From Elusimicrobiota bacterium (GTDB lineage Bacteria > Elusimicrobiota > Elusimicrobia > UBA1565): a stretch of 64,000 nucleotides of DNA. Of this stretch, positions 1 through 64,000 are shown one piece after another. Within the stretch, counting starts at the first letter, position 1, and every line of letters begins with the position of its first letter. The notes below the pieces were generated by a model. The model made no database searches. It worked only from the letters and a program-made list of their open reading frames with translations, and was not told where the DNA came from. Where the stretch lies: the NCBI GenBank assembly GCA_016218495.1, contig JACRDU010000097.1, forward strand, positions 841 through 64,840, given 5' to 3'. A program made the position numbers and the translations under genes.

Positions 1-1159
1 CCAGCAGCCAGCCCGCCGTCTCCCCGTCGCGCGGGATGGGGGCCCCCGCCTCGAAGCCGGCCGCGTCCAGGACGCCCAGCAGCTCGACGGCCCCCTCGCG
101 CCTGAGCGCCGCGCTGGTGAAGGGCTCGGAGCGCGCCCGGAGCAGGTCGGCCAGCGGCCGGGGCCCGGGGGCGGCGTCCAGCCCGCGCAGCGCCCCCGGC
201 AGCCAGACCGCCTCGGCCGCGTCGCCCCACAGGACGCGCGAGGCCTCGGCGACGGCCTTGCGGGCGGGCTCCAGCTCGGCGGCCGCGTCGAGCCCGCGCT
301 CCAGCTCGCCGAGCAGGCGCTCCAGGCGGGCCTGACGGGCCGACATGAGCCGCCCGGCCGCGCCCACGAAGCGGTCCCACAACGCCGGAAGGCCCACCAG
401 CGCCGCCAGGCTGGCCAGGAACAGGGTGACGAACAGGCTGCCGCCCAGGCGGCGCGTGGCCCACTCCAGGCCCGTGACGGCCAGGCCCAGCAGGCCCGAG
501 GCGGCCAGCAGGATGCCGGCCCGCCGCGCCGCATCGCCCAGGTCGAGCAGATGGTGCTTTTCGACGGCGGCCAGCACCAGGAGCGACCAGGCGACCAACG
601 CGACGTTGGCCACGGCGAGGAACGGCACGCCCAAGGCGGGGAGGAAGTCCGTGAAGCCGCCCAGGACGGCTATCCAGGCCGCCGCCGCCAGATAGCCGCG
701 CCGGTTGCGTTCCGCCGGGTCCTCGGCCCGCCGCCAGTGGACGGTGAGCAGGCCCACCGCGGCCGCGAAGACCGGCAGACCCCCGACGATGAACGCCGCG
801 CGGTACTGCTGCAGCGAGATGCGCCCCGCCCACATCAGGCCGAGCGCCAGATAGCCGGCCAAGTAGAGCGGCACCGTGCGCAGCCGCCGCGCAGCCGGGT
901 CGAGCCCGGCGAAGCTCCAGACGAAGGAGAGCGAGGCGCCCGGCAGCCAGGCCAGCGGGGTGAAGAGCAGCTTCATCCACAGGGGGTCCTCGAAGGACGG
1001 CGCGGCCAGGCAGTAGGCGCCGCTCCACAAGGCGAACGAGAGGCTCATCAGGGCCAGCGCGCGGTAGACCGGGCGGCGCCGGCCGCGCGCCCAGGACAGC
1101 GCGCCGATGACGGCGTTGAGCGCCGCCGACGCCGCGGCCGCGGCGACCGGCCAGGTCAA
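1..1159 (-). CDS. Polytopic membrane sensor-type protein, N-terminal part only (gene continues past the left edge)
   Basis: The minus-strand frame appears open toward position 1 (only ~960-1159 hand-translated), which would explain why it is absent from the closed-ORF track. Hand translation from TTG 1159-1157 gives LTWPVAAAAASAALNAVIGALSWARGRRRPVYRALALMSLSFALWSGAYCLAAPSFEDPLWMKLLF..., i.e. consecutive hydrophobic helices with high GC3. There is a TTGA start/stop overlap with the upstream gene (stop 1158-1156). The exact start codon and the output domain are unknown. Confidence 0.55.
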   Translation of the reverse strand, partial: MTWPVAAAAASAALNAVIGALSWARGRRRPVYRALALMSLSFALWSGAYCLAAPSFEDPLWMKLLFTPLAWLPGASLSFVWSFAGLDPAARRLRTVPLYLAGYLALGLMWAGRISLQQYRAAFIVGGLPVFAAAVGLLTVHWRRAEDPAERNRRGYLAAAAWIAVLGGFTDFLPALGVPFLAVANVALVAWSLLVLAAVEKHHLLDLGDAARRAGILLAASGLLGLAVTGLEWATRRLGGSLFVTLFLASLAALVGLPALWDRFVGAAGRLMSARQARLERLLGELERGLDAAAELEPARKAVAEASRVLWGDAAEAVWLPGALRGLDAAPGPRPLADLLRARSEPFTSAALRREGAVELLGVLDAAGFEAGAPIPRDGETAGWLL

Positions 1160-2169
1160 CGGCTCCCCCGGCGGCCCAGCCCCAGCTCCGCGCGGTACTG
1201 CGTCACCGAGCGGCGCGACAGCGCCACGCCCCGCTCGCGCAGCAGGAGGCACAGCTCGGAATCGGAGAGCTCCGGCCGCGCCGCGGCCAGCTCGGCGAAG
1301 ACGACCTTGGCCAGGTCCTTGGCGCTGGGCATCAAGGCCTTGAGCGGGGCCTCCGTCCCCCATGGGAGGGCGACGGCCTTGTTGGCGGCGAGGCGGTTGA
1401 CCACGCTGGGGTCGGAGCCGATGGCGGCGGCCACCGAACGCTGGGTCAGCGGGACCAGGTCCGCGGGGTCACCGCTGACCAGGAAGCCCTTCTGGGCCTC
1501 CAGCAGGGACTCGAGCACCTTGAGCAAGGTGGCCTTGCGCTTGTCGGTGTGAGTGAGCCGCGCCGCGAAGCGCCGCAGGGTCTCGGCATCGGCCGCCGGC
1601 AGGGCCGCGGCCGCGGCGGCCAGCCCGCGCTCGTCGATGCGCCAGCGCCCCTTCCAGGCCTCCCGGGTGAAGAAGCGCAGCGCCGGGCGGCCGTCCGCGA
1701 CGACGAAGCCGGCCACGACGGAGACGCCCGTCGCCGGGGCGGCCGAGGCGGGGCCGGCCAGCTCCTCGCGCACCCACAGCCGGGTCAGGAAGTCCTCGAG
1801 GCGGGCGGACTCGGCCTCGCTCACTCCGCAGCGCCGCGCCTTCTCCCGGCGCGACAGCCCCGAGCCCTCGAGGAAGCACTCCCGGAAGCGCTCCTGCCCG
1901 ATTCTGCGCAGCAGCACGGACTCCGCCGAAGCGGCGTCGAGCAGCTCGCCCGCTCCCTCGGCGGGTTCGGCCAGCCTCCAGCCCGGGAACCGGCGGGCGG
2001 CGAACGCGGCCTTGCTGAAGGGGGCGAGGGTGAGCACTCCGCAGGCCTTCAGGCGCGCGAAGCTCGGGTCGGCCTCGAGTCCGCGCATCTCGGCCGCGTA
2101 GGCGTCGTCGTCGAGGGAGAGCAGGCGGGCGAGATGCAGACGGCCCGCCAGCGCCCCGCGCTGCCGCAT
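1156..2169 (-). CDS. Short sigma-54 (RpoN)-like protein (~337 aa)
   Basis: This is the tail of ORF 1156..2661. The upstream part of that ORF overlaps gene 2190..3092 and is R/G/P-rich junk, so the start is taken at ATG 2169 (GTG 2187 is also possible). The C-terminus has sigma-54 signatures: DKRKATLLKVLESLLEAQKGFL...LVPLTQRSVAAAIGSDPSVVNRLAANKAV (HTH region) and an RpoN-box-like SRRSVTQYRAELGL. Confidence 0.6.
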   Translation of the reverse strand: MRQRGALAGRLHLARLLSLDDDAYAAEMRGLEADPSFARLKACGVLTLAPFSKAAFAARRFPGWRLAEPAEGAGELLDAASAESVLLRRIGQERFRECFLEGSGLSRREKARRCGVSEAESARLEDFLTRLWVREELAGPASAAPATGVSVVAGFVVADGRPALRFFTREAWKGRWRIDERGLAAAAAALPAADAETLRRFAARLTHTDKRKATLLKVLESLLEAQKGFLVSGDPADLVPLTQRSVAAAIGSDPSVVNRLAANKAVALPWGTEAPLKALMPSAKDLAKVVFAELAAARPELSDSELCLLLRERGVALSRRSVTQYRAELGLGRRGSR

Positions 2170-2189
2170 GCCGAGCGCGGGTCTCACGG

Positions 2190-3092
2190 CTAGTCTTCCA
2201 GGTAGGTGAGGGTGCGCTTGCGCCAGCCCGCCAGCCAGCGCGACTCGCCGCGCCCCGGCGGGGACAATTGGACCCTGCGCTCGAGCACGCGCCTGGCCGC
2301 GGAGGAGAACCCGGCGACGGCCTCTGAGCCGGCCGGGGCGTCCGGCATCTCCGAGAGGACCTGCAGCAAGCCCCAGCCCACGCCCTGATAGCGCTCGCTC
2401 GGGGAGATGCCCTCGCCCTTGAAGTTCACATAGTCCACCAGCGCATAGACCCCGCGCGGGTGGGCCGCGACGGCGTAGAAGCGCGCGCGCAGGGACGCCC
2501 GGTCCGGGGCCGGCGCGCTCTCCAGTATCTTGGGCAGGGCGCCTTCGAGGCGATGCGCGGCGTAGCGCGCCTGCAGGTCCACCGTGCTGCCGAGCAGGGA
2601 GCGCAGCTGGGTCATCCTCTCGGAACGGAACTCGGCCAGGAAGGCCGCGCGGTCCTCCCAAGGACAGCCCCGCGCCTCGGCCAGCCAGTCGGGCACCTGC
2701 GCGTCATTGACGATGAGGAAGGAGAGCAGGCCCGGGAAGCTCTCAAAGAAGGGGCCGCGGCGTCTCTCCGGATACCAGATGAAATGGGCGATGCCCAAAG
2801 ACGCGAACGCCTCGCCGGGGTTCCAGTGGGTGAGCCCGTCCACCGTCCCCCCGCTTTCGTTGCGCCAGATGAGCAGGCCCACGCGCAGAGCCTCCTCGGG
2901 CGAGAGCCGGATGGTGTCGCCCAGCACGCGGCCGGGCGGAAGCTCGGGGACGTCGAAACTGGGCATGCGCGCCGGGACCAGCGTCCACGGGAGCGTGGGC
3001 GCGGGAAGACCTGCAGCTGGACTGGCCGGCCTCGCCGCGAGCACAAAAAAAGCCAGCAGAGCCGCGGCGAGCGGCCGTCTTGCCGGCGTCAT
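2190..3092 (-). CDS. Secreted hypothetical protein (signal peptide)
   Basis: Tail of ORF 2190..3419. The internal ATG at 3092 gives MTPARRPLAAALLAFFVLAARPASPAAG (signal-peptide-like), followed by a well-composed 270-aa body (…IWRNESGGTVDGLTHWNPGEAFASLGIAHFIWYP…). I do not recognise the family. Confidence 0.6.
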   Translation of the reverse strand: MTPARRPLAAALLAFFVLAARPASPAAGLPAPTLPWTLVPARMPSFDVPELPPGRVLGDTIRLSPEEALRVGLLIWRNESGGTVDGLTHWNPGEAFASLGIAHFIWYPERRRGPFFESFPGLLSFLIVNDAQVPDWLAEARGCPWEDRAAFLAEFRSERMTQLRSLLGSTVDLQARYAAHRLEGALPKILESAPAPDRASLRARFYAVAAHPRGVYALVDYVNFKGEGISPSERYQGVGWGLLQVLSEMPDAPAGSEAVAGFSSAARRVLERRVQLSPPGRGESRWLAGWRKRTLTYLED

Positions 3093-3120
3093 TGCGATGA
3101 GTATAGCAGGGTTTTTCGGC

Positions 3121-3157
3121 CTGTCAAGGAGGCGGCGCTCCCCTATAAATATACAAT
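3121..3157 (+). promoter_or_regulatory. Sigma-70-like promoter candidate just upstream of the protease ATG
   Basis: CTGTCA (3121-3126), 17 nt, TATAAA (3144-3149), and an overlapping TACAAT (3152-3157) only 5 nt before ATG 3163. This is an AT-rich island in a GC-rich intergenic region with no Shine-Dalgarno sequence. Confidence 0.3.
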
Positions 3158-3162
3158 CCCCC

Positions 3163-4548
3163 ATGCGAACACTCCTGCTCCCCCTCCTCCTCTGCGCCCC
3201 GGCCTCGGCCGAGATCCCTTCGGACATGGTCGCCAAGCTCAAGCCCGGCGTCGTCAACATCGAGATCTCCGTGCAGCACGGCCTCAACGCCGAGAACTCG
3301 GGCAAGCGCGGCGGGACCGGCTTCATCGTGGACGCCGAGCGGGGCATCATCGCGACCAACCGCCACGTCGTCGGAACGAGCCCGGGGCGCATCAAGATCG
3401 TCTTCGAGGACGGCTCCACCGCCGAGGCCAGGCACTGGTACTACGACGCCTGGCACGACTTCGCCTTCATCAAGCTCGAGCCCGGAGCGTCCCGCCCGGC
3501 GCTGAAGGCCCTCGCCCTCGGGGACTCCTTCAAGCTCAAGGAGCAGGAGGACGTGCTCCTCATCGGCAACAACGACGCCCAGGAGTACTCGGTCAAGTTC
3601 GGCAAGACCGCCAACCTGTGGCTGTGCCGCGACCGCCGCCACTCGGCCACCATCCAGACCACCTTCGACCGGGCCGGAGGCTCCTCGGGCTCCCCGGTCT
3701 TCAACGCCGCCGGCGAGGTCGTCGCCATCCATTTCGCGGGGACGGACACCACGAGCTTCGAGATGCGCGTCGAATACCTCAAGGACGCGCTGGCCCAGTT
3801 GCTCAAGGACGGGACGGTCCGCCGCGGGGAGATCGGCGTGGACCTCGACACCCTGCTCATCTCCGACGCGCAGAAGCACTTCCGCCTGCCCCCCCAGGCC
3901 GCCAAGGACCTGGCAGCGCTGCGCCCCGACATCAAGCGCGTTGCCGTCATCGACACCGTCTCGCCCCGCTCCCCCGCGTCGGGACGCTTCATCCCGGGCG
4001 ACATCGTGTTGAAGGTGAACGGCCGCTGGATAGGAGACGACATCTACCTCTTCGACAAGCTGGTCGACGAAAAGGCCGGCGGCAAGGTCACGGTCGAGTT
4101 GATGCGCAACGGCCGTTCCATCACCCTGACGCTGACCGTCCGGGACGCCGAAGCCGACAAGATTCGCCGCTTCGCCCTATTCGCCGGAGGGGTTGTCCAC
4201 GAGACCACCCTCGACCAGCGCCTGGGCCTCAACATCGAGGGCGAGGGCGTGTTCATGCCGCAGGCGGAGAAGGGCTCCTCCTTCGCCGACCTGGGCCGGG
4301 AAGGTTCTCCGACCAAGTACCTGGTCCTCATCGAGAGCGTCAACGGCATCCCGACGCCGGACCTGGACGGCTTCATCAAGGCGGTCTCCCCGCTCCAGGA
4401 CGGGGACCAGATCTATGTGAACGTGTCCGACCGCTGGCGCACGCAATCCAACTCCCAGTCGCGCCCTGTGCGGCTCGACCTCAAGTACTTCCCGCTGCGC
4501 ATCTACGAGTGGTCGGCCAAGGACCTGGAGTGGACAGCCCGGCCCTAG
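3163..4548 (+). CDS. Secreted trypsin-like serine protease with PDZ-like C-terminal region (S1C/HtrA-Nma111-like)
   Basis: Internal ATG of ORF 2584..4548. The product starts MRTLLLPLLLCAPASAEIP (signal peptide). Catalytic-triad contexts are present: ATNRHVV (His), WHDFAFIKL (Asp) and GGSSGSPVF (Ser). The downstream GDIVLKVNG motif is typical of PDZ domains. Confidence 0.85.
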   Translation: MRTLLLPLLLCAPASAEIPSDMVAKLKPGVVNIEISVQHGLNAENSGKRGGTGFIVDAERGIIATNRHVVGTSPGRIKIVFEDGSTAEARHWYYDAWHDFAFIKLEPGASRPALKALALGDSFKLKEQEDVLLIGNNDAQEYSVKFGKTANLWLCRDRRHSATIQTTFDRAGGSSGSPVFNAAGEVVAIHFAGTDTTSFEMRVEYLKDALAQLLKDGTVRRGEIGVDLDTLLISDAQKHFRLPPQAAKDLAALRPDIKRVAVIDTVSPRSPASGRFIPGDIVLKVNGRWIGDDIYLFDKLVDEKAGGKVTVELMRNGRSITLTLTVRDAEADKIRRFALFAGGVVHETTLDQRLGLNIEGEGVFMPQAEKGSSFADLGREGSPTKYLVLIESVNGIPTPDLDGFIKAVSPLQDGDQIYVNVSDRWRTQSNSQSRPVRLDLKYFPLRIYEWSAKDLEWTARP

Positions 4549-5240
4549 GCGTCTTTCAGCCTGACGCCGGCGTCTTCGCGTTCCAAGCGGACTCCCAGCC
4601 GTTCGAGCCGGGAACCCAGGCCGGAGAGCTCCTGCTCCACATGGTCGGGCGACAGCACCTGCCCCTTCGCCGCCAATGCCGCGCCCAGGGCGGCCGGCGT
4701 CGACGCATTCCCGGGAGAGCGGACCAGGGCCTCGAGCATGTCGAACTGCGCCCGCGTCAGCGACGCCGCGGCGGTGCCGGCCGTGACCAGCCGGCCGACG
4801 AGGTCGAGCCGCAGGCCGCGGCCGAAGCCCAGGACGCTCGTCGCGCCCTCCTCCGCCCGCCAGCCGGCCCGGCGCAGGAGGCCCCGGGCCCGCGCCGAGA
4901 AGACCGGGCCGAGGAACGGCTTGCAGTAGCAGTCGTCGGCTCCCGCGTCGAGGACTCCGGCGGCTGCCCCCGCGTCCAAAGTCTCGTCTACGACCAGGAT
5001 GCGGGACTTTCCTCCCAAGGGATGGGCGCGGACCGCCGCCACGGCAGAGTCTAGTTCCGGGCGCCCCAGGGCATCCAGGATGAAAAGCTCCGTGCGCTCG
5101 CCCTCCCCCAGGCCCGCCTCGAAGGCGCGGCGCGCCGCCCCCCAGTCCGGGGATTCGACGACGTGCAGGCCGTAGAGCTCCAGGGCCTTGGCGCAGCGTC
5201 CCCGGAAGCGGGGCTCGCCGCACACGATGGCGACGCGCAT
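4545..5240 (-). CDS. OmpR-family response regulator with atypical receiver
   Basis: ORF 4545..5249 (TTG); the likelier start is ATG 5240 (MRVAIVCGEP). It has a receiver-like fold with FILDA and CYCKPF, and a C-terminal winged-helix-like region (LTRAQFDMLEALVRSPG). The usual acidic DD/DE pair after beta-1 is replaced by CGE. Confidence 0.65.
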   Translation of the reverse strand: MRVAIVCGEPRFRGRCAKALELYGLHVVESPDWGAARRAFEAGLGEGERTELFILDALGRPELDSAVAAVRAHPLGGKSRILVVDETLDAGAAAGVLDAGADDCYCKPFLGPVFSARARGLLRRAGWRAEEGATSVLGFGRGLRLDLVGRLVTAGTAAASLTRAQFDMLEALVRSPGNASTPAALGAALAAKGQVLSPDHVEQELSGLGSRLERLGVRLEREDAGVRLKDA

Positions 5241-5267
5241 GATTTTCAAATGATATGCTTCGGGCGG

Positions 5268-5636
5268 ATGCCTGGCAAGACAATTCTCGTCGTCGAGGAC
5301 GACGAATCCCTAGCGGACCTCATCACCGCCGTCCTCACCGGGGCCGGTTATGGCGTCCGGCGCGCGGGGGATTCCATCCAGGGCCTGATGCTGGCCCACC
5401 AGCTCAAGCCCGACCTGATCGTCCTGGACTTCATGCTCCCGGGCGGCGGCGGGAAGGCCGTGCACAGCGGCGTGCGGCTCTCGGGGCTGACCGCGCACAC
5501 CCCGGTGGTGCTGCTGACCTCGGTGGCCGAAGAGCAGGTGATGAAGGCCATCGACTACGACGCGAACACCTACTACCTGGGCAAGCCCTACCAGAACGCC
5601 GTGCTGCTGAACCTGCTCAAGCAGGTCCTGGGCTAG
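5268..5636 (+). CDS. Single-domain CheY-like response regulator
   Basis: Internal ATG of ORF 5163..5636. The product reads MPGKTILVVEDDESLADLI...DLIVLDFMLPGGGG...YYLGKPY, which carries the canonical receiver motifs. Confidence 0.8.
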   Translation: MPGKTILVVEDDESLADLITAVLTGAGYGVRRAGDSIQGLMLAHQLKPDLIVLDFMLPGGGGKAVHSGVRLSGLTAHTPVVLLTSVAEEQVMKAIDYDANTYYLGKPYQNAVLLNLLKQVLG

Positions 5637-6331
5637 GCGACCGGGTGGCCGCCGCCGTGGCGGATGTCTTTGCCGAGGACCATGAAGACCACGTCCTCGG
5701 CCACGTTGGTGGCGTGGTCGGCGATGCGCTCGAGGTTGCGCGAGACGAGGATGTGGTCGAGCCCGCGCTGGATGGTGGAGGAGTCGGCCTGCATCAGGGC
5801 CACCAGCTCGTTGAAGGTCTGGGATTTCAGCCGGTCTTCCTCGTCGTCGCGGCGGATGACGGAATTCGCCAGTTCCACATCGCCCCTCGTGAAGGAATCC
5901 AGGGCGTCCTTGAGCATCCCCGAAGCCAGCTCGGCCATGCGCGGGATGTCGCCCAGGCGCATCGGCGGCTGCTTCGCCAGATAGGCGCTGGTCTCCCCGA
6001 TGTTCACCGCCTGGTCCCCGATGCGCTCCAGGTCCGAGTTGATCTTTAACGCGGCGGCCACGACGCGGAGGTCGCCGGCCGCGGGCTGGTGGAGGGCCAG
6101 GGTCCTGAGGCAGAGTTCGTCGAGCTCGATATGGAGGCGGTTGACCCGCTCCTCGTCGTCCTGGAGCCTTCGCATCAGCCCCTCGTCGTAGGAATTGAGA
6201 AGCTTCACGGCGAAGTGGATCATCTCCTCGCAGAGCCCGCCCATCGTCAGCAACGTCTGCCGGACGGCGGACAAGTCCTCGTCGATATGGCGCTTCATGG
6301 CTGAAGCCGATTCTAGCAAAGGCCCGCTCAC
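5633..6331 (-). CDS. phoU: Phosphate signalling/transport accessory protein PhoU
   Basis: 232-aa ORF with two PhoU repeats (…[15 protein letters not shown]… and …[18 protein letters not shown]…). The GTG start at 6331 overlaps the pstB stop (GTGA); ATG 6298 is an alternative start. Confidence 0.92.
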
Positions 6332-7164
6332 CCGAACCTCCCCGTGATGTAGTCCTCGGTGCGCTTGTCCCGGGGACGAGTGAACAGCTGCTGGGTGGCG
6401 CCCTGCTCCACGAGCTCGCCCATCAGCATGAAGACCGTCCGGTCCGAGACTCGGGCCGCCTGCTGCATGTTATGGGTGACGATGACGATGGTGAGCCGTT
6501 CGCGCAGCTGCAAGACCAGCTCCTCGATGCGCGCGGTGGCGATGGGGTCGAGCGCAGAACAAGGCTCGTCCAACAGCAGCACCCGCGGCTCCACGGCCAG
6601 CGCGCGCGCGATGCACAGGCGCTGCTGCTGGCCGCCCGAGAGCCCGGTGGCGGGGGCCTTGAGCCTGTCCTTCACCTCGTCCCAGAGCGCGGCCTTGCGC
6701 AGGCTGTCTTCGACCCGGCGCGCGACCAGCCCGCGGTCCGTCACGCCGGCCAAGGTCAGGCCGGCCGCGACGTTGCCCTCGATGGACATGGTCGGGAAGG
6801 GGTTCGGCCGCTGGAACACCATCCCCACATGGCGGCGCAGCTCGACGGGGTCCATCGCGAAGATGTCGGCGCCGTCGAGGGTCACATCCCCCCGGCAGGT
6901 CGCCGCCCGGGCCGTCTCGTGCATGCGGTTGAGGCAGCGGATGAAAGTGGACTTGCCGCAGCCCGACGGGCCGATGATGGCCGTCACCGAGTTCTCCGGC
7001 ACGCCCAGCGTGACGCCGCGCACGGCGTCGCCCGCCCCGTAGCCCGCATAGAGCTCCGCGACCGCCATGACCGTCTTTCCGGCCGCCTGCGCCCGCGCGG
7101 AGGCGGACACCTCGGGGCGGGGTGGAACGATGTGCTTGGGCTCCGTCGTCATCACGCTCTCCAT
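6328..7164 (-). CDS. pstB: Phosphate ABC transporter ATP-binding protein PstB
   Basis: Tail of ORF 6328..7950. It has Walker [10 protein letters not shown], the signature [14 protein letters not shown] and Walker B LLLDEP. The start at ATG 7164 overlaps the pstA stop (ATGA); ATG 7152 is also possible. Confidence 0.95.
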
Positions 7165-8009
7165 CAGTGTTGGGCTCCGGCCGCGGGCCTGAGCAGGAAC
7201 CGCGCGGTCACGTTCACGGCCAGGACGAACATCAGGAGGAGGCAGGCCGCCGCCCAGGCCTGGGCATGCCAGTCGGCGTAGGGGGCGATGGCGTAGGTGT
7301 AGATGGTGTGGGGCAGGGTGGCCACAGGCTGGAGCATCCCGGAATCCCAGTAGCGGTTGCCGAAGGCGGTGAAGATGAGCGGAGCCGTCTCTCCAGATAC
7401 CCGGGCCAGCGCCAGCAGGCAGGCCGTGATGATGCCGCGGGCGGCCGTGGGCAGGACGACCCTGAGGACGACCTTCCAGCGCGGCAGGCCAAGGGCCAGG
7501 GCGGCCTCGCGCACGCTGTCCGGGACCTGGCGGATGAAGTCCTCGGAGGTGCGCAGGACCATCGGGATGAGGATGGCGGCCAGGGCGACGCTGCCGGCCA
7601 GGCCGGAGAAGTGGCGCAGGGGAAGCACCACGACGGAGTAGGCGAAGATGCCCATCACGATGGACGGAACGCCGTTGACGACGTCGGCCGCGTAGCGGAT
7701 CCAGAACGCGGATTTCGAGCCGCCATACTCGGCCAAGTACAGCGCCCCGGCCACCCCCACCGGGATGCCGAAGACCCCGGCCAAGCCGACCACCTTGAGG
7801 CTGCCGACGATGGAGTTGGCGATGCCGCCTCCCGTCTCCCCGACCGGCTGGGGAAGGCGCGTCAAGAAATCCAAGCTGAGCGCGCCGAAGCCCTTCGCGG
7901 CGATGTAGCCCAGGATGGCGAACAGGAAGGAGAGCGAGACCACGGCGCAAAGGCCGCAGAGGGTGAACATGGCGGCGTTGACGGCGCCGCGCCGGGACCG
8001 GACGCTCAT
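7164..8009 (-). CDS. pstA: Phosphate ABC transporter permease PstA
   Basis: Tail of ORF 7164..9074, starting at ATG 8009 ([19 protein letters not shown]…). It is a multi-TM permease with the EAA-like loop [19 protein letters not shown] overlap with the pstC stop. Confidence 0.93.
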
Positions 8010-8971
8010 GCGCTCCTCCGCGTCACCCGGGCGATGAGCAGCCGCGCCAGGCCGTTGATGACGATGGTGACGCCGAAGAGGGCCAGGCCCACGGCGACGA
8101 GGGCGTGCAGGTAGGCGTCCGAGGTGGCCTCGGCGAACTCGTTGGCGATGACGGCCGCCATCGTGTAGCCCGGGGCGAAGAGCGACCAGGAGACCTTCGG
8201 GGTGTTGCCGATGACCATCGTCACCGCCATGGTCTCGCCGAGGGCGCGCCCCAAGGCGAGGAACACCGCCCCCACGATGCCGTCGCGGGCGTAGGGCAGG
8301 GACACCCCGCGCACCACCTCCCAGCGCGTGGCGCCCAGGGCCAGCATGGCCTCCTTGAGCGGCATCGGCACGCCGAGGAGCACCTCCCGGGAGATGCTGG
8401 TGATGTAGGGCAGGACCATCACCGATAGGATGAGGGCCGCCGAGAGCATGCCCACGCCGTAGGCATGGCCCTGGAAGAAAGGCAGGAAGCCCAGCCAGCG
8501 CGCCAGCGCGGGCTCGACGGCGCGGACGGCCGGGACGAGTACGAAGACGCCCATCAGCCCCAGCACCACGCTGGGCACCGCCGCCAGGAGCTCTATGAGG
8601 AAGGTGGCCGCGTCCGAAATGCGCCGCGGGGCCAGCTCGGCGAGGAAGATGGCCGAACCTACGCCCAGCGGGACGGAGATGGCCAGGGCCAGGAAGGAGG
8701 AGTAGAGGGTGCCGAACAGGAAGGGCCAGGCCCCGAAGCTCTCCTCGACGGGGTCCCAGGTGCTCGACCAGAGGAAGCGCAGCCCCTCGGCCTTCCAAGC
8801 CAGCCGGGAGTTCCAGGCCAGCTCGGCGCCGATGGCGGCGGCCAGGAGCAGGATGACGGCCGCGGCCGCGAAGACCGCATGCCGGAACCGGCGGTCCCCC
8901 GGCCCCTCGACCGGAGACAGCCGGGGCCGGGGAGGCGCGGGGGACGGGGCTTCGGCGAGACCGGCGCTCAT
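8006..8971 (-). CDS. pstC: Phosphate ABC transporter permease PstC
   Basis: Tail of ORF 8006..9877, starting at ATG 8971 ([10 protein letters not shown]…). It is a multi-TM permease with [15 protein letters not shown], and its position between pstS and pstA fits. Confidence 0.93.
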
Positions 8972-8976
8972 GTCGG

Positions 8977-9999
8977 CTAGCGCACGCGCTCGACGGCCGC
9001 GGCGACCATCTTCTTGACGTTCTCCGGCAGGGGCGCGTAGCCCAGGTCCGCAGCGGCCTTCTGGCCGTCGGCAAGCATCCACTTGAGGAAGTCCTTGATG
9101 ACGGCGCCCTTCCCCGCGGGATTCTTCTCGTTGACCAGCAGCCAGGTGAAGGTGCTGATGGGGTAGGACTCCGCGCCGGGTGCGTCCACGATGGAGACCC
9201 GGAAATCCTCCGGCACCTTGGCCCCGGCCGCGGCGGCGGTGACGCCCTCCACCGAGGGGACCACGAACTTGCCGGCCTTGTTCTTCATCGCGGCGACGGC
9301 CAGGTTGTTCTGCTTGGCGTAGATGAGCTCCACGTAGCCGATGGAGCTCGGGGTCTGGACCAGCAGGCCCGCCACGCCTTCGTTGCCCTTGCCGCCCAGG
9401 CCCACCGGCCAGTCCACCGAGGTGGCTACGCCGACCTTCTTCTTCCACTCGGGGCTGACCGCCGACAGGTAGTCCACGAAGCAGTAGGTGGTGCCCGACC
9501 CGTCGGAGCGGTGGATGACGGTGACGGGAGAGCCCGGCAGGGCCGTACCCGGGTTGAGCTCCTTGAGCCTCTCGTCGTCCCAGGCGTGGATCTTGCCGAG
9601 GAAGATGTCGGTCAGGGCCGCGCCGTCGAGGTTGAGCGCCCGGATGTCCTTGCCGTCGGTGCCCTTCACGTTGACGGCCACGGCCACCGCGCCGAGCACG
9701 GTGGGGACATGGATGGACTTGCCGTCCACCTCGTAGAGCTGCTTGGCCGTCATCGGGCCGTCGGAGGCGCCGAAATCCACGGTCTTCTTGGTGAACTGGC
9801 GGATGCCGCCGCCCGAGCCGATGGACTGGTAGTTGATGCGCACGCCGGGGTACGCCTTCCCGTACATGTCGAACCACTTCGAGTAGATGGGATACGGGAA
9901 GGTGGCACCCGCCCCGTTGAGGGTGGTCTGGGCCGAGGCCCCGGCCGACCCCAGGGCCGCCGCGGCGGCCAGGACGAAGGTCTTGAGGTTCTTGGTCAT
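8977..9999 (-). CDS. pstS: Periplasmic phosphate-binding protein PstS
   Basis: ORF 8977..10023. An AAGGAG Shine-Dalgarno (10013-10008) lies 8 nt before ATG 9999 (MTKNLKTFVLAAAAALGSAGASAQ, signal peptide). The motif GAGATFPYPIYSKW is typical of PstS. Confidence 0.93.
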   Translation of the reverse strand: MTKNLKTFVLAAAAALGSAGASAQTTLNGAGATFPYPIYSKWFDMYGKAYPGVRINYQSIGSGGGIRQFTKKTVDFGASDGPMTAKQLYEVDGKSIHVPTVLGAVAVAVNVKGTDGKDIRALNLDGAALTDIFLGKIHAWDDERLKELNPGTALPGSPVTVIHRSDGSGTTYCFVDYLSAVSPEWKKKVGVATSVDWPVGLGGKGNEGVAGLLVQTPSSIGYVELIYAKQNNLAVAAMKNKAGKFVVPSVEGVTAAAAGAKVPEDFRVSIVDAPGAESYPISTFTWLLVNEKNPAGKGAVIKDFLKWMLADGQKAAADLGYAPLPENVKKMVAAAVERVR

Positions 10000-10027
10000 T
10001 CTCATCGCTCCTTTAGAATCCAAAGTC

Positions 10028-11218
10028 TCAGAACTTCACCGAATAGTCGAGCTGCAGGCGGTTGATGTCGTCGCGGCCGCCCGCCAGGGCCGGGGAGATG
10101 ACCCCGGTGTAGAAGAACTTGGCCTTGAGCTGGGTCCAGTCGTTGGGGTTGTAGGCGGCCCAAACGATGTGCCCCCGGCGGTTGGTCCCGCCGTTGCCGA
10201 AGTCCGAGTCGGCGACGTCGGCTACCGTCGCGTCCATCTCCGACCATTTGTAGAAGTAGCCGGTCTCCCAGCTCTTGGCTTCGGAGGCCTCGTTGAGGAT
10301 GAAGCCGGTCTGATAGGCCGTCTGGTTCCGGCCCTGCTTCCCGACCCCGGCGGCCTCGCGGACCAGGGCCGCGGTGTTGCGCACCAAGGTCCCCTGCAGG
10401 CGGACCGGCAGGTCAGCCGCCCGGAAGGCGAACTGTCCGGTCAGCTCCCCGACCTTGTAGTCGTTGAGCAGCTGGTTCGAGCCCGCCGCCCTCCGGTTGC
10501 CGTCCTGCGCCGCGTTCTGGCCGAAGTCGTTGATGCGCGAGTTCGTCCACTCGTAATAGGCCGCGCCGAAGCGCAGGCGGGTGTCGAGCGGGAGCCTGTA
10601 CTCCGCGCCGAGCTGGGCCCCGAGCATCCACTGGTCGGCCTTGGAGGTGGAGTCCTCGTCGACGACCATCTGCAGGGCGTTGGCGAAGTAGATGCCGCCC
10701 AAGGAGGGCAGGTACCACTCGACGCTCTCGGCGAAGCCTTCCGGGTTGAAGTCGTCGTCCCAGACCACGTCGGCGGAGTAGGTCCTCCAGAACGGGTTGG
10801 ACATCCGGCCGCCGGTCAGGGCGACCTTGCCGTCCTCGGAGACCTTCGGCGCCCACTTCAGGTAGACCTTGTCAATCCAGATGGCCTTCTGGCCGGAGAG
10901 GTTGTCGAAGGTCTGGTTGGTGGAGACCTGCTCGCCGGTGCCAGAAGCCATCTCCAGGCCGGCGGTCATGTCGTTGAGCAGCGAGGCCGTCAGCCCATAG
11001 CGCAGGCGGAAGCGCACGCGGTCGCGGGCGACCTTGCCCGCCGTGCGGCGGATGAAGTTCTCCTCACGGATGCGCATGTCGCCCTGGAGCTTGACGTCCT
11101 TGACGACGTCGGCTTTCTGCCCGTCGACGACCGTGCTGCGGAAGCTGATGGTGGTGGCGCCAGCCTGCGACGACGCGGCCGCCAGGACGGCGGCCAGGAT
11201 GCTGCCGAACTTTCTCAT
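10028..11218 (-). CDS. Outer-membrane beta-barrel porin heading the pst operon (phosphate-selective by context only)
   Basis: Tail of ORF 10028..11281. A GAGGAG Shine-Dalgarno precedes ATG 11218 (MRKFGSILAAVLAAASSQAGA, signal peptide). The protein has alternating beta-strand composition and a C-terminal …LQLDYSVKF. Confidence 0.8.
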   Translation of the reverse strand: MRKFGSILAAVLAAASSQAGATTISFRSTVVDGQKADVVKDVKLQGDMRIREENFIRRTAGKVARDRVRFRLRYGLTASLLNDMTAGLEMASGTGEQVSTNQTFDNLSGQKAIWIDKVYLKWAPKVSEDGKVALTGGRMSNPFWRTYSADVVWDDDFNPEGFAESVEWYLPSLGGIYFANALQMVVDEDSTSKADQWMLGAQLGAEYRLPLDTRLRFGAAYYEWTNSRINDFGQNAAQDGNRRAAGSNQLLNDYKVGELTGQFAFRAADLPVRLQGTLVRNTAALVREAAGVGKQGRNQTAYQTGFILNEASEAKSWETGYFYKWSEMDATVADVADSDFGNGGTNRRGHIVWAAYNPNDWTQLKAKFFYTGVISPALAGGRDDINRLQLDYSVKF

Positions 11219-11309
11219 TCTCTCTCCTCGGCGTGATGCGGGGTTCATGGAACGGATATATTTCATTAAATCGCCCGACATGACCCCATACCTGCGGGGT
11301 AAACGGCCG

Positions 11310-11327
11310 GTGACGGCGGGATGACGA
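11310..11327 (-). promoter_or_regulatory. Weak Pho-box-like direct repeat upstream of the porin-pst operon
   Basis: The minus strand reads TCGTCAT-CCCG-CCGTCAC, a 7+4+7 layout with GTCA cores 11 bp apart (E. coli consensus CTGTCAT-AWAW-CTGTCAY). It lies ~95 nt upstream of ATG 11218. The spacer is GC-rich and I found no clear -10. Confidence 0.2.
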
Positions 11328-11342
11328 AATCATTCCCCGGAA

Positions 11343-11379
11343 CCATGAAATCTCTGTTGTTATCACAGAACTTTCATGG
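11343..11379. repeat. 37-nt nested inverted repeat
   Basis: CCATGAAA-tc-TCTGT-tgttatc-ACAGA-ac-TTTCATGG, located 7 nt upstream of ATG 11386. Confidence 0.5.
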
Positions 11380-11385
11380 TAGGCT

Positions 11386-12549
11386 ATGGGCATGCTCAGA
11401 CGCGACGGACACCTCAGCGCAGTCCGCGACCTCCTGCGCCAGTACCCGGTCGTCGGGATCCTTGGGGCCCGGCAGGTCGGCAAGACGACTCTGGCCCTGG
11501 CGGCGGCTCGGGGCCTGAGGCTCGCAGCCCGCTTTGACCTGGAGGACCCGCGCGACCTGGCGCGGCTCGAAGACCCGATGGCGGCTCTGGAGGGACTGCG
11601 CGGCCTGGTCATCATCGATGAAATCCAACGCAGGCCGGAGCTGTTCCCCGCCCTGCGAGTCCTCTCCGACCGCCCCAAGAGGCCGGCCAGCTTCCTGATC
11701 CTAGGCAGCGCTTCGCCGTCCCTCTTGCGCCAGAGCTCCGAGTCATTGGCAGGGCGGGTCGGCTACCACAGGCTGGGCGGCTTCGACCTCCAGGAGGTCG
11801 GCCCGGGCCGCCTAGAGACGCTTTGGCTGCGCGGGGGTTTTCCCCGCTCGTTCCTAGCCCCGGATGAGTCTTCCAGCCTGCGCTGGCGGCGGAATTTCCT
11901 AACGGACTTCCTCGAGCGTGAGCTGCCGCAGCTGGGAATCCGAGTCCCGGCGGCATCGCTCCGGCGATTCTGGACGATGCTGGCCCATTACCACGGCCAG
12001 GTCTGGAACTCCTCGGAATTCGCCCGCTCCTTCGGGGTCGCCGACACGACGGTGCGCCACTATCTGGACATAATGACCGACACCTTCATGCTGAGCCGGC
12101 TCCTGCCATGGCACGAGAACCTGCGCAAAAGGCAGGTCAAGGCTCCGAAGTTCTACTTGGCCGACCCTGGGCTCCTCCACGTCCTCCTAGACATCCGAGA
12201 TGGGAAAGACCTGGCTTCGCATCCGAAGTCCGGCGCTTCCTGGGAGGGCTTCGCGCTGACCCAGGTGATGCATCGCCTCGGGGCCGCCCCGGAGGAAGGG
12301 TACTTCTGGGCCACCCACACGGGGGCCGAACTCGACCTTCTGGTCGTCCGCGGCCGCAGGCGAAGGGGCTTTGAGTTCAAGAAGAACAGTGCTCCGAGCC
12401 TCACGCCTTCCATGAGGATCGCCCTGTCGGACTTGTCTCTCGAGTCTCTGGACGTCATCTATCCTGGCGAGGAGTGTTTCCCCCTGGCCCCCAAGATCCG
12501 AGCCGTCGGGCTGGGCCGGCTGCGCCAGCACCTCGAACCGTTGGAATAG
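11386..12549 (+). CDS. AAA-family ATPase with DUF4143-type C-terminal domain
   Basis: 387-aa ORF (ATG 11392 is an alternative start). It has the P-loop GARQVGKTTLA, then …IIDEIQRRPELF… and …YFWATHTGAELDLLV…, matching the widespread ATPase/DUF4143 family. Confidence 0.8.
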   Translation: MGMLRRDGHLSAVRDLLRQYPVVGILGARQVGKTTLALAAARGLRLAARFDLEDPRDLARLEDPMAALEGLRGLVIIDEIQRRPELFPALRVLSDRPKRPASFLILGSASPSLLRQSSESLAGRVGYHRLGGFDLQEVGPGRLETLWLRGGFPRSFLAPDESSSLRWRRNFLTDFLERELPQLGIRVPAASLRRFWTMLAHYHGQVWNSSEFARSFGVADTTVRHYLDIMTDTFMLSRLLPWHENLRKRQVKAPKFYLADPGLLHVLLDIRDGKDLASHPKSGASWEGFALTQVMHRLGAAPEEGYFWATHTGAELDLLVVRGRRRRGFEFKKNSAPSLTPSMRIALSDLSLESLDVIYPGEECFPLAPKIRAVGLGRLRQHLEPLE

Positions 12550-12583
12550 CCGAAAGAATCGGGGAGACGGCGCGCCGCCCCGC

Positions 12584-13270
12584 CTACTCCTTCTGGAGCT
12601 TGTAGCCGGAGTTGATGACGGTGGCGATGCGGGCCCCTTCCGCGCCGAGCTTCCGGCGCAGGCGGGCGATGTGCTGGTCGACGGTACGGGTGTCTATTTC
12701 CATGGACTGGTCGTAGCCCCAAACCAGCTCGAGGATGCGGTCCCGCGTCAGCACCCGGCCGTCGGCCTCCAGCAGGAGCTTGAGGAAGGAGAACTCGCGC
12801 GCGGTCACGCGCACGGGCTTGCCGGCGACGCGGACCTCGTGACGCTCGAAGTCGACCTCGAGCGCGCCGACGCGCCGGAGCTGCCCGGGGGCCGGCGCGG
12901 CCCCGCCCGCCGAACGCCGCAGCAGGGCCTCGACGCGGGCCGCCAGCTCGGCGACCGAGAAGGGTTTGGTGACATAGTCGTCGGCTCCCATCTTGAAGCC
13001 CAGCACCCGGTCGAGCTCCGATTTGCGGGCCGTCAGGAAGAGGATCGGGACCTGGGACTCCTGACGCAGGCTCTTGCATACCTGGATGCCGTCCAGCTTG
13101 GGCAGCATGATGTCCAGGATGACCAGGTCGGGCCTCTCCTTACGGGCCGCGGCCAGGGCGGACAGCCCGTCCTCGGCCACCACGACCCTGTGGCCGTCCT
13201 TCTCGAGGTTGTATTTGACGATGCGGCTCAGGCTCCTCTCGTCCTCGACGATGAGTATCTTCGATGCCAT
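12584..13270 (-). CDS. OmpR/PhoB-family response regulator
   Basis: 228-aa ORF reading MASKILIVEDERSL…DLVILDIMLPKLDG…GADDYVTKPF…, with a winged-helix C-terminus (…TRDRILELVWGYD…VDQHIARLRRKL). There is no adjacent histidine kinase. Confidence 0.92.
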   Translation of the reverse strand: MASKILIVEDERSLSRIVKYNLEKDGHRVVVAEDGLSALAAARKERPDLVILDIMLPKLDGIQVCKSLRQESQVPILFLTARKSELDRVLGFKMGADDYVTKPFSVAELAARVEALLRRSAGGAAPAPGQLRRVGALEVDFERHEVRVAGKPVRVTAREFSFLKLLLEADGRVLTRDRILELVWGYDQSMEIDTRTVDQHIARLRRKLGAEGARIATVINSGYKLQKE

Positions 13271-13352
13271 GTCTAGATTCTATTCACCCGCGCCCGGCAA
13301 TGGCAGAGCGGCGGCACGACGGCCGGTTGACGGCCGCGTGACGCCGTTTCCG

Positions 13353-13381
13353 TGCTACAATGGGTGCCACACTTTAGGAGG
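13353..13381 (+). promoter_or_regulatory. Extended -10 promoter candidate plus Shine-Dalgarno for the repeat-protein gene
   Basis: TGC-TACAAT (13353-13361) followed by AGGAGG (13376-13381), 4 nt before ATG 13386. Confidence 0.35.
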
Positions 13382-13385
13382 CCTT

Positions 13386-14063
13386 ATGACCCACCTCGCC
13401 CTCATCCTTATTACCTCCCTTAACGCGCACGCCGCCCCCGGCAACGACCGAGGGTTGCCCCGAGGAAGTGCCGCCTCCGAGGTCTTGGTGGCGGCCGAGG
13501 CCGTCGCGGTCCGCGCCGCCGACTCCTTCGCTCCCATGACCGGCCCGGCCCTGGCCGCGGCGGGACTCAAGGCCATCGCCCGCCGGCCCGCGCAGGGCAC
13601 CGTCAACGGCGGCACCGGCGGCGCCCCGGTGGAGCTGACCTTCGACCGCCGCGCCTGGACCATCAAGGGCGGCGTCAACGGCATGCCGGTCGAGCTCTTC
13701 ATCGACCACGAGAACCGCACCATCAAGGGCGGCGCGAACGGCAGCCCCGTCGACCTGGTCTTCGACTGGAGCCCCGAGAAGATCGTCATGCGGGGCGGGG
13801 CCAACCGCAGCCCGGTGGAGCTGGTGCTGGATTGGAACGGCCGCTCGTTGGTCGGCTACGCGAACAACTCCCCCGTGCGGGTCGACTTCGACCTCGACGG
13901 CGGGACCCTGAAGGGCTACGCCAACCACGCGCCCATCGACCTGGCCTACGACAAGGTCTCGGGACGCCTGAGCGGCGGGCTCAACCACCGCCCGGTCGAC
14001 ATGACGCTGACCAACCTCGACCTGTCGGATTTCCTCCAGTACTTCTTCCTGTTCCTAAAATAG
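13386..14063 (+). CDS. Secreted protein built from seven tandem 20-22-aa repeats (unknown family)
   Basis: Internal ATG of ORF 13074..14063, preceded by a strong Shine-Dalgarno. The N-terminus MTHLALILITSLNAHAAP is signal-like. The repeats are TIKGGVNGMPVELFIDHENR, TIKGGANGSPVDLVFDWSPEKI, VMRGGANRSPVELVLDWNGR, SLVGYANNSPVRVDFDLDGG, TLKGYANHAPIDLAYDKVSG and so on. Confidence 0.75.
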   Translation: MTHLALILITSLNAHAAPGNDRGLPRGSAASEVLVAAEAVAVRAADSFAPMTGPALAAAGLKAIARRPAQGTVNGGTGGAPVELTFDRRAWTIKGGVNGMPVELFIDHENRTIKGGANGSPVDLVFDWSPEKIVMRGGANRSPVELVLDWNGRSLVGYANNSPVRVDFDLDGGTLKGYANHAPIDLAYDKVSGRLSGGLNHRPVDMTLTNLDLSDFLQYFFLFLK

Positions 14064-14704
14064 AACCCCTCGCGTTCGTCCATCAGGGTGCGGACCTGGT
14101 CGCCGTCGCCAAGGCGGCCGGGGTGCCGGTCATCCCCGCGCGCGGCGCCGAGGCCGGCCGGCCGCTGAGCGAGCTCGTCGCCGAGGCCCTCGGACGGCGC
14201 GTCTGGGTCGTGCACCGCATCGACGCAGCCACCAGCGGCCTCGTGGTCTTCGCCCTGTCGGCGCCGGAGCACAAGCGCCTATCCCGGGCCTTCGAGGGAC
14301 GCGCGGTGAAGAAGACCTACCTCGCCGCCGTCAAAGGAAGCGCGCGGACGGGCTCATGCGATTCCCCGCTGCGCGAGTTCGGCTCGGGGCGCGTCGCCCC
14401 GGCTCCGGACGGCCGTCCGTCCCGGACCTCCTGGCGGCCGCTGCGCCCCTGCGACGGCGGGACCCTGCTCGAAGTGACGATCGAGACCGGCCGCCGCCAT
14501 CAGATCCGCGCCCATCTCACCGCCGCGGGCTTCCCCATATTGGGAGACCCTCTCTACGGGCCGGCTCCCCGCCCGGTCGGGGGCGCGCCCCGCCTCATGC
14601 TCCACGCGTGGAAGCTGGAGCTGCCGGACGGCCAGGGCGGCACGCTCTCCCTCGAGGCCCCGATGCTCCAGGACTTCCGGTCGGTCCTCGGCACCGCGGC
14701 ATGA
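14060..14704 (+). CDS. RluA-family pseudouridine synthase (start codon unresolved)
   Basis: C-terminal ~214 codons of ORF 13832..14704. Motifs: FVHQGADLVAVAKAAGVPV, the catalytic HRIDAATSGLVVFA, and HQIRAHL…GFPILGDPLYG. There is no ATG, GTG or TTG between 13832 and the conserved N-terminal strand, so the 5' end shown (ATA 14060) is nominal. Confidence 0.7.
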   Translation: MEPLAFVHQGADLVAVAKAAGVPVIPARGAEAGRPLSELVAEALGRRVWVVHRIDAATSGLVVFALSAPEHKRLSRAFEGRAVKKTYLAAVKGSARTGSCDSPLREFGSGRVAPAPDGRPSRTSWRPLRPCDGGTLLEVTIETGRRHQIRAHLTAAGFPILGDPLYGPAPRPVGGAPRLMLHAWKLELPDGQGGTLSLEAPMLQDFRSVLGTAA

Positions 14705-15537
14705 ATGCTACACTCCCCGGCGTGACGGCCGACCCGTCCCCCGCGCCGCGCCGCAAGAAGGGGATTGACCCGTTCCTCATCCCGCACCGCGGGCCGCTCT
14801 TCCATCTCTTCTGGCCCACCACCCGCTACGTCGTCACCAGCCTGTCGGTGATGGTCTCGGTCTTCTTCTTCGAGGTCCTCAACAGAACCGTCGTCATCGG
14901 CCGGCACAACGTGGGCGAGGACCACAACACCCTGCTGCTGCCCAACCACCAGTCGATGATCGACGGCTTCCTGGTCGGCTACGCGGTGTGGTTCCCGAAG
15001 TGCATGGTCAAGCCCGAGCTCTTCCCCTGGCTGCCGGCCGCCTACGAGAACTTCTTCGCCCACCCGGTGATGCGCTGGTTCTCCGACAACTGGAAGTGCA
15101 TCCCGGTCAAGCCCGGCCGCCGGGACTTCGGGGTCATGCTGCGCATGGAGGCCTGCCTGCGCAAGGGCGTCATGATCGTCTTCCCCGAGGGCACGCGCAC
15201 CCGGGACGGGCGCCTGCTGCCCCCCCGCTCCGGCATCGGCTATGTGATGCTGAGGACCGGGGCCAAGGCCATCCCCGTCTGCATGGACGGGATGGACACG
15301 GTGCTGCCGGTGGGGCGCGCGCTGCCGCGTCTGTTCCGGACCATCCTGATCTACTACGGGAAGCCGGTGGACCTCTCGGAGTTCGCCGGGGTGGCGAACA
15401 CGGACGCGGCCCAGCCCGCCATCGACAAGGTCTTCGCGGAAGTGCGCCGGCTCAAAGCCGTGCTGGAGCGCTACCGGCGCTACCGGCGCTACCTGCTGGC
15501 CGCGCGGCCGTTCTGGGCCCGCTTCTACGCGCCGTAG
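14701..15537 (+). CDS. plsC: 1-acyl-sn-glycerol-3-phosphate acyltransferase family (PlsC-like)
   Basis: Internal ATG 14701 (ATGA overlap with the rluA-like stop). It has the HX4D motif NHQSMID and the FPEGTRTRDG block. Confidence 0.85.
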   Translation: MNATLPGVTADPSPAPRRKKGIDPFLIPHRGPLFHLFWPTTRYVVTSLSVMVSVFFFEVLNRTVVIGRHNVGEDHNTLLLPNHQSMIDGFLVGYAVWFPKCMVKPELFPWLPAAYENFFAHPVMRWFSDNWKCIPVKPGRRDFGVMLRMEACLRKGVMIVFPEGTRTRDGRLLPPRSGIGYVMLRTGAKAIPVCMDGMDTVLPVGRALPRLFRTILIYYGKPVDLSEFAGVANTDAAQPAIDKVFAEVRRLKAVLERYRRYRRYLLAARPFWARFYAP

Positions 15538-15538
15538 T

Positions 15539-16219
15539 CTAGTCCTTCTCCTTGTCCTTCTTCTCTCCGAGCAGCGACTTTTGGTCCTTCCACGCCTCCA
15601 TCGAGACGTCCACGAGCTCCATGCGCTTCTTCTCCTGCTCGACGGAGTAGGACCTCACGTCTTCGAGCATCCGCCCGAAGAACTCGTCCATCTTCTGCTT
15701 CTGTGAGGCCTCGAAGGACTTGAGCATGGTCGTCTGCATGCGCTCGAAGTCGCCGACGGCCTGGCTGTGGTAGCTGGGCCCCACCGAGGAAAGGGTCTCG
15801 AACAGGTTAAGGCGCTGGCGGGCGATCGAGGTCTCGAAGCGCTTGCGGTCGTCGAAGATCTCCACGAAGAACTTGTCCCAGCGCTCCGACATCTTCGAGC
15901 CGAAGCTCTTCTGGTCGTGGTAGTTCTTCTGGGCGATGACGAGGCGGTCGCGGAGGTACTCCTCCACCATGCCCTTCCCGTCGGTCGGCTTCTTGGACTT
16001 CTTCTTGACCGGAGCCTCCTCCGCGTCCTCTTGGGCCGCCTCCTCGTCCTTAGGCGCCGCCTTCTTCCCGCGCTTCTTGGGCGGCGCCTCCTCGTCGGCT
16101 GAATCCTCGGAGGAATCCTTGGCGGCCCGGGCGGATCCGCGAAGGTAGCCCTGCGCGGAGCCATCCGCCCAAGCGAGAACGGTGAACAGCCCGGCAAGCG
16201 CGAGTGCGATGGGTCTCAT
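15539..16219 (-). CDS. Secreted hypothetical protein with K/E/D-rich linker
   Basis: 226-aa ORF with signal peptide MRPIALALAGLFTVLAWA, then a charged low-complexity stretch and a helical C-terminal half. I recognise no family. Confidence 0.65.
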   Translation of the reverse strand: MRPIALALAGLFTVLAWADGSAQGYLRGSARAAKDSSEDSADEEAPPKKRGKKAAPKDEEAAQEDAEEAPVKKKSKKPTDGKGMVEEYLRDRLVIAQKNYHDQKSFGSKMSERWDKFFVEIFDDRKRFETSIARQRLNLFETLSSVGPSYHSQAVGDFERMQTTMLKSFEASQKQKMDEFFGRMLEDVRSYSVEQEKKRMELVDVSMEAWKDQKSLLGEKKDKEKD

Positions 16220-16288
16220 GATGAGCTCCTTGGTGCGTCTCCGCTCCCTTTATAACGGGGAAAGGGGATATGCGCAAGGTCGGAAATG

Positions 16289-17290
16289 TTACGCGAAGCG
16301 CTTCAGGGCGGTGTCCTCGGGGAAGCGCTCCAGGCCGGCGCGCGCTGCGTCCCGGGCCGCTTCGAGGTCCTCGAGCTCCGCCAGCGCCAGCGTGAGGCTG
16401 CGGTGCAGGCGCGACTCGTCGGGATAGAGCGGGATGGAGGCCCGGCAGTGCGCGATGCACTCGTCGAGGCGCCCTGCCCGCCGCAGGACCCGGCCCAGAT
16501 GGCCGGCCGCCCAGCCCTCCCGACCCGCCTCGGGGGCGGCCCGAGCGCATAGCGCCTCGGCCTCTCCCAGCATCCCGAAGGCGATAAGGGCCTCCACCAA
16601 GGTCTCGTCCACCTCGCTCCGGCGCCCCTTCTCGCAGGGGGCCGAGGCCAGGGCGGCGGCGAAGTTCCGGCACGGCACCCAGGCCGTCGTTCCCGAAAGG
16701 TCCAGCTCGACCAGGCTCCTGAAGTCCTGGAGCGTCAGGCCGGGCGCGGCGGGGAAGAGCGCGCGGCGGCCCGGGGGTCCGAAAGAGGGGTCCGCCTCTC
16801 CGAAGCGGCAGGGGATTCCGTCGGGGAGGCTGACCCGCACCCCCCCGAGCGCATGAAGCACCGGCGCCTCCGAAGGGACCGCCCCGGCGGCCAGCAGGGC
16901 CACCTCCGCGCGTTCCAGCCGCGCCGAGGAGCGCGCGCTGGGGTCCACCTTCACCCCGGCGAAGCGCGGCACCTCGAGGATGGCGCCGAAGAGCTCGGCC
17001 GCCGGGCCGCTGACCGCCTTAAGGGAACGCTCGCCCGGACGCGCCATCTTGGCCGCGAAGGCCTCGGCCGCGGGCTTCGCGCTGAAGACCGGGATCCACA
17101 GCCCGCCCAGCACCGGGTCCTTGTCGGCCCACACCTCGATGTTCTCGGGGGACGCGCCGTCGGCGGCCAGGACCGTGACCGCGGAATCCCTCAACACCTC
17201 ATGGAAGCGGCGGCGCGGCCCCAACGGCCTGCGGCGGGCGGCGTCGCTCAGCGCGGGAAGCTCGGCGGACATCTGACCGGATTGACCCAT
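16289..17290 (-). CDS. Hypothetical protein with TPR-like C-terminus
   Basis: 333-aa ORF with good composition. The C-terminal ~100 aa look TPR-like (…GMLGEAEALCARA…GRLDECIAHCRASIPLYPDE…LEDLEAARDAARAGLERFPED). Confidence 0.6.
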   Translation of the reverse strand: MGQSGQMSAELPALSDAARRRPLGPRRRFHEVLRDSAVTVLAADGASPENIEVWADKDPVLGGLWIPVFSAKPAAEAFAAKMARPGERSLKAVSGPAAELFGAILEVPRFAGVKVDPSARSSARLERAEVALLAAGAVPSEAPVLHALGGVRVSLPDGIPCRFGEADPSFGPPGRRALFPAAPGLTLQDFRSLVELDLSGTTAWVPCRNFAAALASAPCEKGRRSEVDETLVEALIAFGMLGEAEALCARAAPEAGREGWAAGHLGRVLRRAGRLDECIAHCRASIPLYPDESRLHRSLTLALAELEDLEAARDAARAGLERFPEDTALKRFA

Positions 17291-17305
17291 TTTCCGCCCG
17301 GCGCG

Positions 17306-18004
17306 TCAATCGTCGGGGGATTCCAGCCGATAGCCGACCCCGGGCTCGGTCTTGAGGTGCTTGGGCCGCACGGGATTCGCCTCGATGCGGTGCCGCAGCT
17401 GGTGCACCAGGATGCGCAGCGACTCCGGGGTGCCGGAGCCCTCCGCCCAAGCCTCTTTGAGCAGCTGCTTCTGGGAGACCACGCGTCCGGCGTTGCGCGC
17501 GAGGACGGCCAGGATCTCGAATTGCAGAGGGGAGAGCCGCACCTCCTTCTTGCCCACCAGGACCCGGCGCAAGGCTATGTCGACGCGCAGGTCGCCGCGC
17601 TCGTAGACCGGCTCGTCGGCCTTCCCGGCCCGCTCGGCGTGGCGCAGCGCCACCCGGATGCGGGCCAGGAGCTCCGGCACCCCGAAGGGCTTGGTCAGGT
17701 AGTCGTCGGCCCCGGCGTCGAGGCCGGCGATCTTGTCGCGCTCGTCTCCGCGCGCGGTCAGCACGATGACCGGGGCGGCGCTCCAGCGCCTGAGGCCGGA
17801 CAGGACCTCGAGGCCGTCCATGTCGGGCAGGCCCAGGTCGAGGAGCACGATGTCGGGCTTGCGTCCGACCGCCAAGTCGAGGGCCGCCCGGCCGCGCTGC
17901 GCCTCGACGACCTTGAAACCGGCCTCGCTCAGCGCCGCCCGCAGGAAGCGCAGGATAGAGAGCTCATCGTCGACGACCATGACGGTCTTCTCACTCCCGG
18001 ACAT
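17306..18004 (-). CDS. kdpE: Response regulator KdpE
   Basis: 232-aa OmpR-family regulator (VMVVDDE…IVLLDLGLPDMDG…GADDYLTKPF). It overlaps the kdpD stop by 14 nt and sits at the end of the kdp operon. Confidence 0.9.
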   Translation of the reverse strand: MSGSEKTVMVVDDELSILRFLRAALSEAGFKVVEAQRGRAALDLAVGRKPDIVLLDLGLPDMDGLEVLSGLRRWSAAPVIVLTARGDERDKIAGLDAGADDYLTKPFGVPELLARIRVALRHAERAGKADEPVYERGDLRVDIALRRVLVGKKEVRLSPLQFEILAVLARNAGRVVSQKQLLKEAWAEGSGTPESLRILVHQLRHRIEANPVRPKHLKTEPGVGYRLESPDD

Positions 18005-20657
18005 GGCCGCCTCCCAAGGGCAAGGCGAAGCGGAAACCGGCGCCTCCGCCCTCCCGGTTCTCCGCCCAGATGCGCCCGCCGTGGGCCGCCACCACGGCCT
18101 TGCAGATGGCCAGGCCCAGGCCCGCGCCCCCGCCTCCCGCCGTGGCCCGGTGGAACTTGTCGAAGATGCGTTCCAGCTCGCCGGGGGGTACGCCCGGCCC
18201 GCGGTCAGCCACCATGACCGATAGTTCCCCGCCCCCGGCTTCGGCCGAGACCTCCACCGCCGTCCCCGGCGGGGTATGGCGCACGGCGTTCTCGAGGAGG
18301 TTGACGAACACCTGTTCGAGCAGGACGGGGTCGATCGGGACGAGCGGCAGGTCTTCGGGGACCGCGGTCCGGACCTCGCGCCCGGCGAGCTCCTTCTCCA
18401 GGCGTCCTAGAGCCGAGCCTATGACCTCCTCGATCGGATGCGGCTCTTTCTTGAGCTCGACGCCGGTCGATTCCAGGCGCGTGGTCTCCAGGAGGTTCTG
18501 CACGAGGCGGGCGAGCCGCTTGGCCTCCTCGAGGATGTCCTCGAGCAGAGCCCGCCCCTGCGCATCGGCCGACGAGAAGGAGCCTTGGAGGAGGCTGCCC
18601 GCCGAACCGATGATGGCGGACAACGGCGTGCGCAGGTCGTGCGAGACCGAGCTGAGCAGCGCGCTGCGCAGGCGCTCGGCCTCGGCGCGCAGCTTGGTCG
18701 CGCGCACGTCCTCCTGCAGGGTCTCGACCTCGAGGGCCAGGGCGATCTGGCGGACCAAGGACTCCAGGATCAGGCGCTGGTCGGCGTCGAAGGGGCGCGG
18801 TCCTGTCCGCGGGCGCACCCGCAGGACGCCGGTCGGCCCGCTCCCCCCCTGCAGCGGGAGGTAGAGCGCGTCGACGACCGAAAGGGTCTGGGTGCCGAGG
18901 CCCGCGGGCTGCCCCAGGTCGAAGACCCACTGGGCCACGCTGCGCTCCTTATCGTCGAGGACCGGCGGCTGACCGGACCCGGCCTTGACGTTCAGCAGGC
19001 CGTCCCCGCCCGGAAGAAGCGCCACGGCCTCGCAGTCGAAGACCTGCGCCAGGTGGCGCAGGCCCGCGTCGAGCAGGGCGTCGATGCCCCGCACGCTCGC
19101 CAGCTGCCGGCTCAGCGCATGCATGACCGCCGTCCGGGCCTCGACCTGGCGGGCCGACTCGGCATTCGAGCGCAGGCGCAGGGTGAGATGGCTGATGAGG
19201 AAAGCGGACAGGAACATGACCAGGAAGGTCAACAGATAATGGGTATCCGCCACCACGAATGTGAACCGCGGAGGGACGAAGCAGAAGTCGAAGCAAAGGA
19301 CGCTCAGGACCGAGTAGAACATCGCCGGCCCGCGCATCCCCCGCGCCGCCACCAGGAGCGCCCCCAGGAGATAGACCATCACCAGGTTCGTCAGTTCGAG
19401 GAAGGCCGAGAACGCGAAGCAGACCGCGGTGGTCGCCGCCGCGGCGGCGGCCGCCGCCGCGTAGCCGCTCCAGGTCGAGGGGTCGGAGGTCCCGGGGAAG
19501 AAGCCGGAAGGCGCGTTCGTCCCCGGGTCCCCCCGGAGGACCACGACCTCGATGTCTCCGCTGCGCCGGATGAGCTCGCCGACGAACCCCCCGCCCAGGA
19601 ACTCCCGCCAGCGCGGGCGTTCGCTCTTGCCCACGACGATCTTCGTGGCGTTCCAGCGCCGCGCCAGCTCGAGGAGCCCCTCCACCACCCCGGCGGCGGA
19701 ATAAGTCTCGGTCTGGGCTCCCAGGCCTTCGGCCAGGCGCAGGGTCTCCAGCGCCCGGGCCCGGTCCGCCGCGTCGAGGGGATGACGCTCCGATTCGATG
19801 AAGGCGGCCGCCCATTCGGCGCGGGACGATGCCGCCATGCGCCGGGCGGCCCGGACCAGGCGCGGGGAATTGGGGCCGGGGCCGACGCAGACCAGGATGC
19901 GTTCGGCGGTAGGCCAGATCGTCTCGGGGGCCTGCAAGGCCCGATAGCTCTCCAGAGCCTTTCCAACGCCCTGGGCGGTGACCCGCAGCGCAAGCTCACG
20001 GAGCGCCGTCAGGTTGGACAGCCTGAAGAAGCCCTCCGTAGCGCGCGCGGCCTGCTCGGGGACATAGACCTTGCCCGCCTTCAGCCGTTCGAGCAGCTCC
20101 TCGGGCGGGAGGTCGACGAGCTCGATGTCGGCCCCCTCGATGACCGAGTCCGGCACCGTCTCGCGCACCGTCACCCCGGTGATGCGGGCGACGACGTCGT
20201 TGAGGCTCTCGAGGTGCTGAACGTTGAGGGTGGCGTACACGTCGACCCCGGCACCGAGGAGTTCCGCCACATCCTGCCAACGCTTGGCATTCCGCGAGCC
20301 CGGCGCGTTGGCATGGGCCAGTTCGTCGACCAGGATGAGAGGAGGACGGCGCGCCAGGCCCGCATCGAGGTCGAACTCCTCCAGCACGATGCCGCGGTGC
20401 TCGACGGTCCTGCGTGCCAGGACCTCGAGGCCCTCGAGCAGCGCAAGGGTTTCGCGGCGCCCATGGGTCTCGGCCACGCCGACCAGGACGGCGACCCCCT
20501 CGCGGCGCTTGCTGCGGGCGGCCTCCAGCATGGTGAAGGTCTTCCCGACCCCCGGCGCCGCGCCGAGGAAGACCTTGAGGCGACCGCCGGCCGCCGCCCC
20601 GGCCTCGCGGGCCGCCTGGGCCAGGAACGCCTCGGGGTTGCGCCGGGTGGGTTCCAT
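17991..20657 (-). CDS. kdpD: Sensor histidine kinase KdpD
   Basis: 888-aa ORF. It has the KdpD N-terminal domain (LGAAPGVGKTFTML), a USP-like region, four TM helices, the H-box SSVSHDLRTPLSAI, and G-boxes (DRGPGVP, GGAGLGLAICK). Confidence 0.95.
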   Translation of the reverse strand: MEPTRRNPEAFLAQAAREAGAAAGGRLKVFLGAAPGVGKTFTMLEAARSKRREGVAVLVGVAETHGRRETLALLEGLEVLARRTVEHRGIVLEEFDLDAGLARRPPLILVDELAHANAPGSRNAKRWQDVAELLGAGVDVYATLNVQHLESLNDVVARITGVTVRETVPDSVIEGADIELVDLPPEELLERLKAGKVYVPEQAARATEGFFRLSNLTALRELALRVTAQGVGKALESYRALQAPETIWPTAERILVCVGPGPNSPRLVRAARRMAASSRAEWAAAFIESERHPLDAADRARALETLRLAEGLGAQTETYSAAGVVEGLLELARRWNATKIVVGKSERPRWREFLGGGFVGELIRRSGDIEVVVLRGDPGTNAPSGFFPGTSDPSTWSGYAAAAAAAAATTAVCFAFSAFLELTNLVMVYLLGALLVAARGMRGPAMFYSVLSVLCFDFCFVPPRFTFVVADTHYLLTFLVMFLSAFLISHLTLRLRSNAESARQVEARTAVMHALSRQLASVRGIDALLDAGLRHLAQVFDCEAVALLPGGDGLLNVKAGSGQPPVLDDKERSVAQWVFDLGQPAGLGTQTLSVVDALYLPLQGGSGPTGVLRVRPRTGPRPFDADQRLILESLVRQIALALEVETLQEDVRATKLRAEAERLRSALLSSVSHDLRTPLSAIIGSAGSLLQGSFSSADAQGRALLEDILEEAKRLARLVQNLLETTRLESTGVELKKEPHPIEEVIGSALGRLEKELAGREVRTAVPEDLPLVPIDPVLLEQVFVNLLENAVRHTPPGTAVEVSAEAGGGELSVMVADRGPGVPPGELERIFDKFHRATAGGGGAGLGLAICKAVVAAHGGRIWAENREGGGAGFRFALPLGGGHVRE

Positions 20658-20662
20658 CGCTC

Positions 20663-21124
20663 TCAGACCGGGAGGTCGGCCAGCAGGCTGTAGATCGCGG
20701 CGGCCGAACCCGCCCGCCTGAGCCTGGCGAGGAGCTTCACGTCGGAGCCGACCCGGCTCAGGGCCGCCAACGACCGCAGATGGGCCTTCGAGTCCTCCGC
20801 CGGGGCGGCCAGCAGGAAGACCAGGTCTACCGGCCGGCCGTCGGCCGCCTTGAAGTCCAGCGGGACGGCGGCCACCCCCACCGCCAGCCGGGGGACCGTC
20901 AGGAGCGTCGTGCGCGCGTGAGGGACGGCGATTCCGGAACCCAGTCCGGTCGACCCGGCGCGCTCCCGGGTCAAGACGGCCGCCTCGAGCCCCCCCCGGT
21001 CCTGAGCGGCCGTCAGCGGCAGGGCCTCCACGAGCAGCTTGACGGCCTCCTCCATGCTCCGGGCCGTCAGGGGGACCAGCACCGATTCCGGCGACAGCAC
21101 GTCGGAAAGCCTAGCGAGAGGCAT
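20663..21124 (-). CDS. ptsN: PTS EIIA type-2 / EIIA(Ntr) PtsN-like protein embedded in the kdp operon
   Basis: Last 153 codons of ORF 20663..23686, starting at ATG 21124 (1-nt overlap with the kdpC stop) and ending 5 nt before kdpD. It reads [19 protein letters not shown]…, with the phosphorylatable-His context GSGIAVPHART. Confidence 0.8.
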   Translation of the reverse strand: MPLARLSDVLSPESVLVPLTARSMEEAVKLLVEALPLTAAQDRGGLEAAVLTRERAGSTGLGSGIAVPHARTTLLTVPRLAVGVAAVPLDFKAADGRPVDLVFLLAAPAEDSKAHLRSLAALSRVGSDVKLLARLRRAGSAAAIYSLLADLPV

Positions 21125-21756
21125 CACTTTGAAAGTAGCACTTCTTCCATCGGGCGTCCATGAGGCCCCGCCTTCTGACGCAGGCCTTCCAGGTCCAGGT
21201 TCAGGAGCAGGACGTTGACCCGCGGCTCGCCGAGCAGGCCGAGCAGGCGGCCCTCGACCCGGCGCTCGAGCAGGGTCCGCACCTCCGCCTCGGAGCGGCC
21301 CAGCGCCCGCGCGACCCGGGGGACCTGGTAGGTGGCCGCGGCAGGGCTGATGTGGGGGTCGAGCCCGCTGGCGGACGCCGTGACGAGGTCGACGGGGGCG
21401 GGCCGCGCGTTCCCGGGGTCGGCCCCGCGCAGCGCTTCGACCCGTGCTCTGACGGCGTCGAGCAGGGCCGGGTTTGTCGGCCCCAGGTTCGAGCCCGACG
21501 AGGCGGCGGCGTTGTAGGGGGACGGCCCCGTCGCCGAAGGGCGGCCCCAGAAGCGCCCGGGGTCCGAAAAGGCCTGGCCGATGAGCTCGGAGCCGACGGC
21601 CCTCCCGCCGCGCTCGACGAGGCTGCCGTTGGCCCGCCATGGGAACAACAGCTGGGCCGCGGCCGTCACCGCGGCCGGATAGACCACGCCCGTCAAGGCG
21701 GAGAGGACCAGCAGGCTCATCGCCGCCGGACGAAATTGGCTCAAGACCGTTCCCAT
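21124..21756 (-). CDS. kdpC: K+-transporting ATPase subunit KdpC
   Basis: 210-aa ORF with an N-terminal TM helix, [12 protein letters not shown] and [12 protein letters not shown] motifs, and the expected position after kdpB. Confidence 0.93.
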
Positions 21757-21765
21757 AGCCCCCCC

Positions 21766-23838
21766 TTACGCCAGCCCCAGCCCGGCGAGCAGCATGTCGA
21801 TCAGTTTGATGCCGATGAAGGGGACGATGAGCCCGCCCGCTCCGTAGACCAGGGCGTTCGTGCGCAGCAGCTGCGCCGCGCCGACGCGCCGGTATGCGAC
21901 CCCGCGCAGCGCCAGCGGGATGAGCGCCACGATGACCAGCGCGTTGAAGATGACCGCCGACAGGATGGCGCTCTGCGGCGTGGCCAGGCGCATCACGTTC
22001 AACGCCGCCAGGGCCGGATAGGTGCCCAGAAAGGCCGCGGGGACGATGGCGAAGTACTTGGCCACGTCGTTGGCGATGGAGAAAGTCGTAAGCGCCCCTC
22101 GCGTCATCAGGAGCTGCTTGCCGATTTCGACGATTTCGATTAGCTTGGTCGGGTTCGAGTCGAGGTCCACCAGGTTCCCGGCCTCCTTGGCGGCTTGAGT
22201 GCCCGTGTTCATCGCCACGGCCACATCGGCCTGCGCCAGCGCCGGGGCGTCGTTGGTGCCGTCTCCCGTCATCGCCACGAGCCTCCCCTCTCCCTGGAGC
22301 CGGCGGATGAACGCGAGCTTGTCCTCCGGGGTCGCTTGGGCCAGGAAGTCGTCGACGCCGGCTTCCGCCGCGATGGCGGCGGCCGTCAGGGGGTTGTCGC
22401 CGGTGATCATGATGGTCTTGATGCCCATGTGACGGAGGTCGGCGAAGCGCTCGCGGATGCCGCCCTTTACGATGTCCTTGAGGCGGATGATGCCGAGGAC
22501 CTTGGCGCCCTCGGAGACGACGAGCGGCGTCTCGCCCTGGCGGGCCACCGTGTCGACGAGCTGGCGGAACCCGGCGGGCAGCGAGCCGCCTTGAGCCCGA
22601 ACGTGGGCCTCCACGGCGTCCACGGCGCCCTTGCGGATGACCCGACCGGGCAGGTCCACGCCGCTCATGCGCGTGCGCGCCGAGAACGGGACGAACTTGG
22701 CCTGCAGCTCGTGCAGGTCGCGGCCGCGGAGCCCGTACTTCTCCTTGGCGAGGACCACGATGCTGCGGCCCTCCGGCGTCTCGTCGGGCAGCGAAGCCAG
22801 CTGGGCGGCGTCCGCCAGCGCCTCGCGGCTCACTCCCTCCGCGGGCAGGAACTCGGTGGCCTGCCGGTTGCCGAGGGTGATGGTCCCGGTCTTGTCGAGG
22901 AGCAGGATGTCCACATCGCCGGCGGCCTCGACCGCCCGGCCCGACATCGCGATGACGTTGGCCTGGATCATCCGGTCCATCCCGGCGACTCCGATGGCCG
23001 ACAGGAGGCCTCCGATGGTGGTCGGGGCCAGGCACACGAAGAGGGCTACCAGCACCGTCACCGGGACCACCGAGCCCGCCCCGGCCGCCGCCACGGCGTA
23101 TGCGGAATACGGAAGGAGCGTCGCGCAGACCAACAGGAAGATTATGGTCATCGCCGCGAGCAGGATGTTGAGCGCGATCTCGTTGGGCGTCTTCTGGCGG
23201 CTGGCGCCCTCGACGAGCGCGATCATGCGGTCGAGGAAGCCGGTGCCGGGGTCGGCGGTGACGCGCACGATGAGCCAGTCCGAGAGCACCGACGTCCCGC
23301 CCGTCACCGCGCTGCGGTCGCCGCCGCTTTCGCGTATGACGGGAGCGGACTCGCCCGTGACGGCCGCCTCGTTGACCGAGGCCGCCCCATCGACGACCTC
23401 GCCGTCGGCCGGTATGACGTCGCCGGCCTCGACGAGCACGAATTCGCCGGCGCGCAGGCTCCCCGACGCGACGACGGCGTACTTGGCCCCGCGCCGCGGC
23501 TCGGGCAGGCGCTTGGCCGAGGTCTCCTTGCGGGCCTTGCGCAGCGTGTCGGCCTGCGCCTTGCCCCTCCCTTCGGCCATCGCCTCGGCGAAGTCCGCGA
23601 AGAGCAGGGTGAACCAGAGCCACATCGAGACCGCCAGGATGAAGCCCGCGGGGGCCTCGCCCGGGCCGAGCAGGGCCTGGACCCACAGGGCGGTCGTGAG
23701 CAGGCTCCCGACGAAGACGCAGAACATCACCGGGTTGCGCAGTTGGTGGCGCAAGGAGAGCTTGAGCACGGACTCCTGCAGCGCGCGCAGGACGATGGGC
23801 GGGTCGAACAGCGGGCGCGACTTGGGCTTTTCGCTCAT
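21766..23838 (-). CDS. kdpB: K+-transporting P-type ATPase subunit KdpB
   Basis: 690-aa ORF with P-type ATPase motifs: TGES, DKTGTIT, MITGDNP, and [16 protein letters not shown]. Confidence 0.97.
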
Positions 23839-23839
23839 G

Positions 23840-25555
23840 CTAGCGGCCTCCGAGCATCGCGAGATGCTCGACGACGGGGCCCAGAGCCAACGCGGGCACG
23901 AAGGTCAGCGCGCCGACGATGAGGACGACCCCCACGACCAGGCAGACGAACAGAGGGGTATGCGTCGGCAGCGTCCCTTCACCCGCCGGGACGGCCTTCT
24001 TGGCCGACAGCGACCCGGCCATCGCCAGCACCGGGACCATGATCCAATAGCGGCTCAAGAGCATCACGACGCCGCCCACGACGTTGTAGAAGGGCGCGTT
24101 GGCGGAGAGTCCCGCGAAGGCGGAACCGTTGTTGTTGCCCATCGACGAAAACGCGTAGAGGACCTCCGAGAAGCCGTGGGCTCCGGGATTGGCCATCGAA
24201 GCCTTGGCCCCGGTGACCACCGCCAAGGCCGTGGGCAGGAGCACCAGGAAGGGCGGGACCAGGACGGCCAGCGAGGCCATCTTCATCTCGGAGGGCTCGA
24301 TTTTCTTGCCCAGGTACTCGGGCGTGCGGCCGACCATCAGGCCCGCGACGAACACCGCCACGATGACGAACACGAGCATCCCGTAGAGGCCCGAACCCAC
24401 GCCGCCGTAGACGACCTCGCCGAGCTGCATGAGGAACAGCGGCACGAGGCCGCCCAGGGGCGTGAACGAATCGTGCATCGCGTTGACCGAGCCGTTGGAG
24501 GCGGCGGTCGTGGCGGCCGCCCAGAGCCCCGAGTTCACGATGCCGAACCGGACCTCCTTGCCCTCCATGTTCCCGCCGGAGGAGGCCGCGGCGGCGGCCT
24601 CCACGACGGCCTGGTCGACGCCCAGGCGCGCGACCGCGGGATTCCCCGCCTGCTCCGCGGCCACGCAGAGCAAGGCCAGCGGGACGAAGAGGACGCTCAT
24701 GGCGCCTAGGACGGACCAACCCTGGCGCGGGTCGCCCACCATGACGCCGAACATCACGCAGCAGGCCGCCGCCAGCGCCAGAATTCCCCACATCTCCAGG
24801 AAGTTGGAGAGCGGAGTGGGGTTCTCGAGGGGATGGGCGGAGTTGACGTTGAAATAGCCGCCGCCGTTGGTTCCGAGCTGCTTGATGGCGACCTGGGAGG
24901 CGACCGGGCCGCGGGCGATTTCAACGGCTCCGACTCTTGCCGCGGGCTGAAAGGTCTGCACCACGCCCTGCGAGACCAAGGCCAGGGCCAGCACGAATGA
25001 CAGCGGCAGGAGGATGTAGAGCGTGCCGCGCACGAGGTCGGCCCAGAAGCTGCCCAGGCCGGGCTGCTCCTTCTGCCGCAGGCCCCGGACGAGGGCCGCG
25101 AGGACGGCCAGCCCGGAGGCCGCGGAGACGAAGTTCTGCACGGTGAGCGCGAGCATCTGCGTGAGATAGCTCATCGTCGTCTCGCCGCCGTAGCCCTGCC
25201 AGTTGGTGTTGGTGGCGAAGCTGGCCGCGGTGTTGAACGCGCTGTGCGCCGGCACGGCCCCGAAACCCGCCGGATTGAACGGCAGCAGACCCTGAAGGCG
25301 CTGCAGGGCGTAGACCGCGACGAGCCCCAGGAAGTTGAAGAGCAGGACGGCCGCTGCGTACGCCTTCCAACCCTGCTGCTCGAGCGGGTCGACGCCGGAC
25401 AGGCGGTAGCTCAGGCGCTCAAGGGGCCCGAGCAGGCGCCCCAGCCGGCCGGTCTTTCCTTCATAGACCCGGGCCATGTACGGCCCGTACGCCGCCGCGA
25501 AGCCGAGCACGGCCCCGAGGAACAGCGCGCACTGGGCGTAGGCGTTGGCGGTCAT
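23840..25555 (-). CDS. kdpA: K+-transporting ATPase subunit KdpA
   Basis: 571-aa polytopic ORF with typical KdpA blocks (…[10 protein letters not shown]…, …[16 protein letters not shown]…, …[10 protein letters not shown]…). Confidence 0.96.
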
Positions 25556-25564
25556 GGCGGCCCC

Positions 25565-25654
25565 CTAGAACTGCTCCGGCTTGAAGAGGGCCAGGAACAG
25601 GTATGCGAACAGGCCCAGCGTCAGCACCAGCGCGACGGCGTGGAACGGGTTCAT
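25565..25654 (-). CDS. kdpF: K+-transporting ATPase subunit F (KdpF), 29 aa
   Basis: Not in the ORF track. Hand translation of the minus strand gives MNPFHAVALVLTLGLFAYLFLALFKPEQF*, a single hydrophobic helix with the typical KdpF C-terminal …L..PE.F. It ends 9 nt upstream of kdpA. Confidence 0.8.
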   Translation of the reverse strand: MNPFHAVALVLTLGLFAYLFLALFKPEQF

Positions 25655-25663
25655 GGCATGCCC

Positions 25664-25762
25664 CTACGAACCGCTCCGCGACAGACGGTCGAGGAGTTCG
25701 ACGAGCCCCCATGTCAGGGTGAAGAAAGCAGCGCTCAGAGCCAGATAGGCCAGGTCTTCCAT
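25664..25762 (-). CDS. 32-aa single-helix membrane peptide upstream of kdpF
   Basis: Not in the ORF track. An AGGAGG (25771-25766) lies 3 nt before ATG 25762. Translation gives MEDLAYLALSAAFFTLTWGLVELLDRLSRSGS*. It sits between the porin stop and kdpF with 9-nt gaps. Confidence 0.5.
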   Translation of the reverse strand: MEDLAYLALSAAFFTLTWGLVELLDRLSRSGS

Positions 25763-25769
25763 GGTCCTC

Positions 25770-26858
25770 CTAGAAGGTAAGCGCCAGGGAGGTGACGACG
25801 ACGCCGTCGGAACGGGAAAAGCTGCCCCCAGGCCGCTTCGGATACACCGCCTCCTCGCACCACAATTGCCTGAACTCGGTGCGCCAGAGCAGCTGTTCGT
25901 GCAGGGCTACATCGACGTTGGCCGAGGCCCCCGTGCCCCTGAAGGAGGCCGGGAGACCCGTCACGACGACGACCTGCCCCCGGTCGACCAAACGCTCCAC
26001 GCGCGCGGCCGCGGCGACGCGTTTGCTGAACCGCCAGCGGGCCAGCAATGCTCCGGCGTGCCATTGCGAGAACCCGCGCATGCCGGAGGGACGCTTCTGG
26101 AGGCCGTAATCGAACGCCGCGGCCAGACGCAGGCGGCCGAACTCCGGGGTCTTGATGACCAGGTCGTTGAAGAAGCGCCCCTGGTTGCCGACCTCCTGGC
26201 CCCAGAAATTGTTATAGGCGGCGGACCAGCCGTCCGGTCCGGTCCAGGCCAACTGGCCCCCCAGAGCCTTGTTCTCGTTGTTCTCGGAGATGTTCTGCCA
26301 GCCGTTGAGGACATGGAGCTGGGCTGACCACGAATCGTTGACCTGATACCCGGCCTTCACGCCGGCCTGATAATAAGGAGAGTAGTCCGCCATCAAGGAG
26401 CGGGTATAGGTCCAATTGTCGCGCGAGACCCACGATTCCAGGCCGATGTGCGAGAAGAAGACCCCGGCGTCGACCCAGAGCCGGGGCGTAGCCCTGTAGC
26501 CGACCACGGCCTCCTGGACGTGGCGTCCCAGGTCGGGGCCGCCGACCGTCCCGACGCGCGGTTCACCCGCGTAGTTGGCCTGCACGGAATTCCCCGCCTG
26601 CAGGGCCAAGCGCCCGCGCACGCGCTCCCCGCTGACCACGGCCTCGATGAAGGCCAGGTTCGCGTTGAACTCGTTGTGGCGGGCCGGCTGCGTGGCGAAG
26701 GAGCGGTCGCGGTTCGGAGGGCGGAGCGCGTCGTAGGCATAGTAGGCGTCGATGAAGCCGCCGAACTTCACGCTGAGCGGGTCCGCCGCGTCGGAAGCGC
26801 CTGACGCGGCGCAGGCGGAAAGACAGAGCAAGAGCCCGGCGCGGGCGAAGCGCCGCAT
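25770..26858 (-). CDS. Outer-membrane beta-barrel porin at the head of the kdp operon
   Basis: 362-aa ORF with signal peptide MRRFARAGLLLCLSACAASGA, aromatic-girdle-rich alternating strands, and a C-terminal …VVTSLALTF. Confidence 0.8.
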   Translation of the reverse strand: MRRFARAGLLLCLSACAASGASDAADPLSVKFGGFIDAYYAYDALRPPNRDRSFATQPARHNEFNANLAFIEAVVSGERVRGRLALQAGNSVQANYAGEPRVGTVGGPDLGRHVQEAVVGYRATPRLWVDAGVFFSHIGLESWVSRDNWTYTRSLMADYSPYYQAGVKAGYQVNDSWSAQLHVLNGWQNISENNENKALGGQLAWTGPDGWSAAYNNFWGQEVGNQGRFFNDLVIKTPEFGRLRLAAAFDYGLQKRPSGMRGFSQWHAGALLARWRFSKRVAAAARVERLVDRGQVVVVTGLPASFRGTGASANVDVALHEQLLWRTEFRQLWCEEAVYPKRPGGSFSRSDGVVVTSLALTF

Positions 26859-26859
26859 G

Positions 26860-27132
26860 TCAGAATCCGGCGCGGAGGCCGACGACGACCCGGCCGTAGC
26901 GCCCGCGCCGGATGAATCCCCTCAGGGCCGGCTCCGGGGACTCCGCCTCGAGGAACCAGGAGACCGCCCCGAACTCGTCGGCCAGGGCACGGCGGTGGGC
27001 GGGGGTCGTGCCGCCCCTGGAGAGGTGCACGACATGGAGTTCGGCCCCGCGCCGCGCCGCCAGGGCGGCGGCCTCAGCTAGGACTGCCCGCGGGCGGGGC
27101 TCATCGACCGGCAGGCAGGCGAGGACCTTCAT
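26860..27132 (-). CDS. Small universal-stress-protein-like protein (90 aa)
   Basis: MKVLACLPVDEPRPRAVLAEAAALAARRGAELHVVHL… resembles the first half of a USP fold. It ends 1 nt before the porin start codon. Assignment is tentative. Confidence 0.45.
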   Translation of the reverse strand: MKVLACLPVDEPRPRAVLAEAAALAARRGAELHVVHLSRGGTTPAHRRALADEFGAVSWFLEAESPEPALRGFIRRGRYGRVVVGLRAGF

Positions 27133-27157
27133 GCCCTCAGTATGCGGCGGGGGCCCG

Positions 27158-27216
27158 TTAAGGGGCCATAGCCAGGCCGTTAACGGACCATTAACGCCGC
27201 CTTAAGGTATTGTTAA
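27158..27216. promoter_or_regulatory. Array of five TTAA-core motifs phased at 22/11/11/11 bp in the kdp-kup divergent intergenic region
   Basis: gGTTAAg (TTAA 27158-61), CCGTTAACGG (27180-83, a perfect 10-nt palindrome), cATTAACg (27191-94), CCTTAAGG (27202-05, palindrome) and tGTTAACg (27213-16). All lie inside the 87-nt gap between ATG 27132 (-) and GTG 27220 (+). Confidence 0.5.
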
Positions 27217-27219
27217 CGG

Positions 27220-29091
27220 GTGAACGAGCGCCCCAACTCCCGCCTGCCCCTGCTCTGCCTGACCGCTCTGGGCGTCGTCTACGGGGACATCGGGACCAGC
27301 CCGCTCTACGCGATGCGCGAGTGCTTCCACGGCCCGCACGCCGTGGCGGTCACGCACGACAACGTGCTGGGCGTGCTCTCGCTCATCACCTGGGCGCTCA
27401 TCATGCTGGTCACGCTCAAATACCACGTCTATGTGCTGCGCGCCGACAACAAGGGCGAGGGCGGCATCCTGGCCCTGATGGCCCTGGCCCGCTCCACCCC
27501 GCTCTCGCCGCGCCAGCAGAAAGCCGTCCTCGGGCTGGGGCTCTTCGGCGCGGCCCTGCTCTACGGCGACGGGATGCTGACCCCGGCCATCTCGGTGCTG
27601 AGCGCCATCGAGGGCTTGGAGGTGGCCACCCCGTTCTTCGCCCCCTATGTGGTGCCAATCACCGTGGCCATCCTGGTCGGGCTGTTCCTGCTCCAGCGCC
27701 GCGGCACCACCGGCATCGGCGTGGTGTTCGGCCCGCTCATCCTGGTCTGGTTCCTATTCCTGGCGGGGCTCGGCGTCCACAGCCTGTGGCAGGGTCCCTC
27801 CGTGCTGGCCGCCGTGAACCCCGCCTACGCGCTGCGCTTCCTCCTGGAGAACGGCCTGCACGGCTACCTGGTCCTCGGAGCCGTGTTCCTGGTGGCCACC
27901 GGCGGCGAGGCGCTCTACGCCGACCTGGGCCATTTCGAGGAGCGCGCCATCCAGCTCGACTGGTTCGCCGCCGCGGGGCCCTGCCTGCTCGTCCATTATT
28001 ACGGCCAGGGGGCGCTGTTGCTGCGCGACCCCTCGGCGGCCCACAACCCCTTCTACATGCTGGTCCCCTCCTGGGCGCTCTACCCGGCCGTGGCCCTGGC
28101 CGCGATGGCCACCGTCATCGCCTCGCAGGCCGTCATCTCGGGCGTCTTCTCGCTGACCCGCCAGGCCGTACAGCTGGGCTTCCTGCCCCGCGCCCACGTG
28201 GTGCACACCTCGCAGCATGAGATCGGCCAGATATACATACCCGCCGTCAACTGGCTGCTGCTGGCCTCCACCATCGCCTTGGTGGTCGGCTTCAAGAGCT
28301 CCTCCAACCTCGCCTCGGCCTACGGCATCGCCATCTCGGTGACGATGGTCGTCACCACCATGCTCGCCCACTTCGTCTCCACGGGCCTGTGGGGCTGGCG
28401 GCGCGGCGTCGCCTGGGCCGTCACCGGGACCTTCCTGGCCGTCGACCTGGCCTTCCTGGGCGCGAACTCGGCCAAGGTGCTGCACGGCGGCTGGTTCCCG
28501 CTGGCCGCCGCGGCCGCCGTCGTGGCCATATTCACCACCTGGAAGACCGGCCAGGAGACCCTGGCCGCCCTGCAGCGCGAGGGGGCCCTGCCCCTGGCCG
28601 ACTTCGCCGCGCAGACGGCCGAGAGTTCGGTGGCCCGCGTGCCCGGCACGGCGGTCTTCCTGACCAGCACGCCGGGGCTGACGCCCAGCGCGCTGCTGCA
28701 CAACATGAAGCACAACAAGGTCCTGCACGCGCGCAACGTCTTCGTCACCGTGCGCACCGAGGACGTCCCGCGGATCCGCGACGCGGAACGCCTGTCCGTA
28801 TCGCACATCACCGGCGACTTCGTCCAGGTCTCGGTGCGCTTCGGCTTCATGGAGGACCCGGACCTGCCGCAGGTGATGGCCCGCCTGGCCGAGCACGGCC
28901 TCAAGCTGCGCCCGATGGACACGACCTACATCCTCAGCGACAACACCTTGGTGACGACCGAGGCCCGCCGCATGCCGCTCTGGCGCTTGCGCCTGTTCTC
29001 TTTCCTCTATAAGAACGCCGTCCGGCCCACCCAGTACTTCAACCTCCCCATCAACCGCGTCATCGAAATCGGCCGCCAGCTCCAAATCTAG
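27220..29091 (+). CDS. kup: KUP/HAK/KT-family potassium uptake transporter
   Basis: 623-aa ORF (GTG start). It has the hallmark N-terminal LGVVYGDIGTSPLY, 12 TM-like segments and a cytoplasmic C-terminal domain. Confidence 0.95.
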   Translation: MNERPNSRLPLLCLTALGVVYGDIGTSPLYAMRECFHGPHAVAVTHDNVLGVLSLITWALIMLVTLKYHVYVLRADNKGEGGILALMALARSTPLSPRQQKAVLGLGLFGAALLYGDGMLTPAISVLSAIEGLEVATPFFAPYVVPITVAILVGLFLLQRRGTTGIGVVFGPLILVWFLFLAGLGVHSLWQGPSVLAAVNPAYALRFLLENGLHGYLVLGAVFLVATGGEALYADLGHFEERAIQLDWFAAAGPCLLVHYYGQGALLLRDPSAAHNPFYMLVPSWALYPAVALAAMATVIASQAVISGVFSLTRQAVQLGFLPRAHVVHTSQHEIGQIYIPAVNWLLLASTIALVVGFKSSSNLASAYGIAISVTMVVTTMLAHFVSTGLWGWRRGVAWAVTGTFLAVDLAFLGANSAKVLHGGWFPLAAAAAVVAIFTTWKTGQETLAALQREGALPLADFAAQTAESSVARVPGTAVFLTSTPGLTPSALLHNMKHNKVLHARNVFVTVRTEDVPRIRDAERLSVSHITGDFVQVSVRFGFMEDPDLPQVMARLAEHGLKLRPMDTTYILSDNTLVTTEARRMPLWRLRLFSFLYKNAVRPTQYFNLPINRVIEIGRQLQI

Positions 29092-29174
29092 TCAAGCAAG
29101 GGGTCAGGCCCTCCCATCAAGTAAACCCCTGAACTTTGGCACCAGGAAGGTCCTAGGGAAGGGCCCAGGAATCC

Positions 29175-32100
29175 GTGGGCCCAATGACGCCGGCCGGTCT
29201 CCCCCATAGGCTCAACAAGAAAATCCGCGTTTCAGCCACACTTTCCCCAGTGAAGCGCGCAATCGCCTCCGCCCTGGCCGCCATCATGCTCGTGCTGTCC
29301 CCGGGCACCGGCTGCTGGCAGGCCATGGCGCAGGTCGTGACCCGCACCGGGCCCGCCGCCGCCCCGGCCCGGGTCGTCGTCGGGGCCCCCGGAGCGCTGG
29401 GCGCCTCTCCCACCCTTTCGGCCCCCACCCTCTCAGCTCCGTCCCTGTCCGTCACTTTGCCGTCTCCCGCCGCACCCACCGCCCGCGGTGCGGCATCGGC
29501 CTCCGCCGCGGCCGCGCAGTCGGCGGTTCCCGCGGGTCTCCCGGCCCCGGCGCGGGCCGCCGGAACGGTCTCAGCCTCCGCGGCGGCTCCCGCCGCCCGG
29601 GCCGCCGCGCAGACCCAGGGCCGCGAAGCGGTCTCGGCCGGCCTCAAGAATACCGTCAAGGCCGCCGCGCCTATGCTGGAGGCCGCCAAGTCCGGCTCCG
29701 GCGGGGACGCGCACCGCGCCGGCATCCAGCTCGAGGAGCTGCTCTCCGGCGCTCCGCGCCGAGCCGCCTCGGACGCCGTCACCCCCGCCCCCGCCTCGCG
29801 CCTGCCGTCGTTCACCGGCAGAGCCCGCCTGGGCTCGGCCCGGGTCATCGGGGCCGCGCCCTCCGCCGTGATGAACGCCGTGGCCGCGCCGGCGGCCCCG
29901 CGCCCCTCCCTGGCCTCCCGCTTCTCCGCCTCCTTCCGCCGCGCCTTCCTATTTATTAGGAAGACGGCCGCCGTCGCCACCTTGGCGGCCTTCCTGCCCG
30001 TCTTCGGGATGTTCGGCGGCACCCCCTTCCAGATTCTCCCCCCGGTCACGGTCCAGGCGCAGCTGCCCGGGCAGGTTCCGGGCGCCCAAGTCCCCGTCGC
30101 CCCGCCCCAGGCCGGCGTCCCGCAGGCCCAGGTCCCCACCGCGCAGGCCCCCGTCGTCCAGGCATCCCCCATAGAGGTCTCCGTCCCTCAGACGGTGCAG
30201 GGCCGTACCGTCGGAGAGTCGGTCACCTACTCGGTGACCCTGCGGAACACTTCGAACGCCCCCGTCACGGTCTCCTCGGTTCGGACGGCCGTCGAAGAGG
30301 CGCTGCCCTGGACCCTAGAGGTGACCGGCGACGCCGACGCGGCCCCGCTGACCTTGGCCCCGGGCGAATCGAAGACCCTCACCTTCACCCTCCTGCCCTT
30401 CGACTCGGGCAAGCTGGTGCTCGAAGGCGCGGAGCTCACCATCCCGACCTCCGACCCCGAGAAGCCCATCGTCGTCAAGATCCCCTCCACCACCTTCGAG
30501 GTGGCCAGCGTCCTCACCCCGGACTGGAAGGAGAAGGGCTTCAAGGACCTGGCCGAGCTGCGCCGGGGCGAGACCCCGTCGCTCTTGTGGCTCTTGGCCG
30601 TCCCCGTGGCCCTGCTGGCCATCGCCGGCGCCGAGCGCCTGCTCGCCTCCCGCCGCCGAGGCTCCGAGCCCGTCGTCCATAACGGCCCCGCCCTCGACGC
30701 CGCCCGCACCCGGCGGGCGCGTCTGGAAGAGGGCGCGGCGTCCATGGACGCCCGGCAGTTCTACGGCGAGACCCTGACCCTGGTGGACCGTCTGCTCTCC
30801 GACCTGCGCGGCATGCCGCGCCGCGAGCGCGCCCCCGCCCAGCTCCTGAAGGAAGCCGCTGAGAAGTACTCCAGCGGCCAGCTCTCCGTCGCCCGCCGCA
30901 CCCTCGAGACAGCCGAGGCCGCCCTGCACGGCGGCAGGGCCGACTCCCCCGAGGCCCGCCGCCAGGTCCTCGTCGCCCTCAGAGAGCTCCTGGCCGACCT
31001 CTCAGACCAGCCCCGGCCCGAGGCGCCGAAGGCCGGCCTTGCCGGGCTGGCCGCTCTGCTCGGCACCGCCACCGTCTCCTTCGCCCACCCGTGGGCGCTG
31101 CTGCTCCTGCTGCCCATAGCCGGCTGGGCGCTGCACAAGTGGCGCCAGAGCAGGACCGAAGGCTGGGCCACGACGGCCCCCATCCCCGCGCAGACCGGTT
31201 GGAAGGCGCGCCTGCGCTGGGTCCCCGGCCTGCTGCGCTCTTCGGCCATCGCCCTGACCATGCTGGCGCTGGCCGGGCCGCAGCTGGGCGTCAAGCGCAC
31301 CGAGACCTACATCCCCTCCAGCGACACGGTGATCGCCGGGGACGTCTCGGGCTCGATGAGCGGGGCGCGCCTCGACGGCCTCAAGCGCGCGGTGAAGGAC
31401 TACCTGGTCGAGCAGCGCCGCGGCAGCAACAACCGCGTCGGCCTGACCACCTTCTCCGACGAGCCCTACCTGGCGGTCAGCCTCACCACCGACTACGACG
31501 CGCTGATCAGCCGCATCAAGGAGACCGAGACGGAGGGCTCCACCGCCGTCGGCAAGGCGATGCTCTCCTCCATCAGCCACTTCCTCGAGCTCAACATCAT
31601 GCAGCTCGACCAGTCCGACGCCCGGGTCGTCGAGATGCGCAAGATGGTCCTGGGCGAGGACCTCTCCGGCGCGCTGGAGTTCGCCAAGCGCCACCCGGAC
31701 CTGCTGCAGAAGGTCCTGCAGCCCGACCACACCAAGATCCTGGTGGTCTTCACCGACGGCGAGTCCAACACCGGCATCGACCCCGTCGCGGCCGCGAAGA
31801 TCGCCAAGCAGCTGGGCATCAAGGTCTACACCGTCGGCATCCAGATCGGCTCCGGCGAGCAGGCCTTGAAGGACGTCGCGCAGATCACCGGAGGCATCTA
31901 CTTCCGCGCGGAGGACGCCGACGGGATGCGCAACGCCCTGCTCGACATCTCCCGCCTCGAGAAGTCGCCCTCGCTGGTCCGCTCCCAGGTGGCGGTCAAG
32001 GACCTGACCACCCTGCTGGCGCTGCTGGCCCTGCTCTCGGTGACGCTGGAGGTCGGGCTGAGCTCCACCAAGCTCCGCACCCTGCCGGCCTTCATCCTGG

Positions 32101-35100
32101 CCGGGCTGATGGGCTTCTCGGCCGTCCAGGGGCCCGCGCCCCAGCCCCAGGGCGCCGCCCCCCAGGCGCAGGCGTCCGTGGACGCCCCGCGGGGGATCAT
32201 CGAGCGCCTGCCCCTCTCCGGCGTCCCGCAGGAGATGGCGGAGGGCAACGCCCTCTATCTGCAGGGCCGCTACGCCGACGCCGTGAAGCGCTATGGGCAG
32301 GCCCTGGAGAGCCACCCCGACGTCCCCGCCCTCTACTTCAACCTCGGCAACGCCTACCTGCGCCTGGGCGACGTCGAGCGCGCGGCCCGCGCCTACGGCC
32401 GCTTCCTGGAACTGGAGAAGGACCCCAAGGCCGCCTCCGAAGCCATCTACAACCTCGCCAACGGCGCGCTGATGAAGCAGGACGCCGAGAAGGCCATCGA
32501 GCTCTACCGCGAGGCCCTGCGCCGCGACCCGTCGAACGCCTCGGCCAAGTGGAACCTCGAGGTCGTGATGCGGCTCATGGAGGAACAGCAGAAGCAGCAG
32601 GGCCAGGACGGCAAGCAGCAGCAGAAGCAGAAAAAGGGCAAGAAGGGCCAGAAGGGGCAGAAAGGCCAGCAGGGACAGCAGCAGGGGCAGAAGGGCGACC
32701 AGCAGGGCGAACCCGGCGACCAGGACGGCGAGCCGGGCGACCAGCAGGGGAAGCCCGGGGACAAGCAGGGCAAGCCCGGCGACAAACCGGGCTCCGACGC
32801 CAAGCCCTCGCAGGGCGAGCGCGACAAGGGCGTCGACGGGCTCATCCAGGAGCAGGGCAAGGCCGAGCAGGACGGCAAGAACGGCCAGCGCGGCGCCGTC
32901 CCCCGCAAGGGCTCCGGCGTCTGGGGCTTCAGCCTCGCCGGCCTGGGCGCGGCCGCCGCGGGCTTCCAGGCCCCGCTCTGGCTCGGCGTCGCCCTCGTCG
33001 CCGTCCCGCTGGTGGCCGCCCTCGTGGCCTACGCGGTGCGCAAGAAGATCTCCGCCGCGAAGTCCCTGGCTCCCCGCGAAGCGCCCAAGCGCTTCGCCGA
33101 CTGGGCCGGGAAGCGGCGCTGGACCGCCAAGCTCATGCTCCTCTTGGCCTCCGTGCTGGGCCTGGCCATCACCGCCGGCGACCCGGTCTGGGGCACCCGG
33201 GACGCGCGCCTCAACTTCGGGGGCAAGGACGTCATCGTCGCCGCCGACGTCTCGGCCTCGACGCTCTACGCCGAGGACGGCCGCGGGGCGCGCATCGAGG
33301 GAGAGCTCTCCGAGTTCGTCACCCGCATGCAGGGCACCGACCGCATCGGGCTGGTCGTCTTCGCCGGCAAGGCCCGCACCGCCTCCCCCCTCTCCTCGGA
33401 CTACGGCACCTTCGAGTTCAAGGTCGGCCGGCTGGAGCGCGAAGCCCGCGGGCTGAGCTCCGGCTCGGACCTGAGCTCCGCCATCGAGCATGCCGCCAAG
33501 GTCTTCAACGGGGCCAAGAAGGTCGGGGACCGCCAGCGCATCCTCATCGTGGTCTCCGACGGTGAAATATTCGACAAGGACCTGAGCAAGGCCATCGACG
33601 CCGCGCGCAAGGCCGGCATCACCATCTACGCCATCGGGGTCGGGGACGCCGGCGGCACGCGCATCGCCCTGCCCAAGGCCGACGGCAGCGGCTCCGAGTA
33701 CCTGATCGACGAGAAGACCGGCCAGCCGGCCATGACCCGGCTCAACGAGGAGACCCTGCGCCAGCTCGCCTCCGCCACCGGCGGCTACTATTTCCGCTCC
33801 AGCGAGAAGGCCTCGATGGGCGGCATCCTCGGCAAGGTCGCGGCCATGTCGCAAGGCTCTGAGACGGACGCCATCAAGACCCCGCGCGGCATCGGTTATG
33901 TCTTCCTCACCCCGGCCCTGCTGCTGCTGCTGCTCGAGGCCTTCCTGCCCGCCGTCCCCCTGCTCCGGGGCCGCCGGGTCAAGGCCGCGCCTGCCGCCGC
34001 CCCCTCCGCTCCGGCCAAGACCCTCAACGGCGGCGCCCTGCTCGGCCTGGCCGCCATCCCCCTCGGCCTCTGGCCCCAGGTCCTCCCCTTCGCCGCCCTC
34101 ACCGCCGTGCTGGCCGGAGTCCTGCTCTACGACATCTCCACGCGCGGGGCCCTGACCCGCGCGGCCCGCGCCTGGCTGGGCCGCAAGGCCCCCGCCGAAG
34201 GCCTGCAGAAGGACCTCTTCGCGCTCTTCGACCGCCCCGGAGACACCCGCGAGCGCTGGCGGACGACCGACCACGCCGCCGTGAGCTCCTTCGTCGAGGG
34301 CTGGCGCGCGTCCTCTTCCGAGACGCGGCGCGTGCTCGCGCGCAAGGCCGCGGCCGACCCAGAGCTCTGGCGCGAGAAGCTCGTGGCCGCGCTGCTGGCC
34401 GAGTCGGCCTGGCCCGCCAAGAGGGGCTCCGACGAAGCGCTCGACGCCGTCCTCTCCGCCTTGAACACGGCCAAGCGCGGCAGCCTGCTCCCCCTGGAGC
34501 CCATCGTCCTCGGGGTGCTGGACCGCCGCGCCGAGCTGCCCTGGCTGAGCCATCCGGCCGTGCTGCGCCCGCTCTCGCGCCTGGCGGCCGCCGAGCTCGA
34601 CGACTCCGCCCCGGCCTCCCGCGCGGCCCTGCAGTCCCTGGCCTCGGAAGCGGACGGAGCCGTCGCTTCCGCCGCCCGCGAGGCGCTCGGCGACCAGGCG
34701 CCGGCCTTCAAGCCCACGCGGGCCCGCCGCATCGCCCGCTCCGGCGCCTTGGTCTTCCTGGCGGCCATGATGGGGCTGACCGGCCTGGCCGGCTATAAGA
34801 CCGTGGAGTTCGACGCCGCGCGCCGCCAGGCAGCCGAGACCGCCCTGTCGATCTTCTACGGCGAGGACCTCTTCATCTTCACCGACGCCTATTCCGACGA
34901 GCGCATCCCGCGCGAGGTCCTGCCCGTCCTCAAGGAGTGGCACGCCACGGGGAAGGCGGCCGCCTCGGACCTGGCCAAGGCGCTCGAGGTGCTGCGCTCC
35001 TCGCCCGACCCCAAGGCGGACAACATCCTCGAGGCTGTCTTCAAGCGCGCCGACCTGATGCCGCTCACCGACGCCTCGGAGAACCTGCTCCTCAAGACCC

Positions 35101-38100
35101 TCATCGAGCGCGACAACGAGCCCGTCTGGCGCTTCCTCAACGAGTACATGGCGTCCAACGGGGAGAACGAGAAGGCCACGGCCCGCCTCATCAAGATGAT
35201 CCGCATCGGCGCGGAGCTCGGGTCGGAAGACGTCTTCCAGAACACCTTCCATTTCCTCAAATCCCCCAACCAGACTGTCCGCCAAGAGGCCGCCCAGGCC
35301 ATCCGCGCCTCGCTGCAGGCCCCGGAGCGCGCGGGCCAGCTCGCGGCGCGCCTGAAGGCCGTCACCGAAAAGCACCCCGAGGACCCGACCATCAACATGT
35401 GGGTGGCGTTCTTCACGCTCGACCGGCTGGCCGCGGCCGACGCCAACACCATCGACCTCGGCCCGCTCGACGACCTGCTCACCGTCGCCCTCAAGAACGC
35501 CGCCAAGGGCGACGCGGCTCGCGCCGCGCTCATCGCCCAGGTGAAGCCCGGCGAAGAGGACAAGCTCCCGCCTCCCGCGCTGGTCCAGGCCTTCGGGCTG
35601 ATGGAGCGCTCCCTGGACCGCGCCGCGGGCCTGGGCGCCAACACCGACCCGCTTTCCCTGGCCGCGCGCAAGCAGGCCGACGTGGCCACGAAGAACATCA
35701 TCGTGGAGGGCCGGGCGGTCTTCCCCGAGCTCAAGCTCCAGCTCCAGAACAACGGCGTGATGCTCCCCGACCCCGCGCCGCAGCCCAGCTCCCAGGGTCC
35801 TGAGGACTCCTACGACGACTACCACGGGCACGGCGGCTACGGCGGCTCCTATGTGAATCCCGACGCCGTCTACCGCCCGACCTACACCCAGCAGCACCTG
35901 AAGGCCCTGGCCCAGGCCGTCGCCGACGCCCGTGACGCCGCCGGGGAGAAGCTCACGCCGCAGCAGCGCGAGTTCGCCGACCGGGCGCTCAAGTCCATCG
36001 AGGCCATGCTCTCCGCCGGCGCCAAGGCCGGGATGCCCGAGGGCGGCACCGCCGCCGAGGCGGCGGCCGACGACGTTAACTCCGTCCTGGTCGAAGGGAC
36101 GCAGAAGCTGCCCGGCAGCGCCTTCCTCGCCGAGCTGCGCGCGGCCAAGCTCGCCCCCGACGCCAAGGTCGGCAACGAGAAGTCCCGCGCCTACCGACAG
36201 TCCTACGCGGCCGAGGACCTGCTCAAGATACGCGCCTTCCTCATCGACCTCCTCTCCAGGGGGACGGCCGCCGAAGGGGGCAAGTCCTCGGCCTTGAATT
36301 GGAGCCAGAAGCAGTTCCTCGCCGACGCCATCACCAGGCTCGACGCCGCCATCGCGAAGCACTACCCGGCCGCCGCGGCCCTGATCCCCGCGGACCCGAG
36401 CGCCGCCCCGCTCGCCGCCTTCACGGCCGCGGCCAAGGCCGGCGACGAGGCCGCCCTGACCAAGGCCCTGACCGAACTCAAGGCCGTCTACGACGCCGCT
36501 CCGGTGAAGGACGTTGTCCTGGCGCGCTTCAAGGCCGCCTATCCCCAGTCGGCCGTCGGGTACAACGACTCCGTGCGCATGCCCGTCCTGCGGTTCTGGC
36601 TGGACCGCCTGGCCGAGGCCGACGGGGCCAAGCTCGACCGGGAAGGCGTGCTCGAGATACTGAAGGCCGTCTCCCCGGACAAGATGGAGGCCGGGAAGGC
36701 CCTCGCCGCATACGACGCGCTGGCCAAAGCCCTCCAGGCTTCCGCCACGCCCGCCCCCGCCCTGGTCGAGTTCGCCCAAGAGCAGGTCCGCCTCGGCGCC
36801 AAGCGCGCCTATGACGGCGCGAAGGACGCGCTGGACGCCAAGGCCTTCGCGGCCCTTCAGAACACCCTTCGCGCCGAGCGCCTGCTCACCAAGGACCTGG
36901 CGATGCGCGAAGTGGTCAAGCCCGTCCATCTGCGGGCCCTCGAAGCCTCCCTGAAGGCCTCGAAGAAGGCCCCCGCCTGGACCGTCTCCACCGTGGCGAA
37001 GCTGCAGGCCCTCACCAAGGCCGCCGGCGTGCCCGACGGCGGGACCACCGCGGAACGCGCCGCCGATGCCGTCAACGAGATGCTCGGGAAGGGCGACAAC
37101 GCCTTCCCCAGCGCCGCATGGTACGACGCGCTCCGGGCCGAAGGCCTGGCCCCCGCCGGCAGCGCCCGCGGCTGGGAGCGGGCCCTGGCCCAGAGCTACA
37201 CCCCCGACCAGCTCCGCGCGCTCAACGCCTTCATCAACCGGACCCTCTCCTCGGGCCAAGGCTGGGACTATTCCGGGAAACCCTCGGAACTCACCCCCGC
37301 GCAGGGCAAGGCGCTGGCCGAGATGGCCGAAGCCCTCGATTCGGCCCTGGCGCAGTTCTATCCGGACCAGGCCGCCCTCCAGCCCGCCGCCCTCGGCCGC
37401 CTCGTCGCGAACGGCGACCATGCCGCCGCCTCGGCCCGGCTCGCCGCCGCCGGCTCGCCCGCCGAGGCCCTGGCCATCCTCGACGCCGCCGCCGAGCGCA
37501 GCGCGGGCTCTGCCGAGGCGCAGAAGCTGGCGGCCCGCCTGCTGGCGGAGGCCCTCTCCGGCAAGAACGGGCCCGGCCTGCTCGAAAAAGAGGAGTCCCT
37601 GGGCTTCCTGCACGAGCTCGGCGAGCGCCTGGGCGCGCGCGAGGGCGAGGCCCTGGGCCAGCTCTCCTCGGCGCTGCGCGCCGCCCCCAATCCGACGCTG
37701 AAGGCCTTCATCGCCGCCGCCGTCGACGCGCGCGCCGAGGAGCTCGCCGACTCCATCAAGGGCGCGCCCGGCGCCGAACAGGCCCTGATCGAGGCCGGCG
37801 TCGTCACCAAGCGCGGCTACAGCTCGGACACCCGCTCGTCGTTCACCCAGCGCCACCTGCGCGGGCTGCAGGCCGAGGCCGCCCGGCTCGCCTCGGTGAA
37901 GGGCCTTACCGAGGAACAGTCCTCCGCCGTCGACAAGGCCCAGAAGCTCCTGCCCGACCTGCTCAAGGCGGCGGTGGACGCGGGAGTCCCCACCGGCACG
38001 GCCCCGGGCGACATCGCCGCGGAGCGCCTCTCCGACATCGTCTACGAGGGGCACATGCTCTTCCCGGGCAGCCGCTTCGTCGACGAGCTGCGCGCCGCCA

Positions 38101-39419
38101 AGCTCCTCCCTCCCAAGTCCGGGAGCAACGCGGTCGACGACAAGGACATGCCCAAGACCTGGAGCAAGGCCGAGGTCGCCGCCCTGCGCGGCTTCCTCCA
38201 GGGAGTCCTCTCCTCCGGGCAGGGCTGGGACCAGGGCACCGGGACCCGCGAGCTCACCAAGGAGGAGAAGGCCTACCTCGAGAATACGCTCAAGTCCCTC
38301 GATTCGCTCATCTCCAACTACGACGCCCCCAAGCCCGCCGCGAAGAGCCTGCACGGCGGCGCCTTCGGGCTGTTGGCCGTCGGGGCCGTAGGCCTGGGCT
38401 CCACGCCCGCGGCGGCGGCCTCGGGCCTGCTGCTGCCCGTGCTGGCCCTGGCCGCCGCGGCCTTCGCCGTCTATGCCGGCTGGCTCATCTTCAAGGACCG
38501 CGCGCCGCAGCAGGCGCCCGCCGCGCCGCGCCTGGGCCCTTCGCAAGAGGTGCTGGCGCGCTACAAGAAGCTCGACCTGGCCGCCAAGAAGCTGGCCGCG
38601 TCGCTGACCGAGGGGAAGTTCCGCTCCCGCCTGGTCGGCCCCAGCGGCTTGAGCTTCGCCGAGCTGGCCGCCTACCAGGGCGAGGACATCAAGTCCATCA
38701 ACTGGAAGGCCTCGGCCAAGTCCGACGACCTGCTCGTCAACCGCTACGAGCAGGACAAGGACATGCCGCTCATGCTGCTCATCGACCTGTCCGCCTCCGG
38801 GGACTTCGCGGCCGGCGGCACCGAGAAGCGGCGCGTCATCGAGGACGCCGCGGCCCTGCTGGCCCTGACGGCGGCCCGCCGCAACATCCGCGTCGGCGCC
38901 CTGCTCTTCACCGACCGCATCGAAGCCTTCATCCCGCCCGCCGGCGGCCAGCGCCATGCCTGGGAGCTGGCGCGCCAGGTCATCGACAAGGCCCCCCAGG
39001 GCAGCAAGACCGACCTCAAGCTGGCGCTCGACTTCGCCAACACCCGCTTCCGGAGCCGCGCCATGGTGGTCCTGCTCTCCGACCTGCTCGGGGAAGGCTG
39101 GGAGTCCTCTTTGACCGCCGTGGCCAAGCGCCACGACTTCCGCGCGGTGCGCGTGGCCGACCCGGCCGAGGTGAAGCCCCTGCCCGACGCCGGGCTCGTC
39201 CTGATGCGCGACGCCGAGGCCGGCTCCCAGGGCTGGGCGGACACTTCGAGCCGCTCGTACCGCGAAGCCGCCGGACAGGCCGTGAAGGGCCGCGAACGCC
39301 GCATCGCCGCCGCCCTCGAGGCCGCCCGCACCCGGGCGCTGACGCTTTACACGGACCAAGACCCCATCGAGGAACTGTCGCGCAGGTTCCTGGCCAAGAA
39401 GGCCGGAGCCCGAGACTAA
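29175..39419 (+). CDS. Giant (3,414-codon) polytopic fusion protein: BatD-like Ig module, BatA-like vWA, BatC-like TPR, BatB-like vWA, long helical/HEAT-like region with 3x repeat, and C-terminal DUF58
   Basis: A single stop-free frame of 10,245 nt, with recognisable modules all in that frame (listed as sub-features below). Possible starts are GTG 29175, ATG 29184 or GTG 29250 (VKRAIASALAAIMLVL…). The gene ends in TAA 39417-39419, 11 nt before the moxR ATG. The 2,848-aa antisense ORF is G/R/A/L-rich low-complexity junk. Confidence 0.85.
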   Translation: MGPMTPAGLPHRLNKKIRVSATLSPVKRAIASALAAIMLVLSPGTGCWQAMAQVVTRTGPAAAPARVVVGAPGALGASPTLSAPTLSAPSLSVTLPSPAAPTARGAASASAAAAQSAVPAGLPAPARAAGTVSASAAAPAARAAAQTQGREAVSAGLKNTVKAAAPMLEAAKSGSGGDAHRAGIQLEELLSGAPRRAASDAVTPAPASRLPSFTGRARLGSARVIGAAPSAVMNAVAAPAAPRPSLASRFSASFRRAFLFIRKTAAVATLAAFLPVFGMFGGTPFQILPPVTVQAQLPGQVPGAQVPVAPPQAGVPQAQVPTAQAPVVQASPIEVSVPQTVQGRTVGESVTYSVTLRNTSNAPVTVSSVRTAVEEALPWTLEVTGDADAAPLTLAPGESKTLTFTLLPFDSGKLVLEGAELTIPTSDPEKPIVVKIPSTTFEVASVLTPDWKEKGFKDLAELRRGETPSLLWLLAVPVALLAIAGAERLLASRRRGSEPVVHNGPALDAARTRRARLEEGAASMDARQFYGETLTLVDRLLSDLRGMPRRERAPAQLLKEAAEKYSSGQLSVARRTLETAEAALHGGRADSPEARRQVLVALRELLADLSDQPRPEAPKAGLAGLAALLGTATVSFAHPWALLLLLPIAGWALHKWRQSRTEGWATTAPIPAQTGWKARLRWVPGLLRSSAIALTMLALAGPQLGVKRTETYIPSSDTVIAGDVSGSMSGARLDGLKRAVKDYLVEQRRGSNNRVGLTTFSDEPYLAVSLTTDYDALISRIKETETEGSTAVGKAMLSSISHFLELNIMQLDQSDARVVEMRKMVLGEDLSGALEFAKRHPDLLQKVLQPDHTKILVVFTDGESNTGIDPVAAAKIAKQLGIKVYTVGIQIGSGEQALKDVAQITGGIYFRAEDADGMRNALLDISRLEKSPSLVRSQVAVKDLTTLLALLALLSVTLEVGLSSTKLRTLPAFILAGLMGFSAVQGPAPQPQGAAPQAQASVDAPRGIIERLPLSGVPQEMAEGNALYLQGRYADAVKRYGQALESHPDVPALYFNLGNAYLRLGDVERAARAYGRFLELEKDPKAASEAIYNLANGALMKQDAEKAIELYREALRRDPSNASAKWNLEVVMRLMEEQQKQQGQDGKQQQKQKKGKKGQKGQKGQQGQQQGQKGDQQGEPGDQDGEPGDQQGKPGDKQGKPGDKPGSDAKPSQGERDKGVDGLIQEQGKAEQDGKNGQRGAVPRKGSGVWGFSLAGLGAAAAGFQAPLWLGVALVAVPLVAALVAYAVRKKISAAKSLAPREAPKRFADWAGKRRWTAKLMLLLASVLGLAITAGDPVWGTRDARLNFGGKDVIVAADVSASTLYAEDGRGARIEGELSEFVTRMQGTDRIGLVVFAGKARTASPLSSDYGTFEFKVGRLEREARGLSSGSDLSSAIEHAAKVFNGAKKVGDRQRILIVVSDGEIFDKDLSKAIDAARKAGITIYAIGVGDAGGTRIALPKADGSGSEYLIDEKTGQPAMTRLNEETLRQLASATGGYYFRSSEKASMGGILGKVAAMSQGSETDAIKTPRGIGYVFLTPALLLLLLEAFLPAVPLLRGRRVKAAPAAAPSAPAKTLNGGALLGLAAIPLGLWPQVLPFAALTAVLAGVLLYDISTRGALTRAARAWLGRKAPAEGLQKDLFALFDRPGDTRERWRTTDHAAVSSFVEGWRASSSETRRVLARKAAADPELWREKLVAALLAESAWPAKRGSDEALDAVLSALNTAKRGSLLPLEPIVLGVLDRRAELPWLSHPAVLRPLSRLAAAELDDSAPASRAALQSLASEADGAVASAAREALGDQAPAFKPTRARRIARSGALVFLAAMMGLTGLAGYKTVEFDAARRQAAETALSIFYGEDLFIFTDAYSDERIPREVLPVLKEWHATGKAAASDLAKALEVLRSSPDPKADNILEAVFKRADLMPLTDASENLLLKTLIERDNEPVWRFLNEYMASNGENEKATARLIKMIRIGAELGSEDVFQNTFHFLKSPNQTVRQEAAQAIRASLQAPERAGQLAARLKAVTEKHPEDPTINMWVAFFTLDRLAAADANTIDLGPLDDLLTVALKNAAKGDAARAALIAQVKPGEEDKLPPPALVQAFGLMERSLDRAAGLGANTDPLSLAARKQADVATKNIIVEGRAVFPELKLQLQNNGVMLPDPAPQPSSQGPEDSYDDYHGHGGYGGSYVNPDAVYRPTYTQQHLKALAQAVADARDAAGEKLTPQQREFADRALKSIEAMLSAGAKAGMPEGGTAAEAAADDVNSVLVEGTQKLPGSAFLAELRAAKLAPDAKVGNEKSRAYRQSYAAEDLLKIRAFLIDLLSRGTAAEGGKSSALNWSQKQFLADAITRLDAAIAKHYPAAAALIPADPSAAPLAAFTAAAKAGDEAALTKALTELKAVYDAAPVKDVVLARFKAAYPQSAVGYNDSVRMPVLRFWLDRLAEADGAKLDREGVLEILKAVSPDKMEAGKALAAYDALAKALQASATPAPALVEFAQEQVRLGAKRAYDGAKDALDAKAFAALQNTLRAERLLTKDLAMREVVKPVHLRALEASLKASKKAPAWTVSTVAKLQALTKAAGVPDGGTTAERAADAVNEMLGKGDNAFPSAAWYDALRAEGLAPAGSARGWERALAQSYTPDQLRALNAFINRTLSSGQGWDYSGKPSELTPAQGKALAEMAEALDSALAQFYPDQAALQPAALGRLVANGDHAAASARLAAAGSPAEALAILDAAAERSAGSAEAQKLAARLLAEALSGKNGPGLLEKEESLGFLHELGERLGAREGEALGQLSSALRAAPNPTLKAFIAAAVDARAEELADSIKGAPGAEQALIEAGVVTKRGYSSDTRSSFTQRHLRGLQAEAARLASVKGLTEEQSSAVDKAQKLLPDLLKAAVDAGVPTGTAPGDIAAERLSDIVYEGHMLFPGSRFVDELRAAKLLPPKSGSNAVDDKDMPKTWSKAEVAALRGFLQGVLSSGQGWDQGTGTRELTKEEKAYLENTLKSLDSLISNYDAPKPAAKSLHGGAFGLLAVGAVGLGSTPAAAASGLLLPVLALAAAAFAVYAGWLIFKDRAPQQAPAAPRLGPSQEVLARYKKLDLAAKKLAASLTEGKFRSRLVGPSGLSFAELAAYQGEDIKSINWKASAKSDDLLVNRYEQDKDMPLMLLIDLSASGDFAAGGTEKRRVIEDAAALLALTAARRNIRVGALLFTDRIEAFIPPAGGQRHAWELARQVIDKAPQGSKTDLKLALDFANTRFRSRAMVVLLSDLLGEGWESSLTAVAKRHDFRAVRVADPAEVKPLPDAGLVLMRDAEAGSQGWADTSSRSYREAAGQAVKGRERRIAAALEAARTRALTLYTDQDPIEELSRRFLAKKAGARD
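30171..30510 (+). other. Giant ORF module: Ig-like beta-sandwich (BatD/CARDB/DUF11-like) followed by a TM helix
   Basis: IEVSVPQTVQGRTVGESVTYSVTLRNTSNAPVTVSSV…LTLAPGESKTLTFTLLP…IPSTTFEVAS, then LLWLLAVPVALLAIAG. The assignment is by pattern and is tentative. Confidence 0.45.
31080..31925 (+). other. Giant ORF module: BatA-like N-terminal TM pair plus vWA domain
   Basis: FAHPWALLLLLPIAGWAL… (BatA-type N-terminus), a MIDAS DVSGS at nt 31341-31355, …VGLTTFSDEPY…EGSTAVGKAM…ILVVFTDGESNTG…IKVYTVG…. Confidence 0.75.
32238..32560 (+). other. Giant ORF module: TPR repeats (BatC-like)
   Basis: AEGNALYLQGRYADAVKRYGQALESHPDVPALYFNLGNAYLRLGDVERAARAYGRFLELE…AEKAIELYREALRRDPSNASAKWNL. Confidence 0.75.
32581..32830 (+). 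repeat. In-frame Q/K/G/D/P low-complexity tract, including four tandem 21-nt repeats (32706-32789)
   Basis: …QQKQQGQDGKQQQKQKKGKKGQKGQKGQQGQQQGQKGDQQ, then GEPGDQD-GEPGDQQ-GKPGDKQ-GKPGDKP. The units start at 32706, 32727, 32748 and 32769. Confidence 0.9.
32964..33810 (+). other. Giant ORF module: BatB-like TM pair plus second vWA domain
   Basis: FQAPLWLGVALVAVPLVAALVAY…, a MIDAS DVSAS at nt 33246-33260, …RIGLVVFAGKARTASPL…GSDLSSAIEHA…ILIVVSDGE…ITIYAIGVG…GGYYFRS. Confidence 0.75.
35871..38333 (+). repeat. Three divergent tandem copies of a ~310-350-aa helical module inside the giant ORF
   Basis: The conserved cores are at 35871-36368, 36912-37364 and 37836-38333. Examples: …TQQHLKALAQ…AGMPEGGTAAEAAADDVNSV…LRAAKLAPD…IRAFLIDLLSRG…AIAKHYP; …VHLRALEA…AGVPDGGTTAERAADAVNEM…LRAEGLAPA…LNAFINRTLSSGQGWD…ALAQFYP; …TQRHLRGLQA…AGVPTGTAPGDIAAERLSDI…LRAAKLLPP…LRGFLQGVLSSGQGWD…LISNYD. 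Confidence 0.8.
38545..39416 (+). other. Giant ORF module: DUF58 (vWA-like, MoxR-associated) domain, preceded by TM helices
   Basis: …YQGEDIKSINWKASAKSDDLLVNRYEQDKDMPLMLLIDLSASGDF… (DLSAS at nt 38784-38798), then …VGALLFTDRIEAFIPP…SKTDLKLAL…AMVVLLSDL…. The preceding hydrophobic stretch FGLLAVGAVGLG…LLLPVLALAAAAFAVYAGWLIF lies at ~38350-38500. Confidence 0.8.
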
Positions 39420-39430
39420 AGGAGCCGAAC

Positions 39431-41251
39431 ATGAAAACCAAGACCCTTGAACGGACCGAGACGCTGCTGGCCATGCTGGTGGCCGCCGCCCTCGTCTCCC
39501 CGACGCCGGCGGCCGCGCAGGCCATGCGCACCGCCGCCCCCGCGGCACGGACCGGCCTCTCCGGCGTCGGCGCGGCCGGCTCCGTCACGGTCTCCCCGAG
39601 CGCGGCGTCCCTGGCCCCGACGGCCCCCGGGCTCGCTCCCGTGCTGCCCTCCGCCTCGGTATCCCTGCCGCAGGTCTCCCCGACGGCCAGGCCCGCCGCC
39701 GCCGCCCCCGCGCAGGCCGGAGGACTGCCGGCCCGGGCCTCGGCGGCCGCCCCCGCCGCGGCACCGGTGACCGTTAACGGCGCCCGGGCGGCCAAGGCCC
39801 TCTCCGCCTCCGCTTCTCCCATCGGCGAAGTGCTGAGCGGCATGCCCGAGGCCTCCAAGGCCGCGCCGTCGGCGTCCTTCTCCGCCGGGGTCTCCCTCGA
39901 GGACGCCATGACCCGCCGCGGCAGCCGGGCCGGTTCTGACGCCGTCGTCCCCATCCCCCCGCGCACGATGCGCGGCAGCCTGCTCGCCCGCCCCAACGGC
40001 GCGCTCAACGCGGTCGGGACGGAGGACTGGGTCCCGCTGGCGCAGGCGGTCCCCGCCCCCAGGCCGGGAGGCGCGCTGGCCCTGGCCGCGGCCGCCACGA
40101 AGGACATGCTGGGCACGACCGCCGGCAAGCTGGCCCTGCTGGGGCTCGGCGCCGCGGTGGGGCTCTTGGCGCTGCACGCCTACCTGCCCGCGGCGGTGGC
40201 CTCGCTGTCGCTGTTGCTGATGTCCGGCACGCTGGCGCGTACCCCCGCCCCCGAGGCGGCCCCCGAGGACGCGGCGCTGACCGCCGAAGTGAAGGAGGTC
40301 TCCGGGCTCATCGGCAAGCTGCGCGCCGAGGTCGGGAACGTCATCGTCGGCCAGCAGGAGATGGTGGACTCCATCATCATGGCGATGATCGCCAACGAAC
40401 ACCTCCTCCTCGAAGGCGTGCCGGGCGTGGCGAAGACCGCCACCATCAAGACCTTCGCCGCCGCCACCGGGGCCGACTTCCAGGTCATCCAGGGCACGCC
40501 CGACAAGATGCCCGCCGACATCCTGGGCGCTGAGATCCTGCAGACCGACCAGGCCACCGGCCAGCGCGTGATGAAGCTTGAGAAGGGCCCCATCTTCGCG
40601 CAGTTCGTCCTGGCCGACGAGATCAACCGCATGATGCCGAAGACCCAGGCCGCTCTCCTGCAGGCCATGCAGGACCGCATGGTCTCCATCGGGCGCGAGA
40701 CCCTGCCCCTGCCCAAGCCCTTCCTGATGCTGGCCACGATGAACCCGCTCGAACAGGAAGGCGTCAACGTGATGCCTGAAGCGCAGCTGGACCGCTTCAT
40801 GTTCAAGGTCATCGTCCCCCAGCCCAACCGCGAGGACCGCAAGCGCATCAACGAGATCAACCGCAAGCGCGAGAAGCCCAAGGCGTCGAAGGTCGTCAGC
40901 CTCGAGGACCTCGAGCGCGCCACGGCCCTGGCCGAGCGCGTGGCCCTGAGCGCCGGGATGTCCGAGTACATCCAGGACATCCTCGACGCCGCCCAGGACC
41001 CGTTTAAGTACGGGGTGGGCCAGAAAGGCCTCGTCGAACAGGCGATGGTCACCCGCGCCTCCATCATGATGGAGAAGGCCGCGCGCATCCAGGCCTTGAT
41101 GAACGGACGATCCTTCGTCACGGCGGAGGACGTCATGAAGGTGGCGCCCAAGATCCTGCGCCACCGCATCATCCTCAGCTACGCGGCCGGCGAGATGACG
41201 ACCGACCAGCTCATCGCGGAGATCCTGTCCACGCTCAAGATCCCGAGCTAG
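39431..41251 (+). CDS. MoxR-family AAA+ ATPase with ~275-aa N-terminal signal/Ala-Pro-Ser-rich/TM extension
   Basis: Last 606 codons of ORF 37118..41251, with AAAGGAG (39418-24) 6 nt before ATG 39431. The N-terminus reads MKTKTLERTETLLAMLVAAALVSPTPAAAQA…, with a hydrophobic segment LALLGLGAAVGLLALHAYLPAAVASLSLLLMSG. The MoxR core follows: VIVGQQEMVDSIIMAMIANEHLLLEGVPGVAKT (Walker A), FVLADEINRMMPKTQAALLQAMQD (Walker B), and …ILRHRIILSY. Confidence 0.9.
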   Translation: MKTKTLERTETLLAMLVAAALVSPTPAAAQAMRTAAPAARTGLSGVGAAGSVTVSPSAASLAPTAPGLAPVLPSASVSLPQVSPTARPAAAAPAQAGGLPARASAAAPAAAPVTVNGARAAKALSASASPIGEVLSGMPEASKAAPSASFSAGVSLEDAMTRRGSRAGSDAVVPIPPRTMRGSLLARPNGALNAVGTEDWVPLAQAVPAPRPGGALALAAAATKDMLGTTAGKLALLGLGAAVGLLALHAYLPAAVASLSLLLMSGTLARTPAPEAAPEDAALTAEVKEVSGLIGKLRAEVGNVIVGQQEMVDSIIMAMIANEHLLLEGVPGVAKTATIKTFAAATGADFQVIQGTPDKMPADILGAEILQTDQATGQRVMKLEKGPIFAQFVLADEINRMMPKTQAALLQAMQDRMVSIGRETLPLPKPFLMLATMNPLEQEGVNVMPEAQLDRFMFKVIVPQPNREDRKRINEINRKREKPKASKVVSLEDLERATALAERVALSAGMSEYIQDILDAAQDPFKYGVGQKGLVEQAMVTRASIMMEKAARIQALMNGRSFVTAEDVMKVAPKILRHRIILSYAAGEMTTDQLIAEILSTLKIPS

Positions 41252-41272
41252 ACTGGCGCAGGCCGGAACGGA

Positions 41273-41305
41273 CGGCCGGGCCGAGAGGCCCGGCCGTTTG
41301 CTTTG
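41273..41305 (+). terminator. Rho-independent terminator after moxR
   Basis: A perfect 10-bp GC stem CGGCCGGGCC-gaga-GGCCCGGCCG followed by TTTGCTTTG, starting 22 nt after the moxR stop. Confidence 0.75.
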
Positions 41306-41313
41306 ATATCGGG

Positions 41314-42783
41314 ATGGCGGACGCCGCAGAGCCGGAGGAAGGAGCCGAACTGGTCGAGCGCGGGTCTTTCCGCATCGACCGCCGCCGAGCCCTCGAGAAG
41401 CTCAGCCAGTACCAGCTGGGCAACCGCGCCCACTTCCTGCTCCCCTGGGTCCGCTTGGCCGCCCTGTCCGGGGCCTCGGAGGTGGGCCTGAAGCGCTTCG
41501 AGTTGGGGCTGCTACTCGAATTCGACGGCCGCCCGCTCGAGGCCGGCGTGCTCAAGAACCCCTATATGGCGCTGCTCGAGGAAGGCCTCGAGGATGAGGC
41601 ACGCGGCCGCTGCCTGGCGTACGGCCTGCTCGGGGCGCTGCGCGCCGGCGCCGTCAGCGTGGTCGCCGAGTCGGGCTCGGGGGCCAAGCGGCTGCGCCTG
41701 TGCGTCTCGGACCTGACCAAGGAGGACTCGGTCCCCGACGACTCCGACGAGGGGCGCACGATGATATGGGTGCACTGGAACGACGCCGGGCAGGTGGAGG
41801 CCCGCTGCGGCGCGGCCTTCGCCGCGCTCAGCGAGCGCTGCGCCCTGCTCAAGACGGCGCTCCGGATGGACGGCGTCCTCCATGCGTCCCGCCCGGCCCC
41901 CGCCGACGCGCCCTTCCTGCGCCTCGATGAGACGACGGCGCCTGAGGCGCTGCGCCCCCGGCTCGGTACGGGGCGCGTCCGGGGCTTCATCAAACCGCTC
42001 CACGGCACCCGGGACTCCGACGGCTATCTGTACTCGCACGGGGTGCTGGCCGAGGCCATCCGGTTCCCTGCGACCCTGGCCCCAGTGGAAGTCCACCTCG
42101 AGTCGGACGACTTCCGCCTGAACGCCGGGCTCTCCGGCGTCGTGCGCGACGGGTCTTCCGAGCCGGCCCTGCACCTGATGGACCTGAGCCCGCAGTCTCT
42201 GGTCGCCCACCTGTGCGCCCAGCGCAAGGCCCTGCCTAAGCCCCTGCATCCGCTCCGCCCGGATTCCCCGGGCCAGACCGCCCAGGAGACCATGACCGTC
42301 CTGCGCATGAACCTGGCGGGCAAGGGCGGGCCGCTGAGGCGCCTGCAGCGCTGGTCGGCCAAGCCCGGGGTCTCGGGACCCCGGGCGCGGGAATGGATGT
42401 CCGAGGGCCTGGTGCTCGCCTGGCTCCGGGGCGTAGCCTCGCGAGCCCTGCGCGACCCGGAGGAGGACAAGGGCCGTCTGGCGGGCCCGCTGTGGGACAC
42501 CCCGCTCTACATCAGCACGCAAGGCAAGCCCCTGACCCCGCGCGCCATCCGCAAGCAGGCCGGGGCCCGCGGCCGTCTGGTGGCCACCCTGCGCTGCGAG
42601 GAGGCGCCGGAAGGCACGGACTGGCCCTGGGTCGATTCCCCCGAAGACCCCTGCCTGAAGCGCATCCTGCCCGCCGGGGCGGAGCTCGAGGTCCGCTACG
42701 CCGACTCCTGGGCGGACCGCAAGGCCGCGCGCGCCCACGCCCTGCTGCTCGCCCGCGCCCGGCGCCGCTTGGGCCTCGAATGA
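41314..42783 (+). CDS. Hypothetical 489-aa cytoplasmic protein
   Basis: Well-composed ORF with high GC3 (MADAAEPEEGAELVERGSFRIDRRRALEKLSQYQLGNRAHFLLPWVRLAALSGASEV…). The 408-aa antisense ORF is junk-like. I cannot assign a family with confidence. Confidence 0.7.
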   Translation: MADAAEPEEGAELVERGSFRIDRRRALEKLSQYQLGNRAHFLLPWVRLAALSGASEVGLKRFELGLLLEFDGRPLEAGVLKNPYMALLEEGLEDEARGRCLAYGLLGALRAGAVSVVAESGSGAKRLRLCVSDLTKEDSVPDDSDEGRTMIWVHWNDAGQVEARCGAAFAALSERCALLKTALRMDGVLHASRPAPADAPFLRLDETTAPEALRPRLGTGRVRGFIKPLHGTRDSDGYLYSHGVLAEAIRFPATLAPVEVHLESDDFRLNAGLSGVVRDGSSEPALHLMDLSPQSLVAHLCAQRKALPKPLHPLRPDSPGQTAQETMTVLRMNLAGKGGPLRRLQRWSAKPGVSGPRAREWMSEGLVLAWLRGVASRALRDPEEDKGRLAGPLWDTPLYISTQGKPLTPRAIRKQAGARGRLVATLRCEEAPEGTDWPWVDSPEDPCLKRILPAGAELEVRYADSWADRKAARAHALLLARARRRLGLE

Positions 42784-42819
42784 GGAGCGAGGGTCTGACC
42801 CTTACGGAAAATCTGGGTC

Positions 42820-42848
42820 TTGACGACGGGAGGTTGGGGGGGTATATA
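42820..42848 (+). promoter_or_regulatory. Sigma-70-like promoter candidate (TTGACG-17-TATATA)
   Basis: TTGACG 42820-42825, a 17-nt spacer, and TATATA 42843-42848, in the 249-nt gap between the 489-aa gene and the GGDEF gene. Confidence 0.45.
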
Positions 42849-42854
42849 TCCGAT

Positions 42855-42941
42855 GGGAGACCCCTGCGGCTCCCACCAAGGCCTCCGGGGGCCTAAGGCC
42901 CCGGAATGAGGAAAGGCCCTTATGGGCCTTTCCTCGTTTAT
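42855..42941 (+). ncRNA. Candidate ~85-nt structured RNA (sRNA or terminator-containing 5' leader of the GGDEF gene)
   Basis: It lies downstream of the promoter candidate and has three hairpins. The first is GGGAG-N10-CTCCC (42855-42874). The second is CCGGGGGCC-taa-GGCCCCGG (42885-42904). The third has a 12-bp stem, GAGGAAAGGCCC-ttat-GGGCCTTTCCTC (42908-42935), followed by GTTTAT. I recognise no Rfam family. Confidence 0.35.
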
Positions 42942-43032
42942 GGGTTCCGCCACCCTCGGAGGACCCCCCCGGACTTAGGCCCTTTGCCCCTCCCCCTCCC
43001 CGCGCTGTCCGGCTAAATTCAGGGCAGAGACC

Positions 43033-43947
43033 ATGTCACGACACCCCATCAGCACGCCGGGCCGCGCCGCCCCGCTCGTCTACCTCTCCACCGATTTCCT
43101 GCGCGCCAAGGAGTACCTGGAGGCCATCCTGGCCTCCTCCACCGACGCCATCATGACCGCCGACGTCAGGGGCCGCATCGTCTACTGGTCCCCCGGCGCC
43201 GAGAGGATGGTGGGGCTCAAGGCCGCCGCCGTGGTGGGCCGCCCCGCCAGGGAGCTGTACGCCGGGGGCCGCGAGGAGGCCGAGCGCATCCAGCGCCGTC
43301 TGCTCCTCGAAAAATCCTTCTCCGACCTGGAGACCGTCATCTTAGGCAGCGACGGGCGCCCCGTCCCGGTCAGCCTGTCGGCCTCCCTCATACACGACCG
43401 CCGCGGGGCCGTCATCGGCACGCTGGGCATCGCCAAGGACATCAGCCGCCGCATGGAGCTGGAGCGCCGCCTGCGCGAGCTGTCCATCACCGACGAGCTG
43501 ACCGGCCTCTTCAACCAGCGCCACTTCAACGAACGCTTCGCCTCCGAGATCGCCCGCGCCCGCCGCATGCGCCAGGAGGTCTCCCTCATCCTCATCGACC
43601 TCGACCGCTTCAAGGAGGCCAACGACCGCTTCGGCCACCTCTATGGCAACAAGATCCTGCGCGCCACCGCCGACCTGCTGCGCAAAGCCATCCGCAAGGA
43701 CGTCGACATGGCCTTCCGCTACGGCGGCGACGAGTTCATCCTCCTGATGCCCGGCGTCGACGAGGCGGGCTCGGCCCGCGTGGCCGACCGCCTGCGCTCC
43801 GCCGTCCCCGAGCAGGCCTATGCCCGGCTCGTCACCCTCAGCGTCGGCCGGGCTACCCTGCGCGCCAAAGAGACGCCCGCCGCCTTCCTCAAGCGCGCCG
43901 ACAAGCGGATGTACGCCGCCAAGCGCGCGCGCAAGATCGCCCGATAA
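43033..43947 (+). CDS. PAS-GGDEF diguanylate cyclase
   Basis: 304-aa ORF with a PAS-like N-terminal half (…ILASSTDAIMTADVRGRIVYWSPGAERM…) and a GGDEF domain (…DELTGLFNQRHF…LILIDLDRFKEANDRFGH…AFRYGGDEFILLMPG…). Confidence 0.9.
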   Translation: MSRHPISTPGRAAPLVYLSTDFLRAKEYLEAILASSTDAIMTADVRGRIVYWSPGAERMVGLKAAAVVGRPARELYAGGREEAERIQRRLLLEKSFSDLETVILGSDGRPVPVSLSASLIHDRRGAVIGTLGIAKDISRRMELERRLRELSITDELTGLFNQRHFNERFASEIARARRMRQEVSLILIDLDRFKEANDRFGHLYGNKILRATADLLRKAIRKDVDMAFRYGGDEFILLMPGVDEAGSARVADRLRSAVPEQAYARLVTLSVGRATLRAKETPAAFLKRADKRMYAAKRARKIAR

Positions 43948-43963
43948 CTTGTAAATTCTCGCT

Positions 43964-45085
43964 ATGGCGTCCGACCTCCGCGCCTGCGCGCGCGATGCCC
44001 GCCGCATCGTCGTCAAAGTCGGCTCGGGCGTCCTCTCCGGACGCGCGCAGGGCCTCGACGCCGCCGTCATCGCCCGCCTGGCCCGCGAGGTGGCCCAGGC
44101 CCGGGCCGCGGGGCGCGAGGTCCTCATCGTCTCCTCGGGCGCCATCCTGGCCGGGCGCCAGCGCCTGAAGCTCTCCGGCCGGCCCAGCATCGAGCTCAAA
44201 CAGGCCGCCGCCGCGGTGGGCCAGAGCCGCCTGATGCGGACCTGGGAGGCGGCCCTGGCCCGCTCGCGGCTGACGGCGGCGCAGGTGCTGCTGACCTCCG
44301 ACGACCTCAAGGACCGCGAGCGCTACCTCAACGCGCGCAACACCCTGCTGACCCTGCTCGGGCTCGGCGTCGTCCCCGTCGTCAACGAGAACGACACCGT
44401 GGCCGTCGAGGAGATCAAGTTCGGCGACAACGACGGCCTCTCCGCCCTGGTCGCCGGCCTAGTGGACGCCCGGCTGCTGGTCCTGCTCACCGACCAGCCG
44501 GGCATCTTCACCGCGGACCCGCGAAAGGACCCCTCCGCCCGGAGGATAGCCGCCTTCGCGCCGGGGGAGGCGCCGCCCGCGCTGGGAGCGGCCGGCCCGC
44601 TGGGCACGGGCGGGATGGCCTCCAAGGCCCGCGCGGCCGCGCAGGCGGCGGCCGGAGGCATCGCCGCCGTCATCGCCGACGGCACCGTGCCCGGCACCCT
44701 GAGCGCCGTCCTGGCCGGAGAGGAGGCGGGGACCTTCTTTGCGCCGGCGGAGCGCCCGCCGGCCAAACGCCGGCAATGGCTGGCGTTCGCCGCCCGCCCC
44801 AAGGGCCGCATCCTCGTCGACGCCGGGGCCCGCGCCGCCCTCGTCGAGCGCGGCAAGAGCCTGCTGCCCACCGGGGTCAAGGGGGCGTCCGGCACCTTCG
44901 AGCGCGGCGACCCCGTCGGCCTCTACGAAGGCGGGCGCGAGTTCGCCCGGGGCCTGACGAACTTCTCCTCGGCGGACCTGGCGCGCATCAAAGGGCTCAA
45001 GACCTCGCAGATAGAGGCCGTCCTCGGCAGCAAGCCCGCAGACGAGGTGGTCCACCGCGACAACCTGGCGGTCAACGCCGCATGA
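43964..45085 (+). CDS. proB: Glutamate 5-kinase
   Basis: 373-aa ORF: …RIVVKVGSGVL…, …VVNENDTVAVEEIKFGDND…, and a C-terminal PUA domain. ATGA overlap with proA. Confidence 0.95.
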   Translation: MASDLRACARDARRIVVKVGSGVLSGRAQGLDAAVIARLAREVAQARAAGREVLIVSSGAILAGRQRLKLSGRPSIELKQAAAAVGQSRLMRTWEAALARSRLTAAQVLLTSDDLKDRERYLNARNTLLTLLGLGVVPVVNENDTVAVEEIKFGDNDGLSALVAGLVDARLLVLLTDQPGIFTADPRKDPSARRIAAFAPGEAPPALGAAGPLGTGGMASKARAAAQAAAGGIAAVIADGTVPGTLSAVLAGEEAGTFFAPAERPPAKRRQWLAFAARPKGRILVDAGARAALVERGKSLLPTGVKGASGTFERGDPVGLYEGGREFARGLTNFSSADLARIKGLKTSQIEAVLGSKPADEVVHRDNLAVNAA

Positions 45086-46344
45086 GGGCGCGATTCGATG
45101 TCGAGAGGATGGCCCGGTCCGCCAAGGAAGCCTCGTGCGCCCTGGCCAAGGCTCCGACCTCCCTGAAGAACGCGGCCCTGCGCGCCATGGCGCGGGCCCT
45201 GCGCAAGGCCGGGCCGCTCGTGCTGTCCGCCAACGCCGCGGACATGGCCGGAGCCAAGGGCAGGAGCTCGGCCTTCATGGACCGCCTGCGCCTCGACCCC
45301 GGACGCCTCGAGAAGGCCGCCAGGGCCCTGGAGTCCGTGGCCGCCCTGCCCGACCCGGTGGGACGGGTCACCCCGTTCGCCCGGCGGCCCAACGGATTGC
45401 GCATCGAGCGCATGCGGGTCCCCCTGGGGGTCGTGGCCATCATCTACGAATCACGGCCCGGGGTCACGGCCGATGCCGCCGGGCTGTGCATCAAGTCGGG
45501 CAATGCCGCCATCCTGCGCGGAGGGAAGGAGGCGTTCCGCACCAATGCCGCCATCGCGCGCGCCCTGCAGGAAGGCCTGCGCAAGGCGGGCCTCCCGGCG
45601 GGCTCGGCGGGGTTCGTCTCCGACCCCGGCCGCGCCGCGGTGCGCAGGCTCCTGACGCTCGACTCCCTCGTCGACCTCGTCATCCCGCGCGGCGGCCCCG
45701 AGCTGACCACCGCCGTGAGGCGCGAGTCCCTCATCCCCGTCATGGCCCACGACAAGGGCCTGTGCCACACCTATGTGGACGCCGCCGCCGACCTGGCGAT
45801 GGCCGAAGAGGTGGCCTTCAACGCCAAGGCCGAGCGGCCGGGGGTCTGCAACGCGATGGAGACCCTGCTCGTGCACCGCGCCGTCGCAGGCAGGCTCCTC
45901 CCCCCCCTCGCCGCCCGCTACGCAGGGGCCGGCGTCGAGCTGCGCGGCTGTCTTGCCACGCGGCGCATCCTGCCCGCGGCGAAGGCCGCCGCCGCGTCGG
46001 ATTGGGACACCGAATATCTGGACCTCGTGCTCTCCATCAAGGTGGTCTCCTCCCTCGACGAGGCCATCGCCCACATCGCCCGGCACGGGTCCGGGCTGGC
46101 CGAGTCCATCATCACCCGGAACCCGCGGGCGGCGGCACGGTTCCTGAGGGAGGTGGACGCCGGGGCTGTATACCACAACGCCTCGACCCGCTTCACCGAC
46201 GGCGGCGAGTTCGGCCTGGGCGCGGAGATGGGCATCAGCACCCAGAAGCTGCACGCCCGCGGCCCGGTGGCCCTCGAGGGGCTGACCTGCGAGAAGTTCC
46301 TGGTGCGCGGCACCGGGCAGGTGCGCGATTCGGGGGCCCGGTGA
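45082..46344 (+). CDS. proA: Gamma-glutamyl phosphate reductase
   Basis: Internal ATG 45082 of ORF 44776..46344. Motifs: …[16 protein letters not shown]…, …[11 protein letters not shown]…, …[10 protein letters not shown]…, and …[11 protein letters not shown]…. Confidence 0.95.
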
Positions 46345-46817
46345 ATCGCTTCAAGGACCCCGGCTCGGACATCAGCGCCTTCGTCGGCGCGGCCCTGGTC
46401 GTCTGCCCGCGCTGCTCGGGCTGCGCCGTCTCGCGCCCGCGCGGCGGAGGCATCCCCGACGCCTCCACCCCCCGGCGGGTGAGCTGCACCGCCTGCCCGC
46501 TCAGCGGCGAGCGGGAATCCCCGGCGCCCGCCCGGGGACGCGACGACGCGCGCGACCCCTTCTTCCGCCTCCCTTTATGGCTGCAGACCCCCTGCTGCGG
46601 CGCCGTGCTCTGGGCCTTGAACGAAGACCATCTGGCCTTCCTGGAAGGCTATGTGGGGGCCGACCTGCGCCAGCGCGCCCCCGACGACGCCGGCTGGTCG
46701 AACCGCTCCACGGGGAGCCGCCTGCCTCTGTGGATCAAATCGGCCAAGAACCGGGAGGCCGTCCTCAAGGGCCTGGCCAAGCTCCGCGAGCGCCTCCGGG
46801 AGGTGCGCGGCCTATGA
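46341..46817 (+). CDS. Hypothetical Cys-rich (zinc-ribbon-like) protein
   Basis: GTG 46341 overlaps the proA stop (GTGA). The product has CPRCSGC…CTACP and …[27 protein letters not shown]…. It ends in an ATGA overlap with the next gene. Confidence 0.6.
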
Positions 46818-47416
46818 CGACCCCGAAAGACCTGTTCGCCAACAACCGCCGCTGGGCACGGCAGGTGACGGAGGCGGACCCCGGCTTCTTCAAGGGCCTG
46901 GCCGGCCAGCAGAAGCCCAAGTTCCTCTGGATCGGCTGCTCCGACAGCCGGGTGCCGGCCAACGAGATCGTCGGCCTCAGGCCCGGCGAGGTCTTCGTGC
47001 ACCGCAATGTGGCGAACCTCGTCATCCACACCGACATCAACTGCCTCTCGGTCCTGCAGTTCGCGGTGGACATCCTCGCGGTGGAGCATGTCATCGTCTG
47101 CGGCCATTACGGCTGCGGCGGCGTCCAGGCCGCCGTGGAGGACCAGCGCCACGGGCTCATCGACAACTGGCTGCGCCACATCCGGGACGTGCAGCAGCGC
47201 CATGCGGCCGCCTTGGCCAAGACCAAGGGGAAGCCCGCCATGCTCCGGCGGCTCTGCGAGCTGAACGTAGCCGAGCAGGTGCAGAACCTCGCCAACACGA
47301 CGACGGTGCAGGACGCCTGGCGGCGCCGCCAGAAGCTGACCCTGCACGGCTGGGTGTACGACCTGCGCGACGGCCTGCTGAGGGACCTGCGGGTCCCCCC
47401 GAAGAAGGTGCGATGA
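46814..47416 (+). CDS. can: Beta-class carbonic anhydrase
   Basis: Internal ATG 46814. Motifs: …[15 protein letters not shown]…FVHRNVAN…[12 protein letters not shown]…, i.e. the beta-CA Zn ligands C-D-R…H-x-x-C. Confidence 0.93.
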
Positions 47417-47772
47417 CACGCCGCGTCCTGCTCGCCCTCCTGCTCGCCGCCCCGGCCCGGGCCGCCGTGACCGTGACGGCCTCCTCCTCCCCCATCCACG
47501 TCGACGCCCCCCCGCTCATGCGCCTGGGCGCGCAGCCGGCGGCGACCCCGACGGGACGGGCCTCGGTCGGCGTCGGCATGGGGCTCTCCGAGGGCAAGCC
47601 GCTGGAGATGCTGCTCTGGGGCGGCAGCGGCGCCGTCGTCGGCTCGATGGCCGGCCCGCTCGGAGCGGCCGTCGGCGGCGCGGCGGGGGCCGTGGTGGGC
47701 CTGCTCTATTCGGTCTTCGTGGTCCCGCGCGTGCAGCCCGGGCTGATTCCAGGGAACCAAAACCACCCCTAA
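47413..47772 (+). CDS. Small exported glycine-zipper protein
   Basis: Internal ATG 47413 (ATGA overlap). It has signal peptide [19 protein letters not shown] and a C-terminal Gly-zipper, [29 protein letters not shown]. Confidence 0.6.
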
Positions 47773-47803
47773 AACGTACTTGCATCGGGGCCATTCGTCG
47801 GCC

Positions 47804-47831
47804 TTGACATATATAGCGTATATGCTATACT
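47804..47831 (+). promoter_or_regulatory. AT-rich promoter-like region with a 6-6-6 palindrome upstream of the toxin-antitoxin pair
   Basis: TTGACA (47804-09), 16 nt, TATACT (47826-31), with an embedded inverted repeat TATAGC-gtatat-GCTATA (47812-47829). The -10 abuts ATG 47832, so either the promoter or the start assignment is imperfect. Confidence 0.4.
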
Positions 47832-48197
47832 ATGAACGATGCTCGCTTTAGAATCCGGTTCTACCGGACAGCGTCCGGCCGTTGCCAGGCCTGCGATTAC
47901 GCGCGCGCCATGGACATCACCCACCAAGCGAAGGCCAAACGCTGGTTCGTCGCCCTTTCAGAACTCGGCCCCGCTCTCCCCTCGGACTACGGGAAGCACC
48001 TCCGCGGAGGGATCTGGGAACTGCGCGTCGCCATCGGGCACCACCAGCACCGGTTTCTCTATGCCTTCATGCGCGATGTCGTCGTCGTCACGAACGCATT
48101 CCTAAAGAGGTCGCGGCGTGTTCCGGATGAACAGATTGAGACCGCTCTGAAGGCTTTGGAAGATTGGGTCGCACGGCGCGGATGGGAGGAGACATGA
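47832..48197 (+). CDS. Type II toxin, RelE/HigB superfamily (Gp49/DUF891-like)
   Basis: 121-aa ORF: …IRFYRTASGRC…GGIWELRV…HRFLYAFMRDVVVVTNAFLKRSRRVP…. There is an ATGA overlap with a downstream XRE-HTH gene, which is the toxin-first HigBA order. Confidence 0.75.
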   Translation: MNDARFRIRFYRTASGRCQACDYARAMDITHQAKAKRWFVALSELGPALPSDYGKHLRGGIWELRVAIGHHQHRFLYAFMRDVVVVTNAFLKRSRRVPDEQIETALKALEDWVARRGWEET

Positions 48198-48487
48198 AGG
48201 CGAAGGAGAAAGCGGGTCTGGCGCTTGAGGAGGTTTTCAGGCTTTCACAAGAAGACCCCCGATGGAAGGCCGCTTATGCGAGGGCCGACATCGAGGTGCA
48301 AGTCGCCATCGACATCGCGAAGGCCCGGGCGGCGGCCAAGCTGACGCAAGAAGAGTTGGCCAAGGCCGTGGGAACGACTCAGTCCGTCATCTCGCGCATC
48401 GAACGCGTGGACCAGAACCTGACTATCCAAACACTATCCCGCATCGCGGGGGCACTCCGACGGAGCCTCGTCGTGGAGTTTCGCTGA
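48194..48487 (+). CDS. Type II antitoxin, XRE-family HTH (HigA-like)
   Basis: Internal ATG 48194, preceded by GGAGGAG. The HTH reads LTQEELAKAVGTTQSVISRIERVDQNLTIQTLSRIAGAL. Confidence 0.8.
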   Translation: MKAKEKAGLALEEVFRLSQEDPRWKAAYARADIEVQVAIDIAKARAAAKLTQEELAKAVGTTQSVISRIERVDQNLTIQTLSRIAGALRRSLVVEFR

Positions 48488-48602
48488 ACGAAGGGTAAAG
48501 CGATGACGGGCGAGCCGCCATGAGACCCTCGGTTGCCCACGACTCCCCATCGAACTGGAAGCATGCCTGACACAGCCTGACATCTCCGACCTCGTCCGAC
48601 GA

Positions 48603-49103
48603 ATGCCTGCCGGCCTAGGCTATATCATGGAACAACAGGACCCCTTCAAGATCGGACAGCTCTCCAAGGAACTCGTCGCCGGGCGCTTGGCCGGCATCGA
48701 GGACCCCTGCGCCGCCGCCGCGGACACCATCAAGAAGACCCTCGTCGTGGCGCTCAAGGCCATGCCCGACGGCGACTCGCGCCGGGCGCAGGCCATCGAG
48801 GAGGCCGTGCGCGGCGGCCTGCAGGGCGTCATCCTGGGCGACCACGACTTCGCCAAGGCCGGCATGCTCACTCTGCAGGGCATGGCGGACCTGGCCATGG
48901 ACATGCACCTCGACCCCACCGGGACCCTCGAAGCCGTCCTGCGCGGCTTCGCCGGGCTCAAGCGCCTCGTGGCCCCGCAGAAGATGGACTCCCTGCGCCA
49001 CGCCATCGACGCCGAGTACATGGGCGCCGGGATGGTGCTCTCGGAGCTCCTGTCGCGCCAGCCGGACCCCGGCCGGCGCGAGCAGGGCTCCCCCGCCTCC
49101 TAA
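48603..49103 (+). CDS. Hypothetical protein
   Basis: 166-aa ORF with good composition (ATG 48627, MEQQDP…, is an alternative start). I recognise no family. It converges on, and overlaps by 4 nt, the rubrerythrin-like gene. Confidence 0.5.
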   Translation: MPAGLGYIMEQQDPFKIGQLSKELVAGRLAGIEDPCAAAADTIKKTLVVALKAMPDGDSRRAQAIEEAVRGGLQGVILGDHDFAKAGMLTLQGMADLAMDMHLDPTGTLEAVLRGFAGLKRLVAPQKMDSLRHAIDAEYMGAGMVLSELLSRQPDPGRREQGSPAS

Positions 49104-49579
49104 CCCCGCCGCGCGTCGAGCGCCGCCTGGTAGAGGTCCGCGTGCTGCTTCTCCACCCGGGCGAGGTGGGCGAAGCGCTTGCGCGCCGTCTCGAGCATCT
49201 TAGCGAAGCGGGCGTCATGCTCGCGCGACTCGGCCGCCTGCTCCCGAAACTCGGCCACGGCCGCCTCCCGCCCCTCCTCGGCGGCCGTCTTCTCGAAGCC
49301 GGGATACATCACGGTGTGCTCATAGCGCTCTCCGGCAACGGCCGCCTCGAGGATCTTCTCCACCGTCATCGTGTCGGGCGGATAGAGCAGCGCCAGATGG
49401 GCGTGGGCATGCCCGGTCTCGGCTTCGGCCGTCTCCTCGAAGAGCTCCGCCGCCTCCGTGTCGCCGAGCTGGCGGGCCAGCTTGGCGAAGTACAGGTACT
49501 TGCGGTTAGCCATCGACTCCCCCGCGAAGGCCGTCTCCAGGTTCCTCTTGGTAAGACTCTGCGCCGCTGCTTCGTTCAT
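49100..49579 (-). CDS. Rubrerythrin/ferritin-like diiron protein without rubredoxin domain
   Basis: ORF 49100..49582. AGGAGG (49589-84) lies 4 nt before ATG 49579. Motifs: …NLETAFAGESMANRKYLYFA…AEAETGHAHAH…GERYEHTVMYP…ESREHDARF…. Confidence 0.75.
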   Translation of the reverse strand: MNEAAAQSLTKRNLETAFAGESMANRKYLYFAKLARQLGDTEAAELFEETAEAETGHAHAHLALLYPPDTMTVEKILEAAVAGERYEHTVMYPGFEKTAAEEGREAAVAEFREQAAESREHDARFAKMLETARKRFAHLARVEKQHADLYQAALDARRG

Positions 49580-49588
49580 CACCCCTCC

Positions 49589-49605
49589 TTTAGAATAATT
49601 CTAAA
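49589..49605. promoter_or_regulatory. Fur/PerR-type 8-1-8 palindromic box directly upstream of the rubrerythrin-like gene
   Basis: TTTAGAAT-A-ATTCTAAA is a perfect inverted repeat. It abuts the Shine-Dalgarno sequence and overlaps a minus-strand TATATT hexamer (49609-49604). Confidence 0.55.
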
Positions 49606-49622
49606 TATACGACCAAAAAAAT

Positions 49623-50039
49623 TCATCCCCTCTCACCCCTCACCAGCACCTCCACGCCCTTCACCTTATAGCGCCCGCCGAGGCGGGCGCTGACCGCCAC
49701 CGCGTCCAGAGGGATGTCCTCGAGCCGCCCCGTCTTCTCGTCGAGGAAATGGTGGTGCTCCGCGACGTTGTCGTCGTAGACGACCTTGTCGGTGTGCGGC
49801 AGGCGAAGCTCCTTCAGCAGGCCCGCCCGCACCAGCGCCCCCAGGGTGTTGTAGACGGTGGCCAGGCTCATCTTCTGGAGGTTGGCGTCCGCCCAGGACT
49901 TCACCGTGTCGGCGCAGGGATGGTCCGCCTCGCACAGGACGAAGCGGCAGACGGCGATGCGCTGGGCGGTGGGCCGGATGCGGGCCGCGCGCAGGCGCTC
50001 CTCTATCTGAGCCGGGGTCAGGCAGGCCTTATGCTTCAC
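49623..50039 (-). CDS. Fur-family transcriptional regulator (PerR-like by context)
   Basis: 138-aa ORF (GTG start): …RIRPTAQRIAVCRFVL…SLATVYNTLGALVRAGLL…DDNVAEHHHFL…. It lacks the C-terminal CxxC pairs. Confidence 0.85.
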   Translation of the reverse strand: MKHKACLTPAQIEERLRAARIRPTAQRIAVCRFVLCEADHPCADTVKSWADANLQKMSLATVYNTLGALVRAGLLKELRLPHTDKVVYDDNVAEHHHFLDEKTGRLEDIPLDAVAVSARLGGRYKVKGVEVLVRGERG

Positions 50040-50042
50040 TTA

Positions 50043-50059
50043 TTTAGAATAACTCTAAA
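50043..50059. promoter_or_regulatory. Second Fur/PerR-type box, upstream of the fur-family gene and divergent from the permease
   Basis: TTTAGAATAACTCTAAA matches box 1 at 16 of 17 positions. It is followed by a further half-site, GTTAGAATC (50060-50068), and lies 4 nt from GTG 50039. Confidence 0.55.
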
Positions 50060-50119
50060 GTTAGAATCTGTCAAGGCCCATCCTGCCGGGGCTCCCGGTT
50101 TGTCGTACAATGGCCGGGC

Positions 50120-51433
50120 ATGGAAAAGACCACCCTGTCGCGCAGCCTGGGCCTCACCTCCGCCGTCTGCCTCGTCGCCGGCTCCGTCATAGGCTCCGGA
50201 GTGTTCCTCGTCGCCTCCGACATCCTGCGCGCCGTGCCCTCCCCCGTGCCGGGCCTGAGCGTCTGGCTGGTGGCCGGCGTGCTGAGCCTGCTCGGCGGCC
50301 TGACCTTCGCCGAGCTCGGCGCGATGTTCCAGGGCGCCGGGGGGCAGTACGTCTATCTGCGCGAGGCCTTCGGGCCGCTGCCCGGCTTCCTCTACGGCTG
50401 GACCCTGTTCTGGGTCATCCAGGCCGGCTCCATCGCCGCCGTGGCCATCGCCTTCGCCCAGTACTTCTCCGCCTTCGTGCCGATGGGCCCGACCGGCGTG
50501 AAGCTGGTGGGCTCCGCCGTCATCGTGCTGCTCTCGCTGCTCAATATGAAGGGCGTGGAGAAGGGCGCCGCCGTGCTCGACACGGTCACGGGCTTCAAGG
50601 CGCTGGCCCTGGTGGCCATCGCGGCCGCGGGGCTGCTCCTGCCGGCCCAGGCCCCCCTCTCCGGCGCCTGGACCTTCTCGGTGCCCGCCTACGGCGTGGC
50701 CCTCATCGCGGCCTTCTGGGCCTACGACGGCTGGAACAACGTGACCTTCGTGGCCGGGGAGATCCGCGACCCGCAGCGCAACGTCCCGCTGGCTCTGGCC
50801 ATCGGGCTGGCCGGGGTGACTCTGCTCTATCTGGGCGCCAACCTGGCCTACTCGCGGATGCTGCCGGTCGGGGCCATCTCGGGCTCCTCCTTCGTCGCCG
50901 CCGACGCCGCCCGCGCGATGGGCGGGGACGGCTGGGCCCGGGCGATGAGCGCCCTGGTGCTGGTCAGCACCTTCGGCTGCGTGAACGGGATGATCCTGGC
51001 CGGCCCGCGCGTCACCTACGCGATGGCCGACGACGGCCACCTGCCCTCCTGGTTCGCCTTCGTGCATCCCAAGTGGCGCGTGCCCACCAACGCGCTGACC
51101 GCGCAGATGGCCTGGTCGGTCCTCTTGGTATGGTCGGGGCGCTACGACCAGCTCTTCACCTATGTGGTCAGCGCCGCCTTCATCTTCTACGGCCTGACGG
51201 CCGCCGGGGTGCTGGTCCTGCGCCGGACCCGGCCCGAGGCCGAGCGCCCCTACAAGGTCCCGCTCTACCCCGTGCTGCCGCTGGCGTACGTGCTGTTCTG
51301 CGCCGCCTTCGTGGTGAACTCCTTTCGCGAGAAGCCGATGGAGTCCGTGGCGGGCCTGGCTTTGGTGCTGCTGGGCGTTCCCGTCTTCAAGTGGTTCAAG
51401 CCGGCCGCTACTTCAGCGCCCGGCGCCGCTTGA
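50120..51433 (+). CDS. APC-superfamily amino acid permease
   Basis: 437-aa ORF with 12 TM-like segments and the N-terminal motif …LVAGSVIGSGVFLVASD…. A TACAAT hexamer (50106-50111) lies 8 nt upstream of the ATG. Confidence 0.88.
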   Translation: MEKTTLSRSLGLTSAVCLVAGSVIGSGVFLVASDILRAVPSPVPGLSVWLVAGVLSLLGGLTFAELGAMFQGAGGQYVYLREAFGPLPGFLYGWTLFWVIQAGSIAAVAIAFAQYFSAFVPMGPTGVKLVGSAVIVLLSLLNMKGVEKGAAVLDTVTGFKALALVAIAAAGLLLPAQAPLSGAWTFSVPAYGVALIAAFWAYDGWNNVTFVAGEIRDPQRNVPLALAIGLAGVTLLYLGANLAYSRMLPVGAISGSSFVAADAARAMGGDGWARAMSALVLVSTFGCVNGMILAGPRVTYAMADDGHLPSWFAFVHPKWRVPTNALTAQMAWSVLLVWSGRYDQLFTYVVSAAFIFYGLTAAGVLVLRRTRPEAERPYKVPLYPVLPLAYVLFCAAFVVNSFREKPMESVAGLALVLLGVPVFKWFKPAATSAPGAA

Positions 51434-52526
51434 GCGCCTCGACCAGCCTGTCCTGAGGGAGGGCGTGCACGGTGTTGCCGCCGCGGCCCACCGTGGTCTT
51501 TCCCGCCAGCAGGGCGTTCACGACCGCCTCTTCGGCCGCCTCCGCGGCGGCTTCGAAGAGGCCGTCCACATGGAAGTCCGATAAGACCTTCACCGTCAGG
51601 ACGCCCTCCTCGGGGTAGTGCGGCAGGCGGTTGGCCGTCGACCAGGATAGGGCGACGTCCCCCGACCCATGGTAGGCCACGGCCCCGGTGCGCGCCACCC
51701 CCAGCATGGCCCGCTTGGCCAGGCGCGAGAGCTGGCGGGACTCGAGCGGGGCGTCCGTGGCCACCAGGACGACGATGGAGCCGTCCTCGTAGTACTTCGG
51801 CATGAGGTCGCTCAGCTCTTCGCCCACCGCCGCCCCGCCCACGCGCAGGGTCCGGCGCTGGCCGTGGTTGGCGTTGACCAGCACCCCGACGGTCCAGCCG
51901 CCCTCCGTCTTCTCCAACACGCGCGAGGCCGTGCCGATCCCGCCCTTGAACTGGTAGCTGGTCATCCCCGTGCCGGCGCCGACGGCCCCTTCCAGGACGG
52001 GGCCGGTGGAGACGGCGGCCAGCGCCTCGAGGGCGTCCTCCGGCCGCACCGCCAGCGCTCGAATGTCGGAGAGGCCGGAGTCGTCGCATTCGAAGACGAC
52101 CGGGGTCAGCGTGTCGTCGCTGATGCCCACCTTGGGGTTGCGCTCGAGCATCCAGCGCACCAGCCCCTCCTGGACCGGACCGACCGAGAGGGTGTTCGTC
52201 AGCGCCACGGGGGTCTCGAGGATGCCGGACTCCTGCACCCACATGAGGCCGGCCGCCTCGCCGTTGCCGTTGAGGATGAAGCTGCCCGCGTAGACCTTGC
52301 GGTTCCACAGGTCGCCGTCGGCCGGGAGGACGGCCGTCACCCCGGTGCGCACGGCATGCTCACCCTCTCCTTTATAGATGGTCTTGTGGCCGACCCTCAC
52401 CCCCGCCACGTCCGTTATCGCGCCCAAAGGCCCTGACGCGTAGTGTCCGATGCGGATTCCCAGGTCCGCGCTGCGGGCGTGGGCGGCGGCGGAGACGGCC
52501 ATGACCAGGCTCAGGAGGGCGTTCAT
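51408..52526 (-). CDS. P1/S58 (DmpA-type) aminopeptidase family protein
   Basis: ORF 51408..52550. The likely start is ATG 52526 (MNALLSLVMAVSAAAHA, signal-like). Motifs: …ITDVAGVRVGH…, …NGNGEAAG…, and …GAGTGMTSYQFKGGIGTASR…. Confidence 0.8.
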   Translation of the reverse strand: MNALLSLVMAVSAAAHARSADLGIRIGHYASGPLGAITDVAGVRVGHKTIYKGEGEHAVRTGVTAVLPADGDLWNRKVYAGSFILNGNGEAAGLMWVQESGILETPVALTNTLSVGPVQEGLVRWMLERNPKVGISDDTLTPVVFECDDSGLSDIRALAVRPEDALEALAAVSTGPVLEGAVGAGTGMTSYQFKGGIGTASRVLEKTEGGWTVGVLVNANHGQRRTLRVGGAAVGEELSDLMPKYYEDGSIVVLVATDAPLESRQLSRLAKRAMLGVARTGAVAYHGSGDVALSWSTANRLPHYPEEGVLTVKVLSDFHVDGLFEAAAEAAEEAVVNALLAGKTTVGRGGNTVHALPQDRLVEALKRRRALK

Positions 52527-52560
52527 AGGCCAAATGCTATCATAGGGCATCGGAGGGAAA

Positions 52561-53166
52561 ATGGGAAAACTCGTCCTCGTCCGTCACGGCCAGTCGCAGT
52601 GGAACCTCGAGAACCGGTTCACCGGCTGGGTCGACGTCCCCGTCACCGAGCTCGGCGCCGAGGAGGCGCACCGGGCGGGCCGCCAGCTCAAGGGCGTCAA
52701 ATTCGACGTGGCCTTCGTCTCCGCCTTGCTGCGCGCCAAGCAGACCCTCGACATCATCCTCGAGGAGACCGGCCTCAAGGGCATCCCCGTCCACTCCGAC
52801 AAAGCGCTCAACGAGCGCCACTACGGCGACCTGCAGGGCCTCAACAAGGCCGAGACGGCCGAGAAGTTCGGGGCCGAGCAGGTCCACATCTGGCGCCGCT
52901 CCTACGACGTGAAGCCCCCGGGCGGCGAGAGCCTCAAGGACACGGCCGAGCGGACCCTGCCCTACTTCGAGGCGCAGATCCTCCCCCAGGTCAAAGCCGG
53001 CAAGAACGTGCTGGTCTCGGCCCACGGCAACAGCCTGCGCGCCATCGTGATGAAGCTCGACAACCTCTCGAAGGAGCAGGTCATGCAGCTCAACATCGCC
53101 ACGGCGGCCCCCATCACCTACGACATGGACGCCTCGGGGCGCATCCTGCAGAAATCGGCGGCCTAG
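52561..53166 (+). CDS. gpmA: 2,3-bisphosphoglycerate-dependent phosphoglycerate mutase (short form)
   Basis: 201-aa ORF: LVLVRHGQSQWNLENRFTGW…NERHYGDLQGLNKAETAEKFG…SAHGNSLRA…. Confidence 0.92.
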   Translation: MGKLVLVRHGQSQWNLENRFTGWVDVPVTELGAEEAHRAGRQLKGVKFDVAFVSALLRAKQTLDIILEETGLKGIPVHSDKALNERHYGDLQGLNKAETAEKFGAEQVHIWRRSYDVKPPGGESLKDTAERTLPYFEAQILPQVKAGKNVLVSAHGNSLRAIVMKLDNLSKEQVMQLNIATAAPITYDMDASGRILQKSAA

Positions 53167-53169
53167 CCC

Positions 53170-53685
53170 GTGCTCAGGAACCTCCTGCGCGAGGCACGCG
53201 AGGCCGCCTTGAGCCCGAGGGACTACTTCGGCCGGGCCCCGGCCGAGGAATCCTGGAGGACCCCCGCCGCGAAGGTCGCGGCCTGGTTCTGCGTCACGGG
53301 GGCCGTCAACGTCGTCATCTCGTTCATGGCGGACGGGTTCTCCGCGCTCAACATCCTCGTCAACCTGGTCGCGCTGGCGCTGTTCCCCGTGCTGGGCGTG
53401 GCGGCGGGCTTCCTGGGGGCCTTGGTCCTGCATGCCGTCTGGAAGGCGCTGGGCGGGAAGGCCTCCCTGCAGGCGACCTGGCGGGCCGTATCCTCGGTCG
53501 CCTTCACCATGCCCCTGCTGGCCGCCACCGCGCCGCTGGGGCTCGTCGCCTTCGGGCCCCTGCTCTGGTCCTACAGCCTGCTGGCCTACGCTGGGATGGG
53601 CATCCACGGCCTGTCGAAAGGCCGCTCCTGGGGGGTGGCCGCGGCGCTGGCCGCGACCTTGCTCCCCATCGTGCTGTTGACCTAA
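53170..53685 (+). CDS. Yip1-like multi-pass membrane protein
   Basis: 171-aa ORF (GTG start) with four or five hydrophobic helices after a short polar N-terminus. The family call is tentative. Confidence 0.55.
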   Translation: MLRNLLREAREAALSPRDYFGRAPAEESWRTPAAKVAAWFCVTGAVNVVISFMADGFSALNILVNLVALALFPVLGVAAGFLGALVLHAVWKALGGKASLQATWRAVSSVAFTMPLLAATAPLGLVAFGPLLWSYSLLAYAGMGIHGLSKGRSWGVAAALAATLLPIVLLT

Positions 53686-54113
53686 CGCCCTGTCGAGCCG
53701 AAGCCCTTCTTGCCGCGCTTGGATTCGCTGAGCGCCTTCACTTCCTTGACTGCCGGCGTGGCGATGGGGACTATCAGGAGCTGGGCGACGCGGTCGCCCC
53801 GGCCGAGCGTCACGGGTTCCCGGGAGATGTTCCAGAGCACCGCACCCACCTCGCCGCGGTAGCCGGCGTCGATGACGCCGCCGGCGGTCTTCACTCCCTT
53901 GCGCGCCAGCGAGGAGCGGTCGGCCACCAGGCCGACGAAGCCCTCCGGAATCTGCATCGCTATGCCGGTCGGGACCACGGCGCTCTTGCCGGGCTCCAGG
54001 GTCACCTCCCCGAGGGCGTAGAGGTCCAGGCCCGCGTCGTCGGGATGGGCGCGGGTGGGGAGGACGGCGTCGGCGGCGAGCTTGGCGATCTCGAGGGTGT
54101 CGGGGTGCTTCAT
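53682..54113 (-). CDS. dut: dUTP diphosphatase
   Basis: 143-aa ORF: …DAGLDLY…, …GLVADRSSLARKG…, …GVIDAGYRGEV…, and a C-terminal …RGKKGFGSTG. Confidence 0.95.
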   Translation of the reverse strand: MKHPDTLEIAKLAADAVLPTRAHPDDAGLDLYALGEVTLEPGKSAVVPTGIAMQIPEGFVGLVADRSSLARKGVKTAGGVIDAGYRGEVGAVLWNISREPVTLGRGDRVAQLLIVPIATPAVKEVKALSESKRGKKGFGSTGR

Positions 54114-54595
54114 CGTCCCGGATTATACCTCAGGCGCAGGAGCAGCGGGGGACCGTCCCCCCGCGGCGTCACGATGAACAGGTTGTCATACTCCGCGTCG
54201 GGCACGGTGACCGCCCCCGGTACGCCCAGGCCCTTGAGGATGTCCGGGATGGTGTCGGTATGCCCCACCACCAGGGCGTTCTCGGTGTCGGGGAGGGCCT
54301 TGAGCTCGGCCGCCAGCGCCCCGGCCTTCTCCGAGTCCGTCACGGTGAGCCGGAGGCCCTTGGACTCCGCGGTCGGGGACGCGGTCTGCTGGGTCCGTCT
54401 GTACTCCGTCGCGTAGACGGCCTTGAGCGGGACCGCCGAGAGCAGGTCCTTCAGCGCCGCGGCGCGCTTGTGGCCGCGCCGGGACAGCAGGGAGGCGTCG
54501 TCCTTGGCGTCGGCCCGCTCGGCATGGCGGACCACGATGACCGAAGCCGCGGCCGGCGCCACCGCGAGCAGCAGCGACAGCGCGGCCGCCGTCAT
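54110..54595 (-). CDS. Histidine phosphatase (SixA/PGAM-superfamily) protein, exported
   Basis: ORF 54110..54631. The start at ATG 54595 makes an ATGA overlap with the upstream ATP-grasp::MFS stop. The product reads MTAAALSLLLAVAPAAASVIVVRHAERA… (RHAE catalytic motif) …VVGHTDTIP…. There is also an ATGA overlap with dut. Confidence 0.75.
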   Translation of the reverse strand: MTAAALSLLLAVAPAAASVIVVRHAERADAKDDASLLSRRGHKRAAALKDLLSAVPLKAVYATEYRRTQQTASPTAESKGLRLTVTDSEKAGALAAELKALPDTENALVVGHTDTIPDILKGLGVPGAVTVPDAEYDNLFIVTPRGDGPPLLLRLRYNPGR

Positions 54596-57500
54596 CTCGC
54601 CGCGCGGCCCGACATGGAGCGCGCCAGCCACAGATACCCCGCGGCCGCCGCCGTGTAGAATAGCCCGAAGGCGTAGAACGCGCCGGTCCCGAGCAGGGCG
54701 AAGAGGCCGCCCCAGAGCAGGAACCCGAAGACATGGGACAGGTAGGTCAGGGAGCGGATGGCGCCCAGGATGCTGCCGGAGAGGCGCTCATCGGACTGCG
54801 GGATGCTGTCCTTCATGATGGTGTCGAGGTGGATGAGGGCGCGCTGGGCCGTGAAGCCGATGGCCACCAGGGGCAAGGACACCAGGAAGAACGGCCAGCC
54901 GAAGGTGAAGAGGCTGGTCTGGCTGGCGAAGAGCCACGCTCCCAGCACCGCCGCCGCCGCCCAGCGCAGGGAACGCACGGCGCTGGCGCGGTAGAGCTCG
55001 CGCTGGGCCTCGGCCCGCCGCGGCTCGGGCAGGGCGCTCGTGGCCTTGTCCAGGCGCGTGGCCAGGCGGTCCATGGCCAGCGCGCCGAGCAGGGCGCCGA
55101 CGCCGTAGAGGCCGGTCAGCGAGCCCGACACCGCGGCGGCCTGGGTGGGCTCGCCGGCCACATACGCGCCGAAGGCCGTGGCGACGATGTAGTACAGCAT
55201 GTAGAGGAAGCTGTTGATGAGCATGTAGCCGGCCAGGGGCTTGAGGATGCCCGGGTTGGAGAAGACCGTGCGGAACCCGGCTCCCCAGTCGATGCTCTTG
55301 GTGGCCTCGCGCGGCGCCCCGGGCAGGCGCAGGGCCAGCGCGATGAGGGCCGCGGCGCCGAAGGCGACGGGGGCCGGGTAGATCACGGCCCCGAAGCCGA
55401 AGGCGGCCACGGCCAGCCCCATCGCGGAGGCGACGAAGACCGTCCCGTACTCGACGAAGTCCCGGAAGGAGCCGAAGCGGCTGGACTCCGTCGGCGAGGC
55501 CTTGAACCAGGTCACCTGCAGCTTGTGCTCGGCCACCCGGCCGATGGAATGGGCGAAGTAGTCCAGGCTAAAGAGCGGGACCAGCGCCCACAGCGGGACG
55601 GTGCCGGCGGCGAAGAGCAGTCCCGCCATGGCCGTCCAGACCGCGGTGCGGAAGGCCAAGACCGCGCGGTAGGAGCGCGCGATGCCGAAGCGGTCCACCC
55701 AGCGCCCGCCCAGGAAGCTGCCGGCGGTGTAGGCGGCGTAGCTGATGCTGGTCAGGGCGGCCAGCGCCAGGAAGCCCTGGGTCAGGGGAGCCGTCATCTG
55801 GGAGACGGCCAGGGAGGTCGATTCGACGACGGTGGAGACCAGCACGAAGGTGGAGAGGAAGCCCAGCACCACCTTCGAGAACAAAGACGGCGCGGGCTCC
55901 CCCGGCTGGGCGTGGTCGCCGCGCATCGTCGCCACGGAGCCGTCGGCCTTCTTGACCCCTACGGCGATCCGACGCGCCGCGGCCAGCGTGCGCGACAGGG
56001 CCTCGGAGATGGTGCGCCCCTTCACGATCAGCTCGCCGTACTCCTCGTAGGAGTTCTTGCCCGTCTCCACCACGGTGTCGCCGGGCTCGACGAAGAGCTC
56101 CGCGTATTCGACGCCGGGCGCGGCCGCGGCCTTGTCCATGCCGGAGACGGCGGTGACGGCCCCGCTGTGGGCCGAAGCGAGGAAGCGGTAGTCGACGACG
56201 CCCTCCGGGGCGCGGCCCGGGTCGACGCGCAGGCCCAGGATGGCGCGCAGGCCCTGCTCGACCAGGCTCATCCCGGTCAGGCTCTTGATGGCGAGGAAGA
56301 TGTTGACCCCGCCCATGTAGGGGTTGATCTCGACGACCTTGGGGCCGTCGGGCGTCAGCATCATGTCGACGCGGGCGTTGCCGTCGGTGATGCCGATGAC
56401 GCTCAGCGCCTTCTCGGCGGCGGCGACGACGGCCGCATGGAGCGCCGCGGGGGCCTGGGACGGGAAGGTGATGGAGCCGGCGGCCAATTCCTTGTTGGGG
56501 CCGATGTTCAGGGTGTCCGAGACCATGGCGAAGGCGGCGCGCCCGCCCTGCATCACGACCTCCACCGAGGTCTCCTCGCTGCCGGGGAGCTTCTCGAGCA
56601 TGCGCTCCAGCATGATGCCGGGGTGGTTCGAGAACGTCGTCGTCTTCGCCTCGGGGCGGGCGGTGAAGGCCTTCACGGCCGCGTCCATCTCGCGGTAGGC
56701 CGCCTCGGCCTTCTCGGGCGTGTCGAGGTCCACGGCGAGGAAGCGGCTGTTCTCCCCCCGGATGGTCTTCATGATGAACTTGCCGCCGCCGAGCTCGGCG
56801 AACGCGCGCCGCGCGTCTTCGGCGCTGGTGACCGCGCGCGAGGGGACCTCGAGGTCCTTGTGGGCGTTGAGCACCCGGCGCGTGGCGGTCTTGTCGTCGG
56901 AGGCGCTGACGGCGCCGCCCGGGATGCCGGCGCCGCCGACGAGGTCGGTGATGCGCGCGGTGACCTTGGCATAGGAGGAGAAGAAGCCGGCCACCGCGTC
57001 GGCCCGCGCCGCGGCGGGATGGGCGGCCACCAGGCGCGCCATCCTCTCCACCGCCTGAGGGTCGCGGTCGGTGATGGGGGCGGCGATGAAATGGGAATCG
57101 GGGACCAGCGACTCGGAATGGCCGCGGTGCGCCGGGTCGTCGACGAGGTAGAGGTCGACCCCCAGGGCCTTGGCGGTGCGCACGGCTTCGGCGAGGACGA
57201 AGGGGCGGGAGCGCTTGGTGCCGACCATGATGACGGTCTTGCCCTGCGCCGAGGAATCGGGGAGGACGGCCGGAGCTTCGGGCGCGGCGCGTCCGGAGAC
57301 CTCGGCGACGGCGGAGACGGGCGCCGCCTTCGGCGCGGCCAGGGCCGCCGACGGGGCGGCGGGGACGGCGCGAGCAGCAGGGAGCGCGGCGGCGGCGGCC
57401 GCGGGAGGCAGCGCCGCGCTGAGCCGGGCCTCGGGGAGTTCCGGGGAGACCGGAAGCGCCGGGCGAGACGGCAAGCCCAGGCCGGAAGAGGAGAGCGAAG

Positions 57501-57663
57501 GGGAGAAGGCCGCCGGAGCGACGACGACGCGCGCGGCGGAGACCGAGGCCGCAGGCGCGGCGGGGAGGCTGCGGGCTAACTGGGACCAGGCCGGCCAAGG
57601 AGACGCGAGCAGAGCGGAAGCGAGGAGCAGCGCGAACGGCGTCTTCAGTCGGCTTCGGTTCAT
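54592..57663 (-). CDS. ATP-grasp enzyme fused to a C-terminal MFS transporter, with an N-terminal signal/Ala-Pro-rich leader (1,023 aa)
   Basis: Tail of ORF 54592..58230, starting at ATG 57663 (MNRSRLKTPFALLLASALLASPWPAWSQ…). The ATP-grasp core reads …KTVIMVGTKRSRPFVLAEAV…GKFIMKTIRGENSRFLAV…ARVDMMLTPDGPKVVEINPYMGG…. From ~nt 55890 downward there are about 12 TM helices (…GRWVDRFGIARSYR…). The 948-aa antisense ORF is rejected. Confidence 0.8.
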   Translation of the reverse strand: MNRSRLKTPFALLLASALLASPWPAWSQLARSLPAAPAASVSAARVVVAPAAFSPSLSSSGLGLPSRPALPVSPELPEARLSAALPPAAAAAALPAARAVPAAPSAALAAPKAAPVSAVAEVSGRAAPEAPAVLPDSSAQGKTVIMVGTKRSRPFVLAEAVRTAKALGVDLYLVDDPAHRGHSESLVPDSHFIAAPITDRDPQAVERMARLVAAHPAAARADAVAGFFSSYAKVTARITDLVGGAGIPGGAVSASDDKTATRRVLNAHKDLEVPSRAVTSAEDARRAFAELGGGKFIMKTIRGENSRFLAVDLDTPEKAEAAYREMDAAVKAFTARPEAKTTTFSNHPGIMLERMLEKLPGSEETSVEVVMQGGRAAFAMVSDTLNIGPNKELAAGSITFPSQAPAALHAAVVAAAEKALSVIGITDGNARVDMMLTPDGPKVVEINPYMGGVNIFLAIKSLTGMSLVEQGLRAILGLRVDPGRAPEGVVDYRFLASAHSGAVTAVSGMDKAAAAPGVEYAELFVEPGDTVVETGKNSYEEYGELIVKGRTISEALSRTLAAARRIAVGVKKADGSVATMRGDHAQPGEPAPSLFSKVVLGFLSTFVLVSTVVESTSLAVSQMTAPLTQGFLALAALTSISYAAYTAGSFLGGRWVDRFGIARSYRAVLAFRTAVWTAMAGLLFAAGTVPLWALVPLFSLDYFAHSIGRVAEHKLQVTWFKASPTESSRFGSFRDFVEYGTVFVASAMGLAVAAFGFGAVIYPAPVAFGAAALIALALRLPGAPREATKSIDWGAGFRTVFSNPGILKPLAGYMLINSFLYMLYYIVATAFGAYVAGEPTQAAAVSGSLTGLYGVGALLGALAMDRLATRLDKATSALPEPRRAEAQRELYRASAVRSLRWAAAAVLGAWLFASQTSLFTFGWPFFLVSLPLVAIGFTAQRALIHLDTIMKDSIPQSDERLSGSILGAIRSLTYLSHVFGFLLWGGLFALLGTGAFYAFGLFYTAAAAGYLWLARSMSGRAAR

Positions 57664-57811
57664 GGTCGAGAGTTTATGCCAACGCGCCGCATTTCTGCTG
57701 ATTCGAAGGACCCGCGTGTCTGGAATTATTCGACCTATCCAGACCTGGGACCGCCGCGCGCAGGGAGGGGGTCCATTGCGCCGCCTCGGGGGGGTCCATA
57801 GACCCAGCCTG

Positions 57812-59782
57812 ATGCGGCCCCGCTTCCTTATAATTGCGTCAGTGAAGAGGGTCCTCTCCGGCCTCCTCGCCGGCCTCGTCTTCGCCGCAGCCCTGCCGCA
57901 GGGGGCCTGGGCGCAGTTGGCCGCGACGCGCGCCGTCCCCCTCAGGGCCCCGCTCCCCGCCGTCACCGCCGGCTTCGTCGCCCCGGCCCCGGTCGGCGGA
58001 TTATCCGCATCGCCCCTGAGCGCCCCCCGCCTCTCGGCGCCGACGCTGCCGTCGTTGGCCCTGCCGGAGGCCCGGTCCGCCCCTTCCGCGGCGAGTGCCG
58101 CGGCCGCCGCGGCGGGGGCCTTCGCGCCGTCCGTCTCAGCCCAGGCCCTCCCCGCCGCCGTCGCCGCTCCCGCCGCCGCACGGGGCGCCGCCGCCCCGGC
58201 CCCCCTCCTGCGGGCCGACGCACCCGTCACGGCGGAGGAGGCGAAGGAGGCGTTCCGGAACGCGCCCGCAGCGCGCCGTGATTACCTGCGCGAGCGCTTC
58301 CGCGAGCTGCGCGCCGCATTCTCCATGCGCGCTCCTCAGGACCTCCGCGTTTCCGAGGCGGCGCCATCCCGCCCCTCCGTCGGGGAGCCTAGCCTCGCCA
58401 AGGGCCTCGCCCCCGCGCAGGCCCCGGGACCCGCGCCCATCCCCGCACCGGCTCCGGCGCGTGCCCGCGGCTGGCTGGGCTTCGGAAGCGCCCTCACCTT
58501 CTTCCTGGCCGCCATCGCCATCGAGAACATCGGCAATGAGACCCAGGCGGCCGCCATGCCGCCGCTCTTGGCCAAGGTCTTCGGCGACGTATCGGTGTCG
58601 GCGGACCTGGGCATCGGCTCGGCCCTGGCGGACTTCGCCGGCTCTCTGCTGGCGCCGCTGGTCATCAAGCGGCTGGGGCTCAAGTCCGCCTTCTTGTGGA
58701 CGGCCGGAGCCCGCCTCCTCTCAGGCGCCATCATCGCCGGCTTCCTCGCCGTGGGCCACATGACCATGCCCGCCCTGATGGCGGCGACGGTCTTCGCCGG
58801 CTTCGTGGGCGGGATGAACTACGCCATCGAGAAGTCCATCCCCCCCGTCCTGCTCGACCAGGACCGCGGCAAGCTCGAACGCTTCAAGGCGGCGCGCCAA
58901 TCCGTCATCGAGGTCGTGGCGACGGTGTTCCCCATCGTGACGGGGACCGTGGTGGCCGCCTGGGGCTTCCTGCCCGCGCTGGTGGCGTTCCCGGTCAGCG
59001 CCGCCGTGGCGATGGCCATCGTGGCCATGACCCTCAAGTTCCCGAGCAAGGCCAAGACCCTGCTCGCCGCCCCGCCCCAGGGCACCACGCCGCCCAAGCG
59101 GAGCTTCTGGCGCGCCCTGACCCACGGTGCGCGCATCGTGATGGGCACCCCCGCCCTGCGTCACGCCTTCTTCGGCTATTCGCTGTTCTTCGTGACCACG
59201 CCGCTGCTCTACTGGCTGGTCGCCCCCGCTTACGGCATCTTCGTCGCGGGCGCCGCCGGAGCGGAGTACGCCGCCCTGGTCTCCGGCTACATGCTGGGCT
59301 TGTTCAGCCTCGGCGGCCTGGCCGCCAGCGTGCTCATCATGCGCGAGCAGCGCCGCCACGACAGGCTCGGCGAAGCCGAGAAGCGCCGCGCGCTGAGCGC
59401 CTCCTTGGTCCGCTGGGCGAAGCTGGCCACGGCCTCGCTGGCCGCCCTGGCCCTGATGGCCCTCCCTCTGCCGGTCTGGGGCGCCCTGACCGTCCCCGCC
59501 CTGGCCCTGATCCCGTTCGGCATCGCCCAGGTCATCGCCAAGCTCAAGGTCGAGTCCTTCTTCCAGTCCCGCGCCCCGGCCGACGCCGTCGACGACGCCA
59601 CCGCCTTCATGGAGGGCGCGGCGATGCTTGTCCAGATGGCCGTGCTCTGGGCAGCCAAGCTTGCCTTCACCGCCTTCACCGGCATCGGCCCCTTCATCGC
59701 CATCGCCGCGGGCCTCGTCCCGTTCGCCGCGCTATGCTGGTGGGTGACCTCCCGGCTGGCGAAGCTCCAGGAATCCAAGTAA
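57812..59782 (+). CDS. MFS-type transporter with N-terminal signal/Ala-Pro-rich leader
   Basis: Tail of ORF 57170..59782. The start is ATG 57812 or GVG-free GTG 57842 (VKRVLSGLLAGLVFAAALPQGAWAQ…). A ~200-aa A/P/S-rich region is followed by about 12 hydrophobic helices (…LLAPLVIKRLGLKSAF…). Confidence 0.75.
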   Translation: MRPRFLIIASVKRVLSGLLAGLVFAAALPQGAWAQLAATRAVPLRAPLPAVTAGFVAPAPVGGLSASPLSAPRLSAPTLPSLALPEARSAPSAASAAAAAAGAFAPSVSAQALPAAVAAPAAARGAAAPAPLLRADAPVTAEEAKEAFRNAPAARRDYLRERFRELRAAFSMRAPQDLRVSEAAPSRPSVGEPSLAKGLAPAQAPGPAPIPAPAPARARGWLGFGSALTFFLAAIAIENIGNETQAAAMPPLLAKVFGDVSVSADLGIGSALADFAGSLLAPLVIKRLGLKSAFLWTAGARLLSGAIIAGFLAVGHMTMPALMAATVFAGFVGGMNYAIEKSIPPVLLDQDRGKLERFKAARQSVIEVVATVFPIVTGTVVAAWGFLPALVAFPVSAAVAMAIVAMTLKFPSKAKTLLAAPPQGTTPPKRSFWRALTHGARIVMGTPALRHAFFGYSLFFVTTPLLYWLVAPAYGIFVAGAAGAEYAALVSGYMLGLFSLGGLAASVLIMREQRRHDRLGEAEKRRALSASLVRWAKLATASLAALALMALPLPVWGALTVPALALIPFGIAQVIAKLKVESFFQSRAPADAVDDATAFMEGAAMLVQMAVLWAAKLAFTAFTGIGPFIAIAAGLVPFAALCWWVTSRLAKLQESK

Positions 59783-59798
59783 GCTAAGGCCGCAGGCC

Positions 59799-60191
59799 AT
59801 GGCCGACGCGATCTACGAATACACCGACGCCCAGGGCGGCGTGCATCAGGTCTCGGACATCAGCCAGGTCCCCAAGGACCGCATCCAGCACATGCTCGTC
59901 ATCGGCGCCGACGAGGCCGCCGCGCAGGAGGAGGGGGCAGTCGCTCCGCCCCCCAGGCCCCCGGCCGCCTCGTTCGGCTCGCTGGGCATCCAGGTCTGGG
60001 GGGTGTCGGCCTTCCTGCTCGTCGTGGGCCTGCGCTCGCGCAAGTTCCTGCTGCAGGTCTTCTGCGTGATGACGGCCGTGCTCTGGGTCATCTACAACAG
60101 CTGGGACGTGTTCCTGGCCTCGGATTACTCCCGCACGGCCGAGCGCGAGGTCCGCAAGAAGCCCCCGGTCGAGGCCGCCGAAGAGCCTTAG
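59799..60191 (+). CDS. Small membrane protein with DUF4124-like N-terminus
   Basis: 130-aa ORF starting MADAIYEYTDAQGGVHQVSDISQVP (the Y.y.D..G..h.sd pattern), followed by two TM helices. Confidence 0.55.
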   Translation: MADAIYEYTDAQGGVHQVSDISQVPKDRIQHMLVIGADEAAAQEEGAVAPPPRPPAASFGSLGIQVWGVSAFLLVVGLRSRKFLLQVFCVMTAVLWVIYNSWDVFLASDYSRTAEREVRKKPPVEAAEEP

Positions 60192-60670
60192 GCTGGGTCG
60201 AGCACCAGCTCGCCCTTGAGGGCGTCGCCGGCCCCGAAGACGTAGACCCGGTGGAACGGCCGCCCGGCCAACAGCGACGGCAGCCAGGAGCGGTCGTCCT
60301 CCCACATCCGGTCGTACGGGATGGCGTCCAGCGGCACCCAGGCCGGGGCGCACTCGTCGTTCTCTGGCCCCAGCTCCCCGGCATGCGCCTTGGCCAGGAA
60401 GATGCGGCAGGCGTTGTCCCAGCAGGCCGAGCCGTCGGCGAAGCGGAACTCGAGCAGGCCCACCTCGCGCGGGTCGACCGGCGTCACGCCGGTCTCCTCG
60501 CGCGTCTCCCGCACCGCCGCCGCCACAGGGGTCTCCCCCGCCTCGAGCTTACCGCCGGGGCCGTTCCATTTGCCCGCCCCCATCCCGCGCTTCTTGGCGA
60601 TGAGGAGCACGCGGCGCCCCGCCTCATCGAGGACGAAGCACAGGCAGGTGGCCTTGGCGGGGCGGGTCAA
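60188..60670 (-). CDS. NUDIX hydrolase (MutT/8-oxo-dGTPase-like)
   Basis: 160-aa ORF with the Nudix box GGKLEAGETPVAAAVRETREETGV. Confidence 0.88.
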   Translation of the reverse strand: MTRPAKATCLCFVLDEAGRRVLLIAKKRGMGAGKWNGPGGKLEAGETPVAAAVRETREETGVTPVDPREVGLLEFRFADGSACWDNACRIFLAKAHAGELGPENDECAPAWVPLDAIPYDRMWEDDRSWLPSLLAGRPFHRVYVFGAGDALKGELVLDPA

Positions 60671-61038
60671 CGGGCCAGCGCCTCGCGGATGAGCTCCACG
60701 AGGCGGCGCGGCTCGAAGGGCTTCTGGACGAAGTGGATGTTGTTGGTGAGCAGGAACTTGCGTTCCTCGTCGGAGAGCCGCTTGGCCGACAGCGCGAAGA
60801 GCGGGCCCTTCTCATGGCCGGTCTGCCGGAGGGAGCGCATCACGCTGATGCCGTCCATCTTCGGCATCATGATGTCCACCACGACGGCGTCGAAGGAGGC
60901 TCCCTGGACCGCGGCCAGGCCCTCCTGCGAGTCGTTGTAGGTGGTGACGGCGTACCCCTGGAACCCCAGCAGGGTCCCGGCGAGCTCGGTGAAGTCCCGC
61001 TCGTCGTCTATCAGGCAGATGCGCTTCGCCTCGGCCAT
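60667..61038 (-). CDS. Single-domain response regulator
   Basis: 123-aa ORF: ICLIDDERDF…AVVVDIMMPKMDG…FVQKPF. There is a 4-nt overlap with the NUDIX gene. Confidence 0.88.
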   Translation of the reverse strand: MAEAKRICLIDDERDFTELAGTLLGFQGYAVTTYNDSQEGLAAVQGASFDAVVVDIMMPKMDGISVMRSLRQTGHEKGPLFALSAKRLSDEERKFLLTNNIHFVQKPFEPRRLVELIREALAR

Positions 61039-61084
61039 GGTCCCCAGATTATAACGTTCTGACGGATTCGCGCCAGGGCGGCGG

Positions 61085-62614
61085 TCAGGCGATGACGCCG
61101 GCCTTGCGGGCCGCCTCGACCCGGGCTAGCATGCGGCGCTCCACGGCGGCCTCGAGGGCGGCGACGACCCCGTCGGAGCCCGCGGAGAGCTCTTCGACCT
61201 CGACCTTGGCCTTGAGGCGGTTGCGCTCGAGGACGCGCACGCCGGAGAGCTGGGCGGCGAGGCGCTCCTGCAGGGCCTTGGCCTCGCCCGTCGAGACCAT
61301 GACCAGGACGCCCTCGACGCGGGGCGGCGCCATCTCAGGGAGGAGGGCCTCTCCCTCCCGGGCGGCCCGGCGCAGTTGGGCCGCGCACTCCAGGCGCACG
61401 GTGCGCGACGAGCTCTCCGCCAGGCCGTGGGCCGCCGGATAGAGCTCGACGAAGGCGGCCGAAAGGCGCGGGGCCGCCGCGATGCCGGCCGAGCCCGCCA
61501 GCCCGGCGAAGGAGAAGGCCGGCACCGTGAAGCGGAAGGACGCCCCCTTTCCCTGCTCGGTCTCCACCCAGATGCGCCCGCCGGAGCGGATCACGATCTC
61601 CCGGCAGATGTACAGGCCCAGGCCCAGCCCTTTGCGCTCGCTGGACGCCGGCTTGACCCCCGAGGCCTGGTAGAGCCGGTCGAAGATGCGGCGGGCGTCC
61701 TCCGGCGGGAGGCCGGGGCCGGAATCGGTCACCGCCAGCATCAGCGCCCCGGGCTCGGGAGCGGGGAGGCAGTCCACCCTGACCGTCCCGCCCGACGGCG
61801 TGAACTTCAGGGCGTTGTCGACGAAATTCATCAGCACCTGGCGGACCCGGACCGGGTCGGCGAAGGCCGCCGCCCCCGGGACGCCCTCGCAGACCAGGCT
61901 CACGCCGCGCTCGTTGGCCGCCAGGCGCTTCTCGGCGGCGACCTCGGCGGCCAGGAGGGAGGCGTCCATGCGGCGCGGCTCGACGATGAGCTTGCCGGTC
62001 TCCGCGCGGGTCGCCTCGAGCAGGTCTTCCACCATGGCCCGGAGGTGCTCGGCGTTGCGCGAAGCGATGGCGCAGAGGCGCTTGAGCTCGGGGCGGGCGT
62101 CGCCGCCCACCCCGGAGGCGATCAGCTGGACGGCCTGGTAGACGGCGGTCAGCGGCGAACGCAGCTCGTGGCTGACGTGGTGGAGGAACTCCTCTTTGAT
62201 GCGCTCCGATTCGGCCCGGGCGCGGCGGCGCTCATAGGCGTAGCGCAGCGAGCGGACGATGCCGTGGGCGTCCATCGCCCCCTTGATCAGGTAGTCCTGG
62301 GCCCCGCCCTGGACGGCCTTGAGCGCGGTCTCCTCGTCGTCGAGGTGGGTCATCAGGACGATGGCCGCGTCGGGCACGGCCTCGATGAGGCGCGTGAAGG
62401 TGGCCAGGCCGCTGGAATCCGGCAGGTTCAGGTCGAGGACGACGACGCCGAAGGACTCCGCGTCGAGGCACTCGAGGGCGGCCTTCAGCGTCTGCACCCA
62501 GGCCACGGTGAACAGCCTGTCCTTCGCCGCGGCCAGCAGGGCCTGCACGAGCTTGGCCGAGACGAGGTCGTCCTCGATGAGGAGGACCTTGATGGGCTCG
62601 CCGTTGTCGCTCAC
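61085..62614 (-). CDS. Hybrid sensor: N-terminal receiver, HisKA, HATPase_c, and a ~140-aa C-terminal domain of unknown type
   Basis: 509-aa ORF. It has a receiver (VLLIEDD…VVLDLNLPDSSG…AQDYLIKG), the H-box HHVSHELRSPLTAV, an N-box NFVDNALKF, G-boxes DSGPGLP and GLGLGLYICR, and then an unassigned tail. Confidence 0.88.
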   Translation of the reverse strand: MSDNGEPIKVLLIEDDLVSAKLVQALLAAAKDRLFTVAWVQTLKAALECLDAESFGVVVLDLNLPDSSGLATFTRLIEAVPDAAIVLMTHLDDEETALKAVQGGAQDYLIKGAMDAHGIVRSLRYAYERRRARAESERIKEEFLHHVSHELRSPLTAVYQAVQLIASGVGGDARPELKRLCAIASRNAEHLRAMVEDLLEATRAETGKLIVEPRRMDASLLAAEVAAEKRLAANERGVSLVCEGVPGAAAFADPVRVRQVLMNFVDNALKFTPSGGTVRVDCLPAPEPGALMLAVTDSGPGLPPEDARRIFDRLYQASGVKPASSERKGLGLGLYICREIVIRSGGRIWVETEQGKGASFRFTVPAFSFAGLAGSAGIAAAPRLSAAFVELYPAAHGLAESSSRTVRLECAAQLRRAAREGEALLPEMAPPRVEGVLVMVSTGEAKALQERLAAQLSGVRVLERNRLKAKVEVEELSAGSDGVVAALEAAVERRMLARVEAARKAGVIA

Positions 62615-62634
62615 GGAGCCGATTGTACCACTAG

Positions 62635-63234
62635 CTAGAAGGTCTTGGCCCGTTTGCTCGTGAAGCGGAACAGGGCCCAGCCCAGTAGCCAGAAGAAGAC
62701 GGCCAGGCCGCCGGTCAGCATGACCCCCTTGCCCATGTCGGTCTCCTTCCAGGGCACGGGCGCCTCGTAGCTGACGTCCGGGGCGTCCCAGCGCGCGCGC
62801 ACGTCCTGGACGTCCCCGGCGGGGGCGAACTCCTTCTCCCCCGTCCGGCGCCGGCCGCCCAAGGAACGGCGAGAACCCGCCGCCTTGGCGCGCGGGCGCG
62901 ACGGGTCGACCGGAGGGGCCAGAGTGTCCATAGAAGGGCCACGCGGCATGTCGTCGGCCGGCGGCTCCGGAGCCGAGACCGCCTTGGCGAAATCCTGGGC
63001 GCTGTGGGCGGCGTCCTGCGCCGCCTTCGCCCAGCCGCGGGCGGCCACCTTGGCCTGGGGCAGCCCGGAGCGGGCGGCCCGCTCAAGGCCTCGGCGCTGG
63101 GACCAGACGAAGAACCCCGCCCCGATGAGGGCGCCGCACAACGCCCAGAGCGCCGGAGTCGCCCAGACGGGACGCTTCACGGGCTCTTCCTCGGGGGCGA
63201 CCAAGCCGAAGGCGCGGCGCGGTTCTTCCGCCAT
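62635..63234 (-). CDS. Hypothetical membrane protein (two TM helices)
   Basis: Tail of ORF 62635..63327, starting at ATG 63234 (MAEEPRRAFG…). TM helices are at WATPALWALCGALIGAGFFVW and at the C-terminal LTGGLAVFFWLLGWALF. No family recognised. Confidence 0.5.
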   Translation of the reverse strand: MAEEPRRAFGLVAPEEEPVKRPVWATPALWALCGALIGAGFFVWSQRRGLERAARSGLPQAKVAARGWAKAAQDAAHSAQDFAKAVSAPEPPADDMPRGPSMDTLAPPVDPSRPRAKAAGSRRSLGGRRRTGEKEFAPAGDVQDVRARWDAPDVSYEAPVPWKETDMGKGVMLTGGLAVFFWLLGWALFRFTSKRAKTF

Positions 63235-63446
63235 CAAACCTCTTATAACCCCGCGTCCGTCCGGCGTCAAGGCTCGGATTCTCCCCTGGGATTTTCCCCT
63301 TGAACGGAGGGAGGTGGGGGCGTACATTAGCGGGAGGTGATAGGCTGACCTGCCGCGGCGTCAGCGAGACCGGCAACGGGATTGGCAGGTCCGGCGGAAA
63401 TCTCAACGGAGGGCAAACAGGCCTGCTGCCCCCGCATTGCAGGGAA

Positions 63447-63471
63447 CCCCCCTCCCCCCCCCCTTCCCCCC
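63447..63471. repeat. Polypyrimidine homopolymer tract C6-T-C10-TT-C6 (G6-AA-G10-A-G6 on the minus strand)
   Basis: Read directly at 63447-63471, inside the 305-nt divergent intergenic region. Confidence 0.95.
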
Positions 63472-63504
63472 GTGGAAGACCCCGTTTATGTCAAATCGAG
63501 GGTA

Positions 63505-63533
63505 TTGCAATTCCGAGATTACGGCCCTATCTT
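63505..63533 (+). promoter_or_regulatory. Sigma-70-like promoter positioned for a leaderless transcript
   Basis: TTGCAA (63505-10), 17 nt, TATCTT (63528-33), then 6 nt before the A of ATG 63540. There is no Shine-Dalgarno sequence. Confidence 0.45.
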
Positions 63534-63539
63534 TCAGGT

Positions 63540-64000
63540 ATGGGCGAGGAGACACCCCCCCCTAAGAGGCGCGCTTGGGACACCCTTTCCCGTCACCTGC
63601 GGCGCAAGACCCACAACACCGACGCTCAGGCTCCGCCCCCCCCCGAAGCCCAGGCTCCGCCCCCCGTTCCCGAGCCCTCGGCGCGGGTCACCCAGCCCAT
63701 CATGCCCGATGAGGCGCGCCGGGCTTTGGACGCACCGCCCGACAAGGGCGGCGCCTCCCCTCTGCCCGCCTGGAAGACCGACGCCTTCAAGCTGACCGAG
63801 GAGCAGGCCAAGCGCGAGTTCGACCCTAAGGTGCAGATGACGCGCCTCATCGACCACGCGCGCAAGCGCCCCGTGGTCTCCACCTTGGTCCTGCTCACCG
63901 CCGTCGGCATCCTGGTGATGGACGCCCTGCTCATCGCCCGGAAGATGGGGGTCGACGAGTGGCTGATGATCAACTTCGAGCTGGGCAAGGACGAGTCCCG
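63540..64000 (+). CDS. Hypothetical membrane protein, N-terminal part (gene runs off the right edge)
   Basis: Not in the closed-ORF track. Hand translation gives MGEETPPPKRRAWDTLSRHLRRKTHNTDAQAPPPPEAQAPPPVPEPSARVTQPIMPDEARRALD…KRPVVSTLVLLTAVGILVMDALLIARKMGVDEWLMINFELGKDES…. It has no stops to nt 64000, high GC3 and one TM helix. Confidence 0.55.
   Translation, partial: MGEETPPPKRRAWDTLSRHLRRKTHNTDAQAPPPPEAQAPPPVPEPSARVTQPIMPDEARRALDAPPDKGGASPLPAWKTDAFKLTEEQAKREFDPKVQMTRLIDHARKRPVVSTLVLLTAVGILVMDALLIARKMGVDEWLMINFELGKDES

Follow-up and report, generated by a model that had tools for sequence, protein, structure and literature searches.

A single-chain Bat-type membrane protein of 3,414 residues encoded beside a MoxR AAA+ ATPase in Elusimicrobiota

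The window analyzed here, a 64,000-nt stretch of contig JACRDU010000097.1 from an Elusimicrobiota bacterium, carries a two-gene unit on its forward (+) strand, to which all coordinates below refer unless stated otherwise. The first gene is a giant open reading frame (ORF) of 3,414 codons in a single coding frame (29175..39419), starting at either GTG 29175 or ATG 29184 and ending with a TAA codon at 39417-39419; its translation was without internal stops. The GC content of the region is ~71%, and from ~29.7 to 39.3 kb the third-position GC content of the frame (GC3) was 0.89-1.00 with GC1 > GC2, the coding phase never shifting. An antisense shadow ORF of 2,848 aa (31002..39548) represents a chance long ORF at high GC. 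A strong Shine-Dalgarno (SD) sequence was observed at only one internal in-frame start, at a position which is not a module boundary. The single stop-free frame of 10,245 nt claimed in an earlier sequence-only reading of this DNA was thus borne out, with uniform coding phase and a GC3 of ~0.9 or more.

The encoded chain begins with a signal-peptide-like hydrophobic region (aa 29-47, 29259..29315) with a K/R-rich n-region, an AMA|Q site and flank charges of +3.2 (N-flank) and +1.1 (C-flank). An Ala/Pro-rich low-complexity leader (aa 48-262) and hydrophobic segment H1 (aa 263-283; together 29316..30023) follow, for which no match was obtained in a Pfam search. An Ig-like beta-sandwich module of the CARDB/DUF11/BatD class (aa 343-428, 30201..30458) gave weak profile matches. 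In the window Pfam DUF7507 (E = 1e-4) and BatD (E = 0.07) were both sub-threshold and NCBIfam choice_anch_D matched with E = 3.8e-6, while across orthologs BatD PF13584 was the commonest match (11/14, best E = 5e-5, all sub-threshold); the module is weakly assigned as BatD-like. The sequence-only reading had placed an Ig-like module and a TM helix at 30171-30510, of which the module was recovered but the TM helix (H2, aa 468-488) lies just outside that range at 30576-30638; it leads into a conserved helical segment (aa 494-626; H2 and segment 30576..31052).

A BatA-type module (31077..32066) consists of a double-TM N-terminal domain (aa 635-702), vWA1 and a C-terminal TM helix, H5 (aa 944-964). 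Its best NCBIfam match was VWA_BatA_Lepto (E = 1.4e-33), and the BatA N-terminal domain PF07584, matched in 13/14 orthologs, scored 21.6 bits in the window (cut-off 25.9). The vWA1 MIDAS is complete, with D723-x-S-x-S at 31341-31355 (DVSGS), T790 and D861. Three BatC-like tetratricopeptide repeats (aa 1022-1121, 32238..32537) were detected with both Pfam (TPR_2 E = 2.5e-16, TPR_11 E = 1e-15) and NCBIfam (top match TPR_BatC_Lepto, E = 6.7e-21) and were found in 14/14 orthologs. They are followed by a Q/K/G/P-rich collagen-like spacer (aa 1137-1245, 32583..32909) with 9-nt and 21-nt tandem repeats and a weak NCBIfam match to SclB; of the 14 full-length orthologs aligned, BLAST showed this spacer in no more than 8. 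A BatB-type module (32922..33962) comprises H6a, H6 and H7 (aa 1250-1336), vWA2 and the TM helix H8 (aa 1573-1596), and matched NCBIfam VWA_BatB_Lepto with E = 5.2e-19. Within vWA2 the motif DVSAS lies at 33246-33260 (D1358), together with D1462, and the best stretch for Pfam VWA_2 was aa 1353-1464 (E = 3.8e-37).

Beyond the BatB-type module, a hydrophobic hairpin H9a/b (aa 1619-1655), an all-helical linker domain (aa 1656-1852) and the TM helix H10 (aa 1855-1875) occupy 34029..34799. The linker domain gave a high-confidence AF2 model and has many invariant residues among orthologs; no match to it was found in Pfam, NCBIfam or PDB. An alpha-solenoid of ~1,180 aa (aa 1878-3058, 34806..38348), defined by its repeats and by AF2, begins with a conserved HEAT/ARM-like head (aa 1878-2225) and continues with three repeats of ~330 aa each. 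The repeat copies (aa 2226-2406, 2570-2738 and 2887-3059; 35850-36392, 36882-37388 and 37833-38351) share 30-39% identity, and the 3x repeat noted earlier in the helical region is therefore real. The AF2 model of the solenoid was all-alpha (pLDDT 86), Foldseek returned generic solenoids only (TM-score 0.12-0.18), all of them cytosolic or nuclear scaffolds, and no sequence family was assigned in Pfam and NCBIfam searches. The last membrane crossing before DUF58 is provided by H11, which is short, and H12 (together aa 3060-3106, 38352..38492); in the AF2 model H12 is one helix and H11 a coil of low confidence. The chain ends with a DUF58 domain of vWA fold (aa 3168-3371, 38676..39287; PF01882 E = 2e-53, matched in 14/14 orthologs) with the motif DLSAS at 38784-38798 (D3204). 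Top Foldseek matches of its AF2 model were BatB 3ibs, 4jdu, MDN1-MIDAS 8ql1 and NorD VWA.

Three stretches of the giant ORF gave VWA/VWA_2 Pfam matches (E = 1e-35 to 4e-37). The MIDAS residues of vWA1, D1358, S1360 and S1362 of vWA2, and D3204, S3206 and S3208 of DUF58 were unchanged in 14 orthologs, the DxSxS motifs of all three modules being invariant. The sequence-only reading had correctly positioned these motifs (31341, 33246 and 38784) and the TPRs (from 32238). Read from its N-terminus, the chain runs from the signal-like leader through the BatD-like Ig module with its TM, the BatA-type 2TM-vWA-TM module, BatC-like TPRs, the BatB-type 2TM-vWA-TM module, a TM hairpin, the helical linker domain, a TM, the ~1,180-aa solenoid and a further TM to DUF58. 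This supports the earlier description of a re-ordered, TM-interleaved fusion with DUF58 last, then MoxR, and a large helical insert without a family. With respect to the expected profile matches, vWA, TPR and DUF58 were recovered, but the BatA N-terminal domain was sub-threshold in the window and BatD weak; no match to BatA, BatB, BatC or BatD reached the curated cut-off set for the model in question. The claim of a whole operon within one ORF is overstated, as BatD is weak and BatE/SH3 was not detected.

As had been described, the giant ORF ends 11 nt before the ATG (39431) of a MoxR gene; the SD sequence AGGAG (39420..39424) stands immediately 3' of the TAA codon, an arrangement observed in 17 loci. 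This gene encodes a 606-aa AAA+ ATPase (39431..41251) with AAA_3 (40400-40804, E = 6e-50) and AAA_lid_2 (41039-41224) matches in Pfam, and an identical 606-aa protein is present in NCBI nr. The ATPase motifs are intact, Walker A, Walker B, sensor 1 and the Arg finger being conserved, and translation of the gene is coupled to that of the giant ORF. A strong intrinsic terminator with a 14-bp stem, 11 G:C pairs and a T-rich tail (41269..41300) closes the two-gene unit. The leader of the window MoxR (aa 1-300) has two hydrophobic parts, one resembling a signal peptide (39461-39517) and a second, strong one further on (aa 234-266, 40130-40228). The proposal of a membrane-anchored MoxR holds in the window, where the AAA+ core comes after a clear TM, as it does in the sub-clade, but most relatives have a plain signal-peptide-like leader with no clear second TM. 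Among 73 extended MoxR relatives, a K/R-rich and hydrophobic N-terminus was present in 60, an AxA-like site in 53 and a strong second TM in 8; the other 65 combine a signal-peptide-like N-terminus with the lack of a strong second TM. The leaders carry uncharged stretches of 23-73 aa with a second hydrophobic peak (KD 1.25-1.62) followed by R/K, and such a stretch could act as a stop-transfer or hairpin holding the AAA+ domain inside.

The giant ORF was found at 19 genome loci, 18 of them labelled Elusimicrobia/Elusimicrobiota (1 as Ca. Endomicrobium) and 1 labelled 'bacterium'. Complete ORFs of 2,777-3,401 aa were present in 11 loci and two further loci are open at the 5' end; module order was collinear among orthologs (30-84% identity), and MoxR adjoins the giant ORF wherever a locus extends far enough to reveal it. 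Among 1.84 billion proteins scanned, no more than 44 were related to the linker/solenoid, and ~13 of these were full-length cluster representatives. A literature search found no paper describing the family. The earlier reading knew of no described protein with such an architecture, but the protein is not unique: it belongs to a family conserved in Elusimicrobiota and already present, without a name, in public MAGs. Since at least 11 Elusimicrobiota MAGs that are independent of one another have complete collinear ORFs with MoxR downstream of each, the giant ORF is not an assembly artefact. That ordinary bat, DUF58 and other genes were joined by an assembly chimera or by frameshifts, or that the ORF is a decaying pseudogene, might be argued from the growth of chance ORFs at high GC and from relatives which appear split (L003, 1530 + 1197 aa) or switch frame (L019 and L015). 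However, a 10-N scaffold gap sits at the L003 'split', L019 and L015 lie on 3.1-3.8 Mb contigs and are still collinear, as fits indel errors, the coding phase is uniform over 10.2 kb, the 11 assemblies come from different studies, and the lone internal start with a strong SD falls off module boundaries. This reading has a negligible probability and is effectively refuted; the giant ORF is confirmed as one genuine gene for a membrane protein of 3,414 residues with Bat-type modules fused in a single chain.

Membrane topology was assigned from hydropathy, flank charge and AF2 only. Some 12-16 hydrophobic segments are kept across orthologs, and the 33-35-aa hydrophobic stretches H6a/H6, H9a/b and H11/H12 may in each case cross once or form a hairpin; in the N-terminal third the parity does not work out, H0 and H1 alike appearing N-in/C-out. 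The BatA-type TM1-TM2 loop (+3.4 to +3.8 charges) and the BatB-type H6-H7 loop (+3.9) are conserved, and the vWA domain of BB0173 is periplasmic by experiment (PMC5700661). From the positive loops, and by analogy with BB0173, vWA1 and vWA2 most likely lie in the periplasm, leaving only DUF58 as a plausible contact of MoxR and making it unlikely that three MIDAS sites are serviced by one AAA+ ATPase, as had been suggested. For the C-terminal half an opposite topology appears less probable, in which only the two vWA domains would be periplasmic and the solenoid would be cytoplasmic with DUF58 and MoxR, as a docking platform for MoxR or a client protein. HEAT/ARM-like solenoids are usually cytoplasmic, and the scaffolds matched by Foldseek are all cytosolic or nuclear; stand-alone DUF58 proteins often start with a TM hairpin, H11 and H12 together (~47 aa) would suffice for one, placing solenoid and DUF58 on one membrane side, and the entire MoxR-facing surface would then be on the ATP side. 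Two conserved breaches of the positive-inside rule are nevertheless needed: H9 must be a single TM despite flanks of +4.0 and +3.5, and H10 must run out-to-in despite an N-flank of +3.3 versus a C-flank of +1.7/-2.0. Moreover, H11 is not helical in AF2 and averages only ~13 aa across the family. At face value a signal-peptide-like MoxR leader without a second TM means that the ATPase would be exported, to act on DUF58, solenoid and vWA domains in the periplasm. The leader counts given above favor this reading, and DUF58 would also be periplasmic were H11/H12 a hairpin and H10 in-to-out. We regard it as very improbable, however, as MoxR retains intact, conserved ATPase motifs, the uncharged stretch and second hydrophobic peak could retain the AAA+ domain inside, and a clear TM stands before the core in the window and its sub-clade; to our knowledge there is no ATP source in the periplasm.

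We consider it reasonably probable that the operon encodes a single-chain Bat-type vWA/TPR/DUF58 envelope complex with its AAA+ motor, conserved in this Elusimicrobiota clade. The chain would span the inner membrane and present vWA1 and vWA2 to the periplasm, like Borrelia BB0173, and the solenoid would also be periplasmic, as charge bias and AF2 suggest. The C-terminal DUF58 would be cytoplasmic and plug the MoxR hexamer as the NorD VWA plugs the NorQ pore, a mode proposed as general for MoxR/VWA pairs (PMC9976466). MoxR, anchored at the membrane beside its client by its hydrophobic leader, would use ATP to remodel DUF58, and the last TM helix would pass the change on to the solenoid and so to two outward-facing MIDAS sites, controlling metal-dependent binding to an envelope partner. 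Fusion would provide 1:1 stoichiometry among chain modules and guarantee their joint assembly. Leptospira bat mutants had no oxidative-stress phenotype (PMC3557215).

The closest known systems are the Bat clusters, moxR-DUF58-batA-batB-batC-batD-batE in Bacteroides fragilis with homologues in Leptospira, Borrelia (BB0170-BB0176) and Francisella. Shared with these are a MoxR AAA+, DUF58, two 2TM-vWA-TM units with MIDAS, TPR and Ig-like/TM parts. The modules best match BatA, BatC and BatB, the top structure for the DUF58 model is Bacteroides BatB 3ibs, and the nearest canonical MoxRs are 333-340 aa long and 42-45% identical, the few with a name coming from Bacteroidia or Rikenellaceae. In contrast to Bat clusters, every non-ATPase part is here in one 3,414-aa chain, the order is BatD-like, BatA, TPR, BatB, ..., DUF58 with MoxR last rather than first, Bat operons lack any counterpart of the linker and solenoid (~1,400 aa), and MoxR bears a 150-320-aa hydrophobic leader. 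Pairwise bat fusions have been published (batB-batC in L. biflexa; BatD+TPR+SH3 in BB0170).

As with NorQ/NorD, CbbQ/CbbO and RavA/ViaA, a MoxR hexamer would be paired with an adjacently encoded partner bearing a MIDAS domain of vWA fold; the NorD VWA in NorQD complexes 9qh8 and 9qhe could be aligned with the DUF58 model. Partners of the NorD/CbbO/ViaA type are soluble, 300-800 aa long and have a defined client enzyme (cNOR, Rubisco, Nuo/Frd), whereas the vWA-fold partner here forms the C-terminus of a giant polytopic membrane protein. Midasin/Rea1 (MDN1), a eukaryotic ribosome-assembly AAA+ protein, likewise has a very long helical linker with a MIDAS at its distal end that docks on the AAA+ ring, and the MDN1 MIDAS (8ql1) was among the top structural matches of DUF58. 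MDN1 is, however, soluble and nuclear with AAA+ ring and MIDAS in one chain, whereas here the AAA+ gene is separate and the chain membrane-embedded; the likeness is one of analogy only and does not imply homology of the linkers. Both vWA modules share with the BatA-type inner membrane protein BB0173 of Borrelia burgdorferi the order TM, positive loop, TM, vWA(MIDAS), TM, including the charge pattern, but BB0173 stands alone, with its last TM at residues 310-328, whereas two such units are built into the 3,414-aa chain.

At the GC content of the window (~71%), long stop-free frames are by themselves no proof of a gene. An antisense shadow ORF of 2,848 aa lies opposite the giant gene on the reverse strand (window 31002-39548) and shows how misleading ORF length can be at this composition. 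Codon-position composition was therefore examined. In the plus-strand frame from 29175, GC3 was 0.89-1.00, GC1 ~0.7 and GC2 ~0.5 across ~29.7-39.3 kb, with a constant coding phase and no change over that interval, which decided that the giant ORF is a real coding frame. The single stop-free ORF of 3,414 codons proposed in the sequence-only reading was thus confirmed at 29175-39419 (+). The motifs DVSGS, DVSAS and DLSAS start at 31341, 33246 and 38784, exactly where that reading had placed them, and the TPRs it had described were recovered by Pfam at 32238-32537. As had also been claimed, a MoxR gene (39431-41251, +) directly follows the ORF, the TAA stop at 39417-39419 being succeeded by AGGAG and then by the MoxR ATG at 39431. 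The original finding was therefore correct and well read. Internal translation starts at the module boundaries were considered and rejected, as the single in-frame start with a strong Shine-Dalgarno sequence was at aa 918, inside the first vWA domain (vWA1). Whereas a canonical bat operon starts with moxR and distributes its components over individual genes of a few hundred codons each, here one 3,414-codon ORF was found with moxR last, a fused layout shared by at least 11 relatives.

The domain content of the giant protein was analyzed using Pfam and NCBIfam. DUF58 (PF01882) was matched at aa 3168-3371 with E = 2e-53 (181.3 bits versus a gathering score of 23.4), and this profile match was present in all 14 full-length relatives, hereafter orthologs. 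VWA and VWA_2 matched three stretches of the protein (E ~1e-36), and several TPR families were above cut-offs at aa 1022-1121. For PF07584, the N-terminal double-TM domain of BatA, the window protein scored 21.6 bits, below the 25.9-bit cut-off, and 13 of the 14 orthologs matched at E < 0.01 (best 6e-6). NCBIfam was applied tile by tile; its BatA, BatB and BatC models are Leptospira-specific with narrow cut-offs, and the best matches all fell below them. These were VWA_BatA_Lepto for vWA1 (E = 1.4e-33; 116 bits, cut-off 380), VWA_BatB_Lepto for vWA2 (E = 5.2e-19; 68.5 bits, cut-off 350) and TPR_BatC_Lepto for the TPRs (E = 6.7e-21; 74.7 bits, cut-off 175). The vWA1 unit had the BatA-type layout of TM, positive loop, TM, vWA with a complete MIDAS and C-terminal TM, and the 2TM-vWA-TM layout of BatB was present in the vWA2 unit. 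The Ig-like module, which is followed by a TM segment, gave only sub-threshold matches of the CARDB/DUF11/BatD class. BatD (PF13584) reached 14 bits in the window protein, below the gathering score of 24.1, and was the commonest family match on this module among the orthologs, 11 of the 14 giving a match that was in every case sub-threshold (best E = 5e-5). With respect to BatE (TPR + SH3), no SH3 family was among the Pfam and NCBIfam matches listed. DUF4381, the usual gene preceding batA, was considered for hydrophobic segment H2 and the adjoining helical segment and was rejected, as the family matches listed did not include it even with E allowed up to 1-5. A collagen-like Q/K/G/P spacer (window 32634-32783), whose DNA consists of tandem repeats of 9 and 21 nt, separates the TPRs from vWA2. 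Only 8 of the 14 full-length orthologs in the alignment showed it by BLAST, so it is probably a linker of variable length.

Residue conservation was read from the 14-sequence full-length alignment. Residues D723, S725, S727, T790 and D861 of vWA1, D1358, S1360, S1362 and D1462 of vWA2, and D3204, S3206, S3208 and D3303 of DUF58 were invariant. An AF2 model of aa 2887-3414 had a pLDDT of 82.5, with the DUF58 domain mostly above 90, and DUF58 adopted a vWA-like alpha/beta fold which Foldseek matched to vWA domains with probability 1.0 and a TMt of ~0.6. The best structural matches were Bacteroides BatB (3ibs) and an aerotolerance-related membrane protein (4jdu), followed by MDN1-MIDAS and the NorD VWA domain in NorQ-NorD complexes.

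No described protein with this architecture was known to the sequence-only reading. A search of a 5.8-billion-protein index with the solenoid segment returned five relatives, the two named ones being Elusimicrobia MAG proteins, and an exhaustive phmmer search of 1.84 billion cluster representatives, with aa 1656-2570 as the query, returned only 44, of which ~13 were full-length (2,690-3,461 aa). In GTDB species genomes, a pattern scan yielded 19 loci; 18 were labelled Elusimicrobia or Elusimicrobiota, including one as Ca. Endomicrobium, and one was labelled only 'bacterium'. The locus closest to the window, L006, belongs to a groundwater MAG and is 56% identical over the query. In 11 loci, stop-to-stop reconstruction gave a complete single ORF (2,777-3,401 aa), and in two further loci the ORF was open at the 5' end; module-by-module BLAST recovered an identical order in all reconstructed ORFs: Ig, TM/helical, BatA-vWA1, TPR, vWA2, linker, solenoid head, repeats and DUF58. 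The giant fused protein is thus a lineage-wide Elusimicrobiota family, neither a one-off nor an artefact. Locus L003 was rejected as a case of split genes, as the junction is a 10-N scaffold gap. At L019 (6156-14965, CP096137.1) and L015 (8737-14581), on contigs of 3.1-3.8 Mb, the giant gene was collinear with several frame switches, which reflect either indel errors or genuine decay. Shorter natural forms were also found, comprising vWA2-solenoid-DUF58 (~1,900 aa), solenoid-DUF58 or the solenoid only. The few named family members carry generic names ('hypothetical protein', 'MoxR family ATPase'), a literature search found no paper on the giant fused Bat family, and exact look-ups did not find the giant protein, taken from its ATG start, in the protein collection searched, nor the MoxR gene in the contig index.

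A 1,495-aa block between vWA2 and DUF58 (aa 1616-3110) had no family match in Pfam or NCBIfam, and profiles of aa 1656-2230 (linker/head) and 2226-2738 (repeats) found nothing significant by sequence among solved structures. The three-copy repeat noted from sequence was borne out; its copies, located at aa 2226-2406, 2570-2738 and 2887-3059, are 30-39% identical. The AF2 model of aa 1656-2570 was almost all-alpha with a mean pLDDT of 86. Foldseek against the PDB returned only generic alpha-solenoids (karyopherins, cohesin HEAT subunits and Ctr9) at TM-scores of 0.12-0.18, with probabilities of 0.9-1.0 to karyopherins and cohesin HEAT subunits. At the sequence level HEAT_2 matched the region below cut-off (E = 0.0024), and ARM matches in the PDB were at E = 0.1-0.3. 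Based on these generic, low-scoring structural matches, the modelled region appears to resemble HEAT/ARM proteins in general, and no specific relative emerged. Many residues of the linker domain and solenoid head are invariant, such as those of F-x3-D-x3-F-x3-Y-x-D-x-R-I, SPDPKADN and LKSPN, which indicates a functional domain rather than filler. Linker and solenoid proteins that stand alone (783-1,530 aa) and lack both vWA and DUF58 were also observed (P0004, at L001 10001-14593, P0022 and P0025), so the helical module occurs also on its own. The source organism of P0004 has 57% GC, and ~340 nt with no called gene remain downstream to the contig end.

The MoxR protein contained AAA_3 (PF07726; 168.9 bits versus a cut-off of 27) and AAA_lid_2 (52 bits versus 22.7), and Walker A GVPGVAKT, Walker B DEINR, sensor 1 ATQNP and the Arg finger PEAQxDRF were conserved in 17 MoxR orthologs. 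The nearest canonical MoxRs (333-340 aa, 42-45% identity), the few named ones being from Bacteroidia or Rikenellaceae, fit a Bat affiliation. The gene adjoined the giant gene on its 3' side in every locus reaching far enough, and a Shine-Dalgarno sequence directly followed the giant ORF stop in every MoxR-bearing locus examined. The window MoxR is not of the compact ~330-aa soluble type; its 606 aa include a 300-aa leader with two hydrophobic segments. The MoxR leaders of this family were located just downstream of the giant ORF in the window (39431-40330) and at L003, L005, L006 and L009-L024, and in loci with a giant ORF an N-terminal extension of 148-314 aa was always present. It starts with K/R residues (MKK), a hydrophobic region and usually an AxA-like site, and continues with an uncharged Ala/Pro/Val-rich run of 23-73 aa and a conserved motif approximating AMPNLSKAS...GAGTALEAALTGER. 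Among 73 extended MoxR relatives, 60 had a signal-peptide-like start, and a strong second TM was missing in 65, the remaining eight including a sub-clade of 606-656 aa as well as the protein of the window. At face value, such a signal implies export of an ATP-dependent enzyme, a more extreme reading and the less likely one. The uncharged stretch has a second hydropathy peak (1.25-1.62) and is followed by R/K; together with the hydrophobic region it more likely serves as a membrane hairpin or tether. The leaders of the giant protein and MoxR were also compared as possible paralogs; this was rejected as a family feature, with a BLAST E of 0.47. A MoxR leader-motif HMM run on the giants gave 9.9 bits for L006 and a marginal 7.7-bit domain for the window protein, versus a shuffled maximum of 7.0, and nothing in the other 12 orthologs.

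Beyond the stop codon of MoxR lies a strong intrinsic terminator (41269-41300), so the transcription unit consists of the giant gene and MoxR only. The flanks are ordinary chromosomal genes, with the kdp operon, a porin and kup upstream and a 489-aa gene, PAS-GGDEF, proB and proA downstream. Two K+ uptake systems lie side by side directly upstream of the giant gene (17991-29091), kdpD/kdpB/kdpA and an OmpL-like porin on the minus strand and kup on the plus strand, an arrangement not syntenic in related loci. The 489-aa gene (41314-42783, +) had a strong coding signature (GC3 0.92) and no Pfam or NCBIfam matches; it was rejected as part of the system, being beyond the terminator and having a homologue in none of the related loci. 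PAS-GGDEF was likewise rejected as a conserved partner, as it was confined to the window and its closest relatives, L006 and L005/L007. A metallophosphoesterase of ~440 aa, absent from the window, was found directly 3' of MoxR in eight other loci: L012 (15375-16658), L020 (16566-17915), L014, L015, L016, L019, L021 and L024. It is calcineurin-like, with an N-terminal extension of ~180 aa, is on the same strand as MoxR and occurs in one sub-clade, in whose genomes it may be a third component of the system.

Membrane topology was assessed from family-averaged flank charges. The loops between the paired TMs before both vWA domains carried +3.4 to +3.9. In BB0173, a BatA-type protein with the same TM/loop layout, experiments located the vWA domain in the periplasm (PMC5700661). 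By this analogy and the positive loops, vWA1 and vWA2 are most likely periplasmic. The C-flank of H8 carried +4.9, H9a/b was positive on both flanks, as for a hairpin, and H10, which precedes the solenoid, had +3.3 on its N-flank versus +1.7/-2.0 on its C-flank. These charges place the solenoid outside the cytoplasm in our preferred model, which is not secure; several hydrophobic stretches of 33-35 aa are compatible with one crossing or two, and in the N-terminal third the hydrophobic segments H0 and H1 each look N-in/C-out. Before DUF58, AF2 modelled H12 alone as a helix and H11 averaged ~13 aa across the family, which favours one crossing and a cytoplasmic DUF58. DUF58 would then plausibly be the sole vWA-fold module sharing a compartment with MoxR.

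The best-supported reading of the locus is that it encodes a single-chain Bat complex. A vWA monomer plugging the AAA+ hexamer pore has been proposed as a general mode of MoxR/VWA pairs (PMC9976466). In the single-chain complex MoxR would remodel the DUF58 end, and the resulting change would be passed on to the solenoid and to the MIDAS sites that face outward. A bolder version, which we regard as unlikely, likens the system to integrin activation and makes it a bacterial inside-out mechanotransducer. In the cytoplasm, a ring of MoxR would pull the vWA-fold DUF58 tail, force would pass through a single TM helix to a periplasmic solenoid arm of 1,180 aa, and the two periplasmic MIDAS domains would switch between ligand-binding states. 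If this were true, the fusion, having all parts on one chain, would double as Rosetta-stone evidence that, in other phyla, DUF58 and the individually encoded Bat proteins assemble into a single trans-membrane machine connected in this way.

To our knowledge, no function, stoichiometry or topology has been agreed upon for Bat/MoxR-DUF58-vWA clusters more than 25 years after their first description. The clusters are widespread, and the literature surveyed covers Bacteroides, spirochaetes and Francisella. A role in aerotolerance is disputed even in canonical Bat systems (PMC3557215). The near-complete natural fusion reported here is strong genomic evidence for Bat proteins acting as one physical complex; it fixes the connectivity of the components and provides a single-gene target for topology mapping and cryo-EM, while the MoxR leader is relevant to the coupling of an AAA+ motor with extracytoplasmic vWA domains. 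Pairwise bat fusions were published earlier (PMC5700661, PMC3557215), and the new elements are the near-total fusion including DUF58, the linker/solenoid module of ~1,400 aa and the leader-bearing MoxR. In contrast to the system found here, canonical Bat systems have neither this family-specific helical module nor the signal-peptide-like MoxR leader.

Follow-up and report, generated by a model that had tools for sequence, protein, structure and literature searches.

A Signal-Peptide-Like N-Terminal Leader Common to Unrelated Elusimicrobiota Proteins, a Candidate Membrane Tether

Sequence comparison confirms that four unrelated proteins encoded in the window, i.e., the 64,000-nucleotide stretch of Elusimicrobiota DNA analyzed here, carry a common N-terminal module that appears to be specific to the phylum Elusimicrobiota. 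The four proteins are a giant Bat-like protein, a MoxR ATPase, an ATP-grasp::MFS fusion and an MFS-like protein. The leader probably acts as a membrane tether peculiar to this phylum, composed of an anchor and a cytoplasmic leash, and not as an export signal for the passenger; we assign this reading a probability of roughly 0.6.

Anatomy of the leader and location of its passengers

The leader starts with a head in which a Lys/Arg tip is followed by about 15 hydrophobic residues, a Pro/Gly break, an interfacial Trp or Tyr, and the ending A-x-[ASG]|Q (Table 1). The hydrophobic run before the Pro break comprises 11–16 residues and is preceded by segments such as MKR, MNRSRLK, MKTKTLERTE or MK.RALRSA, and the helix breakers and aromatic residues of the hydrophobic domain occur as P-x-G-A-[WY], P-W-P-A-W and P-G-x-G-x-[WY] motifs. 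Throughout about 100 carrier sequences, position −3 is Ala and position −1 is only Ala, Ser or Gly. The Gln of the head is followed by a conserved cationic, acid-free stretch, [LVT]-A-x-R-V-V-x-P, and by a spacer of 60–200 residues that is almost uncharged, rich in Ala, Pro, Ser and Leu, and predicted to be disordered. Several carriers display a short helix near the next domain, 'LEEL..G..RR..SDAV' or 'RFxELRAAF'. In AlphaFold2 models, the spacer is disordered and the head adopts, with low confidence, a helix-break-helix arrangement with the second helix running over A-x-A|Q. No Pfam (E 0.01) or NCBIfam (E 0.1) model matched inside the leader region, and literature searches returned no description of the module.

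The features on which the original prediction was based are present in the four leaders, each with an Ala-rich tract behind it, and the two proteins with GTG starts (29250 and 57842) begin with VKRA and VKRV. The ending A-x-[AS]-Q, proposed as a hallmark, is found in all four but is not leader-specific: by hand count, 10 of 31 ordinary exported proteins from the same genomes have A-x-A|Q as well, for example PstS (ASA|QTT). Likewise, the ending 'LP…AR' and the Ser/Pro/Leu repeats in their exact form occur in the window but are local, and lie outside the conserved core of the wider families.

Table 1. Positions of the leader segments and adjoining features of the four carriers in the window.
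Protein	Feature	Position	Strand	Remark
Giant Bat-like ORF	Head VKR + h-region + SPGTGCWQAMA, residues 1–27	29250..29330	+	GTG start
Giant Bat-like ORF	Gln28	29331-29333	+	
Giant Bat-like ORF	Cationic acid-free start QVVTR..ARVVVGAP and Ser/Pro/Leu repeats to PTAR, residues 28–79	29331..29486	+	
Giant Bat-like ORF	Ala-rich low-complexity tract, residues 80–156	29487..29717	+	
Giant Bat-like ORF	Second conserved block AGIQLEELLSGAPRRAASDAVTPAP	29718..29792	+	Common to MoxR and foreign MFS::GNAT
Giant Bat-like ORF	First TM helix after +5 Arg/Lys cluster	29964..30020	+	Marks the leader's cytoplasmic end
MoxR	Shine-Dalgarno AAGGAG	39419..39424	+	Overlaps giant ORF TAA stop; 6 nt before ATG 39431
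MoxR	Head MKTKTLERTE + h-region + SPTPAAA, residues 1–29	39431..39517	+	ATG start
MoxR	Gln30	39518-39520	+	
MoxR	Cationic start, Ser/Pro/Leu part to PTAR (ends 39691), Ala-rich tract	39518..39883	+	
MoxR	Second conserved block AGVSLEDAMTRRGSRAGSDAVVPIP	39884..39958	+	
MoxR	33-residue hydrophobic segment before AAA+ domain	40130..40228	+	Missing in MoxR homologue P0094
ATP-grasp::MFS	Head MNRSRLK + h-region + SPWPAWS, residues 1–27	57583..57663	-	ATG 57663; APWPAW.Q..R motif family
ATP-grasp::MFS	Gln28	57580-57582	-	
ATP-grasp::MFS	Leader QLAR..ARVVVAP, Ser/Pro/Leu part to LPEAR (57424), Ala-rich tract	57244..57582	-	AlphaFold2: disordered
ATP-grasp::MFS	ATP-grasp domain start GKTVIMVG	57220-57243	-	Directly abuts leader, no TM helix between
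MFS-like	Head VKR + h-region + LPQGAWA, residues 1–24	57842..57913	+	GTG start
MFS-like	Gln25	57914-57916	+	
MFS-like	Cationic start, Ser/Pro/Leu part to LPEAR (58075), Ala-rich tract	57914..58234	+	pLDDT <50
MFS-like	Conserved helix EEAKEAFRN..RFRELRAAF	58235..58321	+	Family motif RFxELRAAFGxR; pLDDT 72-77
MFS-like	Pro-rich linker, ARARG basic cluster, TM1 (58475-58531)	58322..58531	+	

Behind the leader comes either an ATP-dependent soluble domain (ATP-grasp, MoxR AAA+) or a transporter (MFS, ABC) with a first helix that begins at the cytoplasmic face. No transmembrane (TM) helix lies between leader and domain in the ATP-grasp proteins and in the MoxR homologue P0094; the stand-alone ATP-grasp proteins (P0090–92) and P0094 have a single hydrophobic segment each, at the N-terminus, and in L009, as in the window protein, the ATP-grasp domain stands directly behind the leader. 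This domain is similar to the L-amino-acid ligases 3vot and 3wo1, with invariant Mg-ATP motif residues. The MFS proteins have K/R clusters before TM1, motif A after TM2, and 12 helices in total; in the MFS-like protein of the window, the cytoplasmic-side start of TM1 was judged from motif A (IKRLGLKS) and the K/R-rich odd-numbered loops. TM1 of the ABC exporter was aligned to ABC_membrane positions 7–268, and in the giant protein a +5 charge cluster is located on the leader side of the first TM helix. Because the passengers are ATP-dependent or start on the cytoplasmic side, with no intervening membrane helix, their export is excluded. A TM helix hidden in the Ala-rich tract or in the rest of the leader was rejected on the grounds of Kyte–Doolittle means of 0.7–1.7, many prolines, charged breaks and orthologue indels.

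The head has the positive n-region, the h-region and the small −3/−1 residues of Sec/signal peptidase I substrates, but neither a neutral or acidic early mature region nor a passenger that works outside the cytoplasm (ATP-grasp, MoxR, MFS, ABC). The comparison was made with 31 ordinary exported proteins from the same loci, with cleavage sites curated by hand. From +1 to +18 after the Gln, the net charge is +1.29 in carriers versus −0.87 in the exported proteins (p 2e-6), and acidic residues number 0.07 versus 2.61 (p 2e-11). A cationic, acid-free early region reportedly disfavors Sec translocation (Andersson & von Heijne 1991; Kajava et al. 2000).

Three other signal classes were rejected for the head. 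The twin-arginine consensus S/T-R-R-x-F-L-K of Tat signals is absent, the window carriers having KR, NRSR and KTK instead. There is no conserved Cys and no lipobox L-[AS]-[GA]-C for signal peptidase II; the GTGC of the giant ORF is not a lipobox and is not found in other carriers. The Gly before the h-region and the Glu at +5 of type IV prepilin leaders are missing in all carriers. An MRR start was seen in some MFS-like homologues only.

A putative membrane tether and competing topologies

The original prediction left a choice among targeting, anchoring and processing. Anchoring is favored here, and a classical targeting or export signal is not, since the passengers cannot be exported. Most of the leader and everything behind it would be cytoplasmic, with the head as the protein's attachment to the inner membrane and the spacer as a flexible leash. 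A stand-alone ligase could thereby be held beside its exporter; in L062, a leader-bearing stand-alone ligase adjoins a separate MFS gene.

Two variants of the anchor can be envisaged. In variant (a), the head would escape cleavage and, like the membrane domains of PglC and LpxM, form a re-entrant or stalled helix-break-helix whose two ends both face the cytoplasm. The features used to recognize re-entrant N-terminal domains are an N-terminal position, preceding positive charges, Pro/Gly, Trp/Tyr, and a topology compatible with function (PMC6133551). Judged by its residues, the leader appears to conform, with a hydrophobic domain within the first 50 residues, positive charges before it, and a helix breaker accompanied by aromatic and polar residues. 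The long disordered spacer makes contact of the head with the globular domain unlikely. In variant (b), a procoat-like hairpin would be cut by signal peptidase I at A-x-A|Q and would cross back after the conserved Arg, leaving a short outside stub, possibly capped by pyroglutamate. The strict −3/−1 pattern and the PstS-like ending are hard to explain without real cleavage, which favors variant (b) over (a). Against variant (b), the return segment is only marginally hydrophobic, with a median Kyte–Doolittle 19-residue mean of 1.37 and only 9 of 58 reaching 1.6; most return segments contain 1–3 prolines, and there is no basic cluster behind them.

Several observations speak against a tether of either kind. 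The head looks like a textbook Sec/signal peptidase I substrate, and its ending recurs on PstS, which is surely exported. The hydrophobic segment behind the leader of the window MoxR would be compatible with a periplasmic leader in this one protein as well, and the S8 protease of L027, whose N-terminus is loosely similar but was not recognized by the profiles, is probably extracytoplasmic. A context-dependent topology is one rival explanation. On proteins with a hydrophobic segment behind the leader (window MoxR, giant ORF), the leader would be an ordinary cleaved signal peptide plus a linker in the periplasm that may be O-glycosylated or capped by pyroglutamate; on the ATP-grasp, MFS and ABC proteins, it would be a non-functional or differently handled relic. 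The canonical signal-peptide features with the −3/−1 rule kept, the PstS cleavage-site form, the hydrophobic segment between leader and AAA+ domain in the window MoxR, and an Ala/Ser/Pro composition like that of periplasmic low-complexity linkers are all in line with this explanation. However, P0094 has the leader and lacks such a segment, the charge cluster of the giant ORF is on the leader side, and the motif is strongest where export is impossible, in 58 of 63 ATP-grasp::MFS homologues. This conservation implies that the leader is no relic in that family, and we consider a context-dependent topology unlikely.

The position of the passengers could also be explained by a single-pass anchor in the N-out, C-in orientation, the whole leader being cytoplasmic. 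ZipA has an anchor of this kind, followed by a cytoplasmic linker rich in Pro and Gln. This arrangement would solve the topological paradox with one assumption, and a conserved Arg (+4) lies on the C-terminal side. The N-terminal flank, however, carries +2 to +3 (MK.RALRSA, MKR, MNRSRLK), as the DNA of L060 confirms; its charge equals or exceeds that of the C-terminal flank, so the positive-inside rule favors an N-terminus inside. The hydrophobic run is, in addition, too short for a membrane span, which makes a ZipA-like anchor rather improbable.

The head could represent a new class of N-terminal sorting signal, either a Gln-capped hairpin anchor processed by signal peptidase or a signal read by a dedicated factor, through which ATP-dependent enzymes of the cytoplasm and a selection of transporters would be placed at the inner membrane, each on a long uncharged leash; we put this forward only tentatively, and hold it to be doubtful. 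Docking of the carriers to a common scaffold might involve the conserved 'R-V-V-x-P' strand and the 'LEEL..SDAV' helix. We know of no bacterial case in which a cleavable signal is a general means of membrane-tethering cytoplasmic enzymes.

The proteins of a predicted proteome are routinely classed as exported or cytoplasmic by whether they have a signal peptide. Here, a whole phylum puts a textbook-looking signal on ATP-grasp ligases, MoxR, MFS and ABC proteins that are non-exportable. If the membrane tether is real, localization predictions for the carriers in Elusimicrobiota are wrong, and the leader is a portable way to fix cytoplasmic enzymes beside their transporters. If signal peptidase truly cuts, the leader would provide a route to N-terminus-outside anchors on large cytoplasmic enzymes and bear on the rules of translocation versus retention past a signal peptide. 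The leader also constitutes a concrete test case for re-entrant membrane domains, which are poorly predicted.

Similarity, reading frame and distribution of the module

The similarity of the leaders exceeds that of shuffled controls, as the original prediction demanded, with pairwise Smith–Waterman z-scores of 1.4–5.6; MoxR versus the ATP-grasp or MFS leader gives only 1.4–1.8. A profile built solely from MFS-like homologues of other genomes was searched against 599 six-frame ORFs. The giant ORF (E 2e-5), ATP-grasp::MFS (E 0.012) and the MFS-like protein were the top three of the 599, and with composition correction off all four carriers came first, at 40, 32, 28 and 15 bits, the background reaching no more than 11. 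A profile of the giant ORF, MoxR and a foreign MFS::GNAT fusion retrieved ATP-grasp::MFS at E 8e-6. MoxR is the weakest member judged by the N-terminal motif alone, and a leave-one-out search with only the four window leaders recovered the giant ORF alone. A recent origin of the four leaders by DNA duplication or gene conversion was rejected, the best DNA match being 68 nt at 76% identity.

The low MoxR z-scores, the leave-one-out result, the fast-evolving spacer and the loss of most of the score under HMMER composition correction would suit the absence of any module, with generic signal peptides and Ala/Pro low complexity arising at 70% GC by composition and convergence. Yet the cross-class profile matches are still significant with the correction on, and the second, non-repetitive block gives BLASTP E values of 2e-4 (giant ORF versus MoxR) and 0.002. 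Off-frame ORFs of equal composition always score lower; Kup and the APC permease, other membrane proteins of the window, are without the leader; and the module has a near-invariant motif in 58 homologues and is also found in one 56%-GC genome. The absence of any shared module is, thus, already largely refuted, and we regard it as very improbable.

All four leaders are translated. The concern that the true starts might lie downstream is allayed by in-frame GC3 values of 0.78–0.98 along all four. Downstream starts and separate upstream ORFs were rejected, as were the upstream alternative starts at 29175 and 57812; the upstream extensions have a GC3 of only 0.60–0.64. Among orthologues the leaders stay in frame, with indels of whole codons, a dN/dS of 0.3–0.7 and a fast-evolving spacer, and the passenger domains are under strong purifying selection (dN/dS 0.13–0.24). 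With domains so constrained, ATP-dependent enzymes that would find no ATP outside the cytoplasm, and MFS and ABC proteins whose inverted orientation would conflict with motif A, with the positive-inside rule and with the side on which the nucleotide-binding domains lie, a classical export signal that carries the entire passenger, ATP-grasp or MoxR domain included, into the periplasm has only its signal-peptide-like sequence in its favor and is scarcely credible.

The named homologues of the module all belong to Elusimicrobia/Elusimicrobiota. It is present on at least 7–8 protein architectures across metagenome-assembled genomes of these groups: two MFS-like families, ATP-grasp::MFS fusions, stand-alone ATP-grasp ligases, MoxR ATPases, one MFS::GNAT fusion, one fused ABC exporter and the Bat-like giant. 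The evidence for the MFS-like carriers comprises 12 homologues and 20 genome loci, again with all named ones from Elusimicrobia/Elusimicrobiota. This range of architectures, together with the profile and BLASTP matches, bears out a lineage-specific N-terminal module as opposed to chance low complexity. The ATP-grasp::MFS family displays A-P-W-P-A-W-[AGS]-Q-[TV]-A-R-V-V-x-P, with an entropy of ≤0.5 bit at core positions versus 2–2.8 bits in the spacer. Position −3 is Ala in 57 of 58 homologues; position −1 is Ala in 40, Ser in 9 and Gly in 9; Pro occupies −4 in 58/58, and Trp −5 and −2 in 52–53/58. A functional link between the Bat/MoxR and ATP-grasp/MFS loci, which the shared leader had been thought to provide, does not follow from it; in another genome (L009), synteny covers only the divergent ATP-grasp::MFS/MFS-like pair.

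Wider searches had a low yield. An alignment of 11 leaders contained no stretch conserved enough to be a query for a metagenome scan. The metagenome pattern A[LFA]P[QAS]GA[WY]AQ matched 398 stretches, none of which was confirmed by tblastn, and a metagenome DNA pattern for P-x-G-A-W-A-Q-h-A-x-x-R matched 31 loci, all but perhaps one by chance. Among 1.84 billion representative proteins, a profile recovered only three, few bits being left after composition correction, and the MoxR leader, used in a region-limited word search, matched a single orthologue. The mycosin-like S8 protease of L027 was rejected as a carrier, being seen by the composition filter only.

Comparison with known systems

The leader resembles Sec/signal peptidase I substrates and the Bacteroidetes 'Q-rule' in its positive n-region, h-region of about 15 residues, helix-breaking Pro at −6, small −3/−1 residues and Gln at +1. 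Under the 'Q-rule', which is described as Bacteroidetes-specific, the +1 Gln is converted to pyroglutamate (PMC5837995, PMC10653852). Unlike Sec signals, the leader is cationic and acid-free after the Gln, its passengers are on the cytoplasmic side with no helix between, and the motif of its c-region and early mature region is conserved far beyond the needs of cleavage.

The re-entrant helices of PglC and LpxM share with the leader a Lys/Arg-preceded N-terminal hydrophobic domain with a conserved Pro interruption and Trp/Tyr and polar residues, and were long mispredicted as membrane-spanning (PMC6133551). Algorithms likewise predict a span for the leader, although its catalytic domain must be cytoplasmic. 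By contrast, the PglC helix packs on the globular domain (PMC6133551), whereas the leader has its disordered spacer. PglC also has no counterpart of the strict −3/−1 residues and no sequence homology to the leader.

M13 procoat inserts as a hairpin of a cleavable signal peptide and a second hydrophobic segment. The leader is similar in its signal peptide, short loop, second uncharged and moderately hydrophobic stretch, and cytoplasmic remainder. Its second segment differs in being rich in Ala, Ser, Gly and Pro, mostly below TM hydrophobicity and without a basic cluster after it, and its passengers are large enzymes and polytopic transporters.

ZipA and TonB/TolA also have an N-terminal membrane element and a long Pro-rich, low-complexity spacer that distances the functional domain (TonB/TolA: PMC12204202). 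The N-terminal flank of ZipA is not basic, unlike that of the leader, and the spacer of TonB/TolA is periplasmic, unlike the proposed cytoplasmic one. Neither anchor is a module common to many unrelated proteins, as the leader is.

SipW-cognate, YSIRK and KxYKxGKxW signals are class-specific signal peptides with exported passengers. The NCBIfam models of these three classes did not match the leader, which is analogous to them as a lineage-restricted N-terminal signal class on unrelated passengers.

Four related leaders and their genes

The leader sequences quoted in the original prediction were found in all four window proteins, and checking against downstream or untranslated starts indicates that they are coding, with an in-frame GC3 of 0.78–0.98 in a window of ~70% GC. 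GC3 also favors the GTG starts at 29250 and 57842, as it reaches only 0.64 (29175-29249) and 0.60 (57812-57841) in the candidate upstream extensions. In a MoxR orthologue from an ENA metagenome (80% identity), indels of 2, 10 and 2 codons leave the reading frame of the leader intact, and orthologues of the MFS-like and ATP-grasp::MFS proteins likewise keep their leaders. Across orthologue pairs, dN/dS is 0.3–0.7 in the leaders versus 0.13–0.24 in the catalytic or transport domains, and 0.07–0.4 in the signal-like head.

Features and their coordinates (window positions unless a homologous locus, L, or a database protein, P, is named)
Feature	Location	Strand	Length	Remarks
Giant ORF	29250-39419	+	3389 aa	Pfam: fused Bat-operon parts (BatA N-terminus, three VWA domains, TPRs, DUF58)
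Giant stop/MoxR Shine-Dalgarno overlap	39417-39433
MoxR AAA+ ATPase	39431-41251	+	606 aa	Pfam AAA_3 at residues 324-458
Hydrophobic segment before AAA+ domain	40130-40228		33 residues
ATP-grasp::MFS fusion	57663-54592	-	1023 aa	Pfam LAL_C2, ATP-grasp_3, MFS_1
ATP-grasp::MFS fusion	L009:315-3377	-
Divergent intergenic region	57664-57841		178 nt
MFS-like protein	57842-59782	+	646 aa	No Pfam match; homologues match MFS_1
MFS::GNAT carrier	L002:5575-8103
Unfused Bat operon	L004:1-3041	-		MoxR (329 aa), DUF58, VWA; no leaders
Fused ABC exporter carrier	L004:5351-9901		1516 aa
ABC exporter plus MFS-like paralogue	L004:5351-12370	+		Leader-bearing
Stand-alone ATP-grasp ligase carriers	P0090-P0092
MoxR carrier	P0094			Without hydrophobic segment
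Polytopic carrier	P0095		1118 aa	56%-GC genome; head and 'LENVLTG..R.DAS' block both kept
P0022, borderline member	L019:15120-16826	-	568 aa	Soluble; no family match
Stand-alone ligase and convergent separate MFS gene	L062:2879-4603 and 4788-6440			Split form
Kup K+ transporter	27220-29091	+		No module
APC amino-acid permease	50120-51433	+		No module
Ordinary A-x-A↓Q signal	8980-10035	-

The giant ORF and MoxR are probably translationally coupled, since the TAA stop of the former overlaps the MoxR Shine-Dalgarno sequence AAGGAG, 6 nt before the ATG. In a relative (L004), a conventional Bat operon directly adjoins the leader-bearing fused ABC exporter and MFS-like paralogue. The divergent pairing of the ATP-grasp::MFS and MFS-like genes is kept in L009. 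With a TATAAT 7 nt ahead of the MFS-like GTG, the mRNA leader of this gene may be very short or absent.

The resemblance of the four leaders was compared with that expected from composition. Shuffle controls run pairwise on the 75 residues that follow the Gln gave z-scores of 5.6 (giant versus MFS-like), 4.2, 3.6, 2.6, 1.8 and 1.4, which by themselves argue moderately for relatedness. A profile of 13 MFS-like homologues, all taken from other genomes and spanning -24 to +40 relative to A-x-A↓Q (the arrow marks the presumed cleavage site), was run against all 599 six-frame window ORFs, which share the same GC-driven composition; its three best hits were the giant ORF (19.6 bits, E 2e-5), the ATP-grasp::MFS fusion (E 0.012) and the MFS-like protein. 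When the composition correction was switched off, all four proteins headed the list with 40, 32, 28 and 15 bits, while the background did not exceed 11. A second profile (255 columns; giant, two MoxRs and the foreign MFS::GNAT) retrieves the window ATP-grasp::MFS fusion at E 8e-6 and its L009 orthologue at E 2e-4. The giant ORF and MoxR also have in common a second, non-repetitive block (AGIQLEELLSGAPRRAASDAVTPAP versus AGVSLEDAMTRRGSRAGSDAVVPIP; BLASTP E 2e-4) that recurs in the MFS::GNAT protein (E 0.002). At the sequence level, these three independent tests (two profiles and the second-block BLASTP) settle that the resemblance exceeds composition, bearing out the proposal that it is not chance low complexity and making purely compositional convergence quite improbable. 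No recent DNA-level duplication was found among the leaders.

Spread of the module and its distinction from ordinary signals

We surveyed the window, 62 loci and database proteins; all named homologues of the window's proteins come from Elusimicrobia/Elusimicrobiota MAGs. The MFS-like family carries the module in all 12 database homologues (36–85% identity) and in 20 genome loci, including genes where the caller picked a downstream ATG. Its heads terminate in P-x-G-A-[WY]-A↓Q or P-G-x-G-x-[WY]-x-A-x-[AG]↓Q, followed by an alternating hydrophobic run that closes with Pro and often Gly-Gly, e.g. QVAPIRVNAPLGG. The ATP-grasp::MFS motif A-P-W-P-A-W-[AGS]-Q-[TV]-A-R-[VI]-V-x-P occurs in 58 of 63 homologues (53–86% identity), with entropies of at most 0.5 bit at core positions versus 2–2.8 bits in the spacer behind. 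The basic tip MK.RALRSA is real, as the L060 DNA encodes it upstream of the called start. The borderline P0022 has the head, spacer and a 'LEAL.LS..KRDRDD' block; its C-terminal part shows a D…E-x-K pattern that recalls PD-(D/E)xK nucleases. The transport domains of Kup and the APC permease start directly, and the module is therefore not general to polytopic membrane proteins of this genome.

The predicted A-x-[AS]-Q is present on the carriers but is not leader-specific: by hand count in Elusimicrobiota loci, A-x-A↓Q ends 27 of 28 carrier heads and 10 of 31 ordinary signal peptides, such as PstS ('ASA↓QTT') and a periplasmic family ('AMA↓QSGDSPF'). The ordinary examples lie in the window (8980-10035) and in L006, L012, L016, L017, L020, L022 and L023. 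The 'LP…AR' ending turned out to be local to the window's lineage rather than part of the general leader. The distinguishing feature of the carriers is the stretch behind the Gln, where net charge at +1 to +18 is +1.29 versus -0.87 in ordinary exported proteins (p 2e-6) and acidic residues number 0.07 versus 2.61 (p 2e-11), p-values that are indicative only because the sites were hand-curated and the sequences are related. The occurrence of A-x-A↓Q on about a third of ordinary Elusimicrobiota signals resembles the 'Q-rule' (+1 Gln), described as Bacteroidetes-specific (PMC5837995).

Topology of the carriers

The head has every look of a textbook Sec signal; even so, the sequences place whatever comes after the leader in the cytoplasm. 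In ATP-grasp::MFS proteins, the leader is followed, with no hydrophobic segment between, by a ligase domain whose Mg-ATP residues are invariant; that of the window fusion is similar to the L-amino-acid ligases 3vot and 3wo1. In P0090-92 and P0094 the sole hydrophobic segment is N-terminal and precedes a soluble ATP-dependent domain. The MFS-like family has a K/R cluster before TM1, motif A (IKRLGLKS) after TM2 and basic residues in every odd-numbered loop, which points to the classical arrangement of 12 helices whose two termini are cytoplasmic. The first helix of the ABC exporter aligns to the start of ABC_membrane, and a +5 cluster lies ahead of the first TM of the giant ORF. A hidden helix was looked for inside the leader and none was found. 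True export of the passenger was rejected as highly improbable, because the leader is followed by ligase, AAA+, MFS or ABC parts that have to lie in the cytoplasm. Most of the leader, at least its C-terminal end, thus appears to be cytoplasmic. The spacer is predicted to be disordered, with AlphaFold2 pLDDT <50 in the MFS-like protein (residues 14-129 and 159-208) and in the ATP-grasp::MFS fusion (21-129). The 33-residue hydrophobic segment of the window MoxR is present in its L001 orthologue and cleanly missing from P0094, which keeps the remainder of the leader.

Proposed anchoring and comparison with known systems

We favor, with a probability of roughly 0.6, a module that acts as a membrane anchor with a cytoplasmic leash. 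In one variant, the head would form a re-entrant or stalled, uncleaved helix-break-helix. AlphaFold2 models, at low confidence, a helix, a break at Pro and a second short helix across A-x-A↓Q. A cationic early region is reported to hinder Sec translocation (Andersson & von Heijne 1991; Kajava et al. 2000). The head shows the published hallmarks of re-entrant domains (PMC6133551): an N-terminal position, preceding positive charges, Pro/Gly with Trp/Tyr, and a function needing a cytoplasmic domain. PglC and LpxM, too, were wrongly predicted to span the membrane. In the other variant, a procoat-like hairpin would be cut by signal peptidase I; position -3 is strictly A and -1 is A/S/G in about 100 sequences, as would be expected if the site were truly cut. 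The stretch directly behind the Arg (VVAPVSGxSASAAGAAIVS) has moderate hydrophobicity in many ATP-grasp::MFS homologues (Kyte-Doolittle means: maximum 1.79, median 1.37, at least 1.6 in 9 of 58); it contains proline and has no basic cluster behind it, which counts against the hairpin. A topology that changes with context is rather unlikely, and an anchor with its N-terminus outside is unlikely.

Anchoring also fits L062, where a tethered stand-alone ligase adjoins a separate MFS gene; the MFS protein has an acidic N-terminal extension of its own, with no head. This arrangement hints at keeping the ligase at the membrane beside the exporter. About 60 Elusimicrobiota proteins share the fusion of an L-amino-acid-ligase-like ATP-grasp domain with an MFS transporter, and the fused and split forms suggest a make-and-export dipeptide system.

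No curated family covers the module, no Pfam or NCBIfam model matches inside the leader, and a literature search turned up no account of it. What would surprise a specialist is that ATP-dependent cytoplasmic enzymes carry a signal that is compatible with signal peptidase and strongly conserved across the phylum. Outwardly the module resembles a Sec signal whose +1 Gln is of the Q-rule type (PMC5837995), but it departs from export signals in two defining respects: its early mature region is unlike theirs, and its passenger is not extracytoplasmic. As an N-terminal membrane anchor it would work similarly to the re-entrant helix of the PglC type, and with its low-complexity linker it is like ZipA.

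Follow-up and report, generated by a model that had tools for sequence, protein, structure and literature searches.

P0001 is one real gene, conserved in Elusimicrobiota, a little-studied phylum, and encodes in a single frame a Sec-like leader, a low-complexity linker, an ATP-grasp ligase and an MFS transporter. Its product is a membrane-bound enzyme–transporter whose function we infer from the sequence. Tentatively, and with less than even confidence, we favour the explanation that the ligase operates at the cytoplasmic face and is coupled to export, while the leader, as part of a lineage-specific membrane module, does not translocate the enzyme. The features of the locus are given in Table 1, with coordinates in the window, i.e. 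the whole stretch of 64,000 nucleotides that was analysed.

Table 1 Features of the P0001 locus and the evidence for them
Feature	Position	Strand	Evidence
P0001, whole gene (leader, linker, ATP-grasp ligase, MFS)	54592..57663	minus	ORF and translation, 1,023 aa
Sec-like leader, residues 1–28	57580..57663	minus	conserved motif, synonymous codons, same build in paralogues
Low-complexity Ala/Pro/Ser linker, residues 29–139 (111 residues)	57247..57579	minus	composition, AlphaFold2, GC3
Predicted ATP-grasp ligase domain, L-amino-acid-ligase type, residues 140–590	55894..57246	minus	Pfam, PDB profile, Foldseek, invariant residues
Short tether and 12-helix MFS domain, residues 591–1023, predicted N-in/C-in	54595..55893	minus	AlphaFold2, motif A, K+R count
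Small histidine phosphatase, 161 aa, plain signal peptide	54110..54595	minus	His_Phos_1, RHAE and GH motifs
dut (dUTPase)	53682..54113	minus	Pfam dUTPase 1.7e-36, TIGR00576
Divergent gene P0002, 656 aa, leader, linker and 12-helix MFS paralogue	57812..59782	plus	translation, profile, AlphaFold2
Intergenic region, 148 nt, between P0001 and divergent P0002, both leader-bearing	57664..57811		sequence read

A conserved ligase–transporter fusion

The frame of P0001 runs from ATG to TGA over 1,023 codons, and the protein begins MNRSRLK; upstream of the ATG the frame stays open to 58230, and that extra stretch overlaps the divergent gene. The initial annotation had proposed a ligase–MFS fusion in a single frame and had considered a possible break between the two parts. 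The fusion is borne out: reading of the ORF on the minus strand found neither a stop nor a frameshift at the junction, and the same fusion is kept in more than 60 full-length orthologues (994–1,100 residues, 53–86% identity). Two further, partial sequences share 86–93% identity, and the named orthologues are from Elusimicrobiota in every case. The AlphaFold2 model of the whole protein has a mean pLDDT of 81.6.

In the wider ligase/transporter family the two parts occur split, fused, or fused in reversed order with the MFS ahead of the ligase, and this range of arrangements indicates that the enzyme and the transporter are functionally linked. At another locus (L029) a different type of ATP-grasp protein, PGM1-like, is fused to an MFS-like domain and adjoins a GGT gene.

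The ATP-grasp ligase domain

A complete ATP-grasp core had been claimed for P0001, and Pfam, AlphaFold2 and Foldseek all support it. LAL_C2 matches residues 493–570 (51.4 bits, cut-off 29.4) and ATP-grasp_3 residues 338–451 (24.4 bits, cut-off 23.2), and AlphaFold2 predicts a confident ATP-grasp fold at residues 133–581 (pLDDT >90). The closest ATP-grasp subfamily, which the initial annotation had asked about, is that of the L-amino-acid ligases (LALs) according to the LAL_C2 match, to a PDB profile search that retrieved BL00235 (3vot, 1.8e-9) and BacD (2.9e-9), and to Foldseek, where the best matches of the ligase model were BacD (3vmm), BL00235 (3vot) and RizA (4wd3) with TM scores of 0.70–0.79. 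Identity to these solved ligases is only 15–17%, and the substrates of characterised LALs are therefore not transferable to P0001. None of five residues, K299, R431, D433, E445 and N447, varies among 65 sequences, and comparison with solved ATP-grasp enzymes suggests ATP/Mg roles for them. The domain can thus be classed, from its sequence and predicted fold, as an intact LAL-type ATP-grasp ligase, and with LAL_C2 above its cut-off and the ATP/Mg-site residues invariant it looks active.

Orientation of the MFS domain in the membrane

The roughly 12 MFS-type transmembrane helices described for P0001 are recovered in the AlphaFold2 model, which places 12 membrane helices over residues 594–1022 with a central loop at 781–809; this is the MFS layout, with two halves of six helices each and a long cytoplasmic loop between them. 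The Pfam MFS_1 match of P0001 itself (residues 609–944) scores 21.6 bits, under the cut-off of 33.4, and most orthologues have PF07690 recorded. MFS motif A, of consensus G-x-x-x-D-R-x-G-R-R/K, is present as GGRWVDRFGIARSYR (residues 652–666) in loop 2–3, which carries three to five K/R in 63/63 orthologues, and across these 63 proteins K+R amounts to 29.7 per protein on the ligase side as against 0.33 on the opposite side. In the predicted N-in/C-in orientation the ligase has its C-terminal end on the K/R-rich side, which is the cytoplasmic one; together with the need for ATP, this locates the ligase at the cytoplasmic face, with access to ATP. Two other arrangements count in favour of a cytoplasmic ligase: P0117, a fusion in reversed order (leader, linker, MFS, ATP-grasp), on direct reading likewise has its ligase behind a 12-helix domain that is N-in/C-in, and at locus L028 a leaderless ligase directly adjoins a leaderless transporter.

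The leader and the topological paradox

The signal-like N-terminus with its positively charged tip MNRSRLK, reported in the initial annotation, is present and is conserved as protein in the orthologues. It is built as MNRSRLK / FALLLASALLAS / PWPAWS/Q, comprising an n-region with three K/R, a hydrophobic core of 12 residues and the end SPWPAWS/Q, and the motif A-P-W-P-A-W-A-Q-x-A-R is kept in 54–62 of 63 orthologues. Reading of the sequences finds the features of a Sec leader of the signal peptidase I type (a positive n-region, an h-region of 12–14 residues, Pro/Gly as helix breaker and an A-x-A site), and this anatomy is common to all 34 leader-bearing proteins listed, in every paralogue group; each n-region holds one to five K/R, and in most leaders S/A-P follows the hydrophobic run (e.g. 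ASPWP, LSPGTG, VSPTP, LAPG). A Sec signal would be expected to leave the downstream chain outside the cytoplasm, and the positive-inside count and ATP dependence, as read from sequence, do not agree with this. The topological paradox that had been pointed out is therefore genuine: the leader is conserved, yet K/R bias, motif A and the need for ATP speak for a cytoplasmic ligase. Because the MFS orientation fixes the ligase end as cytoplasmic, the dilemma remains as stated: the leader may anchor the protein without translocating it, or else the ligase acts in a compartment where it would not be expected.

The second possibility would make the leader a working Sec signal, with the ligase outside the cytoplasm, the MFS termini periplasmic, and ATP or an activated substrate supplied there. 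It draws on the canonical signal-peptide anatomy of the leaders throughout the paralogue groups, on the presence of the leader on stand-alone ATP-grasp proteins (P0071, P0072, P0086–88) and on the nearly uncharged linker, and the ligase–MFS, MFS–ligase, leader–ligase and leader–MFS architectures are all self-consistent with both MFS termini out. We consider it unlikely, since about 30 K/R and motif A would lie outside and about 0.3 inside in 63/63 orthologues and the ATP/Mg site of the ATP-grasp domain is intact; to our knowledge there is neither a naturally inverted MFS of this kind nor a periplasmic source of ATP. Cysteine content bears on both sides. The leader-bearing ATP-grasp domains contain no cysteine in 8,087 residues, compared to 39 in 3,473 (1.1%) in leaderless homologues (p = 4e-21), and cysteine exclusion of such a kind is usually taken as a sign of export. 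However, ORFs of the lineage with a plain hydrophobic N-terminus have 0.92% cysteine and are thus not cysteine-poor, so that what cysteine loss marks is the leader–linker module and not export itself; in the giant Bat ORF cysteine is missing from the parts on either side of the membrane. The absence of cysteine from module-bearing proteins is left unaccounted for by a non-translocating leader, and it counts against our preferred explanation.

That preferred explanation supposes that the leader would insert in the membrane while the chain behind it is not taken across; it would be re-entrant, or have an N-in/C-in topology of another kind. The leader and its uncharged linker form a lineage-specific module, which also heads the MFS paralogue P0002, a LonC-like protease, a MoxR ATPase and the giant Bat protein. 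Both P0002 and the giant Bat ORF continue after the module with K/R-rich sequence, next to which comes an in-to-out helix, and this suggests that translocation of the chain is not obligatory for the leader; the 22-residue stretches after the leader are likewise net positive in most of 18 leader-bearing representatives (hand tally). The module could serve to target or co-localise the machines that bear it. A non-translocating leader, with a possible targeting role, is our preferred reading and at the same time the weakest step of the explanation.

According to Entova et al. (2018, eLife, PMC6133551), K/R ahead of a short hydrophobic helix that Ser/Ala-Pro interrupts points to a re-entrant helix wrongly predicted to span the membrane; elements of this sort are regularly mistaken for spanning or signal segments. 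The PglC re-entrant helix and the P0001 leader share K/R, a hydrophobic helix broken by Ser/Ala-Pro and a downstream domain that is cytoplasmic (predicted, for P0001) (PMC6133551), and both the K/R before the helix and the Ser/Ala-Pro break are found in the leaders. In contrast, the two packed arms of about 12–15 residues of PglC are missing: the cores of P0001-family leaders span 12–14 residues, the second arm of P0001, AWSQLARS, is short and polar, and its family form AWAQxAR is barely hydrophobic. Furthermore, the leader leads into a disordered linker of about 95 residues, whereas in PglC a packed catalytic domain follows, and neither structure nor covariation supports a leader hairpin. Several points count against the preferred explanation. 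The leader looks like a textbook cleavable Sec leader with a core too short for the two-armed helix of PglC; AlphaFold2 gives it no confident placement (pLDDT 47–58); and an extra anchor is redundant, since neither a polytopic MFS nor a ligase fused to one needs it. As a 19-mer the leader also has a poor membrane-insertion score (crude Hessa sum).

Neighbouring genes and the direction of transport

The stop/start coupling of fusion, phosphatase and dut that had been described is present in the window but is not a constant of the family. Direct reading confirms both ATGA overlaps (aga tga / ATG ACG at the fusion stop and phosphatase start; cga tga / ATG AAG at the phosphatase stop and dut start), whereas among about 20 orthologous loci the phosphatase lies directly 3' of the fusion in only 7, and dut does not follow it in the three relatives' loci with inspected downstream gene lists (L003, L004, L006). 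The exported RHAE-motif histidine phosphatase was correctly recognised: it has a His_Phos_1 match (3e-10, 40.5 bits, cut-off 21.7) and a predicted signal peptide, and R23-H24-A25-E26 and the second histidine, in G111-H112, are invariant in four homologues. It resembles the PmrG/Ais-type and SixA-size branch 1 in its RHxE and GH motifs and signal peptide. A PmrG equivalog it is not; the full-length NCBIfam PmrG match is weak, with a score of 27.7 far under the cut-off of 170.

The second leader-bearing MFS gene annotated divergently at 57812 exists and extends to 59782. P0002 has a counterpart only in the closest relative and bears a leader of the same kind (PQGAWAQ); a conserved RFxELRAAF helix lies in its linker of 185 residues, and the 12-helix MFS domain that follows has 30 K+R inside and one outside (hand-reading of the translation). 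This domain is distantly paralogous to the fused MFS, with 24% identity over 400 aa; P0002 has no Pfam match, and in P0001 orthologues its family profile matches the MFS part as well as the leader/linker. Its AlphaFold2 model resembles ferroportin most closely and also matches MdfA, LmrP and other MFS structures (TM 0.68–0.74). A NUDIX gene and a response regulator are also found near the fusion in the window, a LonC-like protease and SpoU in relatives' loci, and frequent neighbours include a nucleoside transporter and a second MFS.

The nearest characterised counterparts of the fusion are BacD (YwfE) and BacE of the Bacillus subtilis bacilysin operon. BacD shares with BL00235, RizA, TabS and P0001 the ATP-grasp subtype with LAL_C2; P0001 is closest to BacD, BL00235 and RizA by sequence and fold, and the pairing of ligase and MFS transporter is likewise shared. 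BacD and BacE, however, are separate proteins, whereas the P0001 family joins both functions in one polypeptide, in either order, has a Sec-like leader, a long linker and no cysteine, and is conserved across the phylum, unlike the sporadic bacilysin-type antibiotic cluster. No bacilysin-type warhead genes (bacA–C, F, G) were found among the neighbours of the fusion in the window or in relatives' loci. The locus may act like a BacD/BacE pair, yet it does not belong to the bacilysin type of cluster. On the preferred explanation, the ligase would join a carboxylate and an amine via an acyl-phosphate into a dipeptide-like amide and hand it directly to the fused MFS for export, as the fused counterpart of BacD/BacE-like pairs, and in about a third of loci the exported phosphatase would act on the product or a related substrate outside the cytoplasm.

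The same anatomy, cytoplasmic ligase included, could instead serve import, with the MFS bringing in a compound that the ligase traps by ATP-dependent (vectorial) ligation after a periplasmic phosphatase has dephosphorylated its precursor. LplT, an MFS lysophospholipid flippase, works with the ATP-dependent acyltransferase/synthetase Aas and is fused to it in some bacteria. This offers a precedent for import-and-ligate in which an MFS is coupled or fused to a ligating enzyme at the cytoplasmic face, although Aas is adenylate-forming rather than ATP-grasp and LplT–Aas lacks the leader module. The phosphatase with its signal peptide, coupled in 7 loci, fits dephosphorylation, import and ligation as well as it fits export, and the frequently neighbouring nucleoside transporter and second MFS also suit import. 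So does the lack of a recognisable antiporter motif C in TM5 of the fused MFS on direct reading, a point that counts against our export reading. Set against import are the absence of the phosphatase from most loci, the biosynthetic role of the closest characterised ligases (BacD, RizA and TabS-type), which are clustered with exporters, and, weakly, the ferroportin/MdfA-like fold matches of P0002, which are to efflux-type MFS. We regard import as improbable, and a make-and-export role as the better candidate.

The path of the linker and the start of translation

The Ala/Pro-rich stretch had been put at about 120 residues; its composition is as described (34% Ala, 17% Pro, 14% Ser; A+P+S 65%), while the measured linker has 111. 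Charged residues make up 4.8% of it (63 orthologues, median length 94 aa), compared to 15.4% in the cytoplasmic tether between ligase and TM1, and this dissimilarity is a further count against the preferred explanation. AlphaFold2 leaves leader and linker disordered, the latter with a pLDDT of about 30 and no secondary structure. A hybrid topology, in which the signal is cleaved and the linker or its N-terminal part lies outside (e.g. reaching to the wall or outer membrane) before the chain comes back to a ligase in the cytoplasm, would make the ligase position compatible with both the Sec-like leader and the uncharged linker, and the MoxR protein of the same window, where leader and linker are followed by a 36-residue hydrophobic segment ahead of the ATPase, would fit such a return path. 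Yet none of the 63 linkers contains a membrane-helix-like stretch (the best 19-mers score about +6.8 kcal/mol when approximate Hessa scale values are crudely summed), AlphaFold2 predicts no helix, and we know of no mechanism for a stable non-helical crossing; we hold this topology to be quite improbable, and return to a leader that would not translocate the chain.

Least probable by far is an annotation artefact in which translation would really begin further downstream, close to the ATP-grasp domain, and would leave leader and linker unread or rarely read: it would explain the lower GC3 (linker 0.85, leader plus linker 0.75–0.85, domains 0.965), leaderless homologues that begin 2–14 residues ahead of the first strand, and the lack of a clear Shine-Dalgarno sequence before the ATG at 57663 in the intergenic sequence, but the frame is open through an indel-rich linker in more than 60 orthologues and in every paralogue group. 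Initiation at the internal Met146, suggested as a way out of the paradox, fails, because this position lies inside the first beta-strand of the ligase domain and is Leu or Ile in 15/65 sequences. Leader codons vary synonymously among loci (Arg, for example, is CGC in some and AGG in another), and the protein motif kept through these changes indicates that the P0001 leader is translated.

A ligase and a transporter in one reading frame

The fusion P0001 was initially annotated as one frame that joins an ATP-grasp ligase to an MFS transporter, and every particular of that observation is confirmed by the ORF itself, by Pfam and by AlphaFold2. Pfam recognises ATP-grasp_3 at residues 338–451 and LAL_C2 at residues 493–570 (51.4 bits, cut-off 29.4), with a sub-threshold match to MFS_1 at 609–944 (21.6 bits, cut-off 33.4). 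AlphaFold2, supplied with a 65-sequence alignment, predicts the ATP-grasp fold confidently across residues 133–581 (pLDDT mostly >90) and 12 membrane helices across 594–1022; the first 130 residues are modelled as disordered except for a short N-terminal helix. The membrane domain is laid out as in MFS proteins and carries motif A (GGRWVDRFGIARSYR). Among 5.8 billion proteins searched, about 65 are full-length relatives (994–1,100 residues, 53–86% identity) and two are partial ones (86–93% identity), and all that carry an organism name are Elusimicrobiota. Orthologues are present in 21 GTDB species representatives, all Elusimicrobiota except one unclassified MAG labelled only 'bacterium' (locus L007), the nearest relative of the window. 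The fusion is kept in the full-length relatives, with no stop or frameshift separating ligase from transporter. At locus L026 the orthologue lies in two overlapping frames, which may reflect a frameshift, an assembly error or a pseudogene.

The nearest ATP-grasp subfamily, for which several candidates had been listed at the outset, is that of the L-amino-acid ligases. Searched as a profile against PDB sequences, the ligase domain found BL00235 (3vot, 1.8e-9) and BacD (2.9e-9), and Foldseek placed BacD, BL00235 and RizA on top (TM 0.70–0.79), with biotin carboxylases and PurK/PurT ranking below the L-amino-acid ligases. Residues K299, R431, D433, E445 and N447 do not vary across 65 sequences; comparison with ATP-grasp enzymes of known structure suggests that they are the ATP/Mg residues, and with these kept the enzyme looks active. 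Identity to characterised ligases is 15–17%, so no substrate can be named.

The fusion belongs to a wider family. A ligase-domain profile matched 46 of 1.8 billion representatives at E < 1e-30, in four forms: stand-alone ligases with a leader (about 560–630 aa), leader-bearing ligase–transporter fusions (1,035–1,273 aa), one reversed fusion (P0117: leader, linker, MFS, ligase) and ligases without a leader (434–463 aa). In the split form at L002 the gene after the ligase overlaps it by 4 nt and also opens with leader and linker. At L028 a ligase without a leader stands immediately before a 478-residue transporter, likewise leaderless, which resembles the C-terminal domain of P0091-type fusions. 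A PGM1-like enzyme, of a different ATP-grasp type, is likewise fused to an MFS-like domain at L029, where it adjoins a gamma-glutamyl transpeptidase (GGT) gene and P0117. The occurrence of fusions in both orders alongside split pairs is strong evidence that ligase and transporter function together. For the wider family, the L029 gene set is a hint of gamma-glutamyl or D-amino-acid peptide chemistry; its PGM1-like fusion (1,089 aa) bears a leader and its GGT a signal.

Pairs of ligase and MFS exporter are known from dipeptide-antibiotic pathways as separate genes. BacD and BacE, ligase and exporter, are two genes, whereas here a single chain holds both. Literature searches found no published description of the ligase–MFS family. 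The fusion is new, but it is a variant on a known pairing, and what stands out as unusual is the leader module, together with its signature in cysteine content. Retention across Elusimicrobiota as one chain, in both orders, points to direct channelling of a putative small amide from synthesis to transport. The direction of that transport, export or import-and-ligate, is a question separate from topology.

Coordinates of the genes and segments discussed (window positions unless a locus is named)
Feature	Position	Strand	Description
Ligase–MFS fusion P0001	54592–57663	−	ATG 57663 to TGA 54592; 1,023 residues; start MNRSRLK
Small histidine phosphatase	54110–54595	−	161 residues
dut	53682–54113	−	
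MFS paralogue P0002	57812–59782	+	656 residues
P0001 leader and linker	57247–57663	−	third-position GC 0.75–0.87
P0002 leader and linker	57812–58468	+	third-position GC 0.75–0.87
P0002 helix RFxELRAAF(G)	58271–58321	+	residues about 154–170
Giant Bat ORF	29175–39419	+	3,414 residues; opens ...KRAIASALAAIMLVLSPGTGCWQAMAQ
MoxR ATPase	39431–41251	+	leader, linker, 36-residue hydrophobic segment, ATPase with intact Walker motifs
LonC-like protease	L003:3651–7280	−	
LonC-like protease	L005:2621–6100	−	
LonC-like protease	L006:2823–6281	−	
LonC-like protease	L010, L011, L013, L015, L018–L020, L022, L023		cut ORFs
LonC-like leader ORF	L001:6011–6286	−	apart from body
LonC-like body	L001:2760–5978	−	
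Ligase–MFS orthologue, two frames	L026:3779–4456 and 4236–6668		overlapping
Three-gene set	L029:938–9006		co-directional PGM1-like ATP-grasp–MFS, GGT, P0117; alanine racemase gene nearby

The leader and linker

P0001 opens with three K/R, a 12-residue hydrophobic run and then SPWPAWS-QLAR. Among the 63 orthologues this motif is strongly retained: Pro22 in 55, Trp23 in 55 (Phe in 6 more), Pro24 in 62, Ala25 in 61, Trp26 in 54, Gln28 in 57 and Arg31 in 58. The underlying codons vary synonymously between loci (Pro CCT/CCG/CCA/CCC, Arg CGC or AGG), and the motif is therefore selected as protein. Orthologues with short called starts have an in-frame MKLRA... just upstream. Initiation at an internal methionine, suggested initially as an escape from the conflict between an export-type leader and an ATP-requiring ligase, is rejected: 15 of 65 sequences have Leu or Ile at position 146, which lies inside the first strand, so the paradox stands. 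The linker has a median length of 94 residues and is 63% Ala+Pro+Ser and 4.8% charged across the 63 orthologues, compared with 15.4% charged in the cytoplasmic stretch that tethers the ligase to helix 1; neither Kyte–Doolittle, nor a crude Hessa sum over the 63 orthologues, nor AlphaFold2 places a membrane helix in it. Third-position GC, lowered in leader and linker (Table), is 0.95–0.97 in the folded domains of P0001 and P0002, a difference suggesting that codon selection is relaxed, or turnover fast, in these segments.

Comparison of 34 leader-bearing proteins reveals a common anatomy. The N-tail has 1–5 K/R in all 34 and an acidic residue in 3; an uncharged run of 10–17 residues (mostly 13–14) follows, then a Ser/Ala-Pro(-Gly) break, an aromatic residue and Q/A-A-x-A. 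The pattern is that of a textbook Sec signal peptide. A spanning helix with its N-terminus outside is judged unlikely, given K/R in every N-tail and acidic residues in so few.

One module on unrelated proteins

The same leader and linker head several other proteins. The divergent gene beside the fusion had been noted as leader-bearing, and its product P0002 indeed has a like N-terminus. It is a distant paralogue of the fused MFS domain (24% identity across 400 residues) whose family profile matches P0001 orthologues at 1e-16 to 1e-31 and whose model matches ferroportin, MdfA, LmrP and further MFS structures. In the giant Bat protein the module is followed by about 230 low-complexity residues, a K/R-rich stretch (RFSASFRRAFLFIRK), a helix and an Ig-like domain, in that order; from sequence the module end looks cytoplasmic again, and what comes after it and the K/R-rich stretch looks like the original signal-anchor of the BatD-like part. 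The P0002 family keeps a short helix, RFxELRAAF(G), without variation (pLDDT 73–82) about 50 residues ahead of helix 1, and a similar stretch, RFSASFRRAF, stands just ahead of the first helix of the Bat giant.

A LonC/LonB-like protease of 1,150–1,209 residues (AAA_32, LonB_AAA-LID and Lon_C domains) opens with MIIEKTAAKKSLAVTLALALF..AP..AWSQ, or the variant LPGGAWAQ, and then a linker. In at least 12 orthologous loci its gene stands next to the fusion in divergent orientation, and in L013 it is found downstream; in the window it is absent from the position adjoining the fusion. With a degenerate Walker A (GPDGSGRE, lacking Lys/Thr), the protease contributes no argument from ATP and was dropped as a further instance of the paradox. 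LonC is ATP-independent, and by analogy this protease may be too. The separation of leader and body at L001 may stem from a frameshift, an assembly error or a pseudogene.

That the module is shared across families is judged from pattern and composition and from the P0002-family profile matching the orthologues. A leader profile built from the orthologues did not match the MoxR, Bat or P0002 leaders, and a large-database search with the leader region alone gave one trivial match because the motifs are too short for a database of that size. Plain signal-bearing enzymes of the same loci (S58 peptidase, small phosphatase, GGT) pass directly from signal to domain without a linker.

Which side of the membrane holds the ligase?

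Charge distribution is strikingly one-sided. Averaged over the 63 orthologues, loops on the ligase side of the membrane hold 29.7 Lys+Arg (range 24–34) and the opposite loops 0.33 (range 0–3); for P0002 a hand count on the translation gives 30 versus 1. Motif A, to our knowledge cytoplasmic in every studied MFS protein, belongs to the K/R-rich set, and the reversed fusion P0117, read directly, is N-in/C-in with its ligase after helix 12. Together with the ATP requirement, these sequence features place the ligase at the cytoplasmic face. The topological paradox raised for the window gene is thus genuine and family-wide.

Cysteine content complicates this picture. The ligase domains of 18 leader-bearing representatives (<50% mutual identity) contain no cysteine in 8,087 residues, against 39 in 3,473 for eight leaderless homologues (Fisher p = 4e-21). 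Of 65 aligned family sequences (orthologues and two stand-alone ligases), 53 have none in some 1,000 residues; P0001 itself has 0/1,023. The other module-bearing proteins are similarly depleted: P0002 has 1/656, MoxR 0/606, the Bat giant 1/3,414 (in the leader) and the LonC-like proteins 0–1 in about 1,150–1,209. Among 136 ORFs from the window and loci, validated by third-position GC, module-bearing ORFs have 0.02% Cys, compared with 0.92% for a crudely defined class with plain hydrophobic N-termini, 0.69% for other membrane proteins and 0.85% for soluble ORFs; the loss tracks the module, not export or membrane location generally. A simple mark of export is not accepted, given the 0.92% in plain hydrophobic-N-terminus ORFs of the same loci. 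Cysteine loss is usually read as exposure to an oxidising compartment, which counts against a cytoplasmic ligase.

The model we rank ahead, with rather less than even confidence, is nevertheless a cytoplasmic ligase with a non-translocating leader, one that would not carry its C-terminal flank across the membrane. In its favour, cytoplasmic-side features come after the module in the fusion, in P0002 and in Bat, which are unrelated families, and by hand tally most of the 18 leader-bearing representatives carry net positive charge just behind the leader. Such a charge, according to work by von Heijne and by Kajava, hinders export. K/R ahead of the helix and a Ser/Ala-Pro break in it, both present in the leader, are named by Entova et al. 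2018 (PMC6133551) as determinants of re-entrant helices wrongly predicted to span the membrane. The short hydrophobic core, the polar second arm, the uncharged linker and the exclusion of cysteine speak against the model.

A cleaved, translocating signal that exports the ligase would agree with the Sec-like leader, but under it the MFS would have to be inverted, about 30 positive charges would lie outside and the periplasm would need to offer ATP; we consider it unlikely. We give little credence to a hybrid topology, and an annotation artefact is very improbable.

A broader reading, possible but doubtful, is that in Elusimicrobiota the leader and uncharged linker form a new kind of N-terminal sorting module, a Sec mimic tied to the near-complete loss of cysteine from whole proteins and placed on a defined set of machines that are otherwise cytoplasmic in type or N-in: ATP-grasp ligases, MFS transporters, the MoxR ATPase, the Bat giant and the LonC-like protease. 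It could send them to a specific place in the membrane by a route not yet described, leaving them on the cytoplasmic face, or else ATP-dependent enzymes of Elusimicrobiota work beyond the cytoplasmic membrane; either, if true, would break a textbook rule of topology prediction. Signal peptide, positive-inside rule and cysteine content are three compartment predictors in conflict here, with very strong statistics, and the conflict is common to several unrelated families with one N-terminal module, which makes them a natural test case. Its resolution would bring to light either a membrane-targeting element of a new kind or a compartment new for ATP-dependent enzymes, and automatic annotation of module-bearing proteins as 'secreted' is unsafe.

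Neighbouring genes

The proposed coupling of the fusion to a histidine phosphatase and dut holds in the window, where both ATGA overlaps are read (agATGAcg at the phosphatase start, cgATGAag at the dut start), and falters beyond it. The phosphatase, with invariant RHAE and GH motifs, its own signal peptide and a weak PmrG-like match, directly follows the fusion in the window, L003, L004, L006, L007, L013 and L027 and is missing from about 12 further loci whose downstream sequence is long enough to tell; it is thus an optional partner. No dut follows it in L003, L004 or L006, the three downstream gene lists inspected, which makes dut a probable passenger. P0002 occurs in the window and L007 alone. 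At L001, L003 and L006, 1.5–5 kb downstream of the fusion, a 409–410-residue MFS_1 gene and Nucleos_tra2 form a divergent pair; Nucleos_tra2 is a concentrative nucleoside transporter, and the nucleotide-related neighbour in the window is dut.
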